Below, piece by piece: positions 1 through 64,000 of a stretch of 64,000 nt of DNA. This DNA comes from Macrostomum lignano (Eukaryota), in assembly GCA_002269645.1 (NCBI GenBank), contig NIVC01000897.1, positions 124,001-188,000 of the forward strand, written 5' to 3'. The notes beneath the pieces are model-generated. The model searched no databases. It was not told the DNA's origin and saw only the letters and a program-made list of their open reading frames with translations. A program made the translations under genes and the position numbers. How positions within the stretch are numbered: the first letter of the stretch is position 1; each line of letters starts with the position of its first letter.

Positions 1-729
1 TTTTTTAACTCAAGACCAAAATACCATTCATTATCTTTCGACACCATTGCAAACAAACATTTTCTAGCATAAAGCGTGCCAATGACCAATGAGTCCCGTT
101 TGCTATCAAGCAATCTTGGAGAGCTCTCTCGCCAAATTAAATGGTTTTCCCCTATATTACAAGGTTGGTTAAAGCCAAAAGAAATGCATGCCGCAACGAT
201 GCATTAATTTGATTTTTCATTCGCACTGACGATGTCAAGGGGACAGCAAAAGCAAGACGAATTGAACCAGAAAGAGAACCTACCTACTTATAGTAGCTAT
301 CGACAGATGAACAAGCTCGGCTGATTTTGACGCAGAAACTTACTAAGCGGCTAAGAAATTTTCCGATTTTTTGGCAGTGGATCTTGCAATAGAAGTGAGC
401 CGTTCTTTCTCAGTCAGTCAAAAAGTAGAGTAGATTGCCATTCTGAATACTGATAGAGTGTCAAGGTGTGAAGCGCAATCTACACTGCACAGAAACTCGC
501 ATTGAGCTACATGCAGCAATCCGCAAAGATGAATATAACGCGCTAAAATGTTTACTAGAAAATTTTACCGCATCGACGAAAAGGGTGGAGAAGGGGAGGC
601 GGCGAGTTAAGGCAGCGAAACTTGGTGCGAATTGTGCAACAATGCGAACAAGTACAAGCCTAATAAAGATATTGCAATGCTTTGCTTCAGGGTTCGTTAG
701 CGATTTCCTGATAGATTGATCCCTATCTA

Positions 730-946
730 TCAGCGCCTCTGTTGGTTCTGTACTAGAAGCTTGTTGATGAAGGACACGATGGCCGGCGCTGGCTGCTGCG
801 GATCGAACTCGCAGGCAAGTACGCAGGTGTTCTCCGACGGGCCGAAGTGCCCGCCCACGCCGCCTACTGCACCGCCTTTCCGGGCTACAAAGCCGAATAG
901 TCGGGGGCTCTTCAAGCCCCTCACTGACAGTTCCGGGTGGGCGAAT
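730..946 (-). CDS. TNS: Tensin exon 9 (last): PTB domain C-terminus
   Basis: Acceptor ttccag|A at 947-948. Reads R-FAHPELSVRGLKSPRLFGFVARKGG...CVLACEFDPQQPAPAIVSFINKLLVQNQQRR*, matching the tensin PTB end (LFGFVARK...QPASAIVNF). TGA at 730-732. Confidence 0.95.
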
Positions 947-1056
947 CTGGAATGGTTCGGGTGCAGGTGCTGCTTATTGTTGCTAGGCTTCACTTGCGTA
1001 ATGGTGGAGAGAGATCGCAAAGAGAGTAGGAATGGAATGAACTGAGGAGAGAGTCA

Positions 1057-1640
1057 GGATGACAGTAGGAGCGGAGGAGATTCTGAGGAGGGCAGTAGGG
1101 AGCGGAGGAGATTCTGAGGATAACAGTAGGGAGCGGAGGAGATTCTGAGGAGGACAGTTGGGAGCGGAGGAGATTCTGAGGATAACAGTAGGGAGCGGAG
1201 GAGATTCTGAGGAGGACAGTTGGGAGCGGAGGAGATTCTGAGGATAACAGTAAGGAGCGGAGGAGATTCTGAGGAGGACAGTAGGGAGCGGAGGAGATTC
1301 TGAGGAGGACAGTAGGGAGCGGAGGAGATTCTGAGGATAACAGTAAGGAGCGGAGGAGATTCTGAGGAGGACAGTAGGGAGCGGAGGAGATTCTGAGGAG
1401 GACAGTAGGGAGCGGAGGAGATTCTGAGGATGGCAGTAGGGAGCGGAGGAGATTCTGAGGATGGCAGTAGGGAGCGGAGGAGATTCTGAGGATGACAGTA
1501 GGGAGCGGAGGAGATTCTGAGGAGGACAGTAGGGAGCGGAGGAGATTCTGAGGATGGCAGTAGGGAGCGGAGGAGATTCCGAGGATGACAGTAGGGAGTG
1601 AAGAGAGGTTCAGGGATGAAAGAAGGGAGCGGAAGAGATT
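1057..1640. repeat. 31-bp purine-rich minisatellite (GGGAGCGGAGGAGATTCTGAGGAGGACAGTA), ~18 copies, in tensin intron 8
   Basis: TTCTGAGG recurs at 1081, 1112 and onward. Confidence 0.95.
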
Positions 1641-1917
1641 CTCGGGAGTAAGGGAGATGATGGATTATATGGCGGTGAGATGCAATAGATCAAAGCAAGC
1701 TGATAGTGAAGTAGGCAGCACTGGAACGAAATTAGTGTAGCAAGAATGTACTAGATAATGGATATGGAATGGATTCGATTTTAAAGCTCTTACAAACTAA
1801 CTAATTAGACTACGGGATAATCACTTAATCAGCTTTTCATATTATAACAAACAGGAGAATGAAATCCTCAGATAGAATTCTAACTGTTCTGAAAACTCAC
1901 TTTGATGCTTCACCTAC

Positions 1918-2155
1918 CTGCGATCCTGGTTGTCCAATCCGCAGTACAGAACGGACGCCAGCGGATAGTTGCGTCGGAAGAAAAGTTTCCGATGATTGTC
2001 GGTCAGCGTGACGCCGTCCTGGCCAACTTTCAGCTGGCACTCGGCGGTGCGCAGCTGGGCCTGGCTGGACAGCGCGACGTCCACCGCTCGGGCGACGGCG
2101 TCCCCGCCGGACAGGGACTCAACGTCGACGCTGCCTACGTAGAGAACGTTGCAAG
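1918..2155 (-). CDS. TNS: Tensin exon 8: PTB domain N-terminal part
   Basis: ACNVLYVGSVDVESLSG...GVTLTDNHRKLFFRRNYPLASVLYCGLDNQDRR. Acceptor gccag|CT, donor AG|gtaggt; phases fit both neighbours. Confidence 0.95.
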
Positions 2156-2415
2156 CTGGCGCAGGAAGGGAGGTGAGAGAGAAGGTTATCGATGAGACAA
2201 AGAAGAATGGATGGTTCGTATAGGCGATTCTACTAACTGTGGTCTGTAAGGGCAAGCGTACACGTTTGGCGACAAGACAGTCATCTTTGTATCTTTCTGT
2301 TGACGGAAACAATCGCAGGGACTTCAATACGTGTTTGAGACTGGCATTTTAACCCAATCAAGTCTTGACTGTGGTAAGGTTGGCGTGGACATCACCCAGG
2401 ATTACTCCAGTGCAA

Positions 2416-2673
2416 GGGGTTGTAGCCTAGCTATACCTAGTGGATAGAGCGTCAGACTCACGACTGGAAGGTCTTTGAGACACTTAACTCTGCATTGCTT
2501 CAGTTCACCCAGCTGTAAAATGGGTGCCAGCATTAGCTGGGGTAATTAAGGGTGTGTGCGTGGTGATCCCCCCCCCAGTCCTTGGACTGAACAGATGCGT
2601 TGCGCAATAGCTGCGGCTGAGCTGTCGGTTACACATCTGCCCATTAGGGCAGGTGTAATCAATTTTATTAATG
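2416..2673 (+). mobile_element. tRNA-derived CORE-type SINE (family A) with B-box deletion and 12-bp TSD
   Basis: A-box-like TAGCCTAG...TGG head and MIR/CORE-like GACACTTAACTCTGCATTGCTTCAGTTCACCCAGCTGTAAAATGGG. ACTCCAGTGCAA flanks it at 2404-2415 and 2674-2685. Sister copy at 22275. Confidence 0.85.
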
Positions 2674-2731
2674 ACTCCAGTGCAATGTGGCACTCTATCA
2701 GGATTATTCAGTATTTAGCTACTCAACCTAC

Positions 2732-3160
2732 CAGCACTGCTCTGCAGCGGATGTCGGACCTCTACCGGAGCGCCTGCTGCGGTCTGTTCAACGCAGCCAC
2801 CAGCACCACCGGTTGCTTGCGCCTGCGCAGCAACTCTGTCAGGCTGGTCGTACACCGCAGCCTCCGGCCGGGGCACAATCAGGCGGCAAGGCAGGGCCAG
2901 CTGGGTGACCGAGTGCTGCTGCACCAAAGCGGCCAGTGTGGGGAAGATCGGCTCGTTGGCGCAGCCTTTGAGCCGCACGCCGCCCGAGGTTGGCTCGATG
3001 AGAAAATGCCGCACCAGTTCAGCGCCGATGTCGTTGGACTTTGGCTGGATGCCTTTGGGAATCTGCGCAACCCTCACGGCCAGGCCGAATGCGCCCGGGA
3101 AGCTGTTGGAGTCACGGACTACGAAAGTGCCCGGCTGGGCGTGCCGGAGCAGGTTGATAG
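2732..3160 (-). CDS. TNS: Tensin exon 7: SH2 domain body
   Basis: AINLLRHAQPGTFVVRDSNSFPGAFGLAVRV...ELVRHFLIEPTSGGVRLKGCANEPIFPTLAALVQQHSVTQLALPCRL. Acceptor ggtag|CT, donor G|gtaggt; 429 nt, phase 1-1. Confidence 0.95.
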
Positions 3161-3259
3161 CTACCGGTTGTTCGGGGCATTGTGAGCGGGTGATGGCAGT
3201 ACTTTCGGAAACAAAAATCGGCAGATAAAACAGCAATAGAAACTTTGATAGAAGCTTAC

Positions 3260-3684
3260 CTTCCTCCCGAGAGATGCGCGGTCGGTACCACAGCTTCATG
3301 CTGTCCTTCACCGACATCTGGGCAGCCGCGGCAGACACGTAGCCCACGTTCGGCGAGTCCAAAGCGTCCACGCTGCCGTTGAGGCTGGACGGATGGGAGA
3401 AGTTGCTGGATGACTGCTCGCCCGGAGACAGCGGCCCAGACGGGAAGGCCGGCGGCTGTTGCTGCTGCGATTGCTGGTGCTGCTGCGATGTAATTTGAAC
3501 CACGGAAGATACCGTTGAGACTGGGGATAGCAGAACTGGCTCCTGCGATTGGCTGTTCAGAAACTGCTGCGGCTGCTGCTGAGTCTGGTACTGCTGACTG
3601 CGGTGCTGCTCTGAGTAGTAGCCAGTGAATCCGTTGCCTCCAGTGTCTAAGACGTCGCGGGTCTGTTGCACCTGCTGCTGCTGC

Positions 3685-3717
<33 letters not shown>

Positions 3718-4222
3718 CTGCTGTAGCCCCTGTTGCTGGCCACGGTGCCAGTAGCTGACGCTGAGGCCGGCGCTCGGACAACCTCAACAGTGTGCGGCTG
3801 CTGCAGTTCGATTGCTATTGGCTGCGGCTGCTGCTGCTGTGCTCCACCGCTAGCTGAATGATCCGCCTGCCGACTGAGGCTGTGGGTCTCGTACCGTCGG
3901 GTCGTCTGCTGTTGATGCTGCTGCTGCTGCTGAGGGCTTTGAACGGCAGCTGCTGGCAGTGGCAGAGACGTCGGCGATTGAATTGTCGGATCGCCAAAGT
4001 CAGGCGGTACAGAGGACGAGTGGATGATTCTGCCGCCGCCACCGCCGGCTCCAGACATGTGAGTGAACTGTTGCTGCTGGACACCCACCTGGTGAATCTG
4101 CTGTCCCCTAGTGAGCGAATGCTGCTGATACTGCTGCGGCTGCAGGTGCACTTGGGCTGTTGTTGCCATAGCAACGCCGCCTGCCGATTGCGGCTGCGGA
4201 GTTGATGACCGCAGCGTAGCAA
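3260..4222 (-). CDS. TNS: Tensin exon 6: Q/S/P-rich linker and SH2 start (KLWYRPRISREE)
   Basis: Open frame. Acceptor ttttcag|TT, donor G|gtaagc; 963 nt, phase 1-1. Confidence 0.9.
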
Positions 4223-4545
4223 CTGAAAATTTTCGACAGATAGAGAGACATCGTCAGCGGGGGAGCACAGCAGCTCTGTAGTTTGCGCATCTGATTAGCT
4301 CGTATCATTTGGTGCTTCGTGTCCACGATGGCCAACATCCCAAGGCACAGAGAGTGTACATGCCTGACGATTTCAGGGAGCCTGCGTACGCATCCGTGTT
4401 GGTGTTCATGCTCAGGGATGAGGGGAATGGGTGTGAGTACATGAGCCACCTCGCTGGCTGGGCGTCCACCAACTGCTGCGAACTAGCTAAACTTGAAAAG
4501 CATCGTCTTTTGCTAAATCCAAAATTAAATTAATTGTTGACTCAC

Positions 4546-4786
4546 TCCGTCGCTGGCTAATATTCATCGCCTGCTGTTGCTTCGCAGTCTGCAATCCGCC
4601 TCCGACGACAGTCGCAGTTGGTAGATGCGGCGTCGATTGAGCCATGAGACGCCTGCCGCCGGCTGGGGTGGCTTCTTTTGGAGCCTCCAGATCGTGGATG
4701 CCCTTGCCGATGGGCTGCAGGGTGATGGTCTCCACTTCCTGGTAGACTTCGCCAGGCGTGTGCGTCACCGTGCGCTGCTGCAGGGT
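4546..4786 (-). CDS. TNS: Tensin exon 5 (low-complexity region)
   Basis: TLQQRTVTHTPGEVYQEVETITLQP...SQRR. Acceptor tgacag|ACC, donor A|gtgagt; phase 0-1 fits the neighbours. Confidence 0.85.
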
Positions 4787-5011
4787 CTGTCAGATTTTTT
4801 ATTAATCAATTAAAACTTTTTTTCGTTAAATGTTAATTATACTACTTTTCCTTGTTAATCAGCATCTTCAGCGTTTGATTACAATAACTCGGTAAAATTC
4901 CATTATTGGTTTTTAACTACTGGACTGTTGACTTAGAAAATTAACTTCAATCCTTCAGTGTTTGCTTGATGTGAAAGCAGACAGGGACAAAAAGGTACTT
5001 TGCCCCTTCTT

Positions 5012-5302
5012 ATTAGAGACAGGGGTGGCTGTGTGCACCCTAGCGCACTTTAAGCGTCATTGCCCACAACCGGCGAGAGGCACACACTCACACAGGAGTG
5101 TACAGGAGCCCTAACTTAATTTTTCTTTAGGCATGTACACTTCTCTGTGCCTTGGAGGTTGGCCCTTGAGGGTGTTAATTGCACGAGCAGAGCCAAGCTG
5201 AGATTCCAATTTAGCCCCAAATTAATTTGACTGCACTTGGAATCGAGCCTGGGCCGCCGACACGTGAGAGCGCCGCGCTAGACCACTAGGCTACGGCACC
5301 CC
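5012..5302 (-). mobile_element. tRNA-derived SINE family B
   Basis: Minus strand begins GGGGTGCCGTAGCCTAGTGGTCTAGCGCGGCGCTCTCAC...GGCTCGATTCC (A and B boxes). Body aligns to the copies at 11703 and 38939. Confidence 0.85.
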
Positions 5303-6266
5303 AACCTTGCCCCCTAGTAAATCAAAAAGTACTTTCTTTTAGGGACTGACTTTCTTCATTCGTGGTAGCTTCAGTAAATTTCGAGCGAGAGAAACTATCA
5401 ATATTTTCTCATGCCTTCATGTAGACCAACTACAAGATATACAAGATATGCGCACAGTTCGCCCTTCTGTTTCAGTAGCATGAATTTCTTGAGCTTTAGT
5501 GGCTCGGACGCCAACTGCGCAGCCATGAGAAACCAAGAATTTTGCATCGCATGCCGGGCATTCCACTGCCCAATTATTCAAAGTCAAATCCTGTTTATGG
5601 ATGAAAAGTTCCTTCAGTAGCTGCTGCCACATAGGGGGAGATTAATGTCTGCTTTGGATGACTGAACTGCCCTCCGAAATAATGCGCAGTTTTGGCCACT
5701 TGCACACAAAACACGGCGGGCAATAACAGGCTGTGGAGGCTTGTACAGTACACTCACTAGCTAAAGGGTTCTCGTTTTTGATACTCGCAAAAAACACCGA
5801 AATATTGACATCTTGGATATAAGCACGACACGGCAGCATCGGAACTTGAAACAAAATGAAATAAAAAATATTCGTCTCTAATAACGCGCATACTCTTAAC
5901 TTACTACTTGTAGCGGATCAGTGCCCGCGTTTGACGAGTGCACTGGAATCTGCAGCTGAACGGGCCAGGGAAATCGGATGTTGAGTGGTAGGTTTTTCTT
6001 CTTTGGTGTTCAGGTTCACTATTTAACATTTGCGACCCTCTCCTGGCTATAGACTATCGCTCCACATGTAGCCATTGGCAGTACAGTCAGTTGCAGCAGA
6101 AGCTATAGTCTATGGTCTTAACCCCAAGGTCGGCTGAAGTGGCACGCCTAGGGAGGGGTGGGAATCTGTGGGAAAGGGTCTGTAGAACTGTGGCCTGTCT
6201 CACCCATAGACTACAGACATATTATCTAAGGCTTTTAGTCATAAGACCTTTCACTTGCAGCCTCAC

Positions 6267-6583
6267 CCGTCGTTCCTGCTGATGCCGCGAATGCGTGGTG
6301 GCTTCGCCAGCCGTTCGGTGCACCAGCGGCGTCTCGCTGGTGCGAAAGTGGCTCACGGAACTGGCCCGATGGCTGGCGCCAGTCATCTTGATCTTCTGCC
6401 GGACCCGCTCCAGCGACCTCTCCAGTTCCTGCAGCTTGCTATCGAAGGTGTCCTCACCGCCTGTCTCCTGGCCAGAGGATTCAAAGTGCCTCCGGCTCTC
6501 TAAGTGCTGCTTCTGCTGATGATGCTGCTGCTGCCTGCCTGCATGCGGCTGGAGAGTGCTGCTGGCCAGGTTGGATCTGCCTG
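6267..6583 (-). CDS. TNS: Tensin exon 4 (short coiled-coil DSKLQELERSLERVRQKIK)
   Basis: Open frame with polyQ. Tandem acceptor cacAG|cAG|, donor CGG|gtgagg; phase 1-0. Confidence 0.85.
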
Positions 6584-6654
6584 CTGTGCGGCAGCGTTGA
6601 TAGTAAGCTCAGAATGAATTCGTTATCACAGTTTAGTAAGACAATAAAGATATT

Positions 6655-7410
6655 CTAAACTATTGTACTTGGAACACAAAGAAGATGTCCAGTTTATTCA
6701 GATAATAAAGAGCTTCTAAACTACTTGGAACACAAAGAAGATGTCCAGTTTATTCAGATAATAAAGAGCTTCTAAACTACTTGGAACACAAAGAAGATGT
6801 CCAGTTTATTGAGGTAATAAATAGCTTCTAAACTACTTGGAACACAAAGATGTCCAGTTTATTGAGATAATAAAGAGATTTCTAAACTACTTGGAACACA
6901 AAGATGTCCAGTTTATTGAGATAATAAAGAGATTTCTAAACTACTTGGAACACAAAGATGTCCAGTTTATTGAGATAATAAAGAGATTTCTAAACTACTT
7001 GGAACACAAAGATGTCCAGTTTATTGAGGTAATAAAGAGCTTCTAAACTACTTGGAACACAAAGATGACCAGTTTATTGAGGTAATAAAGAGCTTCTAAA
7101 CTACTTGGAACACAAAGATGTCCAGTTTATTGAGGTAATAAAGAGATTTCTAAACTACTTGGAACACAAAGATGTCCAGTTTATTGAGATAATAAAGAGA
7201 TTTCTAAACTACTTGGAACACAAAGATGTCCAGTTTATTGAGGTAATAAAGAGCTTCTAAACTACTTGGAACACAAAGATGTCCAGTTTATTGAGAGAAT
7301 AAAGAGATTTCTAAACTACTTGGAACACAAAGATGTCCAGTTTATTGAGATAAAAAAGAGCTTCTAAACTATTGTACTTGGAACACAAAGAAGATGTCCA
7401 GTTTATTGAG
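6655..7410. repeat. ~54-bp AT-rich minisatellite, ~14 copies, in tensin intron 3
   Basis: Unit AAACTACTTGGAACACAAAGATGTCCAGTTTATTGAGATAATAAAGAG(A/C)TTTCT; accounts for ORF 6837-7046. Confidence 0.95.
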
Positions 7411-7707
7411 GCATTAAGAATCTCCCAAGCTATTGAAACACCAGAGGCCCAGTCAGAATGTATTGACTAAAATGATCCTGTAGTTATTTAAAGGGAGGTG
7501 ACTATGATTTCTTGTATATTTATTAATAGACTAATACAAACAGAGGATGGAGTGGCGACACAGAACCCCAATTAGCTGCACCGCGCAGAATTATTAATGC
7601 CCCAATTTGGGGAACAGCTACAATCTCCCTGTTCATCAACATTCCAAATTTGGACACAAGCACTGTTTTCCTTCTGGTCAGCGGTGCTGGGAAAAAAGCA
7701 GACTTGC

Positions 7708-7866
7708 CTCCAAACGGGCCGCCCCCGTCGCGGTACTGTTGCTCGCTTGACTGCCTGGCGAAGGTGTGGCGCTGCCTCTCCCAGTTCGGCTGCTGATGCT
7801 GCTGGTGCTGCAGGCTGAAATGCTGTCCCCCTGTCTCGCGACTCTCACTCTGGTGCCTGAAGCGGC
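7708..7866 (-). CDS. TNS: Tensin exon 3
   Basis: GRFRHQSESRETGGQHFSLQHQQ...YRDGGGPFG. Acceptor cttgcag|GC; donor is non-canonical AG|gcaagt; 159 nt, phase 1-1. Confidence 0.75.
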
Positions 7867-8177
7867 CTGCAAGCGGGAAAGCGGAGCGGGACCGGCTTTG
7901 GCGCCTCATTTCAGGCAAGAATGCAACATATAGGCAAGGTTAGGCTATCTGCTTGCTCTTCTCTTTGAGGCTTTGGCGAACAAATTTCTACTAGCTAAAT
8001 GCGGCCTCGGCCCGGTCCCTGCTCAGGATAGGGTCGTCCGCAATAGGGGCGGTTTGGAAGGGCCCACTTCCGCTGCAGGCAATCGAGTTTGGGCTAAACG
8101 GCCGCACATGAGTGTAATATGCAATTCATGCAAGTTTTGGGGGTAAACCCATCCACCCCCAAAAAATCGTTCCTTAC

Positions 8178-8951
8178 CTCCAAGGCTTTGAAAGGCGTCC
8201 TCGAACGGCGCGGAAACGCCACCGTAGTTTTGCTGCGGCTGCTGGTATGACTTGGCGAAGTAGCTCTGCTGCTGATGCTGCTGATGCTGCTGATGCTGCG
8301 GAGGCTGCTGCTGGCGTTCGTTAAAATCGAACCGGCGCTCCTCGTCCAGGTCGTAGCCGCAGTCGCTCGCCGCTTTTCGCAGCTTCTTCAGCTTCTTTTG
8401 CGTTCGCCGAAGCTCCATCGCCAGCTGCCGCTCCCGTTCGGTCTCGAAGCCGTCGCCGCGCCCGCCCCCGCCAGCGCCGCCACCGCTGCTGCTCTGGTAG
8501 CGATAGGCGCCACCAGCTGTCGATGACGACGAAGAGAAGAGATGCTGCTGCTGTTGCTGGTGCTGGTGCTGGAATGGCTGCTGCTGCTGCTGAAACAGAA
8601 GATTGTGATGCTGGTGAACTGGCTGATGCGGCTGATGGTGCACCGGCAGCTGGTAGGCGACATTGCGCGCCTGTTCCGCAGGCTCTGTTGAACGATGCCG
8701 GAGCCTCTCGCCGGCTGGCCTTGCAGAACCTGCGGCGCTGCTGCCTTTGCCACCGCCGCTGCCGCTGCCAATGCCTAGCAGCTCATCCAGCAAGTTGTCG
8801 ATATCCTGGACGGGCCGGTTCCGGCTGGTACCGTATCGCGACGATGAAGCCGAGTACTCGAACTCCGGCTGCTGCGAGTGCGACTGCAGCGGTGGCCCGA
8901 GTCCGGCTCCGCCGCCAAGGCTGCGGTGGGCGTTCCCTGAGCCGATATTGG
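8178..8951 (-). CDS. TNS: Tensin exon 2 (DIDNLLDELL motif, polyQ, coiled-coil ERERQLAMELRRTQKKLKKLRK)
   Basis: Open frame from acceptor ccattcgcag|CC to donor G|gtaagg; 774 nt, phase 1-1. The alternative upstream acceptor meets an in-frame TGA. Confidence 0.8.
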
Positions 8952-9971
8952 CTGCGAATGGAGAGTTATTGAGGAGGCACTTCGGTGAGTTGCTTCAGAG
9001 CTTATCTGGTAAGTTATGAATATTTCTATACGTACTTGGATGGAAAAATTCATACTAGCTCGTAAATAGCTTTTACATTCGAATCAAATTTGTCCTGAAG
9101 CTACTCGCAGCAAATTAACTCACTCCTAAAAACGGTGCAGAAGCGATTATTCTGCTGAAAATCGCGCGAATTTGCGCCGTAGTTCATTGCGCCGAAAGTT
9201 CCTCTCGATTCTGGGTCGGTTAGAAGCTGTTAGTCCAAGAGACGCGAACGGTCGTCTTTAATACGGACACGGAACCCACAATGGCTCAGTCTGTGGCTCT
9301 GTTTGTCTAAGCTTTCTCGCCTTCTCGTGGCGCAGTCCAAGGGAGCGAAATGGAGAAAAAATCAAGAGAGGCAGGATTTTGGCAGGAGCGAGAGACAGGA
9401 TTAGGATGGACCCGCATGGATTAGGTGAGGGCTGCGAAATGCCGACTGGGAGACCCGGAGGTGAAAGAGGCGGGCAGGCGAGAGGGAAGGAGAGGCGGTG
9501 CTTGGATGTCAACCAGCGCGGAGGAGAGGCTGAGGTGGGCGATGGAGAGGGGCGCGCACGATGCGTTCAATCGTTGCTGCCCAACGAATAAGCGGAGTAG
9601 CAGAAGGCCGAGCTGGAATCGCTGGCTTAGGAAGATATTTCGTTCGGGCAGAGGTACAGGCAGAAGGAACTTTCGGGGAAACGGTAGCTGGAGAGCCAGG
9701 TCTGTATGCCGGATGCTGCGAGGGAAAAGTGATCGATAATTTGTAGCCCAAAAAGGTTTGCGCCAGAAGTCAATGAAGGCTTCACCCCCGACCAAATTCG
9801 TGTTCGATGTACGTGCATGTACACTAGCGGCTGCTGCTGCTGCTGCTGCTGCACTCTGCGCCGCCAACTGCAGCTGCCACCTCTGCGATTAGAGAGGCTG
9901 GCTATCCTAGCAACTGCTGGGATGCTGCGATACCAGAGATGCTGCTTCAAGAAGTTGTCTAGTCGACCTTG

Positions 9972-9978
<7 letters not shown>

Positions 9979-10015
<37 letters not shown>
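9979..10015. repeat. (CT)n microsatellite
   Basis: Uninterrupted TC dinucleotide run. Confidence 0.95.
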
Positions 10016-10018
<3 letters not shown>

Positions 10019-11702
10019 GCTCGATTTTTTCCAAGGCAACGCTGCTTTGCCACGGAACCGCCTATTCCCTTACTGGTGGTTGGGTTTAAGTGTCACGCCA
10101 GACCACAGCCAGCGCTAGCAATAGAATTTGGTACTGCGAATGCACACGGGGAGCAGAGAAGAAGACGGAGGAGACCGGGAGAAGAGCTATTTTTGGATTC
10201 GATCTAACTTATAGCAGCAGGCTATATAAAACGCTCTAAACAAACCCGCACAACAAATTTCTTCCAACGATTGCGTCCAAGTAACCGTGGACTGTTGTAG
10301 AGAGGAAAAGCAAAAGACACTGCCCTAGCTAAAGGAGGGGGAGGCAGAAGCAGAAACGCAGTCGAGCTGATTCAGTATGAATTATGAAAATTGGCAGCCG
10401 TTTGCTGGTGTTTTGTCTGGCACGCTTTCCTTGCTCGAGCAGCTTATTTGTCTAAACCTGCTTCCCAACCTTGCCCACCGTGTGCGGCAGTGCGCGCTTC
10501 AGCCCAGCAGATGATGCCACCACTAGTGCATTCTTGTTCCCAAATTATGGGTTGCGTATGCGCCTTGCTTTCCCCTTCTTTCACTTATAAATATATCCTC
10601 AAATCTGGGCCCGCCCGAATCATTTCAGCCCAGTTTCAAAAACTGATTTTTACAATCGCCTGCCGTAGTAAAGCCCAGAACAGGGGGGAGGGGGGGGGTC
10701 ACAGGATCCGTGGCAGTAGCTGCCCTCGCTGCTCGACATTTTTCAGGTAAACTGGGGCCGGGGGAAGAGGTTCGTTCAAGCGCAGAAGCCAGATGTGCTG
10801 CAGTTCCGGCTTGATTCTTTTGCAGTCCTTTTCAGGCAGCCCAACCCGTGGATTGCGGGGGGAGCGCTGTGGAGCTGGAGGTCGGATACGTCTGACGCCG
10901 TTTCCCTGTCTCCACCAGCCTCCGCTTCAAGTTCTTCCTCATCAGCGTCTTATCAACGGGGCCTGCTGCAACAGCCAAGCCAAGCTTTTTTTTGGGCAAA
11001 AGGCGAAGACCAAAAAGGGGTAAAGCGATGCGAACTGTTGGCGGGCAGGGCCTGCTGACTGGACCAAGCCGGAGTCAGAAAGTCTGCCCAGCAGTCAGGC
11101 TGCTTCCGCACCAGTGCCAGCTGGAAGCCCCTGTAGCATTGGCGCTCGGCTTTGGCCCCGACATGGAGAAGAATATTCGGGGGGGGGGGGGGGGCTGGAA
11201 TCCGAGTGCAAATGAGGCGCACTGGAATTGATCCAAGCTTTTTCCCTCGATCCCCCATGAAATGGCTCGGCAAAGGCGGGAAGTGAAAGCTAGACATACA
11301 GAAGAATACAAATGTTATAGAAGTGGCTGGGGAACTTGTTGGCCTCTCGTGTGATTGACAATATTTATGCAAATTGATGACTGGTTGGATGTAAATGTTA
11401 TTCACAATAATGTTCGCCTTAAGAGATTAGGAAAGTATTGGGCACATTGTTTTTTCATGTAGCTAGTGTTACTAGATGTATTATTAGTGCAAAGTTTCAA
11501 ACAAACTTTCACGTTCCGTCCAAATTCTTCATACGGTTCAGTATTCAACTATTCGACCGCGATGCTTTACGTATCTTGATAAATATTGAGAAGCGGCAGT
11601 TCGGCTAGTTTCCGGTTTTTCGAGATTACATTCAAATGAATATTGGATGCCTGCGAACGCTCCATTCTAATGGCGGTGAACTGAGCCTTTTTTGTTTTTA
11701 TT

Positions 11703-12020
11703 TTATTAGAGGCAAAGGGCTCTTCCTGACCCACTTTAAGCGACATGGTCGCACAACCGGCGAGACCCATTTCACCGACTCCTCTGAGCAGGTACACAAG
11801 CGCGCGGATATGTACGCAGTCATACGCACAGACACACACTCCAGTGTACAGCGGCCCTAACTTTATTTATCGTTAGGCATGTACACTTCACTGTGCCTTG
11901 GGGGTTGGCCCTCAATGGCGTTAACTGCACGAGCAGAGCGAAGCCGAGATTCCAATTTATCCCCAAATTAGCACTTGGGATTAGTACTTGGGCCGCTGGC
12001 ACATGAGAGCGCCGCGCTAA
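11703..12020 (-). mobile_element. SINE family B copy with degenerate head
   Basis: Aligns along its length with 5012-5302 and 38939-39251. Confidence 0.8.
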
Positions 12021-12139
12021 GCTATGGCCCGTGAACTGACTCTGAACTACGAGTATCTGATATATACTCAGCAACGGTCAAAAGTTCCACCCTCCAAGCG
12101 AGATGAAAATTTTCTCACTTATTGCGACAACTTCTCACT

Positions 12140-12586
12140 CATCACAATTCAACCCTCAAGTTACGCAACCATAAGCAGCCGCGAGGAAAGGAAAGTTGAT
12201 CGAATCTAACGTCAGTCGCACAAAATCATAAGTTTAATTTTTTATGCAATATAAGCAGTTAGAATTGCGATGCTTAATAACGCGTGTGGGATCCCCTCGC
12301 ACGCAGAAGTGCGGCGACTCTGCCGGGCATCCTCAGGATGAGGCGGCGCAGAAAGTCCTGGAGAAGCTGCTGCCAAGCGTTTTCAATGGCATGACGCAGC
12401 TCCGCAACATTCTGTGGTGGATTCTCTTTTCGAATGCTGCGTTTTAGAAAGTCCCACGAGACATGCTCGATGGGATTCATGTCTGGGGACCGGGAAGGCC
12501 AGCGCAGAGTGCTCAGCTGTAGCTGGTCTTTTAGTTGGCTAACAGCATCGGCTCGGTGTGGTGGCGCGTTATTGTTATCCTGGTCA
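12140..12586 (-). mobile_element. Tc1/mariner transposase 3' remnant
   Basis: QDN..APPH...WPSRSPDMNPIEHVSWDFLKR...RMPGRVAALLRARGSHTRY* (ORF 12274-12594) is the typical Tc1 DD34E C-terminus. The N-terminus is missing. Confidence 0.85.
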
Positions 12587-12916
12587 ATATACACTCATCA
12601 ACATTGAAAACCGCCACTTTAGAGCATTGGCGGCAGAGCAATTGACTTCAACTCACACTGCAATGACGCAAGATTTTACAACCTCTCGCTCAGGCGCACT
12701 AGATCTAGGGTGGCGAAGCGACCATATACAATTCCTTGACTGGATACTGTCGGGCTAAGCGCATCACGACTGTACAATCGTAGTGTCTATGGTCAAAGTG
12801 GTCTGATCGCTGGGAACTCCTACATTCTGGTCAACGCCATATATATTCCATAGATGTGCTATAGTTGCTATAATGAATCTCATAAACAATCCCATGCTCA
12901 GGTAAGCACTGCTCAC

Positions 12917-13112
12917 ACGCGCAGCCAGAGTCGCAGGGATCGCAGGCGCTGCTGCTGGCGGTTGCCTCCGGTGAGCTGCTGGCTGGCGGACCGTCGTCGA
13001 TCCAGCAGCCGTCATCGGTGCGGCGCACGATGGCGTACAGGCTGCCGTCGACTGGACCGATGCAGTGTTGCGTGCGGACCGCCTCTGCCGCTGTTTTAGT
13101 CATTGTTTCCAT
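12917..13112 (-). CDS. TNS: Tensin probable first coding exon (GPVDGSLYAIVRR motif)
   Basis: METMTKTAAEAVRTQHCIGPVDGSLYAIVRR matches the tensin motif GPLDGSLYAKV. Donor T|gtgagc is phase 1 and fits exon 2. ATG at 13112; an upstream acceptor (cctcag|) is also possible. Confidence 0.75.
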
Positions 13113-15887
13113 ATGCAATCTCAGCGCCTGAGGCTGGCACTCCTTCTAGGACGGTTTTTCGTTTCTTATGTTCTAAACGTTCTTAATTCCCTCAGGCCGA
13201 AAGATTGGGTTTGAGTCGGATTTGCCTTTGTAAATTTGAATAACGAAAGCCGCGTTTATAGTCAACCGGGTCCGCGCGGTTTCACACATGTCAGCTAAGG
13301 CGCTCATGAACTGTTGTTGGGTTTCCCCGCCCTCTCCCTGCAGCCTGCTAGGGCCTCCGCTACTCCAGCCAACCAGCCCGGGGGTTCCCGAGATTCCCAC
13401 GCCTGCGGGCGGGGTGGGTGGCTGCGTTGAGAACAGGCAAAGAGGGGGCGGCGGCCTTGGTAGTTGACGGCGCTCATGGCCCCGACGCTGTCTCTCTGGG
13501 CAATGCCTAACCATGGTTCTGCTTCCCCCTCTCTCGCCCATTCTCTCTCTCTCTCTATCCCGTTTTGCATCGGCTGTTGTGTTGAAGAGAGAACAAGGCA
13601 GAAGGCCAGCTAACAAGCAGCTCAATATGGAAAGGCATTGGGTGAAGCTTCCACAGACACACGCAGGCGCACACACAAATTAGACTAATGCGGAGTTTGC
13701 TGTTGTTTGCGTACTTAGTGCCCAACAGGGCGCGATACGCGCGGGGAGGGGAGAGAGAGAAAAAAAAATGAGAGGAAGGAGAAGACCGAAGTTGGTGCTG
13801 GGCAAATGCGATGAGCGGCGCGATTTCCGAGCGAATTCATGCTGAGAGCGCGCAACGAGTGGTGAGAACTATAGTTGCCGGTTGCCATAGCCCCTTGTCA
13901 ACCGCGTCAACCGCTGCGCAGCAGGCTGCGAGCTATTAATTTGATTGCGCGATGGCAGCGCAGGGAATTATATAATACGCCCAGAGTACGCGGGCTAGTT
14001 GCAATTACGACGGCTTCGGGTTACAGCGGCTCATTTGTGCTCATTTTTTGCCTTTCTAATTGCTGGTGTTGCACGACACAGCTCTGCCAGAGAAAGTTAT
14101 TGCCGCGCTCATTCGACCCTTTTGGAAATGAATTAATAAATAGAATGTTGGAGTCTAGTTCTCTTCTCTTCGAGTACCCGTATGGAGCTCCATTTTAATT
14201 TAATAGAAGCTAGGAGTGCTGTGCCCCCAGCAAAATGCTTTCTAAAAATACTCATACGGGTAAAGAAAACTTGGATAGGAAGCTGCTACACCTGCTTCAG
14301 CTAATACGAGTGACAATTGAGAGTGAACAACATTGGCTAGACACAAATCCAAAGTGCACTTGTGTGCAAAAATGCAATTCAACATAATTGATGCCTTCGC
14401 CCCCTGCACACTGCATTGTGAGCTGGGTGATTCTAGGGGCAGAGTGAGCTTGAGAGATTGTCGGAGTCAGCGGAATGGACAAGAACTTAGCCTTCCTGCC
14501 ATTATTATTACTATTATTATTACTATTATGGGTGGTTCCATTCAAGGGCTGTCCTGCTTTTGAAGATACTTAGATTCAATAGCCGCACATGTTATGAAGT
14601 GACATTTGGACTGTAAATCAAAATTCTATAGCATTAATTTGGTGTCAAACACAAGACGCCTTCGTAGATAAACGTGATTACATTTGCATACACACGAATA
14701 CACATGAAACTCAAAATTGAATTGTTTGCCTTTTTGCGTGGGGAATTCGCACATGTATAGTAAGAGCATTTGCACGCGCAAGATTACAAGATTAGCTTTG
14801 GCGTGGACCTTGGACCTTAGTCAGAAAGCACACAAAGATCTGTTAATGGTACTGTTATTTAATTAAACTTGACAATAGTTAATGTGAGTAGTAATCATAC
14901 TGATATTTCACTTAATATTATCGAGTGTATCATATTTTGCTTGTTTACCTTCTCTGTTTGTATTTTTCCGACCAATGACCAAACGTATGCCAGTTTCAAA
15001 TGATTTACTGGAAAAAAGGAAAAAACCATATATTCTAATGAATGTTAACGAGAATTTGGCCCTCCCAGTGTAATACCCAAACCTCAAAACCGTGGACAAC
15101 TTAAGTAAGAGCACGCTGCACTCGATTTTCTTAGAAATGAGATGGTAAGGAACGTTAGAGAACACATACAGCGCTGAATGGGGTCCTGCCATAGACTATT
15201 TATCGTTGTCCAGAGCTGGCAGTCCTGTGACGACACTTCGATGATTTAATGTAACTCAACTTTTCTCCGATTTCACAGCTTAATCCAACTCTAGCCATAA
15301 GTCTCCACTCTCTCCTTAACAGCATTAGCCAGGGCCTTGTGACGAAAATTACATCGCCTTGCATTGCATTGAGAAGAGGACAGAGGTCAAAGCAGCAAAG
15401 CATGGTACAAAACAGCTCAGTAATCTATGGCACAATACACAGGTGTGAATGAGGTGTCTGATAGTAGACTAGAGTTATGGTTTAGGATATAGGATTAATT
15501 TAGTTTTGGAATATGGAAGGAATCCTAGGATACGTAAGTCGGTCGTCGTAGGCCCTCTTGATAATACAACAGACCAAGCCGCACAGCCACAATGGTCATA
15601 ACACCAGCATTTACTGGGCGAGCGCGGTACTATAACTGTATTAGTGCATTGACTAAACGGCTGCAATAGAAGTTGAGAATTTAATGATGTAGCAGAGAAT
15701 TGCAGCTGCAAAGTGGCCCAGAGGGATGCATTTAATGTAGAGACTGTCTGGGAGACCGGCAATTTCACAATTTTTATTCAACCCGTTTAGGCTGTAGAGG
15801 TTGGTAGAGTTAGCACACAGAGTCGGCAGCCAAATTTATGGTAATATTGCAAACTACACTCGACACCGTAACATCTATCGAATATAT

Positions 15888-15893
15888 TTTATT
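15888..15893 (-). terminator. Candidate polyadenylation signal (AATAAA) for the Kazal gene
   Basis: TTTATT on the plus strand, ~250 nt past the stop codon. Confidence 0.45.
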
Positions 15894-16141
15894 GTTAGTC
15901 AATTATTTCTGTAAAAGAAATAGAAATGGCTGACCACGAAAAAAGGCTAATGGACAACGGAAATTGCGATTTGTAAAACTAAAAACACAATAGGCAGTAA
16001 GTAGGATCATAGTAGTACGAAAGGCACACAATAAAACGAGAAAGAACTGCCAAATAATAATATTGCGCCTGTAAAAAGGGACTGCCACTACTAATAGCAG
16101 TAAAGAGCGTCAAATGTTCCAATTAAAACAAATTAGCTTTT

Positions 16142-16684
16142 CTAGCAGAAGCCGCGATTAATAACTCTGGCGCCGAGGCAGGAGGCGATGCAAGAGTTCA
16201 GGTAGGTGTTGCGCGCGCTGCTACCGGAAGCGTAGGCGCACACGGGATCGTAGTTGCTGGGGCAGTTGCAGTTGCCGCCGGCATTGCGATTGTTATAGTT
16301 ATTGTAGTTGTACCTGTACTGGTTGTAGTTGCGGTAGTTGCTCCGGTAGTTGCGGTAGTAGTTCCGGTAGTTGCGGTAGTAGTTCCGGTAGTTGTACGGG
16401 TTCCGGTTGTTATAGATATTGTAGTTATAGCGACTGCGGCTCCAATAGTTTGGATAGCTGCCGCTTCTGGTGGCGCCGCTGGTTGTGCCGCAAAATCCGT
16501 AGGTAAAAGAGTTGTAGCCGTTGCACTGGGCGTAACAAGAATTTGCGTAGGTTTGGCCGTTGGCGCACACGGGCTGGTAGCCGGCGCTGGCGCACTGGCT
16601 GCAGGACACCTGGCCATTGGCGAGATGGCTGGCAGCGGCGGCTAGCAGGACCACAGCCAGAGAGAGTGCGGAGCTGGAGCGCAT
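16142..16684 (-). CDS. Secreted 180-aa protein: signal peptide, Kazal-like domain, Tyr/Asn/Arg-rich spacer, Kazal domain
   Basis: Intronless ORF from ATG 16684 to TAG 16142. Hydrophobic N-terminus MRSSSALSLAVVLLAAAASHLANG; two 6-Cys domains with the Y.PVC...TY.NSC motif. Confidence 0.9.
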   Translation of the reverse strand: MRSSSALSLAVVLLAAAASHLANGQVSCSQCASAGYQPVCANGQTYANSCYAQCNGYNSFTYGFCGTTSGATRSGSYPNYWSRSRYNYNIYNNRNPYNYRNYYRNYRNYYRNYRSNYRNYNQYRYNYNNYNNRNAGGNCNCPSNYDPVCAYASGSSARNTYLNSCIASCLGARVINRGFC

Positions 16685-19600
16685 CTTCAAATCAGCAATT
16701 AACTACCGGGCAGACTACCTGCGAAATTACCTGTCCTGTGGCGATAACCTTATGGGCTGATTAACTGAGCTGATTAAATACCTCTGCATGGGTGGGGTGG
16801 GTGGCGCCGGTTCTGCCTGCGCGCAACGTGCCAATAATTGATTGGCTGGCTGATCTTAAAGTTAGTCGGTTGGTTTACATCATTGTACAGTGCCATTGTT
16901 ACTCTCACTACCCCCTCACTCTTATCTAATCTCATTCTCTGCCCCCCTTTTCTGACTAAACGAGAGCTTAGCCTGTGTTATGCGTAGCATCAAAGATAAA
17001 CGTTAATTGCCACTTTGCAATCGATGAAAACTTGTTTAAATCGGTTTTTACCAAATAGATAACAATATAGGACAGCGTGCACAAACAGCCTGACTGGATG
17101 ATTAATTATTGCTTGCTTAACTTTAAAAGTACACCAGGTAAGATTGAGCTACTCTCTAGCCAAACTAGTTAATGAAGACAAAGTCTTTTCGCCCCAGTGA
17201 GCTTTGGGGTTGGAATTTTATAATACCTAGTGTTGTATCGATTATTTAAAGACTTTCAAGGCATTATTAACGCTGATGCTCCTAATATTTTGCGTCGTGT
17301 CATACATAAAGTTAGCCTAATAGATAAAGTAGGGCGAGAGTTGTAAAATGTCTCTAACGTCAAATGATTTATAGGAAGGGAATTAGGGATGTCGATTCCC
17401 CAGGGAATTATCTTATCGGGGACCCCGGTGAAAAGAAAAAATAAGTTAAAACGGCGGATCACTTAGATTGTAAGTGGAATTTTTTAAACTTTGATTTAAG
17501 CTTTGTACTACATGTTCAAGGCGCAGGGGTAAAAATTTTAAACAATGTTTTTTTAAACTGTATTTGACAATGTGGCATCACGAAATCGTGCGCGCACCTT
17601 TATCGGAAAAGTGCATTTGTTGGAATGCATGCTAAACAGCTACGCTCGTGAGAGGATAATTAATGAATGAGACTGTTTTTATAATCGGAATTTTATTTCT
17701 TGCATATATATGTAAATCACCATTTTTTCCTTGTCTAATAGGGAGTATATGTATGACACCCCCCTATGCGTCAGTGCCTGACGCATGACGCAGCGCTGCG
17801 CCTGCGTCAAGCCGTCAACGCAGACCAACACAGCAGTCACTAGTCAGTAAGGCTTCTTTTTCCTGACGGGTTTCTTTTCTACGTGCAATTTGCTTGATTG
17901 AATGACTTATTAGTGAAAAAACAATCAAACGTGTGTTGTGTTTCAAATACATGTAATGCATTGAAATAAGCAATTATGCGGTAAAAGAGCATAGACAGAG
18001 TTTCAATCAGCTTTCTGTGAATCAGTTTCTTATTTTAATGGCAAAAATTAAGTTACAAATGCATTTTTTCATATTTTTTCTCCCCAGGGTCCCCGGTTAA
18101 ATTCCCCGGAGAGTATTCCCCGACAAGCTCCCCGGGGAGCACTCCCGGGGTCAACATCCCTAGAAGGGAAACTACGAGCATAAGTTCTGCAACACATATA
18201 CAAGTAGCTAAGCATTAATAGACGCACTGCACCGATAAAATGTAATGGAATTGCTCGAATCACCGACACCAAGACCCATAAAACTGGAGAAACTGGCAGG
18301 ATATAGTAGATACATGTAGGTCAGAATCAGAAGTGATCATGGGTGGGTGGGTCAAGTGATCATGGGTTCGACCTCGATTGTATTATTCCTTCTTAATCTT
18401 ATGCAATTAATTGTAAATTAGGTATGAAGTAACAGTAATTATCCTTGACCATGCTAGAGTAAAGACAAGTCAAAGTCAAGTTAATAAAAATAGACACACA
18501 GTGTAACAATAACAATGGTTTTTAGAGCCATTTTTCTTGTCTGTGTTTGTCTTTGTACATACATGTACATTTGGGAAGACTTATCTGGACCCAATCCCTT
18601 CTTATTCTACATGTACGCTGTTTTGGGTATGGGGGTTAGAGTTGGGCCGTCTGACACCCCCTCCCCCCCCCCTACCATAGTGGACTGGAGAGAAAGAAGC
18701 ACATGCTATCGCTATTGGCTAGCCTGTCGTTCTCTTTCTCTTTACCTTCTGTCTTGTGTAGCGTACACTATCCAATGCACAAGGCCCAACTTTCCACTAA
18801 AGGAAGGTTCATATAGTCCGCCCATGGGCTTCCTCTTGCTTTCGCGTACACTCAAGGCCACTCACTCTCAACACCAGCCACTAGAGGCTTGTTTTAAATA
18901 ATCGATCGATAATATTAAATGTACACTTGAAAGCTTGCTTTGGATCCTAGCAGAAGGGGGAGAAAGTGGCCAAGGCCACCACACCCCACAAGGCAGGCAG
19001 GCCGGCCCGAGTGCGATAACGAATGACAAAAAAATAGAAAAGTACAATTTACACATCAACTTTCAATACAATAAATACAATAATAGGTACGGTATTAATG
19101 ACAGTGTATTTTCGCACAAAGTAGCTACGTTCAAACCACCAGCACGTAAACAGCTAAAATTTCACTGTTTATGAAATTTTATAAAATTTAACACATCATT
19201 TTAGATATTGAAAACTTTTAAAGGAGGGTATTACTGTTGCATGTGATTATAAAATCGTGGTAGGTATAGCTGATGATGAAACTGGTGATTGGTATCTAGC
19301 TTTTTTGATAACTTAGCCGGTTAGACCCCGAAATAGCTATTGTAATTTGTAACGCTGGAGCCAAATACAAATACAATGGAGCAATTAGTTTCTCTCAAAT
19401 CTGTCTCTGCCAGTGCCAGTTTAGTCCATAGTAAGTAACCAAAGTAAAATACCCATTAGTGGTCCCGTTTCTAATGTTTATAAATATTAAGCTTCAGTTT
19501 ACTTTTGGCACAGTATGCAATTTTGAAAATTCACCCTAATAACGGTTTGCACCAGCAGGAAAGCAACTATTTTGTTGTTGGAAATCGGATTAAGCAGTCA

Positions 19601-20984
19601 AAAGAGTGTATTTCTATGAAAAAAGGTACTTTTTTTCCATTTTTTCAAATATTTAAACAGGTTTCGCTCTTTCAATAAAAAAATCATCGCAGTACCTTAA
19701 AGTACAGTTAGTTTGGAATTAGATGACGGCGTTGAATTGTTTCTTCCATATTCCAAAAATTATAATGAGCACTTTTCCTCAAATCAGTTTGAGATCATGA
19801 TTTTTAGTCTTTCGTCGATAACTTTCTGATTTCAAATGTTTAAGAATTGAAAACTTCCACACTTGTGTATCTTTGAATTGCGCATCAATTGGTGCATAGT
19901 ATGTATGCTTAACTATTAGCAGTATAGAAAAAAATGCAAAAAACTGTAAAAGTACATTTTCAATTTTTGCATTTTTTGCAACCAAAGTGCCAACTTTTTG
20001 ATACAATTGAAAAAAACAACCCAATAATGTTATGCATCTTAGTAAGGCGCACCTATAACCCTCGAACATTTTTAGCTCGAGTTTTAATGTGCATGAGGAA
20101 ATGCACTTTTGTAAAGACATAATCTTAAGACAAACATTTCAACTGAAGCCTGTTCCTTTTCTCCGCAGTGAATCCATACAAAACTATACTCGTTAAATAG
20201 ATCAGATTCTTCTCTTTAAAATGACACCTCACTTGTGAAATTCGCACTTGTAGTTTTGAAGTTACAGCAGTTTTTGTGAGATTTTTCTTGTCATTTTTTC
20301 GATGCACACGTCTCATATTATTATATTCGTCACAAGCCAGACCACCCAATGCGCTTCGCGCATTGGCTGGCTGTTTGTTCCTCATGCTCGGCACTTTGTG
20401 CCTCGCGCGTTCGCTCCGCTCACCCCACAAACCCAAGGACACGCGCTTCGCGCGTGTCCTTGGGTTTGTGGGTTTCGCGGAGCTCACTGGGAACTAGCTC
20501 ATTCTCCAGTGTAGCACACCTTCTCAGATTGGCTTTTTTAAATAGGTAATAAAGTTAGAAGTTATTATTGAATTGAAAATAGGCTTTATTAGGCATAATA
20601 TTTGCGGCAAGTTGTTTATGCCCAAAGCGTTTAATTATAATCAAGAGATAATGAAGAATTTTGTCCTACAGGTCTGCGATGACAAGTGAATGTCGAATAC
20701 TCCATGGCAGTTAACTATAATATTATTGATTTAATTTAAAGCTCCTTGTGCAATCAAATACATGTCAGAAATTGCCGGTTAGAGCTCTGATGCATGTACA
20801 CTGGCACTGAGTAGGATCATTTGTAATTTCCGGTTATGAGTCATTGTCTGGAAAATTGGTTATTATTTTGACAACTATTCATTACCTGTATAATTAATTG
20901 GTAAATATTCAGACAATGGGTTATTGTTAGGACAGCTATTGTCAGGATAAAATTGGTCAGCAGAATTAAGGGCGGCATATTGGT

Positions 20985-21690
20985 CATCTATAGTCAGGGG
21001 TTTCATTGGTCATCTATGTCAGGGGTGTCATTGGTCATCTATGTCAGGGGTGTCATTGGTCATCTATAGTCAGGGGTTTCATTGGTCAGCTATAGTCAGG
21101 GGTGTCATTGGTCATCTATAGTCAGGGGTGTCATTGGTTATCTATAGTCAGTGTTGGCATTGGTCAGCTATAGTCAGGAGTGTCATTGGTCATTTATAGT
21201 CAGGGGTGTCATTGTTCATCTATGTCAGGGGTGTCATTGGTCATCTATGTCAGGGGTGTCATTGGTCATCTATGTCAGGGGTGTCATTGGTCATCTATAG
21301 TCAGGGGTTTCATTGGTCAGCTATAGTCAGGGGTGTCATTGGTCATCTATAGTCAGGGGTGTCATTGGTTATCTATAGTCAGTGTTGGCATTGGTCAGCT
21401 ATAGTCAGGAGTGTCATTGGTCATTTATAGTCAGGGGTGTCATTGTTCATCTATAGTCAGTGTTGGCATTGGTCATCTATAGTCAGGGGTGTCATTGGTC
21501 ATCTATAGTCAAGGGTTTCATTGGTCATTTATAGTCAGGGGTGTCATTAGTCATCTATGTCAGGGGTGTCATTGGTCATCTATATCAGGGGTGTCATTGG
21601 CCATCTATAGTCAGGGGTGTCATTGGTCATCTATGTCAGGGGTTTCATTGGTCGGTCATTTATAGTCAGGGGTGTCATTGGTCAGCTATA
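20985..21690. repeat. 25-26-bp minisatellite (TCATTGGTCATCTATAGTCAGGGGTG), ~27 copies
   Basis: Tandem units directly visible; intergenic. Confidence 0.95.
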
Positions 21691-22274
21691 GTCAGCTTTC
21701 CGATACAACACGATCCTATTTCAGATCAGACCGATTGCATGCAAGTATCGCATCATTTCAAAGGATCTGATATTCTATTGTTATTTAATAATTCAAAAGT
21801 AAAAAAAAGGTTTTGCATCTTGAAGTTAGAATGACAAATTCAATGAGTTTCAAATAAATTTTCGACAAAATTACGTAATATTTCGTATGGCACTTAAGCC
21901 TCAAATTACAGCTCACACCTGTCTGGAAAAGAGTAATTTGTTGTGCGTTTCATATGCCTATAATTACTGCTTGAGCAATAAGCTGCTTCTCGCAACAGTT
22001 CTCAGCCAGATCAATCCAGTGCTCCCTTGGCGCACACAGTCCACAGTGCACTGTATTGTTTGCAGTAGCATGCTATAGCGGCTCCGATTCAAAGTGGAAC
22101 GTACCGCTAAAAACCTATTCTTTAGGGCTGCTTAGTGCAGACTTTACAGAATATAAATAATATTAATTGTTTTGAAGATATTGGCTATGTAGAATGTTTT
22201 TCTTATTCTCGTGTATTACTATGAAATTTGCATGTAACAAGCCATGGATAACTAAAGTACATTTATTTGTAGGA

Positions 22275-22554
22275 GGGGTTGTAGCCTAGTGGTTAGAGCG
22301 TTGGACTCACTATAGAAAGGTCGGGGGTTCGATGCTCGACCCTCCTTGAGCAAGACACTTAACTCTGCATTGCCTCAGTTCACCCAACTGTAAAATGGGG
22401 TGCCAGCATCAGCTGGGGTAATTGAGGGTGTGTGTGGCGACCCCCCAGTCCTTGGACTGAACAGCCGTATGCAGCCTTCAGATGCGCCGCGCAATAGCTG
22501 CGGCTGAGCTGTCGGTTGCACATCTGGCCATTAGGGAAGGTGTAATAAAAAAAA
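22275..22554 (+). mobile_element. tRNA-derived CORE-type SINE family A, near full length
   Basis: GGGGTTGTAGCCTAGTGGTTAGAGCG (A box), GGTTCGATGC (B box), CCTTGAGCAAGACACTTAACTCTGCATTGCCTCAGTTCACCCAACTGTAAAATGGGG (CORE-like), A-rich tail. Confidence 0.9.
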
Positions 22555-24724
22555 CAGGAAGATCGTGATAATTTCCCCGTTGGTAGGTTTCGTTGCAAGC
22601 CTACCAACTGCTCCGCAAGCTTGGATCGGAGCATTTCCAACTCGCCATCTAAAGAACTTTAGATTAGCAATACTTTGCAGCAGATTAGCAATACCATATA
22701 AAAGTCGATAAAAACTAGTCCAAAGGAATTTAACTAATGAGATAAGAAGAAATGAAATTGACCTCAACTAACTTGAGCTTGATTAACACGTGGATCAACT
22801 TAGAGCACAATATACATTACTTTTTTCATTGTCAACTCTGAAGTTCAGAAGGTGGGAAGATGGTCAATTTGCAACAGGATCTAAATGTGTAAAAGCGCGC
22901 ATTAAACGGCTTGTGATCGCGTATTGGCTAGTCATAAAATGCTTATTAAATGGCTATTGTCATATAATTAATGCACCATAAATATATATCGTGATTACAA
23001 TGCTGCTCAATAGTCGTTTTTCTCTGGCCCAAATAAATGTCTATGGCCACCCGTGCACTGCGCACACTCGAGGCATAGACATGTAAGCACTCAAAACCGA
23101 CTATTGAACCCCTCATTTATTTTTAGGATATCAGTAGAAAGCGGTGGAAGTAAAAATAACGGAAAACTGACATGCTGCTAGCTTGAAAAAACTACTTATC
23201 AGACTTGTTCAGTAGTGCCTGATGGATCTTACGAAGTCAGACTTTCTGAAACCATATTTTCTTGTCCTGTGCTAGTCCGCTTAGCGAATTCAGAGGACAC
23301 AGCGCGGGAAAAAATTCCTGTCATGCCATGTTCCGATCGAATGAACTGCACAATGAATCCCAGCTTGCGAGGGCATGATAAATACCATTGGGAATCGTCT
23401 AAACATGCACATGGAAGAGACACTCGCACAAATCCATATGGAACTTTCCGGACATTTCTGCACATGACGGACAAAAAGTGTTCAGCCACGTCCCTCTCTA
23501 TTGGTTTCTGTCGACGCAGCTTCGGAGATGAAGCATACAGCCTGAAGCAGGCAGAGCTGCGCAAATATTTCCCGGCAGCCGGGGCTTTAGAGGCTTTGAT
23601 CTGCTTCAGACGGCAGACAGCAGTCACTCTGGTGTGCGCAACATGCGGCCGTGCCCGCCTCCCGAGTGCAACACATCGCTGGGGGGGGGGGGCGCACTTT
23701 GCTATCTCCTCCCGCTTTTTCTATCTTCGAGATTCAAGCGTACACGATGAACTTCATAGCATCCCGCCTGCTGCCCTATCCCGCTCTGTCGCTTTGAACG
23801 CGTTGGTTACGAAAGACTGCGCTGCTCTGGGATCTGCTGCTGCTTGCATGGCTTAGGCCGGGATGGAGGGAGGCTGCAGGAGGGGGGGAAAGATGATGAA
23901 GCAGCTGGCTTGGCCAAGATAGGAGCCTGGATTTCACTTAGATAATACTACTGCAAGTTTTTGAACGCGCGGAACTGAAAGTAGCGGAGCTTTGTGGCAA
24001 CCGAGAAAGCGAGAAGTTTTTATCGCACGATTCTGGTAAGCCTGACTGAATCTGGTTGACACAATCCCAGTCCTAATTCTCACAGAAGAGGCAAGCAGGC
24101 AGGCCCGTTTCCACTGACCACTGACCACTGACTTAGGCCCGCACTCACACGGGGTGTACAGCGGCTCTGACCTTGTCAGTGTCTCTTTATTAAAGACATG
24201 CTTGCCAAGCATTTATGCACAGTTAAAATGAGCGTGACGATTGTGTAGAATATGAGTTTGATTGGCAACAGCCATTAATTATCATAGTTTCTACCTACAC
24301 TTGTGTGTCTATTTTTACTCTTTAGTTTTGCTTTCATTCTTCCCCTTCCCCGCGCTACTCAAATTTGACTTCAGCGGGGCGCACAAGTGCTCACGGGCAT
24401 GTTGCCAGTGGCAACAGCTGTGCTGCGGAAAGACAATCAAAATTGCGGGAAGGGGGGAGGAAAAAAACTGCTCAAGAGCAAACCCTCCTAGAGGTGATCT
24501 ATAAGCAGACTGGGTCTCATGGCAGCTTGTGTTGGTTTCAATGGCCAGAACGATCAATATTAATACAACCTCTGAGCAGTCTGAAAATCCCGATTCGCCA
24601 TCCACCACTTTACTGAGTCCTATTTGGACTACGAAGTAGAAACAGCGTAGACTGTCTGATTTGCTAAAACAGGCTCGTATGATATAATTCCAGGGGCAAA
24701 CAGTCAATATCCTGGGCGGAAACC

Positions 24725-24782
24725 ATGAAGATCAACCAGAATCTGATGGACGCGCTCAAAATTAGCGACGAGGAGCTGGAAG
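24725..24782 (+). CDS. Calmodulin-like EF-hand protein, exon 1
   Basis: ATG 24725, MKINQNLMDALKISDEELE, donor G|gtgaga. Confidence 0.85.
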
Positions 24783-24848
24783 GTGAGAGTTTTGGCTGAT
24801 TTATTCAAGGTGCTCGTAATGTTTTGAGAAATGAAACTCGAATTTCAG

Positions 24849-24992
24849 AGCTCAAAGAAGCGTTTGCAATTTTTGACCAAGACAAGTCGGGCTTCATTGA
24901 GCCGCAAGAGCTGCGCCACATCCTGCAAGTGCTGGGCCAGAATCCCACCAAGGCCGAGATTGACAGCATCATAGCCGAAGCAGATGTCATTG
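24849..24992 (+). CDS. Calmodulin-like protein, exon 2 (EF-hand 1)
   Basis: ELKEAFAIFDQDKSGFIEPQELRHILQVLGQNPTKAEIDSIIAEADVI. Acceptor tttcag|AG, donor G|gtgaga. Confidence 0.95.
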
Positions 24993-25281
24993 GTGAGAGC
25001 CTGTTTTCTGAGTTCGTGACTGTCTGATGCCTTGGTTAGCTAGTTCGTCAAGGGGCTTGCACAGGGCGTCGCCAACAGTGGGGGACAGGGGGGACATGTC
25101 CCCCCCTCAGTAAAAGCTATGGGGGTCATGCCATGAATCCCACGACAAACCACAGGCTTAATTTTGTGTACGAATCCAAAATTAATGTGGGTTCAACCGT
25201 GTTACCGTTGAGCTGCTCTACTCAAGAGTCTGCAATACTCTTGGACTCTTGCACCCACACTAAACCCCCACAAAAACGCAG

Positions 25282-25388
25282 TTATTGACGGCAAGATCGA
25301 CTTTAATGAGTTCGCGCGAATTATGAAGAGCAACTACAAATTCAAGTCGGCCAGCGAGATGGACAATGAGCTCATGTCAGCGTTTCAG
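25282..25388 (+). CDS. Calmodulin-like protein, exon 3
   Basis: VIDGKIDFNEFARIMKSNYKFKSASEMDNELMSAFQ. Acceptor acgcag|TT, donor CAG|gttggt. Confidence 0.9.
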
Positions 25389-25507
25389 GTTGGTGCTACT
25401 ACTACTTGAGTGTCGTTAAGACCGTCAAATATGTTAGGAACGTAAAATACAAGGACCCTTAACTTGCCGCTCTCTTAAAAATAGCAAATCTCTACTGTCT
25501 CAACTAG

Positions 25508-25655
25508 GTATTTGATCGCGACAGCAACGGCTACATCAGCCGGCAGGAGCTGGAGTTTGTGCTCACCTCAATCGGGGAGCGACTCACTAGCGAGGAGGTG
25601 GACGAGATGTTTCGCTTTGCTGATACAAACGAGGATGGCAGGATTAGTTATAAAG
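25508..25655 (+). CDS. Calmodulin-like protein, exon 4 (EF-hands 3 and 4)
   Basis: [49 protein letters not shown]. Acceptor actag|GTA, donor G|gtgatt. Confidence 0.95.
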
Positions 25656-25664
25656 GTGATTATG

Positions 25665-26040
25665 TCTACCGTAGATGCCAGTACCAACAATCCCACAATG
25701 TCTAGAAGCCAGTCCCAACAGCCCACAATGTCTAGATGCCAGTCCCAAGGACTCCACAATGTCTAGATGCCAGTCTCAGCAATCCCACAATGTATAGATT
25801 CCAGTCTCAGCAATCACACAATGTATAGATTCCAGTCCCAACAGCCCCTCAATGTCTAGATGCCAGTCCCAAGGACTCCACAATGTCCACAATGTCTAGA
25901 TGCCAAGGACTCCACAATGTCTAGATGCCAAGGACTCCACAATGTCTAGATGCCAGTCCCAACAGCCATACAATGTCTAGATGCCAGTCCCAACAGCCAT
26001 ACAATGTCTAGATGCCAGTCCCAACAATCCCACAATGTCT
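25665..26040. repeat. ~30-bp minisatellite (CACAATGTCTAGATGCCAGTCCCAACAGCC) in calmodulin-like intron 4
   Basis: About 13 variable-length tandem units. Confidence 0.9.
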
Positions 26041-26087
26041 AGCTAGAATGCCTAGCATGAATAGATGCTGCTCAACCACCATTGCAG

Positions 26088-26134
26088 AATTCGTGGTACT
26101 TTTCAACCACTCGTTCAAGGGCAGCTTCGCTTGA
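26088..26134 (+). CDS. Calmodulin-like protein, exon 5 (last); total 167 aa
   Basis: Acceptor attgcag|AA gives EFVVLFNHSFKGSFA*. AATAAA at 26432 and 26441. Confidence 0.85.
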
Positions 26135-27029
26135 AATTCTTCCGTCTTAGAGCACCGACATGCAAATCTGAATTGACGATAATAGCTCCGCCGTGCTTCT
26201 AAACATAATTTGAACTCAATATTTGCATGCCTATTTACTATTATTGTCTAGCTTACATGATCTTTCTTTGTAAAAGCTATCCTGACCATTTGGCATCGAC
26301 AATACGCTAAATTAGTGCTCTTAAATCTGCTTATATATAAAAAAATTCTAGGTAAAAGTACCATCACAGACTGATAGTCGATTGACAGCTAAATACTGTA
26401 ATATTTCAGAATTTTTGTTTGCTCTACAGAAAATAAATTAAATAAACAAGGGAAATTAACCTTCATGATGAAGTTTCATAACATAATATTCTATTATCTG
26501 CACTTTGTGAATCACAGTTGAGTAATAAACATATGATTAGTGTTGCAATCTATTTTAATTATTATATATTAAATTATTAAATAAATTCGCTCTTGTCTCG
26601 GGCAAAAGAAAAAGATTGGGTTGGATACAAAAAAACCTATGTGCACTACTGCCCTGTAAATTCTAGTAGTATTAATAGAAATGAATTCAACTAGTAAAGC
26701 TAGGCGACAATGCCCTAATGGTTTATTAATAATATAACAAATTAAACAGCGCACAACAGCAAAATCAGCTTGCAGGCTAGCACAAATTATTCAAAAAAAA
26801 AATGAGAGAATTGTAAATTACTATTTACCAACAGCAGAAAGCATTTTCCGCCCTGGCGACATGGACCCTATAAACTTGTCCTGTGCTTATATGCCGCTTA
26901 CAAACTCGGTACTAATATACTCGTAGAATACACAAGAAATGGTTGCCATTGCCACTGTATACTGACTCCTGTGCCAGTATATACTGTTATAACAGAACTG
27001 CTTTGATATTTTTAGCTGTCTTTAATCTT

Positions 27030-27250
27030 ATCATGATCTGTCTGTCTAGGCGCTAGACCTCAGTCTGGTCTAATCTCATCATGATCTGTCTAGGCGCCAG
27101 ATCTCAGTCTGATCTTATCTCATCATGACCTATCTGTCTAGGCGCTAGATCTCAGTCTGATCTTATCTCATCATGATCTGTCTAGGCGCTAGATCTCAGT
27201 CTGGTCTAATCTCATCATGATCTATCTGTCTAGGCGCTAGATCTCAGTTA
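27030..27250. repeat. 44-48-bp tandem repeat (TCTCATCATGATCTGTCTAGGCGCTAGATCTCAGTCTG...), ~5 copies
   Basis: Tandem units directly visible. Confidence 0.9.
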
Positions 27251-27789
27251 AATATAATAATCTAGCTAAGTATTTCAGTTTACTTGGGCACTAATCTAAT
27301 CTCACTAAAGCCTAGTCTCCAATTGACCTTGATCTGAATAGCATCGAATACCAGAACAACACACTGAGAAACTGCCATTGAATTCACAATCATAGCTCGT
27401 AGTACATACAATAAGTAAAATGGAAAACAAAAGTGACCAGTCCGAAGAAGAATGACGGTAACAAAAAATGTATATGAGAAACAATGAGAACGCATTCGGG
27501 AGCTAAAAATAAGATTATAGAATTACAGGCATAAATGAGAGGAAAGTGTCAAGTCGCAGCGGTTAGTGCATAATCAGGGTAGCCATTATCATATATCTGC
27601 ATCTGGGATGTATCAATAGAAATATATATATAGTAATATATGCATCTGTAAAACACATGGTTGCGAGTGTAATATACTATATACGAGAGAAACGGAAAGA
27701 ACAACATTGAAAAAGTTATGTGCAATCATATTATGCCTGGAAAGAGCCGCATCTCCGCGCTAAACTCAATAACTTGAATGGGGGCATAA

Positions 27790-28215
27790 AATCAGATCTT
27801 ATTGGGGGCGCCATTTCCGCGCTAAAATCAGATCTTATTGAGAGGGCCATTGCGGCGCTAAATTCAGTCTTATTATAAGCGCCATTTTGGCGCTAAATTC
27901 AATTTTATTGGAGGCGCCATTCCGGCGCTAAACACAATCTCATTAAAGGCGCCATTCCGGCGCTAAACACAATCTCATTAAAGGCGCCATTTCCGCGCCA
28001 AGTTCAATCTTATTGGGAGTGCCATTTCGGCGCTAAATTCAGTATTATTGGAGGCGCCATTTCCGCGCTAATTTGGATCTTATTGTGAGCGCCATTTCGG
28101 CGCTAAATTAAATCTTATTTGGGCGCTTTTTCCGCGATATTTGGGGTCTCATAGGGGGCGCCATTTCCGCGCTAAATAGGGTCTGATTAAGGCGCTACTT
28201 CCGCGCCAAACAAGA
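27790..28215. repeat. ~35-bp degenerate tandem repeat (GCGCCATTTCCGCGCTAAA...TCTTATT), ~12 copies; possibly the subterminal array of a DNA transposon
   Basis: Recurrent GGCGCCATTTC(C/G)GCGCTAAA motif; the transposon origin is inference. Confidence 0.8.
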
Positions 28216-28457
28216 TGTCAGTAGGGCATTTTAAAAACAGATTTGGCGCACCACAATACGGGCGCTTAACACAGCGCATGTTGCGCAACAAATGGGGTCC
28301 ACCGAAAGGTAAAAAATATAGACAGAAAAAAATCAAAGTTCGCGCGGCTTAGCTATGTCGTTGAGCAACTACTACTAAGTAGGTTAGTACGAATCAGTGT
28401 AAATAATAATATACCGCCTACTGCGACTAGAGAATCGACGCATAGAAACCTAATGAT

Positions 28458-28748
28458 TCAAGCGGAAATAAGCGAGTCCATTGGGCGCAGTTTGACAGTG
28501 CCATCGCAGCCGCACGAGAACAGATAGCAATGCCCGTCTCTGGTGCACAGTTCCAATCGTTGTACGCCCTGGTCAGAGGCTGAGCGCAGCAGAGAACGCG
28601 GCGCCACGTGCTCGTCGCGGAAGCAAGCAAGCGGCTCGTGGGCGCCAAGGCGCCAGGCGCGGACGGAACCGTCAGCGGAGCCGGTGAGCAGGAGGCGCTC
28701 GCTAGGATCGACGCACAGGGTGGTCACCGCCGAGTTCGGCTCGTGCGC
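28458..28748 (-). CDS. DMXL: DmX-like / Rabconnectin-3A exon 13 (last; WD40)
   Basis: AHEPNSAVTTLCVDPSERLLLTGSADGSVRAW...LFSCGCDGTVKLRPM. Acceptor atgcag|GCG; TGA 28458-28460. Confidence 0.9.
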   Translation of the reverse strand, partial: AHEPNSAVTTLCVDPSERLLLTGSADGSVRAWRLGAHEPLACFRDEHVAPRSLLRSASDQGVQRLELCTRDGHCYLFSCGCDGTVKLRPMDSLISA

Positions 28749-28904
28749 CTGCATTGCGAAACAATATTGGGTTCCCGTTGATTGAAAACTGCTGCAAATG
28801 CGCATATTTCTACTTATAGTAGCTGGTCAGAGAATTGAAAATGTGCGTCAATACTATTTAACATTAGTAATATACTCGGATATCAACATCGCTAATTGTT
28901 CATG

Positions 28905-29685
28905 ACACAGGTGACACTTTCTGTGCGCTTGTCCTGAAAACAGGTGACACTTTCTGTGCGCTTGTCCTGAAAACAGGTGACACTTTCTGTGCGCTTGTCC
29001 TGAAAACAGGTGACACTTTCTGTGCGCTTTATCTGAAAACAGGTGACACTTTCTGTGCGCTTATTCTGAAAACAGGTGACACTTTCTGTGCGCTTATTCT
29101 GAAAACAGGTGACACTTTCTGTGCGCTTGTCCTGAAAACAGGTGACACTTTCTGTGCGCTTGTCCTGAAAACAGGTGACACTTTCTGTGCGCTTGTCCTG
29201 AAAACAGGTGACACTTTCTGTGCGCTTATTCTGAAAACAGGTGACACTTTCTGTGCGCTTGTCCTGAAAACAGGTGACACTTTCTGTGCGCTTATTCTGA
29301 AAACAGGTGACACTTTCTGTGCGCTTATTCTGAAAACAGGTGACACTTTCTGTGCGCTTGTCCTGAAAACAGATGACACTCTGCACGCCTGTCCCGAGAA
29401 CAGATGACACTTTCTGCACGCCTGTCCCGGGAACAGATGACACTTTCTGCACGCCTGTCCCGGGAACAGATGACACTTTCTGCACGCCTGTCCCGGGAAC
29501 TGATGACACTTTCTGCACGCCTGTCCCGGGAACAGATGACACTTTCTGCACGCTTGTCCCGGGAACAGATGACACTTTCTGCACGCCTGTCCCGGGAACA
29601 GATGACACTTTCTGCACGCTTGTCCCGGGAACAGATGACACTTTCTGCACGCCTGTCCCGGGAACAGATGACACTTTCTCTGCAT
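28905..29685. repeat. 33-bp minisatellite with two sub-arrays, ~23 copies, DMXL intron 12
   Basis: AAAACAGGTGACACTTTCTGTGCGCTTGTCCTG followed by GAACAGATGACACTTTCTGCACGCCTGTCCCGG. Confidence 0.95.
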
Positions 29686-29767
29686 GCATACCAAATCGCG
29701 TAAAATATCGCGTATTTAATCTACCCAACGATCCTATTAGGCAGAAAAGCGCATTCCCAGAGCTAAC

Positions 29768-30316
29768 CTGAAAAGCGTGCCTAACGGCCGCCTTGCGCAG
29801 GTCGAGCAGGGCCACGCCGCCTTTGGCTGTGCCGGCTAGCAACAGTTGGCGCTGCGGCGCGTAGGCCAGCGAAGTGCAACCGGCCTGCAGAGCCGGATCG
29901 AAGAAGCGCTGCACAACGGACTTCTCAACTGGGAGCAGAGTGTCCCAGAGGGCCGCGTTCGCCTCCGATTCGGCACCCGTGCCGCCAGTGGCGTACAGAG
30001 TTGAACAGCCGGCGAATAGCAGGTCGGAACAGCCGCGCGAGTGCCCGCGCCACACCCTGTAAGGCTTGTCCGACTCAGCGCCGCCGCCACCGCCGGCGCC
30101 CACAATGCTGCGCCAGTGCCACAGGGACACGTAGCCTTCGCTGTCGCCAACGGCGAATCGATTGCCGTAAACGTTGAAACGCAGGGCGGTGACTCGGCCG
30201 CCTACGCTGATACTGCCCGGCTTGGTTAGCGGGGCCCGGTGCGACCATTCGTAGCAGTCGATGGCGCCGGAGGCCGAGCCGAATAGGTAGTTGTGTCTGT
30301 CAGGGTGGGCCGCCAC
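29768..30316 (-). CDS. DMXL: DMXL exon 12 (C-terminal WD40 repeats)
   Basis: VAAHPDRHNYLFGSASGAIDCYEW...FNVYGNRFAVGDSEGYVSLW...ALWDTLLP...RHAFQ. ttccag| and |gttagc boundaries; 549 nt, phase 0-0. Confidence 0.95.
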
Positions 30317-30348
30317 CTGGAATGCGGGATAACTAGTGAGTATTAGTG

Positions 30349-32349
30349 CCAGTAGGCTGCTCAATGGGATAACCAGTAGGCTGCTCAATGGGATAACCAG
30401 TAGGCTGCTCAATGGGATAACCAGTAGGCTGCTCAATGGGATAACCAGTAGGCTGCTCAATGGGATAACCAGTAGGCTGCTCAATGGGATAACCAGTAGG
30501 CTGCTCAATGGGATAAACAGTAGGCTGCTCAATGGGATAACCAGTAGGCTGCTCAATGGGATAACCAGTAGGCTGCTCAATGGGATAAACAGTAGGCTGC
30601 TCAATGGGATAACCAGTAGGCTGCTCAATGGGATAACCAGTAGGCTGCTCAATGGGATAACCAGTAGGCTGCTCAATGGGATAACCAGTAGGCTGCTCAA
30701 TGGGATAACCAGTAGGCTGCTCAATGGGATAACCATTAGGCTGCTCAATGGGATAACCAGTAGGCTGCTCAATGGGATAACCAGTAGGCTGCTCAATGGG
30801 ATAACCAGTAGGCTGCTCAATGGGATAACCAGTAGGCTGCTCAATGGGATAACCAGTAGGCTGCTCAATGGGATAACCAGTAGGCTGCTCAATGGGATAA
30901 CCAGTAGGCTGCTCAATGGGATAACCAGTAGGCTGCTCAATGGGATAAACAGTAGGCTGCTCAATGGGATAACCAGTAGGCTGCTCAATGGGATAACCAG
31001 TAGGCTGCTCAATGGGATAAACAGTAGGCTGCTCAATGGGATAACCAGTAGGCTGCTCAATGGGATAACCAGTAGGCTGCTCAATGGGATAACCAGTAGG
31101 CTGCTCAATGGGATAACCAGTAGGCTGCTCAATGGGATAACCAGTAGGCTGCTCAATGGGATAACCATTAGGCTGCTCAATGGGATAACCAGTAGGCTGC
31201 TCAATGGGATAACCAGTAGGCTGCTCAATGGGATAACCAGTAGGCTGCTCAATGGGATAACCAGTAGGCTGCTCAATGGGATAACCAGTAGGCTGCTCAA
31301 TGGGATAACCAGTAGGCTGCTCAATGGGATAACCAGTAGGCTGCTCAATGGGATAACCAGTAGGCTGCTCAATGGGATAACCAGTAGGCTGCTCAATGGG
31401 ATAACCAGTAAGACAGCTCAATGGGATAATCAGTAAGACTGCTCAATGGGATAATCAGTGAGACTGCTCAATGGGATATTTAGTAACGCTGCTCAATGGC
31501 ACAAACAGTAGGCTGCTCAATGGGATAATCAGTAGGCTGCTCAATGGGATAATTAGTAAGACTGCTCAATGGGATAATCAGTAGGCTGCTCAATGGGATA
31601 ATTAGTAAGGCTGCTCAATGGGATAATCAGTAAGACTGCTCAATGGGATAATCAGTAAGACTGCTCAATGGGATAATCAGTAGGCTGCTCAATGGGATAA
31701 TTAGTAAGGCTGCTCAATGGGATAATCAGTAAGACTGCTCAATGGGATAATCAGTAAGACTGCTCAATGGGATAATCAGTAAGACTGCTCAATGGGATAA
31801 TCAGTAAGACTGCTCAATAGGACAAACAGTAGGCTGCTCAATGGGATAATCAGTAGGCTGCTCAATGGGATAATTAGTAAAGCTGCTCAATGGGATAATT
31901 AGTAAGGCTGCTCAATGGGATAATCAGTAGGCTGCTCAATGGGATAATCAGTGAGGCTGCTCAATGGGATAATCAGTAGGCTGCTCAATGGGATAATTAG
32001 TAAGGCTGCTCAATGGGATAATTAGTAAGGCTGCTCAATGGGATAATCAGTAGGCTGCTCAATGGGATAATCAGTGAGGCTGCTCAATGGGATAATCAGT
32101 AGGCTGCTCAATGGGATAATCAGTGAGGCTGCTCAATGGGATAATCAGTAGGCTGCTCAATGGGATAATTAGTAAGGCTGCTCAATGGGATAATCAGTAG
32201 GCTACTCAATGGGATAATCAGTAGGCTGCTCAATGGGATAATTAGTAAGGCTGCTCAATGGGATAATCAGTAGGCTGCTCAATGGGATAATTAGTAAGGC
32301 TGCTCAATGGGATAATCAGTAGGCTGCTCAATGGGATAATCAGTAGGCT
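30349..32349. repeat. 24-bp minisatellite (ATAA(C/T)CAGTAGGCTGCTCAATGGG), ~83 copies, DMXL intron 11
   Basis: Homogeneous tandem array; source of the spurious SSLLVIPL / GYPIEQPT / SRLLNGIT ORFs. Confidence 0.97.
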
Positions 32350-32414
32350 AACCAATACACAGGTTAAGAGCCTTAGCGAAAACGCAGAGCTACATTGTGA
32401 AAAGGTTACTCTAC

Positions 32415-33127
32415 CTGTCTCGGCTTCGGCAAAGAGCGACGCGTAATGAGCCTGGCCGGCCAGCCCTTGATGACGCTGGAAGAGAGGGTTGGCACCGGGG
32501 TGACGCCAGGCACGGCGAAGCTGGTCAACAGGCGAGGCAGCTGGTCGGAATCCAGCTGGCCGACAGCGTCGCCAACAAACCCGCCGGCGCCAGCGACTGT
32601 GGCCGAGGCCAGGCCGCCGTAGTCTTCGTCGTCTAGGCCGGCCGGAGAAAACGGGTGCAGCATGAGGTCGCAGATGTCCAGCTCAACTAGCTCTTTGCTG
32701 GTGGCCAGGGTTAGGCAGTTCTGATTGGCCCGGCTAAGGCAGAAACTGCTAATCGCTTCGCCTTTGGTGTCGTGCACCAGAGCTACTGGGAGGTCGGCAG
32801 CGGCGGCCGGAGCGGCTTCGGTTAATTCGGCGCTAGACAAGGTCGGAGGCGGCGGTCGGGGAGGCGCCGACTTTTGCTGCTGCTGCTGCGACGACGTGGT
32901 CGACATCGGCGGCGGCGGGAAGGCGAATTTGGCGAACACGTCGCGGGCGGCCTCCTTGCGCACAAGCTGCGCCCATAGCCGATTGCAGAGTCGTTCAGAC
33001 AGCGACTGGCCAGGGAACGGCGTTCGCTCGGCGTCTAGCAGCAACTTGTAGCGCTCCATCAGCAGGCGGGCAGGCTGGAATGTTGAATCCTCGCCTACGA
33101 ACGAGGAATTGCCGCCGCCTAGGAATC
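32415..33127 (-). CDS. DMXL: DMXL exon 11
   Basis: ...FQPARLLMERYKLLLDAERTPF...RLCNRLWAQLVRKE...HDTKGEAISSFCLSRANQNCLTLATSKELVELDI...KPRQ. catcag|GA and CAG|gtagag. Confidence 0.92.
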
Positions 33128-33519
33128 CTGATGAAATTTAGGAAGTTAGCGCCTCTTTTACCACTACAGAATGCTTTGCGCATCTAGGCAAATTTAACCA
33201 TTGTTAGCTTTTCTACTCGAGCTATTCTGGTAGCCAATTCTTGACGAATTTGAGGCACATGAGCATGGTTTTAGATATTTGAAGATGGTTTTTGTTGTGT
33301 ATTGCATTGTGTATCGATGTATCGGGTGATTTGGTTTTACTGAGAGCTCAATCCATCCATTCAATAATGCTAAAATGCTTCATTTATGCGCACTGGCTTT
33401 GTGTACGTTCTACAATGTACATCGCTCGCTTAGTTAAATATATAAGTCGGGGTTGGGCCAGTTTGAGCCCTAAGAGTTTTTTGACTAGCCTTACACACTG
33501 AATCTTGTCAACAACTTAA

Positions 33520-34015
33520 CAGTTTTGAGATAATTGTGACGGTTTTGAGATAATTGAGATGGTTTTGAGATGATTGAGACGGTTTTGAAATAATTGAGGG
33601 TTTAAGATACTTAAGTCGGTTTGGAGACACTTCAGATGGTTTTGAAACACTTCAGATGGTTTTGAGACACTTCAGATGGTTTTGAGACACCTCAGATGGT
33701 TTTGAAACACTTCAGATGGTTTTGAGACACTTCAGATGGTTTTGAGACATCTCAGATGGTTTTGAGACACCAGATGGTTTTGAGATACTTAATTCGGTTT
33801 TGAGATACTTCAGATGGCTTTGAGATACGTGAAATGGTTTTGAGATACTTCAGATGGTTTTGAGATACTTCAGATGGCTTTGAGATACGTGAGATGGTTT
33901 TGAGATATTTCAGATGGTTTTGAGATACTTCAGATGGTTTTGAGATACTTCAGATGGTTTTGAGACACTTCAGATGGTTTTGACATATGTGAGATGGCTT
34001 TGAGACACTTAAGAT
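33520..34015. repeat. 20-bp minisatellite (GATGGTTTTGAGACACTTCA), ~24 copies, DMXL intron 10
   Basis: Tandem units directly visible. Confidence 0.95.
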
Positions 34016-34134
34016 TTTACCACAACTGTAGGTAGTGATAAGAGCTGTCACTGCTGGGCAATGCAGTCAAAGTGCGGTCACAGTCTTCTTTAAAAAGCTT
34101 AATAAGACTAATACGAGTGAATTAAGAGACAAAC

Positions 34135-35220
34135 CGTCGGGCGGCTGGCCAATCCGTCGCAGACGATCGCGGAACGCCCGCTGCCATTGGTGAACCCGCT
34201 TGACGGCGTTGTACAGAGCCGGCGATTCCACAGGCAGGTCGGACAGTTCCAGGCCGACCTGGGGCAGGAAGCGGCCAACTTGGTCCAGTGCCACCCGGAC
34301 ACAGGCGCAGCGCATCAGCAACCAGGCGTATTCGCGACGTTCCTGAGCGGCTTGGCGCCGACGCGAAACAGCCGGCGTCTGGCGCATCTGCCGGCTCGAT
34401 CGATAGAATCTGTCAGCGTCCAGGTCGGCCATTGAGCCGCCGAAGCCGGGAATCTCGTCTGGCGCGGCCTCGGCATGCTCGTCGTCTTGAGCGTCGTCGT
34501 CAGCATCGTCATTTTCGGAGACGTTGGCGGAGTCGAAATCGGCCGCTTGGCCGGCTGGCTGGCGCGGATCTGGCGGCAGTTTGGCCAGCAGGCAGCCCAG
34601 GATGGAGGCGCGCGGCTGCACAAACCGCTCGGTGAAGCCGCGACTGCCGCCGCCGCCGGCGCTACTCGACGTTGCAGGCGACGGCTGCTGATGCTGCTGC
34701 GGTTGAGGCGGCGGCGGCAGCGGCGGGGCGCCGCCACCTTGCACAGTGCTCAAGTAGAGTTTTACTCGCTGCTTTGACATCTCGTCAGTGACGCGGGGGA
34801 TTCCCCCCGCCGACAACTGCTGCTGCTGCTGTGCCTGGCGCCGAGGACTAGCGCCGCCGCCGGCGATGACAACGCCGCTGGACGAAGCGTGGCCGCCAGA
34901 GCCGGCTGGCGACCCGCTGATTCGCATCGGCGCCGGCCGCTGCGGGGTCTTCAACCCGCCGCCGAACACAGCGCCCCATACGCTGGTGGTAAGCGACCTG
35001 GCAACCAGCCGGTGAAGAATCTTGGCATTAGCCGTGGTCAGGCCGTAGGTTAAGGTGGCCAGGTAGACGCTGAGAAAGGCCTCGGTTAAGATGATGTTCA
35101 GCCGTGGGACGTCGTCATCTTTGTGCCGTTCTAGCAGGCTGCGGAGATGCGCGATGCCCGGCCACTTGCTGGGCTGGGTGTTGGGCGCTTCCAGGTCTTC
35201 TTGAGGCTGCTGACTGGCGC
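34135..35220 (-). CDS. DMXL: DMXL exon 10
   Basis: PSKWPGIAHLRSLL...RLNIILTEAFLSVYL...WGAVFGGGLK...REYAWLLMRCACVRVALDQVGRFLPQVGLELSDLPVESP. tagcag|GC and G|gtttgt; 1086 nt, phase 1-1. Confidence 0.9.
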
Positions 35221-35624
35221 CTGCTAGTGTGAGTGCGCGGTATTCATTTGAAAGGGACTCTATAATGGATTGTATCGACAGTGAAAGCGCCGCTCTGATA
35301 CATCGCTTCCATTTTAGGGCTACAGTAGGGTTCGTGAAAAAGGGTCCAAATTTCCGCGGAAAGGCCGCGGAATTCTGTGCAAAATGTGTGAAATTTGCGC
35401 TTATTATATTGAATCTTGCTCTTTGCCCAGGAATTCATACTCCTTCCGTGACTATATCTCTTTTTTCTTCATAGTAGAACCATTATGAAAGAGATTTAAA
35501 GCCTCGTTTAAATATTTGATTAATTTCTTTATGATGTCAGGCCATCACGTCACCGAAAATCAAAAAGGCTCCATCGATTATTAAAGCGCTTTTCTGATAC
35601 AAAACAAGGAGAGAGATGGAGATA

Positions 35625-36197
35625 GGAAAGAGGCGGCAGGGAGGAGGAGAGAGGAGAGGCGGCAGGGAGGAGAGAGGAGAGAGGCGGCAGGGAGGAGGAG
35701 AGAGGAGAGGCGGCAGGGAGGAGAGAGGAGAGAGGCGGCAGGGAGGAGGAGAGAGGAGAGGCAGCAGGGAGGAGAGGAGAGAGGCGGCAGGGAGGAGAGA
35801 GGAGAGAGGCGGCAGGGAGGAGGAGAGAGGAGAGAGGCGGCAGGGAGGAGAGAGGAGAGAGGCGGCAGGGAGGAGGAGAGAGGAGAGGCGGCAGGGAGGA
35901 GGAGAGAGGAGAGAGGCGGCAGGGAGGAGGAGAGAGGAGAGAGGCGGCAGGGAGGAGAGAGGAGAGGCGGCAGGGAGGTGAGAGGAGAGAGGCGGCAGGG
36001 AGGAGAGGAGAGAGGTGGCAGGGAGGTGAGAGGAGAGAGGCGGCAGGGAGGAGAGGAGAGAGGTGGCAGGGAGGTGAGAGGAGAGAGGCGGCAGGGAGGA
36101 GAGGAGAGAGGTGGCAGGGAGGAGGAGAGAGGAGGCGGCAGGGAGGAGGAGAGAGGAGAGAGGCGGCAGGGAGGAGAGGAGAGGGAGAGGAGAGGTA
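35625..36197. repeat. Polypurine/polypyrimidine minisatellite (GGAGAGGAGAGAGGCGGCAGGGAGG, variable unit), DMXL intron 9
   Basis: Almost pure A/G on the plus strand; explains the SSLLLPAA and ERRGGR ORFs. Confidence 0.95.
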
Positions 36198-36260
36198 AGT
36201 TGACATTCCACTTTTGTATTTAGTACCAGTAATAAAATTCCTAGGCATTAAGCTACGCAC

Positions 36261-38042
36261 CATAAGCATAGACAGCGGCGTCCCTCAGCGCGCCCAGCTG
36301 CTGCTGCTGAGCTCCCTGACTCAAAGCATCGGTCCTTTGTCCAGCCAGCCGGCTCATCAAGCAGTAATAATCGCCGTACACTAAGCTAGTAGTGAATCCG
36401 GCAGCGGCCGCGGCGTCACCAGGCGGCCCGACACTGTCTACTAGGCACTGATAGACGCAGGCGGATACGGCAGCACTGATGCTGCGCAGCAGGAACAGTT
36501 CCTGGGCGTTGGCTGGCAGCTCAGGCGGAGACGCCCATCGGCGCAGCTGGCCGAGCACGTCGCCAATGAGATTCTGCAGCTGACGGATGGGATCGGCTAC
36601 TACAGTTTTGAAGCTGCTAACAGCCGCATTGATTAGCGGCAAACTGTTCGGCAGAGGCATTTTAGCTTCTAATTGAAGCGGCGCATCGGTCAGATTGTCC
36701 TGCAGCAGTTCCTGAAGGAGCAGCACCAGCTCCATGCGCACTGAGGTCAGGCCGCCGCCGCTGGCGCCGTGCAGAGAGCAGAAGCTTAGCAGAGTTCGCA
36801 ACAGCTGTTCATTGTCGCGCAGCCACAGCTTCCTACGCTGCCAAGAGTCCAAACGGCTGTGCAATGAGCCCCCTAAGTCAACTAGGCTGGCCTTGCGACC
36901 GCCGTAACCGGGTGCAGCGGCTGCCGAGGCGACAGTCGTTATCGTGGCGGCGGAATCTTCCTCTTCACCGGGAGTGCAGCCGTAGTGACACAGTCGCCTC
37001 AGCAGTGCGGTCTCCCGCTCCAGCCAGGCGTACAGCTGGGCCCGCAGCTGGCCGCCGTCGACTTCAAAGCCCGTAGCCAAGGTGCTCAGCTCCTCGGACA
37101 TAATCCGCTGGCAGGCCACGAATCGCAGCTGGTGAGTCATTACGTCCAGCACAGCCGGAGAATCTTTTAATGCAACCACTTCGCCAGTCGGCGCGTCATC
37201 AACCGGTGCTTCACCGTTTTCGAGGGCACCAGCTTCCTTTTTATCAATCGTCGCCTCATCGTCGTCAATATCCTCGTCGCTGCTGCTGCTCAGTCGAAGC
37301 GACGGCGGCCTGTCGTCGTCGGCGTCAGCCGCCGTTCCGATGTCGTTCCAGCACAGGAAGTTGTCTTCCTCTTTGGCCGGCGGCGGTGGCGGAGGCGGCG
37401 GCTGCTCCGCCTGCTGCTGTTCACCGTCGGCCGCCTTGCCAGCCGGAGTCTCCAGTCGCAGATAGTCGGGCAGGCGGGTCAGAACCTCAAGCGCCAGACT
37501 GGGGCAGCCCAAACGGAAATAGGCGTGTGCGGTGCGGAAGAACAGCCGGCGCTCTGTTAGGCTCATCCGCTCACCCGACGCTGACGATGCGGCTGTCGGC
37601 ACCGCCGCAGTTGCACCGCCGCCACCCATGCCAACTGGTAGGCCGCCGCGCAGTTTAGCCTGGCGCAGTATCAACGGATGGCATTTCAAATAATTGAAGT
37701 AGTTGAACACGCTCGGACTGGACTGGTCAAGCAGGGCGGAGTCCGGCTCGCCCAGCAGCAGAGTGCTGACTGCTTGGTCATAGTCTTTCAATAGCCAGTG
37801 CGCCATGCTGCGGTAGAACGGATTAGAATAATACCGGCCAGTCGGGCTGAGCACGTACTTATTGAGTAAGTCGGCGAGCGGCTGGTTGCTATTGGATACC
37901 AGTACGCCTTCGGCTGCGTGCAGCCTAGCCAGCACTATGGCCAGCTGCAGATCGTTCAGTTTGGTGACGCAAACTTCCACTGCATCTTTAACGCTGTTGC
38001 CAAGCAGAAAGAAGGCGGCTGCGTGCTCAAATCGTTGCTTAC
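36261..38042 (-). CDS. DMXL: DMXL exon 9 (Rav1p_C-region continuation)
   Basis: GKQRFEHAAAFFLLGNSVKDAVEVCVTKLNDLQLAIVLARL...PFYRSMAHWLLKDY...ELSTLATGFEVDGGQLRAQLYAWLERE. cgcag|GT and G|gtgcgt; 1782 nt, phase 1-1. Confidence 0.95.
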
Positions 38043-38137
38043 CTGCGAGCGGGGAGTCGCATCAGTGAGTTAGGCGAATTTTTGTAACAGAATGAATCCC
38101 ATTATTTCCCGTATTACATCTCAATCCTATTACACCA

Positions 38138-38220
38138 GAATTATATCACATCTGAATTATATCACACCTGAATTATATCACACTGAATTATATCACACCT
38201 GAATTATATCACACCTAAAT
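38138..38220. repeat. 16-bp tandem repeat (GAATTATATCACACCT), ~5 copies, DMXL intron 8
   Basis: Tandem units directly visible. Confidence 0.9.
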
Positions 38221-38339
38221 TCTATTCGATGGGCATATGATAGCACCCGAATACAAACGGATACTATTATAAACTAAATCCATCTGCATTTTGAAATCCA
38301 TCAGCATCCCAATCAAGCCAGCAGCCTCAGCTCACTCAC

Positions 38340-38826
38340 CCAGCAGGTCAAAGGCATTCTTCAGAGCCGCTGTGCGCCAACGCTCCTGACTGAAGTCTTG
38401 CCGAAAGAAGTCCTGCAGCTTCTGATTGCTGACAGTTTTGTACAGGGCGGCTATCACTTTGACTCGTCGCATTGCCAGATAGAATACGGCAGCGTCTAGC
38501 GGCTCCTGTTTAGACTGAAAAGCCGCCTTAGCGGCCCGTTCAGCGCATCGGCGCAGCAGGGAATCGTTGCGCACCCACCAGCCGCAGCCGTACTGCTTCA
38601 TCACTGACCAAGCTAGGTCGCCAGACTCCGTGACAGGCAACCGGCTGAGCAGCTCCTCCTGAGCCTCGCTGTGAAATGCCCAGACTAAATTGCCAGCGGC
38701 GATGCCATTCTGTGCTAGCTCGGCCCGCTGGCTAGGCGGCAAAGTGCGCAACAGGTAGGTGTGATGCTGCAGTACAACAAAGAATCTGAGACCGCACGCG
38801 TCTAGGGAGTCGGTGAGGCCGCGCAC
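38340..38826 (-). CDS. DMXL: DMXL exon 8 (Rav1p_C domain)
   Basis: DSLDACGLRFF...VWAFHSEAQEELL...GCGWWVRN...EPLDAAVFYLAMRR...FFRQDFSQERWRTAALKNAFDLL. cttag|GTG and G|gtgagt. Confidence 0.96.
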
Positions 38827-38938
38827 CTAAGCGAGGTTAGTAGGTTGGATGATAATAAAGGTTATTAAGAGGGCGGACACATAAATGAGGCTTGTAAACG
38901 AAAAAATTGCTGTACAATTTAGGCTTGACGATGGGGGG

Positions 38939-39251
38939 GGGGGTCCGTAGCCCAGTGGCCAAGCGCGGCGCTCTCATGTGCCAGCGGCCCAGGCTCGATT
39001 CCAAGTGCAGTTACATTAATTTGGGGCTAAATTGGAATCTCGGCTTGGCTCTGCTCGTGCAATTAACGGCCTTGAGGGCCAACCCCCAAGGCACAGTGTG
39101 TATGCCTAACGATAAATAAAGTTAGGGCCGCTGTACACTCCCGTGAGTGTGTGCCTGCTCAGGGGAGTCGGCAGAATGGCAGTAATGCCTCTCGCCGGTT
39201 GTGACAATCTTGCTTAAAGTGCGCCAGGGTGCACACTGCCCCTGCCTTTAA
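38939..39251 (+). mobile_element. SINE family B, full length, DMXL intron 7
   Basis: GGGGTCCGTAGCCCAGTGG (A box) ... GGCTCGATTCC (B box); matches the copies at 5012 and 11703. Confidence 0.88.
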
Positions 39252-39321
39252 CTAGGCCTGACGATAAGAACTCGGGGTCGCTGTACACCCTGTGCAAGAT
39301 TGTGCCTGCGTGCGGTGCGTG

Positions 39322-39545
39322 CTCAGGGGTTATCGGAATGGGCCTGAGTTCTTGCTTCCTCGCTGCCTTGATTTGCACTCAGGGGTTTTCGGAATGGGCC
39401 TGAGTTCTTGCTTCCTCGCTGCCTTGATTTGCACTCAGGGGTTTTCGGAATGGGCCTGAGTTCTTGCTTCCTCGCTGCCTTGATTTGCACTCAGGGGTTA
39501 TCGGAATGGGCCTGAGTTCTTGCTTCCTCGCTGCCTTGATTTGCG
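39322..39545. repeat. 56-bp tandem repeat x4, derived from a SINE-like 3' segment
   Basis: CTCAGGGGTT(A/T)TCGGAATGGGCCTGAGTTCTTGCTTCCTCGCTGCCTTGATTTGCA starts at 39322, 39378 and onward. Confidence 0.9.
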
Positions 39546-39681
39546 ACGGAGCCCAGAAAGACTCGTCGCAAGCTATAATAAACCAGCTTAAAATCCTCTC
39601 ACTCCGCAAATTAGAGCAGCCTTTAATTTGCAAGTTCCCACAGTAGCACTATGGCAGCAGAGTTCAAAGCCAGCTGCTCAC

Positions 39682-40224
39682 CGAGCCCTCAGTGCTGGTG
39701 TAGCCTCGCACGCTGCCATCGTCTAGTGAGGCCAGACGCGCTCCAGTCTTCGGCTGCCAGTCGGAGCCCAGGCCGGTCTGCAGGTTGGCAACCACTTCAG
39801 CCAAAGCTAGCAGGTACATCTGGTCTAGGCGGCTCAGGCCGGGCAGCTGGATCTGCATCAGGTGCTCAGTAAGCAGCTTGGCGGTAGCTGGGCCGAAAGC
39901 CGTTCGATTGCCGCCCTGCTGCTGGTGAACAGTGGAAGTCACCCGACGCTGAGTCCGAGGAGACTTCGGTGAGTCGCCGTCGCCAGCCTCGAGCTCGTCG
40001 TCTTCTTCCGCCTCGAGCAGGTTGTGCGAGTAGGTATCCGGCAGAGAGGTCTCGTCGCCGAACGCGTTATCAAACAGATCGTTGGCACCGCCATTCAGCA
40101 GGCCGCCGGAAGCGTCGGCGCCAGCGCCAGATTGAGAGCCAGTGCCGGCACCGGCGACGCTGTCATTGTCGGCTTCGAACAAGGCGTACAGCGGCAGCGG
40201 CGGGACGGCTTTGATGTCAAGCAC
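39682..40224 (-). CDS. DMXL: DMXL exon 7
   Basis: VLDIKAVPPLPLYALFEAD...FGPATAKLLTEHLMQIQLPGLSRLDQMYLLALAEVVA. actcag|GTG and TCG|gtgagc; 543 nt. Confidence 0.93.
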
Positions 40225-40369
40225 CTGAGTTAGGTAAAATGACGCGTGCTGGAGAAGTGGACGGGTTATTTTGTTGTAATTGCTTGCTAATAACTGTACA
40301 GTATAGTTACCGACACTAAACGACAAGACAGTCGACACATTAAGCAACCACATAACCGACAAATTAAAT

Positions 40370-40600
40370 GACTATATGACTGACATAATTAACGACCACA
40401 TGACTGACATAATAAACAACCACATGACCGACATGATAAGCGACCACATGACCGACATGATAAGCGACCACATGACCGACATGATAAGCGACCACATGAC
40501 CGACATGATAAGCGACCACATGACCGACATGGTAAGCGACCACATGACCAACATGGTAAGCGACCACATGACCAACATGATAAAGGACAAGATAAGCAAT
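40370..40600. repeat. 24-bp minisatellite (GACATGATAAGCGACCACATGACC), ~9 copies, DMXL intron 6
   Basis: Explains the MISDHMTD and VVAYHVGH ORFs. Confidence 0.92.
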
Positions 40601-40641
40601 ACATTAAACGACAATTGGTGCAAATAACGAAAAAAACTTAC

Positions 40642-41533
40642 AGCCTCATCGCCGGCAGCCTGAGGCTGGGCGCCCTCCACAACGCAGTGCGTGAGATGCG
40701 CCAATATGGCTCGGATCCGTTTGAATTTGCCAAAGCCAAGCAGTTCCATCAGCTTCTTAGGATGATACTGCGGCAGAGTTGGATTGCAGATCTGGGCAGC
40801 CTCGAATAGGCCAACATCCTGGATGAAAGCTGCCAGATCCAAATGCTGCGGTTGAGCCAGAGAGATGGCGGCAGCACCAGCAGACGAGGATGCAATCTGA
40901 TCGTGCTCAGTCAGACTATAAGCCGAGTAGGTGCTGTGCAGCCGATTCAGAGGCAGGGTGGCAGCGGACTTAGACAAGGCCATGTCGGTCAGCTCTCGCT
41001 TGTCAACAAAACCGGATCGAGGCTTGGCACCGCCAGCCGGTGAAGCCGACGCCGTGGCCGCAAATTTTTTCTCCTTAAAAGAGTCCGCTGGCGCCGTGTC
41101 AACCGCGCCGAGTCCGCCTAGCAGAGGTTTCCACTGCGAATAGACGTGCAGCTCGTTGTCCATGCCAACAACTAGCAGACCCTCGCGCACCCAGGCCACT
41201 CGCATCGGTAGCGGGGCCAGATCGTCCGCCGTTGACAGCTGGATCGCTCTTAATCGCATCCAGCGAATCTCTAGGCCGGCAGCCGACTCCCCGGCCATCT
41301 TAGTTCGCTGCTGAAGCACAGCCCGACCTTGGCGCTTTAATGCCGCTTTCATGTCGTGATAGTCCTTGGCCGTAGCTGTGGCGAGCTCGTGCGACACCGG
41401 CGCAAACATTTGGATGCAGGTGCTAGCCGCCACGGACAGGATGTGCGACCCGTCCTCGGTGGACACCCAGTCAAGTTGGACGAATCGCTCGTTGGGCCAG
41501 TCGGCTTCCGAGCCGTTGGGTTGAGCGCTTTTG
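40642..41533 (-). CDS. DMXL: DMXL exon 6
   Basis: FVQLDWVSTEDGSHILSV...AWVREGLLVVGMDNELHVYSQW...GLFEAAQICNPTLPQYHPKKLMELLGFGK. aaccag|C and GCT|gtaagt. Confidence 0.95.
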
Positions 41534-41591
41534 CTGGTTAGAATATGAGGGACTTAGTTGCTAGTTAGTGAGTCATAGCAAGGCTTTCAGA

Positions 41592-42399
41592 CTACCATTG
41601 AGCAGCCCTACTAATTATACCATTGAGCAGCCCTACTGATAATCCCATTGAGCAGCCCTACCGATTATACCATTGAGCAGCCCTACCGATTATACCATTG
41701 AGCAGCCCTACTGATAATCCCATTGAGCAGCCCTACTGATTATCCCATTGAGCAGCCCTACTGATTATCCCATTGAGCAGCCCTACTAATTATCCCATTG
41801 AGCAGCCCTACTAATTATTCCATTGAGCAGCCCTAGTGATTATCCCATTGAGCAGCCCTACTAATTATCCCATTGAGCAGCCCTACTGATTATACCATTG
41901 AGCAGCCCTACTGATTATCCATTGAGCAGCCCTACTGATTATCCCATTGAGCAGCCCTACTGATATCCCATTGAGCAGCCCTACTGATTATCCCATTGAG
42001 CAGCCCTACTGATTATCCCATTGAGCAGCCCTACTGATTATACCATTGAGCAGCCCTACTGATTATACCATTGAGCAGCCCTACTGATTATACCATTGAG
42101 CAGCCCTACTATTATCCCATTGAGCAGCCCTACTGATTATCCCATTGAGCAGCCCTACTGATTATCCCATTGAGCAGCCCTACCGATTATACCATTGAGC
42201 AGCCCTACCGATTATACCATTGAGCAGCCCTACTGATTATACCATTGAGCAGCCCTACTGATTATCCATTGAGCAGCCCTACTGATAATCCTATTGAGCA
42301 GCCCTACTGATAATCCCATTGAGCAGCCCTACCCCATTGAGCAGCCCTAGTGATTATCCCATTGAGCAGCCTACTGATTATCCCATTGAGCAGCCTACT
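41592..42399. repeat. 25-bp minisatellite (CCCATTGAGCAGCCCTACTGATTAT), ~32 copies, DMXL intron 5; reverse complement of the intron-11 array unit
   Basis: Reverse complement ATAATCAGTAGGGCTGCTCAATGGG differs from the intron-11 unit by one extra G. Confidence 0.96.
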
Positions 42400-42421
42400 T
42401 TTTAGAACAATGCATACTTAC

Positions 42422-43055
42422 AGACTAGACGCCAATATACTCTTGTGCAGGTGAATAGAGTCCTCCATAGTCCAGCCGGTGCCGCCAGTTGACTCCCACT
42501 CGTAGATAGCCACTCGAATATCTAATAGCCTACCGGTGCCGCAGCCGTTTCCAATCTTAATACCCTCATCTTCCTCGCCAGGCAGACTGCTAGTGCTGCC
42601 TGTGCTGCTGCGGTAGGCCACGGCGATCCGGCCGCTATAGGCGCAGGAGACGCTTAGCGGCTGGCCGGGCACTTCAATAGCGCTAGCCGAATCGCCTAGC
42701 ATTCGCCATTCGCGCCAATATGATCCGGTGGCTTCGCCGCCTCTCTGTTGCCATGGCGACCAGAATCGGATACGATTATCAGTGCACACGGTGGCTAGTA
42801 GGTAGGGTGACAGGCAGGCCGGATAGATCGACGCGGAGCTGAGATGGCCGGCTGACACGGCCGCTTGAGTTATGCCAACTCCAGGCGGCAGGGCCAGTGC
42901 AGCCGAGGCCACCTTGGCTGAGCACACTGTCAGGCTGAGCTCGCTGAGCAGTGTGCGACGGCTTGAGTCCGCGTACGGCGACTCCGGCTCGCTGGGGCTG
43001 CCAGCATTAACTGACTGCTGCCGCTGCAGCTGCTGCTCGGCTGGGGTCCGCTTGC
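42422..43055 (-). CDS. DMXL: DMXL exon 5
   Basis: SAGHLSSASIYPACLSPYLLATVCTDNRIRFW...SCAYSGRIAVAY...IYEWESTGGTGWTMEDSIHL. attcag|GC and CT|gtaagt. Confidence 0.94.
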
Positions 43056-43104
43056 CTGAATTGAATTGATAGTTAATGGGTTAATGAGACAGGTGAAAAA
43101 TTCT

Positions 43105-43500
43105 GGTGACACATGACAAGACAGCAGTCAAACTGACAGGTGACACATGACAAGACAGCAGTCAGACTGACAGGTGACACACGACAATACAGCAGTCAGA
43201 CTGATAGGTGACACACGGCAAGGCAGCAGTCAGACTGACAGGTGACACATGACAAGACAGCAGTCAGACTGACAGGTGACACACGACAATACAGCAGTCA
43301 GACTGATAGGTGACACACGGCAAGGCAGCAGTCAGACTGACAGGTGACACATGACAAGACAGCAGTCAGACTGACAGGTGACACACGGCAAGGCAGCAGT
43401 CAGACTGACAGGTGACACATGACAAGACAGCAGTCAGACTGACAGGTGACAGAGGGCAGGACAGCAGTCAGCTACTGACAGGTGACACACGTGACACAGG
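43105..43500. repeat. 34-bp minisatellite (GTGACACATGACAAGACAGCAGTCAGACTGACAG), ~11 copies, DMXL intron 4
   Basis: Period 34 (43141 to 43175). Confidence 0.93.
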
Positions 43501-43512
43501 ACGGCAACTCAC

Positions 43513-43861
43513 CGAGGGTGATACGCCACACGTGAAGACGGGTAACGCCGTCAGGCTCCCCAACCAGCATTGCCAAATAGAAGTTGCCAGTCTGAGCATC
43601 TGTTGACGTGGCCGACGAGGCCGTCTCGGCAGCCGATCGATTGCCGGTGACCAGCGGCTCGGCGAAAGCGTGCAGTATGAGAGCGCCGCCGCCGCCTGGG
43701 ACGCGAGAGTCGGCCACTTCGGCTAGTTCAACAACGCAGCCAGGCTTGGAGGCACTCTGCAAGCTGACAATCTCGCTGCTGTTGCTGCCGGCCATGGACA
43801 CGTGGCTGGCTATGCTGGTGTCCGTTGTGGAGGAGCTCATACCGCTTGCTGCGCCAACACC
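43513..43861 (-). CDS. DMXL: DMXL exon 4
   Basis: SEIVSLQSASKPGCVVELAEV...LILHAFAEPLV...FYLAMLV...LHVWRITL. ctgcag|GGT and G|gtgagt; 349 nt, phase 0-1. Confidence 0.88.
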
Positions 43862-44061
43862 CTGCAGTGAATTGAAAATTAACTTTGCTAACTGGCTACT
43901 TCAAGTAGAAATTCACGAAAGTTCGACTCATTGAAATTGAACATGCAAATAAAAATAAGTGCGCGTACGCTTTTGCATAGACGACTAACATAAAAAAATT
44001 AATTTAAGAACAAATAATACGCGTAGACAAACAGACACAAACGCAGACTGGCACACGGGAA

Positions 44062-44064
<3 letters not shown>

Positions 44065-44101
<37 letters not shown>

Positions 44102-44170
44102 CAGACAGACAGACAGACAGGCAAACAGACAGACAGACAGACACTAAGACAGACAGACAGACAGACAGGC

Positions 44171-44201
<31 letters not shown>

Positions 44202-44205
44202 GACA
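44065..44205. repeat. (GACA)n microsatellite, DMXL intron 3
   Basis: Long, slightly interrupted tetranucleotide run. Confidence 0.95.
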
Positions 44206-44229
44206 CAAAAGCAAGAATAAACAACTCAC

Positions 44230-44849
44230 GGTCTGCTGTCGGTTCCGCTCAGCCCTGGCCGTCAGAATACTCCTGGCATCGATAACAGCCATGTAGCAAC
44301 GGAGTCGCACGCCGTCAAAAGCAACAAAGACTGTGCCTGGCGACCGGTTAGACGAGCCCAACACGGAAGTTGGCAGCAGCGCGGGCAGCCAGGCCATGTG
44401 GGTGAAGGCGGTTGGCAAGGCTGAGTTCACCCTGGCCAGTTCCGTCATGCCGCCGCTGCTAGACAACGGGCCAACTGATTCAACTCGCCACAGGATCAAC
44501 TCGGAATTGAAATCCGACCCAGATTGCGAGTCGGCCGCGTCCTGCTGTTGATGCTGGAACTCGTGCTGTGAACTAGTCAGCACCAGCGGCAGCACCGGGT
44601 GACACTGGACATTGTTAGTGCGGAACCGGTGACCGCTCATGCGATCAACGTGGCTAATGCTCACAACAGTCTGATAGCTGGAGTTCTCAGCAAAGTTGAT
44701 CTGCCACAGGTTTAGCGAACCATTCCGATGCTTGGATAGTATCATTGCGCAGGGCAGGATCAGGCCGCCGCCGCGGCTCTTGCCGCCTCCGCCTCCGCCC
44801 CCGCTGCCGCTTTTCCACATGTTGCCGACTGATGTTGATAGCGATTCGC
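44230..44849 (-). CDS. DMXL: DMXL exon 3
   Basis: MILSKHRNGSLNLWQINFAE...SGHRFRTNNVQCHPVLPLVLTSSQH...SELILWRVESVGPLSSSGGMTELARVNS. ccgcag|GC and ACC|gtgagt. Confidence 0.95.
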
Positions 44850-44924
44850 CTGCGGTTGGTTGTTGATTGACAAATCAGACGGCGGAACCCGAGGAGAAGC
44901 TAAGAAACAACTCTGTGGATCTCA

Positions 44925-45172
44925 AATAAATATTCTCAGGAGGCTTGCGGGCACTCCGGCAAATAGAGCGCTGAGGGCAACTCCGCCCATTCCACGGACT
45001 TCTGAGCACAAAACAAGCGCGTCAATACTGTACGCAGACACGCAGTCATGCACACGATCACACAGGGTGTACAGCGGTTCTGGCTTTCTCTGTACATGTA
45101 CTATGGGGTAGAATCGAACCAGGGGTCGTGGCGCGTTGAGTCAGGCGTTTAACCGCTACGCTGCTTTGCCCC
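44925..45172 (-). mobile_element. tRNA-derived SINE family C, DMXL intron 2
   Basis: Minus strand GGGGCAAAGCAGCGTAGCGGTTAAACGCCTGACTC...GGTTCGATTCTACCCC head, then CCGCTGTACACCCTGTG core shared with family B. Confidence 0.75.
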
Positions 45173-45264
45173 GTGAATCTTCTAGAAGATCTCAGATTAA
45201 ACAAAGCAGAAGACTAAGCTTTTGAAAGCTAAAGAACATTAAAAATAAATCTAAACCGACTCAC

Positions 45265-45912
45265 CAAGCTGCTGCTGCTGTTGCAGTTGCTGCCTGGCCG
45301 CTGGAATACCGCCCCACACGTCGGCATCCTCGCCGTATAGAATAAGATGAGACGACATCGAGATAGCGTCGCCAACTGGGAAAGCGCGCGGAATGCTAGA
45401 CGAGAAGCTGACATGGGCCTGGCGATAGCAGCCAGACGATCGCTCGTCGATCCATTCAACCATCCACACAAGGAAGCTGCCATCGTACGGGTGGATGGCG
45501 AACAGCATGTCCGGGCACTGGTACCAGCGGTCTAGTGCATCGTCGAGGCTTGCCGGCTTCGTTGAAGCGCCGCCGTCTCCTTCGTCTTCGGCATCGTCGA
45601 CAGCCGAATTTTGCCTTTGTTGCTGCTGACGCGACGATCGCTTAGTGAAGTGCAAGAATTTGTTATTCAGCCAGTGCATTACAAAACCAGTGCCGCCGCC
45701 GCCGCCGCTTCCGCGCAGGTGTCGGCCAAAAGACGGCATCAGCGGTATGTCAGTCTCCGGATTAACGCTGGCCACCAGGTTGAACCGAACTCTGGGCAGC
45801 GGCGACCGGCTGTGTCCGACGCCGCCAGAGCCCAGCTGACGATTGCAGCTGAATTCGTGCGGCCAGCCCATGTTGAGACCGCCTGTGCGGCGCGACCAGG
45901 CGTTTGACGTGC
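45265..45912 (-). CDS. DMXL: DMXL exon 2
   Basis: RFNLVASVNPETDIPLMPS...FVMHWLNNK...PDMLFAIHPYDGSFLVWMVEWIDE...YRQAHVSFSSSIPRAFPVGDA. aatcag|GC and G|gtgagt; 648 nt, phase 1-1. Confidence 0.94.
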
Positions 45913-46084
45913 CTGATTAAATGGTTTATATCGGCATTAAAATCTCTGCATCTATGCATCAGATTTAAAGCAAAACTTTATACACACAACTGGATTAATA
46001 TGGTACACAAAGTCAGAGCTAAAATTTCTGCTTTATCGGCTGAATGAAACATACGATAACTTCTGTATAGATAGTTTAGATCAT

Positions 46085-46250
46085 CGGCGTGTTGCACTAA
46101 AGGAGGTAGTTCACTTCGCAAGTGACAATCCCACTCGCTGTCATGTTCGCGTCTTCAAGGCATTCCTTGGTGTTCGCCCACCTGGCGCTTTGGGGAAAGA
46201 ACACCATCGCAAACATGCTGACCCGAATGTGCGAGGCAGCTGGCGTGACC
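46085..46250 (+). mobile_element. Crypton-like (DUF3504-type tyrosine recombinase) fragment, internally deleted
   Basis: KEVVHFASDNPTRCHVRVFKAFLGVRP, then after a frameshift GKNTIANMLTRMCEAAGV. Resembles the Crypton P.RCPV...Y..KRP and G.N.+..M...AG motifs. Confidence 0.6.
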
Positions 46251-46257
46251 ATATGCA

Positions 46258-46413
46258 TAGAAGATAATGCATGGCTGTTAGTGTTGTATTAAACATTTAT
46301 CTCACGTAAGTTCCTTCCTTTTCTGGGATTTAACCTAATACATCCCGGAACATGTGGAACAGCTCCTCGGGATTTAAACAAATACAACCCTAAAAGCCAT
46401 GCATTATCTTCTA
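46258..46413. mobile_element. TA-bounded foldback/MITE with ~30-bp imperfect inverted arms
   Basis: TAGAAGATAATGCATGGCT at 46258 is inverted as AGCCATGCATTATCTTCTA ending at 46413. Confidence 0.7.
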
Positions 46414-48569
46414 CTTAATAAACGAAAAGTAACCTCTAGAGGGTTAATTTACCACGTAAAAATTTTAACTTTCCAAAAAGTAAAATTAACATTAATTAAC
46501 CACTTGACATTTGCCCTCGTCCTCACGACGTTGCGTAAAGTAATGTTTATTTATCTACGAGTGTAAAGTAAATTTACGTTGAATCACTTACTGCGCGGCA
46601 TTAAATTTACCAAAATATACGCAAATTTGCTGACCCTGGTGGGTTAATTTACCTGGGAACATGCAGGTGAACTTTCATCAATTTACTTGACACATGAGCG
46701 CAAAGTTTACTGCTCGCTGGAAGATATGCGTAAATCGATCTGGATCTCTTCTCATGTGTATACTGTGGTAGGCCGGTCTACCACTGGGGTGAACGACGGC
46801 AGGCTTCCAGTGCGGACAACGGCGGGACGACCAGCTCAACTCCATCGGGTGACGGATTGACGTCATATTTTTCAATTTTTGCTCCCCTGATTGTTCCCCC
46901 GGTTGTCCCCGCTTTTGCTCCCTCGTCTGTTCCTTTTGCTGTTCCCTCCCTTGGCCCCTGTTGTTTTAGTGTTTCCAGTGGCCGGGTTTTCTCGTTTCCC
47001 ATCGTTGTCCCTTCCCTTGTCCCATCCTCTGTCCCACCCCTTGGGTCCTCCACGCCAATTTTTTTATATATTTACGTTGTCATTGGAGTCATTTTCTCCA
47101 TTCCTTCCTTCCTCCTCCTCCTCCTAGCTCGCTCGCTCCTCCCTTTTCATTGTCCGTGTTTAGGTTCGTGTTTTAGTTTGTTTGTTTCTCCGTGGTTTGC
47201 TGTTTGCGTTCATTTTGTTTAGTTCCTAGTTTTACTTTAGTTCTCTCAGCTCGCACTCGGCACGACCGAATCTATCTCGCGTAGTTCTAATATTTAACGA
47301 CAGTAATAATAACGAATAATAATAAGTTCTCCAATAACAATAATATTTATTCAGTTGTTCCGAAATGAAGCCTTTTAGTCTCAATCGAGTCATTTGCCCG
47401 CGGGGCGTAAAATAACCGATCAGTCTCAACTCAAAGAAAGCTCTGAGACCCTTAACGTTCCGTAATACGAATTTACGGTGGTGGCAGCGCTACTTTACTA
47501 CTGATAGCAACCAACCGAGCATATCAACAGATCACGAATTTTTACGGTGTCTGAGGACCCAATTTGAACGACCGTGCCGCTAAAGACCGCTCGACTGCGA
47601 TTACAACTACCCTCCCCCCGGAATTGAGGACCCCGGCTGTCGGAGTAAAAGGAGAAGAATTTCGTTGTGATTCGTCTGCGCGATTTTACGGCTTTATTCG
47701 TGCGAACGCAACGCTAACCAGTTTCGAGGAAACCCCAATCCCCAAGTTTTCAACAAGTTTTATTTTCTTCTCCACCCCCACCTCATATACCATAGTGTGA
47801 ATGCATGCTATACTTTCATAAAAATAAACGGCGTTTAATTGCCCGTAAGTGTGCCCCTTCACGGGGTGACGTTTACGGTTGTTAATGACCGGTCGGGCAC
47901 CGCTCCTATGTATATCCTATATATCCTATATATATGTACAATTAGCCTTTGACGCCTTTCGTCTAAAGACGAAAAGTAAATAATTAAGTAGAAGAAAATA
48001 AAGATAAACAAAAGTAATGTCGTGATGTGCTATAAAATCGGTGCAGCTTTATTTGTCAATGGAAGTTGGTGTCTTTAATATTTTTGTATGGTTTACAAGT
48101 ATTTATAAACTTTTTCTATTCCAATAATTTTTTTTTCGATTTTTTTCACGTGTTGGCCGCACATGCACATGCAATGTATTGCCATACTTGTTTTTTGTTA
48201 TTTGCCTGTGCTGGGCCTAAGAACTTTGAAAGTCTGCGACTAATTTGCAATCTCTGCGGCTAATATTTGATTACGCTGACTGCATAAAGTGTGTCTAACT
48301 TTTGGGGAGACAGTTTACTGGTATTTTTGTAAAATAATATGTGAAATGCTTGGTAGTACTCGTATATGTATATGATTTAACTATAAAATACATATATATG
48401 TAACTCCATTTGACATATAATACTAAGCAACTATGCCAAAGTGACCCTAAGCCTTCCTGCTGTTCGCCGTGGCAGGGGGTAGCCTTTTGGCTGACTGCAT
48501 GGTGGTGTATCCAGTCCCCGAGCGGTCTTTTTTCTTTTTTCTAAGTTGCGTTTTCCCCGTTTCAGCTAT

Positions 48570-49960
48570 TCTTCTATGGATTCTGAACTTAATTTTGAAC
48601 TAAACATTTGTATACTAAAATTCTGAACTCACGCGGCAACTCACGCGGCCGGGGTCCGATAATCCCTCAACCCTCCAACTCGGAGGCAACTATCCCCGCG
48701 GATGCTACCCCAAGCGGGGGAAACTCTACTCCCACTGGCGGAGATTTTGGTGATACCATCACGCAACATGATTGCGAGGCTAACGCGTCCCCAGCCCCCA
48801 TGAGGACCCGAAGAGCTCCAAGGGTAGAGGGACAGCCGGCTCCTACGCCAAGACGGCATCTGAGCCCCACCAAGAAATATGTGTCCTTGCGGCTACTGGG
48901 TCACTGAACGATGCTCAGTTGGAAGGCGCCGTCGCTCTCGGCGGAGTTAAAGTTGAATCCATTAGGTTCAATCCCTTAGGTTTAACCTAAGGGCTACCGG
49001 ACGAGCGACAATCCACCTCCTGGACTCTCCAGAGGGGGACCGCGCTGCGGACACCGGCACCACCGGAACTCCCTGCGCGACACCGCAGCACTAGCTACCC
49101 GTGGTGGCTAGGGGTTAGCGAAATGGGCGGCAACGCCTCCTCGCTGTTTCCGGACGCACGGAGCCCCCTGCAGCTAAGTCTAAGTAATCCATTAGGTTCG
49201 CTAATGGCAATCTCATCCTCGCTTTCAAGAGCGAGGACCAACTGAACACCGCATGTACTAGCAAGACGAAGCTCCCGGAGCTGGTCATTAAGAAAGCTTG
49301 CCCGCCGCCTCCATGTAAGAGGTACAGGGCTTTCTACTCGGGTACCAGAGCAATCGAGAAAATCTGTGGTCGTCTGGTCGCTAAGCATCCCGAGTTGCCC
49401 GCAGACGGCCTTCGGGCCTTCAAGTGCCGGCCAAAGATGGCAACGGGAAAACGCTCTACATGGGCCTCTCCGCCGACTGGGAGCACCACATGCAGAGGAC
49501 CGGCCACGCTGCCTACGGTGGGTCCAATGATGATATTACCTCCTAATCTACACATTGTGCAGATCAACCTGCACCACGCGGTCGCAGCCTCCAGTGGCCT
49601 CACCGACACCCTTAAGCGCCCTCACCGAATGCTTAAGCGCAACCTTGGGATTCACTCGGCCGTTTCTATTGGCAACACACACACATGTAAGTCGCTATTG
49701 GACGGAATAGTAGTCACGTGACTGCTCTCAGCCAATAGCGACTTACATGTGTGTGTTGCCAATAGAAACGGCCGGGTGATTCCCAAAGTTGCGCATGTAT
49801 GCCTTGAAGGCACCAGTATGGACATTTACCTCATTCAGGAGCCCTACGCCGTGCAAGGTAAGCCTACTTTGTTGCCGAATGGTTACCAGATCTTTTTCCT
49901 ATCTGAAGGTGAAGCCCTTAGGGCCACTGAACAAGTGGGGCAACCATATGACAAATTTTC
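48570..49960 (+). mobile_element. Decayed 5' part of a non-LTR retrotransposon (ORF1 remnant plus APE endonuclease start)
   Basis: [16 protein letters not shown]...(insertion)...MDIYLIQEPY are the first two APE motifs. Upstream ORF1-like [18 protein letters not shown] with frameshifts; no RT present. Confidence 0.75.
49637..49794. mobile_element. 158-bp palindromic MITE inserted in the LINE endonuclease region
   Basis: Arms 49637-49701 and 49732-49794 are near-perfect inverted copies; central palindrome AGTCACGTGACT. Confidence 0.85.
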
Positions 49961-50379
49961 GTTATAGTTGTTGTCTCATCATTTGTTCATAATTCTGCTA
50001 CTGCTTTAAATGCCCATCACTTTGAGGAGGTGCTGTGAAGTGATTGAAGTCATGTAGATGCATGCTACTTAGTGATAAGCTACTTAGAAACAGCAATACA
50101 CTGGACTAATTTTTGGTTAGCCTTATTTGTTTACTACATTCTTTTCAGTGACTTTCATTGAATGTATTTTAGTAACTGTTGATGGCTGCTACTGCGTTAG
50201 TCTTCGTAGCCTATGGTTGCATAGATTAGATCACATAATTTAGCCTGACTAATGTAGGCGTTTTGGATGTACGTAAAGCGGTTAACTACAATCTTTCTAC
50301 TGCTGCATTACAGCTAATGCCGAGCAATGATGTACGTTATTATTCGATAATTGTGGCGAGCAATCGCCTGGAGAGTGTC

Positions 50380-51914
50380 ACACTGTCCCGCATAGTGCAC
50401 CCTGCTCCAGCGCCAACTGAAGTGGGCAACAAGGTCCAGGTGGTGCCGGGCCAAGATCGTCACCCCAAAAGTGACTCGCTTCGAGGCCACCATCATCTGG
50501 AAGGCTTTCGCGACAAGTCGGCCACTAACAGCGTCCTACGGTCACTTCAGTTCGCCCCCTCCAGCGACGTTGAGCTCCCGACAAGTCGCCAGGGTACCGG
50601 CCTGACCACCTGTGCTGTTCGCGCCAGCATGACCGACGATGCGTCGATTGTTGAACTCAACAGGCAACTTCGAACTAGGATGAGTCCATCGCCGAGCTCA
50701 ACGACGACCTTCGCGCCAGAGTTCAGCCTGGCTGCGGTTAAAGCGGCGATCGACCGCTCCACTAAGTCCCGTTTCAATGCAGACTACAGCGCGGAACCGC
50801 ACTGCATCACGCACCGCCTGACCACAGGAAACGGCGCCAGACCCAAAAGATTGCTCTCCAGAAAAGACGAGGTCTCTCTCGCTCAACTCCGTACCGGCCA
50901 CTCTCCCCTGCTCCAGCAGTACTGCCACCGCATCGGCCTAGCCGACAGCCCAACGTGCCCGCATTGCGGCGAAGCCGATGGGGACCTGGAGCATCTGATC
51001 AAGGTATGCCGTTCTCACCAACAAGCCAGAAACCGGCACCTCGGCCAAAACCAGAGCTTCCAAGCGCTCAGCGACAGTTGCAGACAGGTGGTGGACTTCT
51101 TGAAGGAGGTCGGGGCACAGACCCGCCCCCGGACTGACTGGCCGGAAACAACAACAACCTTCGCGCCAGCGACGCGTCCATCGCGGAGCTTAACGGCAAA
51201 ATTCGAGTCAAGGATGCGCGGATTAGTGATCTACTTTGCCGCTTGGACACCAGCGAGCAGCAGCTGGAAGATGTCGAGCAGCAAATTCGCCAAATGGCAG
51301 CTGCCAGGGAGCGTGCTGAACAAGCCGAGCAGGAGGCATTAGCCGAAGGGCCCATCATGGAGTAGATCAAGCAGCTGGTAGAAAGAATTATTGATGGCAA
51401 TGCCTGTGGCCAGGTGGCTGGTCAACCGCAGCCTGCTGCCCACTCAGTCGCAGAACAGCCGACTTGGGCGCTGATCGTCAAGGAGTCACCTCTCTGGGCA
51501 GGGATGCCAAAGGTGACACTCACCCCAACCCCGTGGGCCGATGTGCACAGAGCTGCGCATCGATTCTGTGCGACACGCCACAACTCGCACATGACGGCTC
51601 TAGTGCGAGTTCTAGTACGCAGCATTTTTGAGCCGACCGAAATTGCTGCTTGCATGGTGTCTGGCAGGAAACGCCATGGAGTTCAGCCGGACATGCACAA
51701 GATGGCGGCCATCCGCGTCTTTGTTGGCCAGTTCGCCGGGGACATACCACAGGGGACATTCTCGGACGTTTTTAAATATCTCACTAACAGGCACAAAGTG
51801 GCAACCCGCTTGTACCGCACAGATGGGCGCACGTGGTGCCACTGTGCCACTAGCCGCCGACACTGTGACAAGATGCACTGTGGCAGCCGGCCAGGAAATG
51901 GAGCCATTTCTTGA
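50380..51914 (+). pseudogene. Coiled-coil plus BEN-domain pseudogene (antisense in DMXL intron 1), split by a LINE insertion
   Basis: Heptad-like repeats DASIVELNRQLRTR / ESIAELNDDLRA / SDASIAELNGKIR join across the insertion. In-frame TAG at 51363. ALVRVLVRSIFEPTEIAACMVSG...DMHKMAAIRVFV resembles a BEN domain. Confidence 0.6.
50720..51156 (+). mobile_element. 5'-truncated LINE 3' end (I/R1-group-like) with 13-bp TSD
   Basis: LAQLRTGH...YCHRIGLADSPTCPHCGEADGDLEHLIKVC (C-terminal CCHC) and (ACA)n tail. ACCTTCGCGCCAG at 50707-50719 and 51157-51169. Confidence 0.88.
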
Positions 51915-52888
51915 CGAGAGAGCTTTCTCTTCATGAGTTTTTGCTCTCTCGGACTCGCTTGTTAGGACTTTATAGCGCAGTTTTTTGTTGCAATCCGTTT
52001 GTTTTGTATGGTTCTTTTTTTAACGTTTTTTCTTAGTTTTTTTATTGCATTTCTAGTTATTACACCAGAATGCAGAACGTGTACCTGTTTTCTACACGTT
52101 CATTACCATCAAACTTTACCAAAACTTTAAACTTTTTAATCTATTTTTTCGTCCTGAGAAAGGGCACATGGACTGCACATGGACACATGGACTGCATGTG
52201 CAGCTGTTCAGTATTGGGAAATCTATTAGGATGCATTAAGCGATAGTATTGTAGTATTGAATTTAAATTTCGCAAAATCCACTCTGAGGAGGCGCGTACA
52301 TGACGTAGTTTGTGATCTACATGTACAAATCGCACACAGTGAATCAAACAACGGAGTAAATTTACTCTTGGTTACTAAACGTATCTCGTAAATGGGATGA
52401 CGAAATTTGCTGTTGCTTATAAGTTATTTAACCTTTAAAGTTATTAGTTAATTAACCCTCAATATTAACCCCATTTTTCAACGGGAAGGCAAGACACAGC
52501 CAAGACACAGCAGGCAGCATATGGAGGATTCTCCCATTGGATGGTTTTATTCTCAGTTAGACTGTCCACAGCAATATCCATGTCTTTATGTAACGCAAAG
52601 ATAACATATGAGATCTCGATTTTTGGTTAAATTCATTGGTATGAAGCGACAGTTACATGAACACTGTTTGGTCAAGGCTCAAGTCTCTTCAGGTGGCGAA
52701 ATTATCGTATTAATCAAGTAAATTGTTTACAGAGTTTGTTTATTAGGCTGATAAAAAATGGAAATTTGAGCTCTGAGTTTGTGTAATATTGACCCATTCG
52801 TGTATAAATTTGTGCTGAAATCCCATGAACAGATGCAGAGATTTGAACGGTGTCTTCTAAAAACTAAAAGCAGTCACCATTTACTCAC

Positions 52889-53801
52889 CAAACGATGAAC
52901 CGGCGGTCCCGAGGTCGCCATCCTCGCCAACAGTACCGGAGGTTGCCGCTGCCGCAGCCGTAGCCGAAGCCGACGCATCGATAAGTCCATCATCCGGCAG
53001 CACGGTCTCGGACCAGATTCGGCAGACATTATCTTCGCACGAGGTAATTAATAAATTAGCAACGCAACCGCGCGGTATCTGCTGACTAGTCTGACGCCAG
53101 GAGAAGCCGGTCACGGGTGCCGGATGGGACAGGTAGGCAAAGTTAAATGACGGCGGCCGATCTTCGCCAACAGCAGCCGAGTCCAGCTCGGCAAAGCCAG
53201 GCGGATTGTCCCGATACCAGATCTTTAGAAACGGGTCATTCCGACCGTAGGAAGCGAAGAACAGGCCGTCTGGAGAGAAGCGTACGTGATCTACCGGTTT
53301 AGACAGCTTCTGGCCCCAGGCGCAGCGCCATTTGACTGGCCCGGTAGGTTCCGGCTCGTCCGGATAATCGTCCACAATGATGGTGAACGCGGCCGCCGAT
53401 ACCCAGATCTGGATTGACTCGCCAGCCGTGATTAGATAATCACCATTGGGACTCCAGGCCAGATCCGTGACCGGACTATCGGCGCAGATTTCGCCAAATC
53501 GTTTCCATTTGAATGGAAAATAGGCGTCCTCGTGAGCGACTGGAACGGGCTCGAATATGACAATGTGATCGCCATAGGAGGCGGCAATTTTGCCAGTCTC
53601 CTGGCTGCAGTCTAAGCCACTAATTTGCACCTGGCCGTGTGTGACGCCAGGCAGAATTTGAACCCGTTTAAAGCCGCCATCTAGGATTACTAAATCGCAG
53701 CCGCTGGCGTAAGCTATGAAAGTGGCGCCTTCGACTACGCCGCGCGAGAACGCCCTAGCAGTGGCGTTGCAAGAGCCGGTTAGAATCTGATGTAGTCGCA
53801 T
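52889..53801 (-). CDS. DMXL: DMXL exon 1 (N-terminal WD40); full CDS is 13 exons, 9507 nt, 3168 aa
   Basis: MRLHQILTGSCNA...FIAYASGCDLVILDGGFKRVQILPG...FFASYGRNDPFLKIWY...YLSHPAPVTGFSWR...NLLITSCEDNVCRIWSET. Donor G|gtgagt; all exon phases are consistent. Confidence 0.96.
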
Positions 53802-54099
53802 ATTTTCGTTAACGTCTACTTATAGTAGAATTCAATAAAATAAAACTGGGTGCAGGCAGGATAAGGCAAAGGGAGAGATCGAAAATGGCGAAGCAAAACC
53901 CGCTGATAGCAGGCGCCGTGTCCGTGGCAGCAGCTCTCTGTCACAGAGCCTACGCAGCATGCATTCATTTCACAACTAACAGTTTTAGAACTATAGATAG
54001 ATAGAAACAAACATTTATGGACTAAATCAAGTATTCTGAGTCATCCATCATCAGTCGGAGTAAAAAATTAAACGTTTAGCGCTTACGGTTGGCCCTACG

Positions 54100-54965
54100 A
54101 AGGATTAGGGATTTAGGGCGGCCTTATGAAGTCTTAGGGATCTGGGGTGACCTTATGAAGTCTTAGGGATTTGGGGTGGCCTTATGAAGTCTTAGGGATT
54201 TGGGGTGGCCTTATGAAGTCTTAGGGATTTGGGGTGGCCTTATGAAGTCTTAGGGATTTGGGGTGCCCTTTTGAAGGACTAGGGATTTGGGGTGGCCTTA
54301 TGAAGTCTTAGGGATTTGGGGTGGCCTTATGAAGTAGGGATTTGGGGTGGCCTTATGAAGTCTTAGGGATTTGGGGTGCCTTTGAAGGACTAGGGATTTG
54401 GGGTGGCATTATGAAGGACTAGGGATTTGGGGTGGCCTTATGAAGGACTAGGGATTTGGGGTGGCCTTATGAAGGATTAGGGATTTGGGGTGGCCTTATG
54501 AAGGATTAGGGATTTGGGGTGGCCTTATGAAGGACTAGGGATTTGGGGTGGCCTTATGAAGGATTAGGGATTTGGGGTGGCCTTATGAAGGATTAGGGAT
54601 TTGGGGTGGCCTTATGAAGTCTTAGGGATTTGGGGTGGCCTTATGAAGTCTTAGGGATTTGGGGTGGCCTTATGAAGTCTTAGGGATTTGGGGTGGCCTT
54701 ATGAAGGACTAGGGATTTGGGGTGGCCTTATGAAGGATTAGGGATTTGGGGTGGCCTTATGAAGGACTAGGGATTTGGGGTGGCCTTATGAAGTCTTAGG
54801 GATTTGGGGTGCCTTTGAAGGACTAGGGATTTGGGGTGGCCTTATGAAGGATTAGGGATTTGGGGTGGCCTTATGAAGGACTAGGGATTTGGGGTGGCCT
54901 TATGAAGTCTTAGGGATTTGGGGTGGCCTTATGAAGTCTAGGGATTTGGGGTGCCCTGTGAAGGA
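54100..54965. repeat. 29-bp minisatellite (GGCCTTATGAAGTCTTAGGGATTTGGGGT), ~30 copies, between the CWC21-like and DMXL genes
   Basis: Tandem units directly visible. Confidence 0.95.
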
Positions 54966-55429
54966 TTCGGGATGGATCATTCGAAGGATCATAAGAGACG
55001 TGAATCATAAAGACAATCTTAACAGCTTAATAAGGCAAATAACTTGACAGACAAAGAAAGATGTACATTAATAGCTGAATAAATGTACAAACGAGGAAAC
55101 GTATTTTATTGATCAATTTATTTCATTACAGATCGGGTCGCACAGCATTAGTATGCGCGCTAGACAAGCGAAAATGTAAAGCAAACAGCGGATACAATGC
55201 AAAAGAACGAACAAGAGAACCCACAGTGCATTTTTATTTTGCGATAAGTAATCACGAAATAATGACGATGAAGCCAAGATGATTATTAAACTGTCGGCGT
55301 CAACTAAAAACAAAGGATTCTGCGACCAGCTTTTGATCCCGACGTAGAAACTGTTCTATAAATAAGTCAGACGCGCTTTGTTAAACTTAGAATGTAAACA
55401 AGTAAATATTTGAAATAAATCAAGGCGAT

Positions 55430-55750
55430 TCTTAAAAATAGTGTAAGGACGATTCTTCTTAGAAATAGTGTAAGGACGATTCTTAGAAATTATTAGGGCG
55501 ATTCTCAGAAATTATAGTAGAGTAGGACGATTCTTAGAAATATAGGGAGATTCTTGGAAATAATATTAGGGCGATTCTTAGAAATAGTATTAGGGCGATT
55601 TTTAAATTATATTAGGGCGATTCTTAGAAATTTTTATATGGCGATTCTTAGAAACAGTAGTAGGGCGATTGTAAGAAATAATTATATGGAAATTCTTAGA
55701 AATTCTTAGTTATAAGGGCGATTCTTCGAAATAACCAGAAGGGCGATTCT
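55430..55750. repeat. Degenerate ~25-bp repeat (GATTCTTAGAAATA...TAGGGC), ~11 copies
   Basis: Recurrent GATTCTTAGAAA motif. Confidence 0.8.
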
Positions 55751-55937
55751 GAGGTACAGTTTAGTCTGTTATAATTTACCTAATTGACAATAAATTATGT
55801 CCAATCGGTTTCCAGCTGGGCAATTCCGTATTGATTTTCATTCAATATAATTTGCTACTGTGTATTATGTTAAAAAAAACATCAAAGGAAACAAACAGCA
55901 AACGCAAAAGCATTAGAACAAAAAGTACGGTAAGCAA

Positions 55938-56493
55938 TCACTTTCGCCTGCTTTCAGACCGACTTACTGGGCTGCGGCTGCGGTCCCGATCGCGCCTGCT
56001 TGGCCGGTCTTTCTTCTCCTTTTCCTTTTCCTTTTCCTTCTCCTTGTCTTTCTTGCTGCGTTTGGCTTTCTTTTTCTTCTTTTTATCCTTTTTCTCTTTG
56101 TCTTTCCGCTCCTTTTTAGCCGCTTTTTTAGCCGCCTTTTTAGCCTTCTTCGACTCTGAATCCGAATCGGAGTCGGAATCCTCGGACTCCGAGTGCAGGT
56201 AGGGCAGCGCCGAGGCGCCGGCTGCTCCAGAGCCGCTGGCGGCGGCGTCGCGGCCGCGGTCGATTTTTAACGCGCTTCGCATCAGCTCCGCCTGCTGCTG
56301 TCTGGCCGCTTGGATTTCGTGCGTACCCTTAGCAACCAGCCGGCCAGTCTCGGCGTCCTTAGCAACTGAAGGAAATATTTGCTTACCAGTGCTGGCGGCC
56401 GCTTCCTGTTGCTGCTTCTGGTTTTGCTCGTCTTCGACGGCGAGAAATTTTCGGAAATTCGACACCTTCTGGCGAATTTCCTCGGCGCTGAAG
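55938..56493 (-). CDS. CWC21: CWC21/SRRM2-like splicing factor, exon 2 (cwf21 C-terminal part, acidic/Lys-rich region, short RS tail)
   Basis: (G)FSAEEIRQKVSNFRKFL...KDAETGRLVAKGTHEIQAARQQQAELMRSALKI...KEKK...RSRSP. Acceptor ccacag|C is phase 2. The exon may instead end at a perfect donor CCA|gtaagt at 55967. Confidence 0.8.
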
Positions 56494-56574
56494 CTGTGGA
56501 AGATTTGTTTGAATAGTTGCATGGAGTTTTCTGGATATAGGAACAAACAAGTGCTGTCTAAAGTGCTTTAATAG

Positions 56575-58030
56575 TGCAGCAGCTCACTGAAGGATCACAG
56601 GGGGTTGGGGGGTGCAGCAGCTCACTGAAGTATCACAGGGGGTTGGGGGTGCAGCAGCTCACTGAAGAATCACAGGGGGTTGGGGGTGCAGCAGCTCACT
56701 GAAGAATCACAGGGGGTTGGGGGTGCAGCAGCTCAGTGAAGGATCACAGGGGGTTGGGGGTGCAGCAGCTCAGTGAAGAATCACAGGGGGTTGGGGGTGC
56801 AGCAGCTCAGTGAAGGATCACAGGAGGTTGGGGGATGCAGCAGCTCACTGAAAGATCACAGGGGGTTGGGGGTGCAGCAGCTCACTGAAGAATCACAGGG
56901 GGTTGGGGATGCAGCAGCTCACTGAAGAATCACAGGGGGTTGGGGGGTGCAGCAGCTCACTGACGAATCACAGGGGGTTGGGGGTGCAGCAGCTCACTGA
57001 CGAATCACAGGGGGTTGGGGGTGCAGCAGCTCACTGAAGAATCACAGGGGGTTGGGGGTGCAGCAGCTCACTGAAGAATCACAGGGGGTTGGGGATGCAG
57101 CAGCTCACTGAAGAATCACAGGGGGTTGGGGATGCAGCAGCTCACTGACGAATCACAGGGGGTTGGGGGTGCAGCAGCTCAGTGAAGGATCACAGGAGGT
57201 TGGGGGATGCAGCAGCTCACTGAAAGATCACAGGGGGTTGGGGGGCAGCAGCTCACTGAAGAATCACAGGGGGTTGGGGATGCAGCAGCTCACTGAAGAA
57301 TCACAGGGGGTTGGGGGTGCAGCAGCTCACTGACGAATCACAGGGGTTGGGGGTGCAGCAGCTCACTGACGAATCACAGGGGGTTGGGGGTGCAGCAGCT
57401 CACTGAAGAATCACAGGGGGTTGGGGGTGCAGCAGCTCACTGAAGAATCACAGGGGGTTGGGGATGCAGCAGCTCACTGAAGAATCACAGGGGGTTGGGG
57501 GTGCAGCAGCTCACTGACGAATCACAGGGGGTTGGGGGTGCAGCAGCTCAGTGAAGAATCACAGGGGGTTGGGGGTGCAGCAGCTCACTGAAGAATCACA
57601 GGGGGTTGGGGGTGCAGCAGCTCACTGAAGAATCACAGGGGGTTGGGGATGCAGCAGCTCACTGAAGAATCACAGGGGGTTGGGGGTGCAGCAGCTCACT
57701 GACGAATCACAGGGGGTTGGGGGTGCAGCAGCTCACTGACGAATCACAGGGGGTTGGGGGTGCAGCAGCTCACTGAAGAATCACAGGGGGTTGGGGGGTG
57801 CAGCAGCTCACTGAAGTATCACAGGGGGTTGGGGGTGCAGCAGCTCACTGAAGAATCACAGGGGGTTGGGGGTGCAGCAGCTCACTGAAGAATCACAGGG
57901 GGTTGGGGGTGCAGCAGCTCACTGAAGAATCACAGGGGGTTGGGGGGTGCAGCAGCTCAGTGAAGGATCACAGGGGGTTGGGGGTGCAGCAGCTCACTGA
58001 CGAATCACAGGGGGTTGGGGGTGCAGCAGC
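56575..58030. repeat. 37-bp G-rich minisatellite (GCAGCAGCTCACTGAAGAATCACAGGGGGTTGGGGGT), ~39 copies, CWC21-like intron 1
   Basis: Period 37 (56651 to 56688). Confidence 0.96.
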
Positions 58031-58093
58031 TCAAAGCACAGAAAACAAATTCCAGATACTGAAAATCACAATGCGTGCCACAGATGGACTCAC

Positions 58094-58295
58094 CCTTGCT
58101 CCTCAGATCACACTCAGCACATCAGTTCAGCTTCTCAGTGAGAATCACCTTATGCAGCAGCTCACTGAAGAATCACAGGGGGTTTGCAGCAGCTCACTGA
58201 ATCACAGCTTGGGGTGCAGCACAAAGGCACAGTTGGCTGCACGTAGCACATTGGTGCCGCTGCACGCGGGTAGTCAGACCAATCACATTGGGGGT
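58094..58295 (-). CDS. CWC21: CWC21/SRRM2-like exon 1, present only in indel-riddled form
   Basis: 58230-58290 is near [24 protein letters not shown] after single-base corrections. ...EEQG ends at donor GG|gtgagt (58093), matching the phase-2 acceptor at 56494. Confidence 0.6.
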
Positions 58296-61249
58296 GCAGC
58301 AGCTCTGAAAGCATCAGATGATTGGGGTTTGCAGCAGCTCAATGAAGAATAATAGATTCAGATGCATTTAGCCTCAGCTCCATTGATAAGCTCATCATTG
58401 TGTAATTTACTTCAAAAAAGGCAGAAGCAATTCCCAATAATAATGCAAAAGCATGTCCTTTTCAAGTGCCAATTTTTTCTGTCCTTATCAATCTGCTCGA
58501 GAATCTCTATTTGGCTCTTTAACTGCTCGGTTCAATTCGCTTACGCTTTTTTCCATATGCTTTTGGCCGCTTTGACAAAGGCATTGGCACATTTGCCGCT
58601 GCAGAAATCAGACAATTCCATTTTTGCAAATGCCAGATTGCATGCAGACTAATTAAAAAAATAATAGATTCAGATGCATTTAGCCTAATAAAAACCCCAT
58701 AAGCTCCTTTATTGATAAGGCATTACAAATTAACATTATAAAGTGTAATTTAAAGTGAAATATGGCTTTATAAGCAATTTTTTTGCCAATAATAATGCAA
58801 AAGAAAAAGCAATGCCTTTTTACAAGTACAAGCCAATTATTTCTGTCCTTATACAATCTGCCATACCGCCCATACATATTCTAATTCTGGTTGCTCTAAC
58901 TGATGGTTCATATATATGCTTACTGGTTTTTTTGGCCATATGGGGTTTTTAGGCCATTTGAAAATCTCATTGGCAACTGGTTTTCTGGCATCAGAGGCCA
59001 ATCTGGCAGCTTCATTTTCCCCATGCCAGTTGCCAATTTCAAAAATGATTTTGTAAGTGTAATAAAAGTGCCATATGAATCAATATGATGGAACTGTTAG
59101 TCTATTATTGTTAGTATCACATATTACTCAAAATTTAGTTTAAATGATAATTTATGAATTTGTGGTTTTTAGTCATTAATTGTTAACCATTCTCAAGAAT
59201 TTGGCTAGTTGCCAATAGGCAACCAAATATAGCCATTGGCAACTGGATTTCCAACCTTAAAAAACCCAGTATGCTTATGCTATATGCTGCATGTACCAAC
59301 TTGGGTACATTCTGTATATGTTAGAATTTATTGCCATAATGTATACCTTGTTAACTATGGTCACAATGCAAGTCTAAGTCATTCTATCAAATGGAAATTT
59401 CATCAAAATATTGGCTTTCAAAAAATTGATACCTGAATTGCTTAAGCAACTAAACAGTGGTATGATACTGCCTTAGGCTCTTTTCAAAAATATTCTACTG
59501 ATCTGTGCTATTTGCAAAGGTATTTTTGGTATTTAAATTACTTCAAACTTGGGACAAAGAAGACATTATTGGTGCACTTAACTATATAGGCTTATATTAT
59601 ATAAGGTATTTTTCAAGCAATAAGGTTTAGTCTTAGCTGATTTATTTGCAACTAAAAGATCAACATTTTTGAGATTCCCTTTTTTGTTATACTAAAACAT
59701 GCTTTGGCACAACCTAGGAATTTACATAGCCATTTTAGTGGTAATATACACATATAAGTTGCTATTAGACAGAATAATAGTACTATTACTAACTTAAAAA
59801 TGCATAAAACTATTTCTATATATCTTTTTTTTCTATATTCTTATATTATTATATAGCCCTAATAAGTCTAACCAAACTATAGAATAGAAATATGCATGTG
59901 TTAACAATATTCAATTGTTTATACAAATGCATTAAAATGTCTTACATTCTAGATTTTTTCTTGTCAAAATTTTGCTGCCATTTGGCACTTGGGTCCAGGT
60001 GCTAATTGGCACTTACTTAATTTTTAGTTGAACCATTTAATGCCCAATTTTTATCTTAATCTTTATCATTATAGATAAACCTAAAATTCTTAGAAAAAAA
60101 ATAAAATAATTGTTAGACTATAATAACTTTTTTTCATACAAAAGTTAAGATAAGACTATAGCTATGCATACTTTATTTTAATGATCTCTTTTTTATCATA
60201 GAAATATATCCATTTTGGCACTATGGGGCTAAATTCAAGGTGCCAAATAAAATTCTGAAGTGCCATGGCAACCATCTCTACATTTAAAAATCAAAACTTT
60301 TGGTATAAAAACCTAGCTTTTATTATAGTTAAAACATCTTTATTGCAATCAATGCATAGCAATTATATATAGAGCATAGAAAGAGAAAGAGAAAAAGAGG
60401 GCCTACAAGGATATACAAAGAAGTATAAAGATATACAAGGGAATGATATACATCTAATATAAAAAATAAGGATATCTAACATAGTTCTAGTCTAGACATT
60501 TGCAATAAAAGAGATATGCAAATAAAACATTGATAGAAACTGATAGATTCATATTATTCAATATTTGACAGTTTTAAAAAAAATTATTAATATTACAAAT
60601 TTATACTTATACTTATTTTAAAAAGTTATATGAGCAAAAAATATAATTATATATATATATATATATTAAATTCATATTATATATGATATATATTTTAGTA
60701 AAGGCAATACTATTATCAAAAAGCTAAATATAACCTAATGTGCTAATACTATATAAATATTATAAATATATTGTGCAAGCATAATTAACATTATAGACAA
60801 AATAGTCTAGAATTATATACTATAATGTGATGGCCAGACTGTATGCAACCGGTAACACTAACTGCAGCCATACTGAAACCCCCCCCCCAACCTCTGTCTA
60901 GCTAAGGTAGGATGGGTGCACACCAAGCTAGCCAGCTTGCTAAGCTGGGAGGGGGGGGGTTGGCATAGCCTATCATACATGCCACCCTTTTGCACCTCCT
61001 TAGGACCCTCAATATTGCGCTGTTTGTGTAAATAAATATATATGCAAAGCAGCACAAAATATTTGCTGCCATTACATCTATTGAACTAAACTAGCAATCT
61101 TCGCCCCCCGATGGGGGACATCTGGATAGAATCCTTGTTCTTTACAAATAACAAATAGACCACGAAATAAAGCCTTCATAAAAAACAACAGACAGTCCCC
61201 CTAAAAATAAAACATCCCAAGACAGCAAGCATCCTCAGACAGCATTCAA

Positions 61250-61880
61250 GCATCGATGCCCAGATAGCAAGCATCCCCCAGACAGCCAGCAACCCCTGAT
61301 AGCAAGCATAACCTGGATACAAATGGTCCTGATAGATAGCTAGCAACCCCCTCTCAGGTACCCTCCACCTCCCAAGGGCAAGCATCTCCCAATAGCAAGC
61401 ATCCCCCAGATAGCAAGCATCCCCCAGATAGCAAGCATCCCCCAGATAGCAAGCATCCCCCAGATAGCAAGCATCCCCCAGATAGCAAGCATCCCCTTGA
61501 TAGCAAGCATCCCCAGATAGCAAGCATCCCCCCGATAGGCGATAGCAAGCAACACCAGATAGCAAGCACCCCCCAGACCCCAGATAGTAAGCATCCCCCA
61601 GACTGCAAGCAACCCCTGATAGCAAGCATCCCCCAGATAGCAAGCATCCCCCAGATAGCAAGCAACCCCAGATAGCAAGCATAACCTGGATAAAAAGAGA
61701 CCTTATAGATATCTAGCAACCGCCTCTCAGATAGCAAGTACCCTCCACCCCCAAATAGCAAGCATCTCCCAATAGCAAGTTACCCCAGTAGCAAGCATCC
61801 TTCCAATAGCAAGCATCCCTCGGATAGCAAGCATCCCCCTGATAGCAAGTATCCATCCTTAAATAGCAAGCATCCACCAG
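61250..61880. repeat. 18-bp minisatellite (AGATAGCAAGCATCCCCC), apparently in two noisy copies
   Basis: Period 18 (61408 to 61426); explains the GDACYL and GMLAIW ORFs. Confidence 0.9.
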
Positions 61881-61934
61881 AGAACAAGTAGCTAGTGCAA
61901 CAATTTTATTTGCTTTATAGTGGCTCCATTTTGT

Positions 61935-64000
61935 TTGGCATGACACTTATTTTCATGTTTGAAACGGTGTCTCTTTATGTTTGAAATGGTGTCTCTTTAA
62001 TGTTTGACATGGTGGCTCTTTTATGTTTGGCATGGTGGCTCTTTTATGTTTGACATGGTGGCTCTTGAATGTTTGACATGGTAGGTCTTTTATGTTTGAC
62101 TTGGTGGCTCTTTAATTTTTGACATGATGCCTCTTTTATGTTTGACATGGTGGCTCTTGAATGTTTGACATGGTAGCTCTTTTATGTTTGACTTGGTGGC
62201 TCTTTTATGTTTGGCATGGTGGCTCTTTTATGTTCGACATGGTGGCTCTTTTATGTTTGGCATGGTGGCTCTTTTATGTTCGACATGGTGGCTCTTTTAT
62301 GTTTGGCATGGTGGCTCTTTAATTTTCGACATGGTGGCTCTTTAACGCTTGACATGGTGGCTCTTGAATGTTTGACATGGTAGCTCTTTTATGTTTGACT
62401 TGGTGGCTCTTTTATGTTTGGCATAGTGGCTCTTTTATGTTCGACATGGTGGCTCTTTTATGTTTGGCATGGTGGCTCTTTAATTTTCGACATGGTGGCT
62501 CTTTAACGTTTGACATGGTGGCTCTTGAATGTTTGACATGGTGGCCCTTTAATGTTTGACATGGAGTCACCTATATGTTTTACATGGTGGCTCCTTTATG
62601 TTTGACGAGGTGGCTCTTTAACATTTGACATGGTGACTCTTGAATGTTTGACATGGTATAGCTCTTTTATGTTAGACATAGTGGCTCTTTATGTTTGACA
62701 TGGTGGCTCTTTAATGTACGACATAATGGCTCTTTAATGTTTGACAATGTGGCTCCTTAATGTTTTAAATGGTGGCTGTTGTATGTTCGACATGGTGGCT
62801 ATTTTTTGTTTAACATGGTGGCTCTTTAATATTCTACATGGTGGCTTTTTAATGTTCTACATGGTGGCTCTTTAATGTTCTACATGGTGGCTCTTTAATA
62901 TTCTACATGGTGGCTCTTTAATGTTCTACATGGTGGCTCTTTAATGTTCTACATGGTGGCTCTTTAATGTTCTACATGGTGGCTCTTTAATGTTCTACAT
63001 GGTGGCTCTTTAATATTCTACATGGTGGCTCTTTAATGTTCTACATGGTGGCTCTTTAATGTTCTACATGGTGGCTCTTTTATGTTCGACATAGTGGCTC
63101 TTTTTTGTTCTACATGGTAACTCTTTTATGTTTGATACAGTGGCTTTTTAATATCTGACATGGTGGCTCTTCTATGTTTGACATTGTGGCTCTTCTATGT
63201 TTGACATAGTGGCTCTTTAATGTTTGACATGGTGGCTCTTTAATGTACGACATAATGGCTCTTTAATGTTTGACATTGTGGCTCTTTAATGTTTTACATG
63301 GTGGCTCATTTATGTTCGACATGGTGGCTCTTTAATGTTTGACATGGTAGCTCTGTTATGTTCGACATGGTGGCTCTTTTAGGTTTGACATGGTGGCTCT
63401 TAAATGTTTCACATGGTGGCTCTTAAATTTCTTACATGGTGGCTCTTTTATGTTTGACAATGTGGCTCTTTAATGTTTTACATGGCGGCTCTTTTATGTT
63501 CAAATGGTGGCTCTTTAATGTTTGACATAAAGTCACATATACGTTTCACATGGTGGCTCTTAAATGTTTGACATGGTGGCTTTTTATGTTTGACATGTTG
63601 GCTTTTTTATGTTTGACATGTTGGCTTTTTTATGTTTGACATGGTGGCTCTTTAATGTTCGAAATGGTGGCTCTTTTTTGTTCTACATGGTAACTCTTTT
63701 ATATTTGATACGGTGGCTTTTTTAATGTCTGACATGTTGGCTCTTTTATGTTTGACATGGTGGCTCTTTAATGTTCGACAAAGTGGCTCCTAAATGTTTG
63801 ACAAGTGACTCTTTAATGTTCAAAATGGTGGCTCTTTTATGTTTGACATGGTGGCTCTTTTATGTTTGACATGGTGGCTCTTTAATGTTTGACATGGTGG
63901 CTCCTAAATGTTTGACATGGTGGTTCTTTAATGTTCGAAATAGTGGCTCTTTTATGTTCGACATGGTGGCTCTTTAATGTTTGAAATGGTGGCTTTTTAA
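61935..64000. repeat. 24-bp minisatellite (TTTGACATGGTGGCTCTTT(T/A)ATGT), running off the window end
   Basis: More than 80 tandem units. Confidence 0.96.

What the first reader, a model, noticed from the sequence alone, without database searches (positions are those of the whole stretch)
16142..16684. Secreted Kazal-(Tyr/Asn/Arg)n-Kazal protein with an unusual architecture
Seen: an intronless 180-aa ORF with a signal peptide. Domain 1 is atypical Kazal (C-x2-C-x8-C-x9-C-x3-C-x10-C); domain 2 is more canonical (C-x1-C-x7-C-x15-C-x3-C-x10-C, P1 Ser). Between them (16283-16456) is a 58-aa spacer with 19 Tyr, 20 Asn, 11 Arg and no acidic residue, built of NYR/NYYR units. Known: Tyr-rich secreted proteins are DOPA/quinone-crosslinked in flatworm eggshells and mussel adhesives, and Tyr/Arg pairs drive cation-pi coacervation. 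Inference: a protease-shielded structural, adhesive or eggshell component, or a cationic antimicrobial or mucus protein. I know no named family with this layout.
Basis: partly seen in the sequence, partly recalled or inferred. Interest (0 to 1): 0.75.

Follow-up and report, generated by a model that had tools for sequence, protein, structure and literature searches.

The report
Flatworm Kazal–Tyr/Asn/Arg–Kazal secreted protein
A small gene of the flatworm Macrostomum lignano encodes a secreted protein with two protease-inhibitor (Kazal) domains joined by a very unusual sticky, positively charged tyrosine/asparagine/arginine repeat; the layout is real and apparently unique, but where it is expressed and what it does remain unknown.

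Summary
A 180-aa intronless ORF lies on the minus strand (ATG 16684, stop 16142-16144). It has a signal-peptide-like N-terminus and two six-Cys domains. Between them is a 58-aa spacer with 20 Asn, 19 Tyr, 11 Arg and no acidic residue.

The window is Macrostomum lignano contig NIVC01000897.1. The gene is already deposited as an uncharacterised protein (Mlig029904.g1/g3, Mlig030744.g1) in a purely transcript-derived annotation, so it is transcribed.

Both domains are genuine non-classical Kazal domains:
- each scores about 43 bits against a subfamily profile;
- domain 1 matches leech-derived tryptase inhibitor (LDTI) at E = 4e-5;
- an AF2 model of domain 2 has pLDDT 95 and TM 0.79 to LDTI.

The linker grew by in-frame tandem duplication (a 21-nt array flanked by older 27-nt units). 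It has no counterpart in 1.84 billion representative proteins, in 458 linkers of the closest multi-Kazal relatives, or in the searched literature. Changes between copies and units are mostly synonymous.

No tissue or expression data could be retrieved. My best reading, at moderate confidence, is a double-headed serine-protease inhibitor anchored in a secreted matrix by a cationic, aromatic, possibly cross-linkable tether. Eggshell or adhesive precursor, seminal-fluid protein and neutral repeat expansion remain open. It is a new variant of a known kind, of moderate interest.

The parts
16841..16845 (-). CCAAT box, 161 nt upstream of the ATG
   Evidence: Sequence motif, conserved in all three genomic copies. 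Its function is inferred.
16774..16780 (-). TATA-like box TATTTAA, 96 nt upstream of the ATG
   Evidence: Identical in L001, L002 and L003. Its function is inferred.
16142..16684 (-). Complete intronless CDS, 180 aa plus stop (Mlig029904 gene)
   Evidence: The CDS is 100% identical to contig NIVC01000897.1. The gene model comes from a transcript-derived annotation.
16613..16684 (-). Predicted signal peptide, aa 1-24 (MRSSSALSLAVVLLAAAASHLANG | Q)
   Evidence: Positive n-region, hydrophobic core, and -3/-1 Ala/Gly. The cleavage site is inferred; an alternative site follows Ser19.
16490..16603 (-). Kazal domain 1 (Cys28-Cys65), C-x2-C-x8-C-x9-C-x3-C-x10-C; predicted P1 is Ser33 (16586-16588)
   Evidence: Pfam Kazal_2 at 20.7 bits. 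LDTI at E=3.6e-5, plus SPI-1 and rhodniin. 43.8 bits against the subfamily HMM.
16457..16489 (-). Short Gly/Ser/Thr-rich connector, aa 66-76 (GTTSGATRSGS)
   Evidence: Read directly from the sequence.
16283..16456 (-). Asn/Tyr/Arg low-complexity linker, aa 77-134; net charge about +11, GRAVY -2.58
   Evidence: It has no Pfam or HMM match. It is an outlier among 458 linkers of relatives.
16325..16394 (-). Young 21-nt tandem array (3.3 copies, 95% match) encoding NYYRNYR units; one unit is missing from the deposited 173-aa product
   Evidence: TRF. Alignment of the 173-aa and 180-aa forms.
16145..16270 (-). Kazal domain 2 (Cys139-Cys180), C-x1-C-x7-C-x15-C-x3-C-x10-C; predicted P1 is Ser143 (16256-16258); the protein ends at the last Cys
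   Evidence: 42.6 bits against the subfamily HMM. AF2 pLDDT 95.3. Foldseek gives LDTI at TM 0.79 and silk protease inhibitor 2 at TM 0.72-0.77.
15888..15893 (-). AATAAA poly(A) signal, 249 nt after the stop
   Evidence: Conserved in all three copies. Its function is inferred.

Best explanation
This is a real, transcribed, lineage-restricted gene of Macrostomum lignano. It encodes a secreted, strongly cationic protein of about 18 kDa. Shown: two non-classical (LDTI/rhodniin-type) Kazal domains are joined by a 58-aa Asn/Tyr/Arg low-complexity linker. The linker arose by in-frame tandem duplication. The reading frame and composition look conserved. Inferred mechanism: each Kazal head presents a canonical reactive-site loop with P1 = Ser. 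A small polar P1 argues against trypsin-like targets and for proteases with small S1 pockets, meaning elastase-like enzymes or microbial subtilisin/proteinase-K-like enzymes. The linker has no Lys, no acidic residue and no N-glycosylation sequon, with Tyr and Arg every 2-4 residues. I infer that it is disordered and acts as a sticky tether. It would bind polyanionic or aromatic-rich secreted material (mucus or rhabdite glycosaminoglycans, glue, egg coverings) through charge, cation-pi and pi-pi contacts. It may also become covalently fixed through its tyrosines. The net effect would be a protease inhibitor concentrated and retained inside an extracellular secretion, protecting that secretion from degradation.
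For: Gene reality:
- The window is identical to the Mlig_3_7 contig.
- Three near-identical copies are all annotated.
- The annotation was built only from RNA-seq and transcript assemblies, with novel transcripts required to reach RPKM >= 0.5 (PMC5730564).
- TATA-like, CCAAT and AATAAA signals are conserved in all three copies.

Kazal identity:
- Exhaustive phmmer gives 450 hits, all through the two Cys-rich halves.
- Domain 1 matches LDTI at E=3.6e-5.
- Both domains score about 43 bits against a subfamily HMM built without them.
- The profile hits 78 PDB chains, and all 60 listed are Kazal or follistatin-type.
- The domain 2 model has pLDDT 95.3 and TM 0.79 to LDTI and 0.72-0.77 to Galleria silk protease inhibitor 2.

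Linker:
- Composition and charge are as described.
- It contains a 21-nt array, and the older 27-nt units are 23/27 identical.
- 7 of 10 changes between copies and units are synonymous, against 21% expected (P about 0.001, crude), and pN/pS is about 0.18.
- There are no sequons despite 31 Asn (P = 0.006 to 0.03).

Precedents:
- The closest structural matches include a Kazal inhibitor deposited as a silk protease inhibitor; that it protects the silk from microbial proteases is from my own knowledge.
- Kazal inhibitors are found in mollusc shell matrices.
- In this same species, adhesion depends on cationic Lys/Arg-rich protein regions binding polyanions (PMC6410801).
Against: - No tissue, cell-type or proteomic localisation was found, so 'matrix-anchored' is an inference from composition alone.
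- P1 = Ser is rare among relatives (3 of 104). It may mean weak inhibition or none.
- Domain 1 has one extra residue in the reactive-site loop, so its P1 assignment is uncertain.
- Pfam scores fall just below the gathering thresholds.
- The genome is full of minisatellites and the array varies in copy number (173 vs 180 aa), so the linker could be a tolerated expansion.
- The selection test rests on only 10 substitutions among very recent duplicates.
- No orthologue outside M. lignano was available to test long-term conservation.
Confidence: 0.4

Rival explanations
1. The protein is a structural precursor, and the Tyr-rich linker is the functional part. It would be stored in granules (oocyte eggshell granules, cement glands or adhesive glands). 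After release it would be hardened by tyrosinase- or peroxidase-driven DOPA/quinone or dityrosine cross-linking, or it would coacervate through Tyr-Arg contacts. The Kazal domains would serve as stable disulfide-knotted end caps and as protection against proteolysis.
For: - The linker is 33% Tyr with Arg every 3-4 residues, highly hydrophilic, and lacks glycosylation sequons.
- M. lignano oocytes deposit eggshell granules (PMC4490696).
- Basic Tyr-rich cross-linking proteins such as KRMP exist in mollusc shell.
- Tyr-rich quinone-tanned eggshell proteins are known in parasitic flatworms (established knowledge).
Against: - The gene ID is absent from the held parts of the ovary, tail and adhesion candidate lists. 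Those files were truncated or use other identifiers, so this is weak evidence.
- There is no sequence similarity to any known eggshell or adhesive protein.
- At 18 kDa with a single 58-aa sticky block it is small for a load-bearing matrix protein.
- It has no Lys, His or Gly, which accompany Tyr in known flatworm eggshell and mussel proteins.
Confidence: 0.2
2. The protein is an ordinary double-headed Kazal inhibitor, and its linker is a neutral or nearly neutral in-frame minisatellite expansion. The linker would be a long flexible spacer with no specific binding or material role.
For: - The linker core is a 21-nt array at 95% identity.
- Copy number differs between the transcript-derived product (173 aa) and the genome (180 aa).
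- The 64-kb window alone holds at least 20 minisatellite arrays.
- Tyr (TAC) and Asn (AAC) codons differ by one base, and a Y102N change separates the copies.
Against: - The composition extends well beyond the young array, into diverged units with different codons.
- 3 of the 4 differences between the old 27-nt units are synonymous.
- There are no stops, acidic residues or sequons across 58 residues.
- None of the 458 linkers in relatives resembles it.
Confidence: 0.2
3. The protein is a reproductive secretion, either a prostate seminal-fluid protein or a female antrum protein. The Kazal heads would regulate proteolysis in the mating partner, and the gene would be evolving fast under sexual selection.
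For: - It is small, secreted, intronless, lineage-restricted and repeat-bearing, without close homologues. Most prostate-limited transcripts of this species share these properties (PMC5977470).
- Kazal inhibitors are common in animal seminal fluids (established knowledge).
Against: Neither 'Kazal' nor the gene ID appears in the prostate screen's text or held supplements. This is weak evidence, because that study used older transcript identifiers. Nothing in the sequence points specifically to reproduction.
Confidence: 0.13
4. The protein is a cationic antimicrobial protein or a peptide precursor. The Arg/Tyr-rich segment would be released and would act on microbial membranes or cell walls.
For: Net charge is about +11 over 58 residues with abundant aromatics.
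Against: - There are no dibasic or furin-type processing sites.
- The segment is extremely hydrophilic (GRAVY -2.58) with no amphipathic hydrophobic face.
- It resembles no known antimicrobial peptide family.
Confidence: 0.05
5. It is not a real gene: a chance ORF or an annotation artefact.
For: The deposited product (173 aa) does not match the genomic ORF (180 aa).
Against: - Two significant Kazal domains lie in one frame on either side of the repeat.
- There is a signal peptide, and the promoter and poly(A) motifs are conserved.
- The annotation is transcript-based.
- Substitutions show a synonymous excess.
Confidence: 0.02

Closest known systems
Leech-derived tryptase inhibitor (LDTI) and other non-classical invertebrate Kazal inhibitors (MEROPS family I1; PDB 1ldt, 2kmo)
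   Same: Same short Cys1-Cys2 spacing, the same PVC...TY-x-N-x-C-x-A-x-C core and the same fold. Domain 1 matches at E=3.6e-5. The domain 2 model superposes at TM 0.79, about 40% identity.
   Different: LDTI is a single 46-aa domain with P1 Lys. Here there are two domains, both with P1 Ser, and a 58-aa low-complexity linker.
Rhodniin, dipetalin and infestin (double- or multi-headed Kazal inhibitors of blood-feeding bugs; PDB 1tbq, 1kma, 2erw)
   Same: Rhodniin has two non-classical Kazal domains in one secreted chain. The profile hits rhodniin at 2.7e-17.
   Different: Their inter-domain linkers are short, and rhodniin's is acidic and helps bind thrombin (established knowledge). Here the linker is long, basic, Tyr/Asn-rich and repetitive.
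Galleria mellonella silk protease inhibitor 2 (PDB 4hgu, 2m5x)
   Same: A small non-classical Kazal domain that is part of a secreted structural material (silk). It is a functional precedent for an inhibitor resident in a secretion. TM 0.72-0.77; profile E=1.9e-11.
   Different: It is a single domain with no sticky low-complexity segment. How it associates with silk is a separate question.
Basic Tyr-rich cross-linking matrix proteins (pearl-oyster KRMP; flatworm eggshell precursors; mussel foot proteins)
   Same: A secreted protein in which a cationic region is combined with a Tyr-rich region thought to polymerise by cross-linking. Tyr next to cationic residues, as in mussel adhesives (established knowledge).
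   Different: There is no sequence similarity. Those proteins use Gly, Lys, His or DOPA contexts, whereas this one has no Lys, no His in the mature part and no Gly in the repeat, and Asn is the spacer residue. None of them carries Kazal domains. In shell matrices the Kazal inhibitors are separate proteins.
M. lignano adhesive protein Mlig-ap1
   Same: Same species. It is secreted, and its extremely cationic Lys/Arg-rich repeats act by binding polyanions. It also carries a trypsin-inhibitor-like Cys-rich domain.
   Different: Mlig-ap1 is a giant multi-domain protein with more than 3,600 aa of KR regions, not Tyr-rich and without Kazal domains. The present gene is not in the held supplements of that study.

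Membership tests
Kazal-type serine protease inhibitor domain (Pfam PF00050/PF07648; MEROPS I1) | Six cysteines with Kazal spacing and the conserved P-V-C ... T-Y-x-N-x-C-x-x-x-C core | tested here: met
   Both domains have the six Cys, PVC, TY.N.C and C-x3-C. The alignment consensus is CxCxxxYxPVCxxxGxTYxNxCxAxC.
Kazal-type serine protease inhibitor domain (Pfam PF00050/PF07648; MEROPS I1) | Score above Pfam's curated gathering threshold | tested here: not met
   Whole protein: Kazal_2 20.4 bits against a cutoff of 22.8, Kazal_1 19.4 against 21. Per domain: 20.7 and 14.5 bits. The shortfall is small and is outweighed by the subfamily-profile and PDB results below.
Kazal-type serine protease inhibitor domain (Pfam PF00050/PF07648; MEROPS I1) | Significant sequence similarity to experimentally characterised Kazal inhibitors | tested here: met
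   Domain 1 matches LDTI at E=3.6e-5. A profile containing both domains hits 78 PDB chains, and all 60 listed are Kazal or follistatin-type. Both domains score about 43 bits against a subfamily HMM built without them.
Kazal-type serine protease inhibitor domain (Pfam PF00050/PF07648; MEROPS I1) | Kazal fold (beta-hairpin, short helix, C-terminal strand) | tested here: met
   Domain 2 only: AF2 pLDDT 95.3 with elements E-E-H-E; Foldseek top hits are LDTI, silk PI2 and OMTKY3.
Kazal-type serine protease inhibitor domain (Pfam PF00050/PF07648; MEROPS I1) | 1-5, 2-4, 3-6 disulfide connectivity and actual protease inhibition through the canonical loop | not testable with these tools
   This needs protein chemistry and enzyme assays. 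P1 is Ser in both domains, which is rare among relatives (3 of 104).
Double-headed Kazal inhibitors of the rhodniin type | Two Kazal domains joined by a short linker that participates in binding one target protease | tested here: not met
   Two domains are present, but the Cys-to-Cys gap is 73 aa and the linker is basic and repetitive. The median linker in relatives is 11 aa.
Flatworm eggshell precursor proteins (quinone-tanned, Tyr/DOPA-rich) | Tyr-rich secreted protein expressed in vitellocytes or oocytes and modified to DOPA | tested here: inconclusive
   Tyr-rich and secreted: yes. Sequence similarity to any such protein: none. Expression: no data found. DOPA modification is not testable here.
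Mussel-foot-protein-like adhesive or coacervating proteins | Tyr/DOPA adjacent to cationic residues (mostly Lys) in tandem repeats; coacervation | tested here: inconclusive
   18 of 19 linker Tyr are adjacent to Asn or Arg, and there are tandem repeats. However, there are zero Lys residues and no homology. Coacervation and DOPA are not testable here.
Prion-like / FUS-type low-complexity domains | Asn/Gln/Tyr/Gly/Ser-rich and depleted in charged residues | tested here: not met
   The linker is Asn- and Tyr-rich but 19% Arg, with net charge about +11. The protein is also extracellular.

The most novel reading that the evidence does not exclude
The protein would be a new type of extracellular material protein: a self-associating Tyr/Arg 'sticker' segment that phase-separates, alone or with polyanions, and can be cured through its tyrosines. 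It would be capped at both ends by built-in Kazal protease inhibitors, so that the condensate or matrix it forms protects itself against proteolysis. Such a fusion of material-forming and material-protecting functions in one small polypeptide has not been described.
Probability: 0.18. Interest if true: 0.7.

Novelty: new variant of a known kind. Interest (0 to 1): 0.4.

Why it matters
If the linker really anchors or polymerises the protein, this 18-kDa molecule would be a compact natural design that couples protease resistance to a sticky, cross-linkable, Lys-free Tyr/Arg segment. That would interest bioadhesion and biomaterials research, for which M. lignano is already a model. It would also interest people studying extracellular phase separation. 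It would further show how a genome rich in minisatellites can build a new functional module inside an old domain family by in-frame repeat expansion. If the linker is only a tolerated expansion, the gene is an ordinary lineage-specific double Kazal inhibitor. M. lignano has ISH, RNAi and transgenesis, so the question is cheap to settle.

Tried and rejected
1. Expression look-ups.
- 'Mlig029904' occurs in no paper text.
- The gene IDs are not in the held supplements of PMC7336406, PMC5816591, PMC5977470, PMC6410801 or PMC8662610. No supplements are held for PMC10786194.
- Several of these files were truncated or use older identifiers, so absence is not evidence of non-expression.

2. The repeat peptide printed in any paper: none relevant.

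3. 'Kazal' together with 'tyrosine-rich' in one paper: three papers, none describing a single protein with both features.

4. Linker-only search of 5.8 billion proteins: only 5 word-sharing candidates, none scoring. This is uninformative for low-complexity sequence.

5. Single-sequence AF2 of the whole protein: pLDDT 36.8, unusable.

6. Paralogues or a secretory gene cluster in the window: none. The neighbours are an SH2 gene, a Rav1p_C/WD40 gene, a transposase remnant and minisatellites.

7. Prohormone or peptide-precursor idea: rejected, because there are no dibasic or furin sites.

8. The overlapping 139-aa Thr/Ala-rich ORF in another frame (16198-16617): rejected as a by-product of the repeat. 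It has no signal peptide and no homology.

9. dN/dS between copies: only 1-6 differences, so it was usable only as a crude pooled test.

10. Organisms of the nearest single-domain relatives: environmental assemblies, a fungus and a protist, at 28-36 bits. No orthology can be inferred.

Full report
1. WHAT IS THERE

The reported interval holds a contiguous ORF on the minus strand (ATG 16684, stop 16142-16144) encoding 180 aa.
- Cys spacing is 2,8,9,3,10 for domain 1, then a 73-residue gap, then 1,7,15,3,10 for domain 2.
- The 58-residue segment at aa 77-134 (window 16283-16456) contains 20 Asn, 19 Tyr, 11 Arg, 3 Ser, 2 Pro and one each of Trp, Ile and Gln.
- That segment has no acidic residue.

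The N-terminus (MRSSSALSLAVVLLAAAASHLANG|Q) has a basic n-region, a hydrophobic core and small residues at -3/-1. This is a classical signal-peptide layout. The cleavage site is inferred, because SignalP was not available.

2. WHERE IT COMES FROM, AND WHETHER IT IS A REAL GENE

[quoted passage not shown] Window positions 6142-26684 are 100% identical to contig NIVC01000897.1 of assembly Mlig_3_7.

The gene exists in three nearly identical genomic copies: Mlig029904.g1, Mlig029904.g3 and Mlig030744.g1. This fits the known redundancy of the DV1 genome.

All three genomic copies encode 180 aa. The deposited product of two of them is nevertheless 173 aa, because the model skips one 21-nt unit. The GenBank annotation was built exclusively from RNA-seq (StringTie/TACO) and a de novo transcriptome, and novel transcripts were required to reach RPKM >= 0.5 (PMC5730564). 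The gene model is therefore transcript evidence in itself. The 21-nt gap most simply reflects a transcript with one repeat fewer, either a polymorphism or an assembly collapse.

Three signals are conserved in all three copies:
- a TATA-like box at -96;
- a CCAAT box at -161;
- an AATAAA 249 nt after the stop.

Between copies, and between the old internal repeat units, 7 of 10 substitutions are synonymous, against 21% expected (crude binomial P about 0.001). pN/pS is about 0.18 for the most diverged pair.

3. THE TWO CYS-RICH DOMAINS ARE KAZAL DOMAINS

Pfam scores fall just under the gathering thresholds. The other evidence is consistent:
- An exhaustive phmmer scan of 1.84 billion representatives gave 450 hits at E<=1e-3. 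In the 150 hits listed, the best-scoring stretch always fell in one of the two Cys-rich halves; one (P0107) also ran back into the C-terminal part of the linker. All sequences inspected were multi-Kazal proteins.
- Domain 1 matches leech-derived tryptase inhibitor at E=3.6e-5, and also SPI-1 and rhodniin.
- Against an HMM built from 400 Kazal segments of the hits, with the query excluded, domain 1 scores 43.8 bits, domain 2 scores 42.6 bits and the linker scores nothing.
- A profile containing both domains retrieves 78 PDB chains. All 60 listed are Kazal or follistatin-type: agrin, rhodniin, SPI-1, LDTI, Anemonia elastase inhibitor, silk protease inhibitor 2, infestin and ovomucoid.
- AF2 with that alignment folds domain 2 at pLDDT 95.3.
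- Foldseek places the model on LDTI (TM 0.79, probability 1.00), Galleria silk protease inhibitor 2 (TM 0.72-0.77) and OMTKY3.

Both domains belong to the short 'non-classical' invertebrate class. Domain 1, however, has the more typical Cys3-Cys4 loop.

By position (second residue after Cys2), P1 is Ser in both domains. This is rare among relatives (3 of 104). Domain 1 has one extra residue in the loop, so its P1 assignment is less certain.

4. THE LINKER

At the DNA level the core is a 21-nt tandem array of 3.3 copies at 95% identity, encoding NYYRNYR units. It is flanked by older, diverged units:
- two 27-nt units (YNYNIYNNR and YNYNNYNNR) that are 23/27 identical, with 3 of the 4 differences synonymous;
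- two 18-nt units.

The resulting Arg spacing is 9,6,4,3,4,3,4,6,9.

The segment is extremely hydrophilic (GRAVY -2.58), with net charge about +11. The mature protein (156 aa, 18 kDa, pI 9.3) contains no Lys, Glu, His or Met and has no dibasic processing sites. Despite 31 Asn, it has not a single N-x-S/T sequon. Shuffling gives P(0) = 0.006 globally and 0.03 segment-wise.

Among 458 inter-domain linkers in the 149 closest relatives:
- the median length is 11 aa;
- the highest Tyr fraction is 10%, against 33% here;
- the highest Y+N+R fraction is 34%, against 86% here.

No Pfam family, no PDB entry, no protein in the large collections and no paper in the searched library shows a Kazal-(N/Y/R)n-Kazal design.

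5. WHAT IT PROBABLY DOES

Shown: a transcribed, secreted, cationic, double-headed non-classical Kazal protein with a repeat-derived N/Y/R linker.

Inferred (confidence about 0.4): the heads are standard-mechanism inhibitors whose small polar P1 suits elastase-like or microbial subtilisin-like proteases rather than trypsin-like ones. This rests on established structure-activity knowledge of Kazal P1 variants and was not tested here. The linker would be a disordered, sticky, polycationic and aromatic tether. It would hold the inhibitor in a secreted polyanionic or aromatic-rich material and may be covalently fixed through Tyr.

Precedents:
- a Kazal inhibitor deposited as a silk protease inhibitor is among the closest structural matches; that it protects the silk is from my own knowledge;
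- Kazal inhibitors occur in mollusc shell matrix, alongside separate basic Tyr-rich cross-linkers;
- cationic-repeat/polyanion chemistry underlies adhesion in this very species.

Rivals:
- a structural eggshell, cement or adhesive precursor in which the linker is the functional part (0.2);
- a plain inhibitor with a neutral repeat expansion (0.2);
- a reproductive secretion (0.13);
- an antimicrobial precursor (0.05);
- an artefact (0.02).

The decisive missing datum is where the gene is expressed. I could not retrieve it. The gene IDs occur in no paper text and in none of the held, partly truncated supplements of six Macrostomum studies.

6. COMPARISON WITH WHAT IS KNOWN, AND NOVELTY

Membership of the Kazal family (MEROPS I1, non-classical subgroup) is met on motif, profile and fold. 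It is just missed on Pfam's cutoff. Inhibitory activity is untested.

It is not a rhodniin-type inhibitor, because the linker is long, basic and repetitive. It shares no homology with flatworm eggshell proteins, mussel foot proteins, KRMP or Mlig-ap1, and resembles them only in compositional logic. It fails the prion-like-domain definition because of its high charge.

The gene is already deposited as an uncharacterised 'Kazal-like domain-containing protein'. What is new is recognition of the architecture. I rate it a new variant of a known kind, with interest 0.4.

The most novel reading not excluded is a self-protecting, phase-separating or curable extracellular material protein with built-in inhibitor caps (probability about 0.18).

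7. LIMITS

- No SignalP run was possible.
- Domain 1 was not modelled.
- No orthologues were available. The nearest single-domain relatives, at 28-36 bits, come from environmental assemblies, a fungus and a protist.
- The selection test rests on ten substitutions among recent duplicates.
- All functional statements beyond domain identity are inference.

Noticed in passing
window 16325-16394; loci L001/L002 10001-10543: The GenBank products PAA63617 and PAA75186 are 173 aa, although both genomic loci encode 180 aa. The transcript-derived model skips one 21-nt NYYRNYR unit. This suggests either repeat-number polymorphism in the worm culture or a collapsed transcript assembly.
   Followed up: partly
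window 16283-16456 (-): Arg spacing in the linker is palindromic (9,6,4,3,4,3,4,6,9). The two outer 27-nt units are 23/27 identical, and 3 of their 4 differences are synonymous. The young, homogeneous units sit in the centre and the old, diverged ones at the edges.
   Followed up: partly
window 16145-16684 (-): The protein has 31 Asn but no N-x-S/T glycosylation sequon (shuffle P = 0.006 to 0.03). The mature protein also lacks Lys, Glu, His and Met entirely.
   Followed up: partly
window 16198-16617 (-): An overlapping 139-aa Thr/Ala/Gly-rich ORF lies in another frame of the same strand. I judge it a by-product of the repeat, not a gene.
   Followed up: partly
window 1056-1642, 6666-7410, 20979-21695, 28907-29683, 30349-32349, 41595-42399, 54090-54973, 56574-58033, 61951-64000 and others: The 64-kb window carries at least 20 minisatellite arrays (periods 16-107 nt, up to about 89 copies). 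Some of them create long spurious ORFs, for example 28892-31396.
   Followed up: no
window 12277-12594 (-): A C-terminal remnant of a Tc1/mariner-type DDE transposase (Pfam DDE_3, 32.5 bits).
   Followed up: no
window 2718-4169 (-); 36256-41466 (-); 52884-53801 (-): Neighbouring genes are ordinary intracellular ones: a Gln-rich SH2-domain protein, exons with Rav1p_C similarity (rabconnectin/DMXL-like), and WD40 repeats. There is no cluster of secreted proteins around the Kazal gene.
   Followed up: partly
L002 12528-14459 vs window 17163-19097: In the homeologous contig NIVC01001828.1, the region downstream of the gene contains an inverted copy of the sequence that lies upstream of the gene in the window. 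This is either a structural variant between homeologues or an assembly artefact.
   Followed up: no
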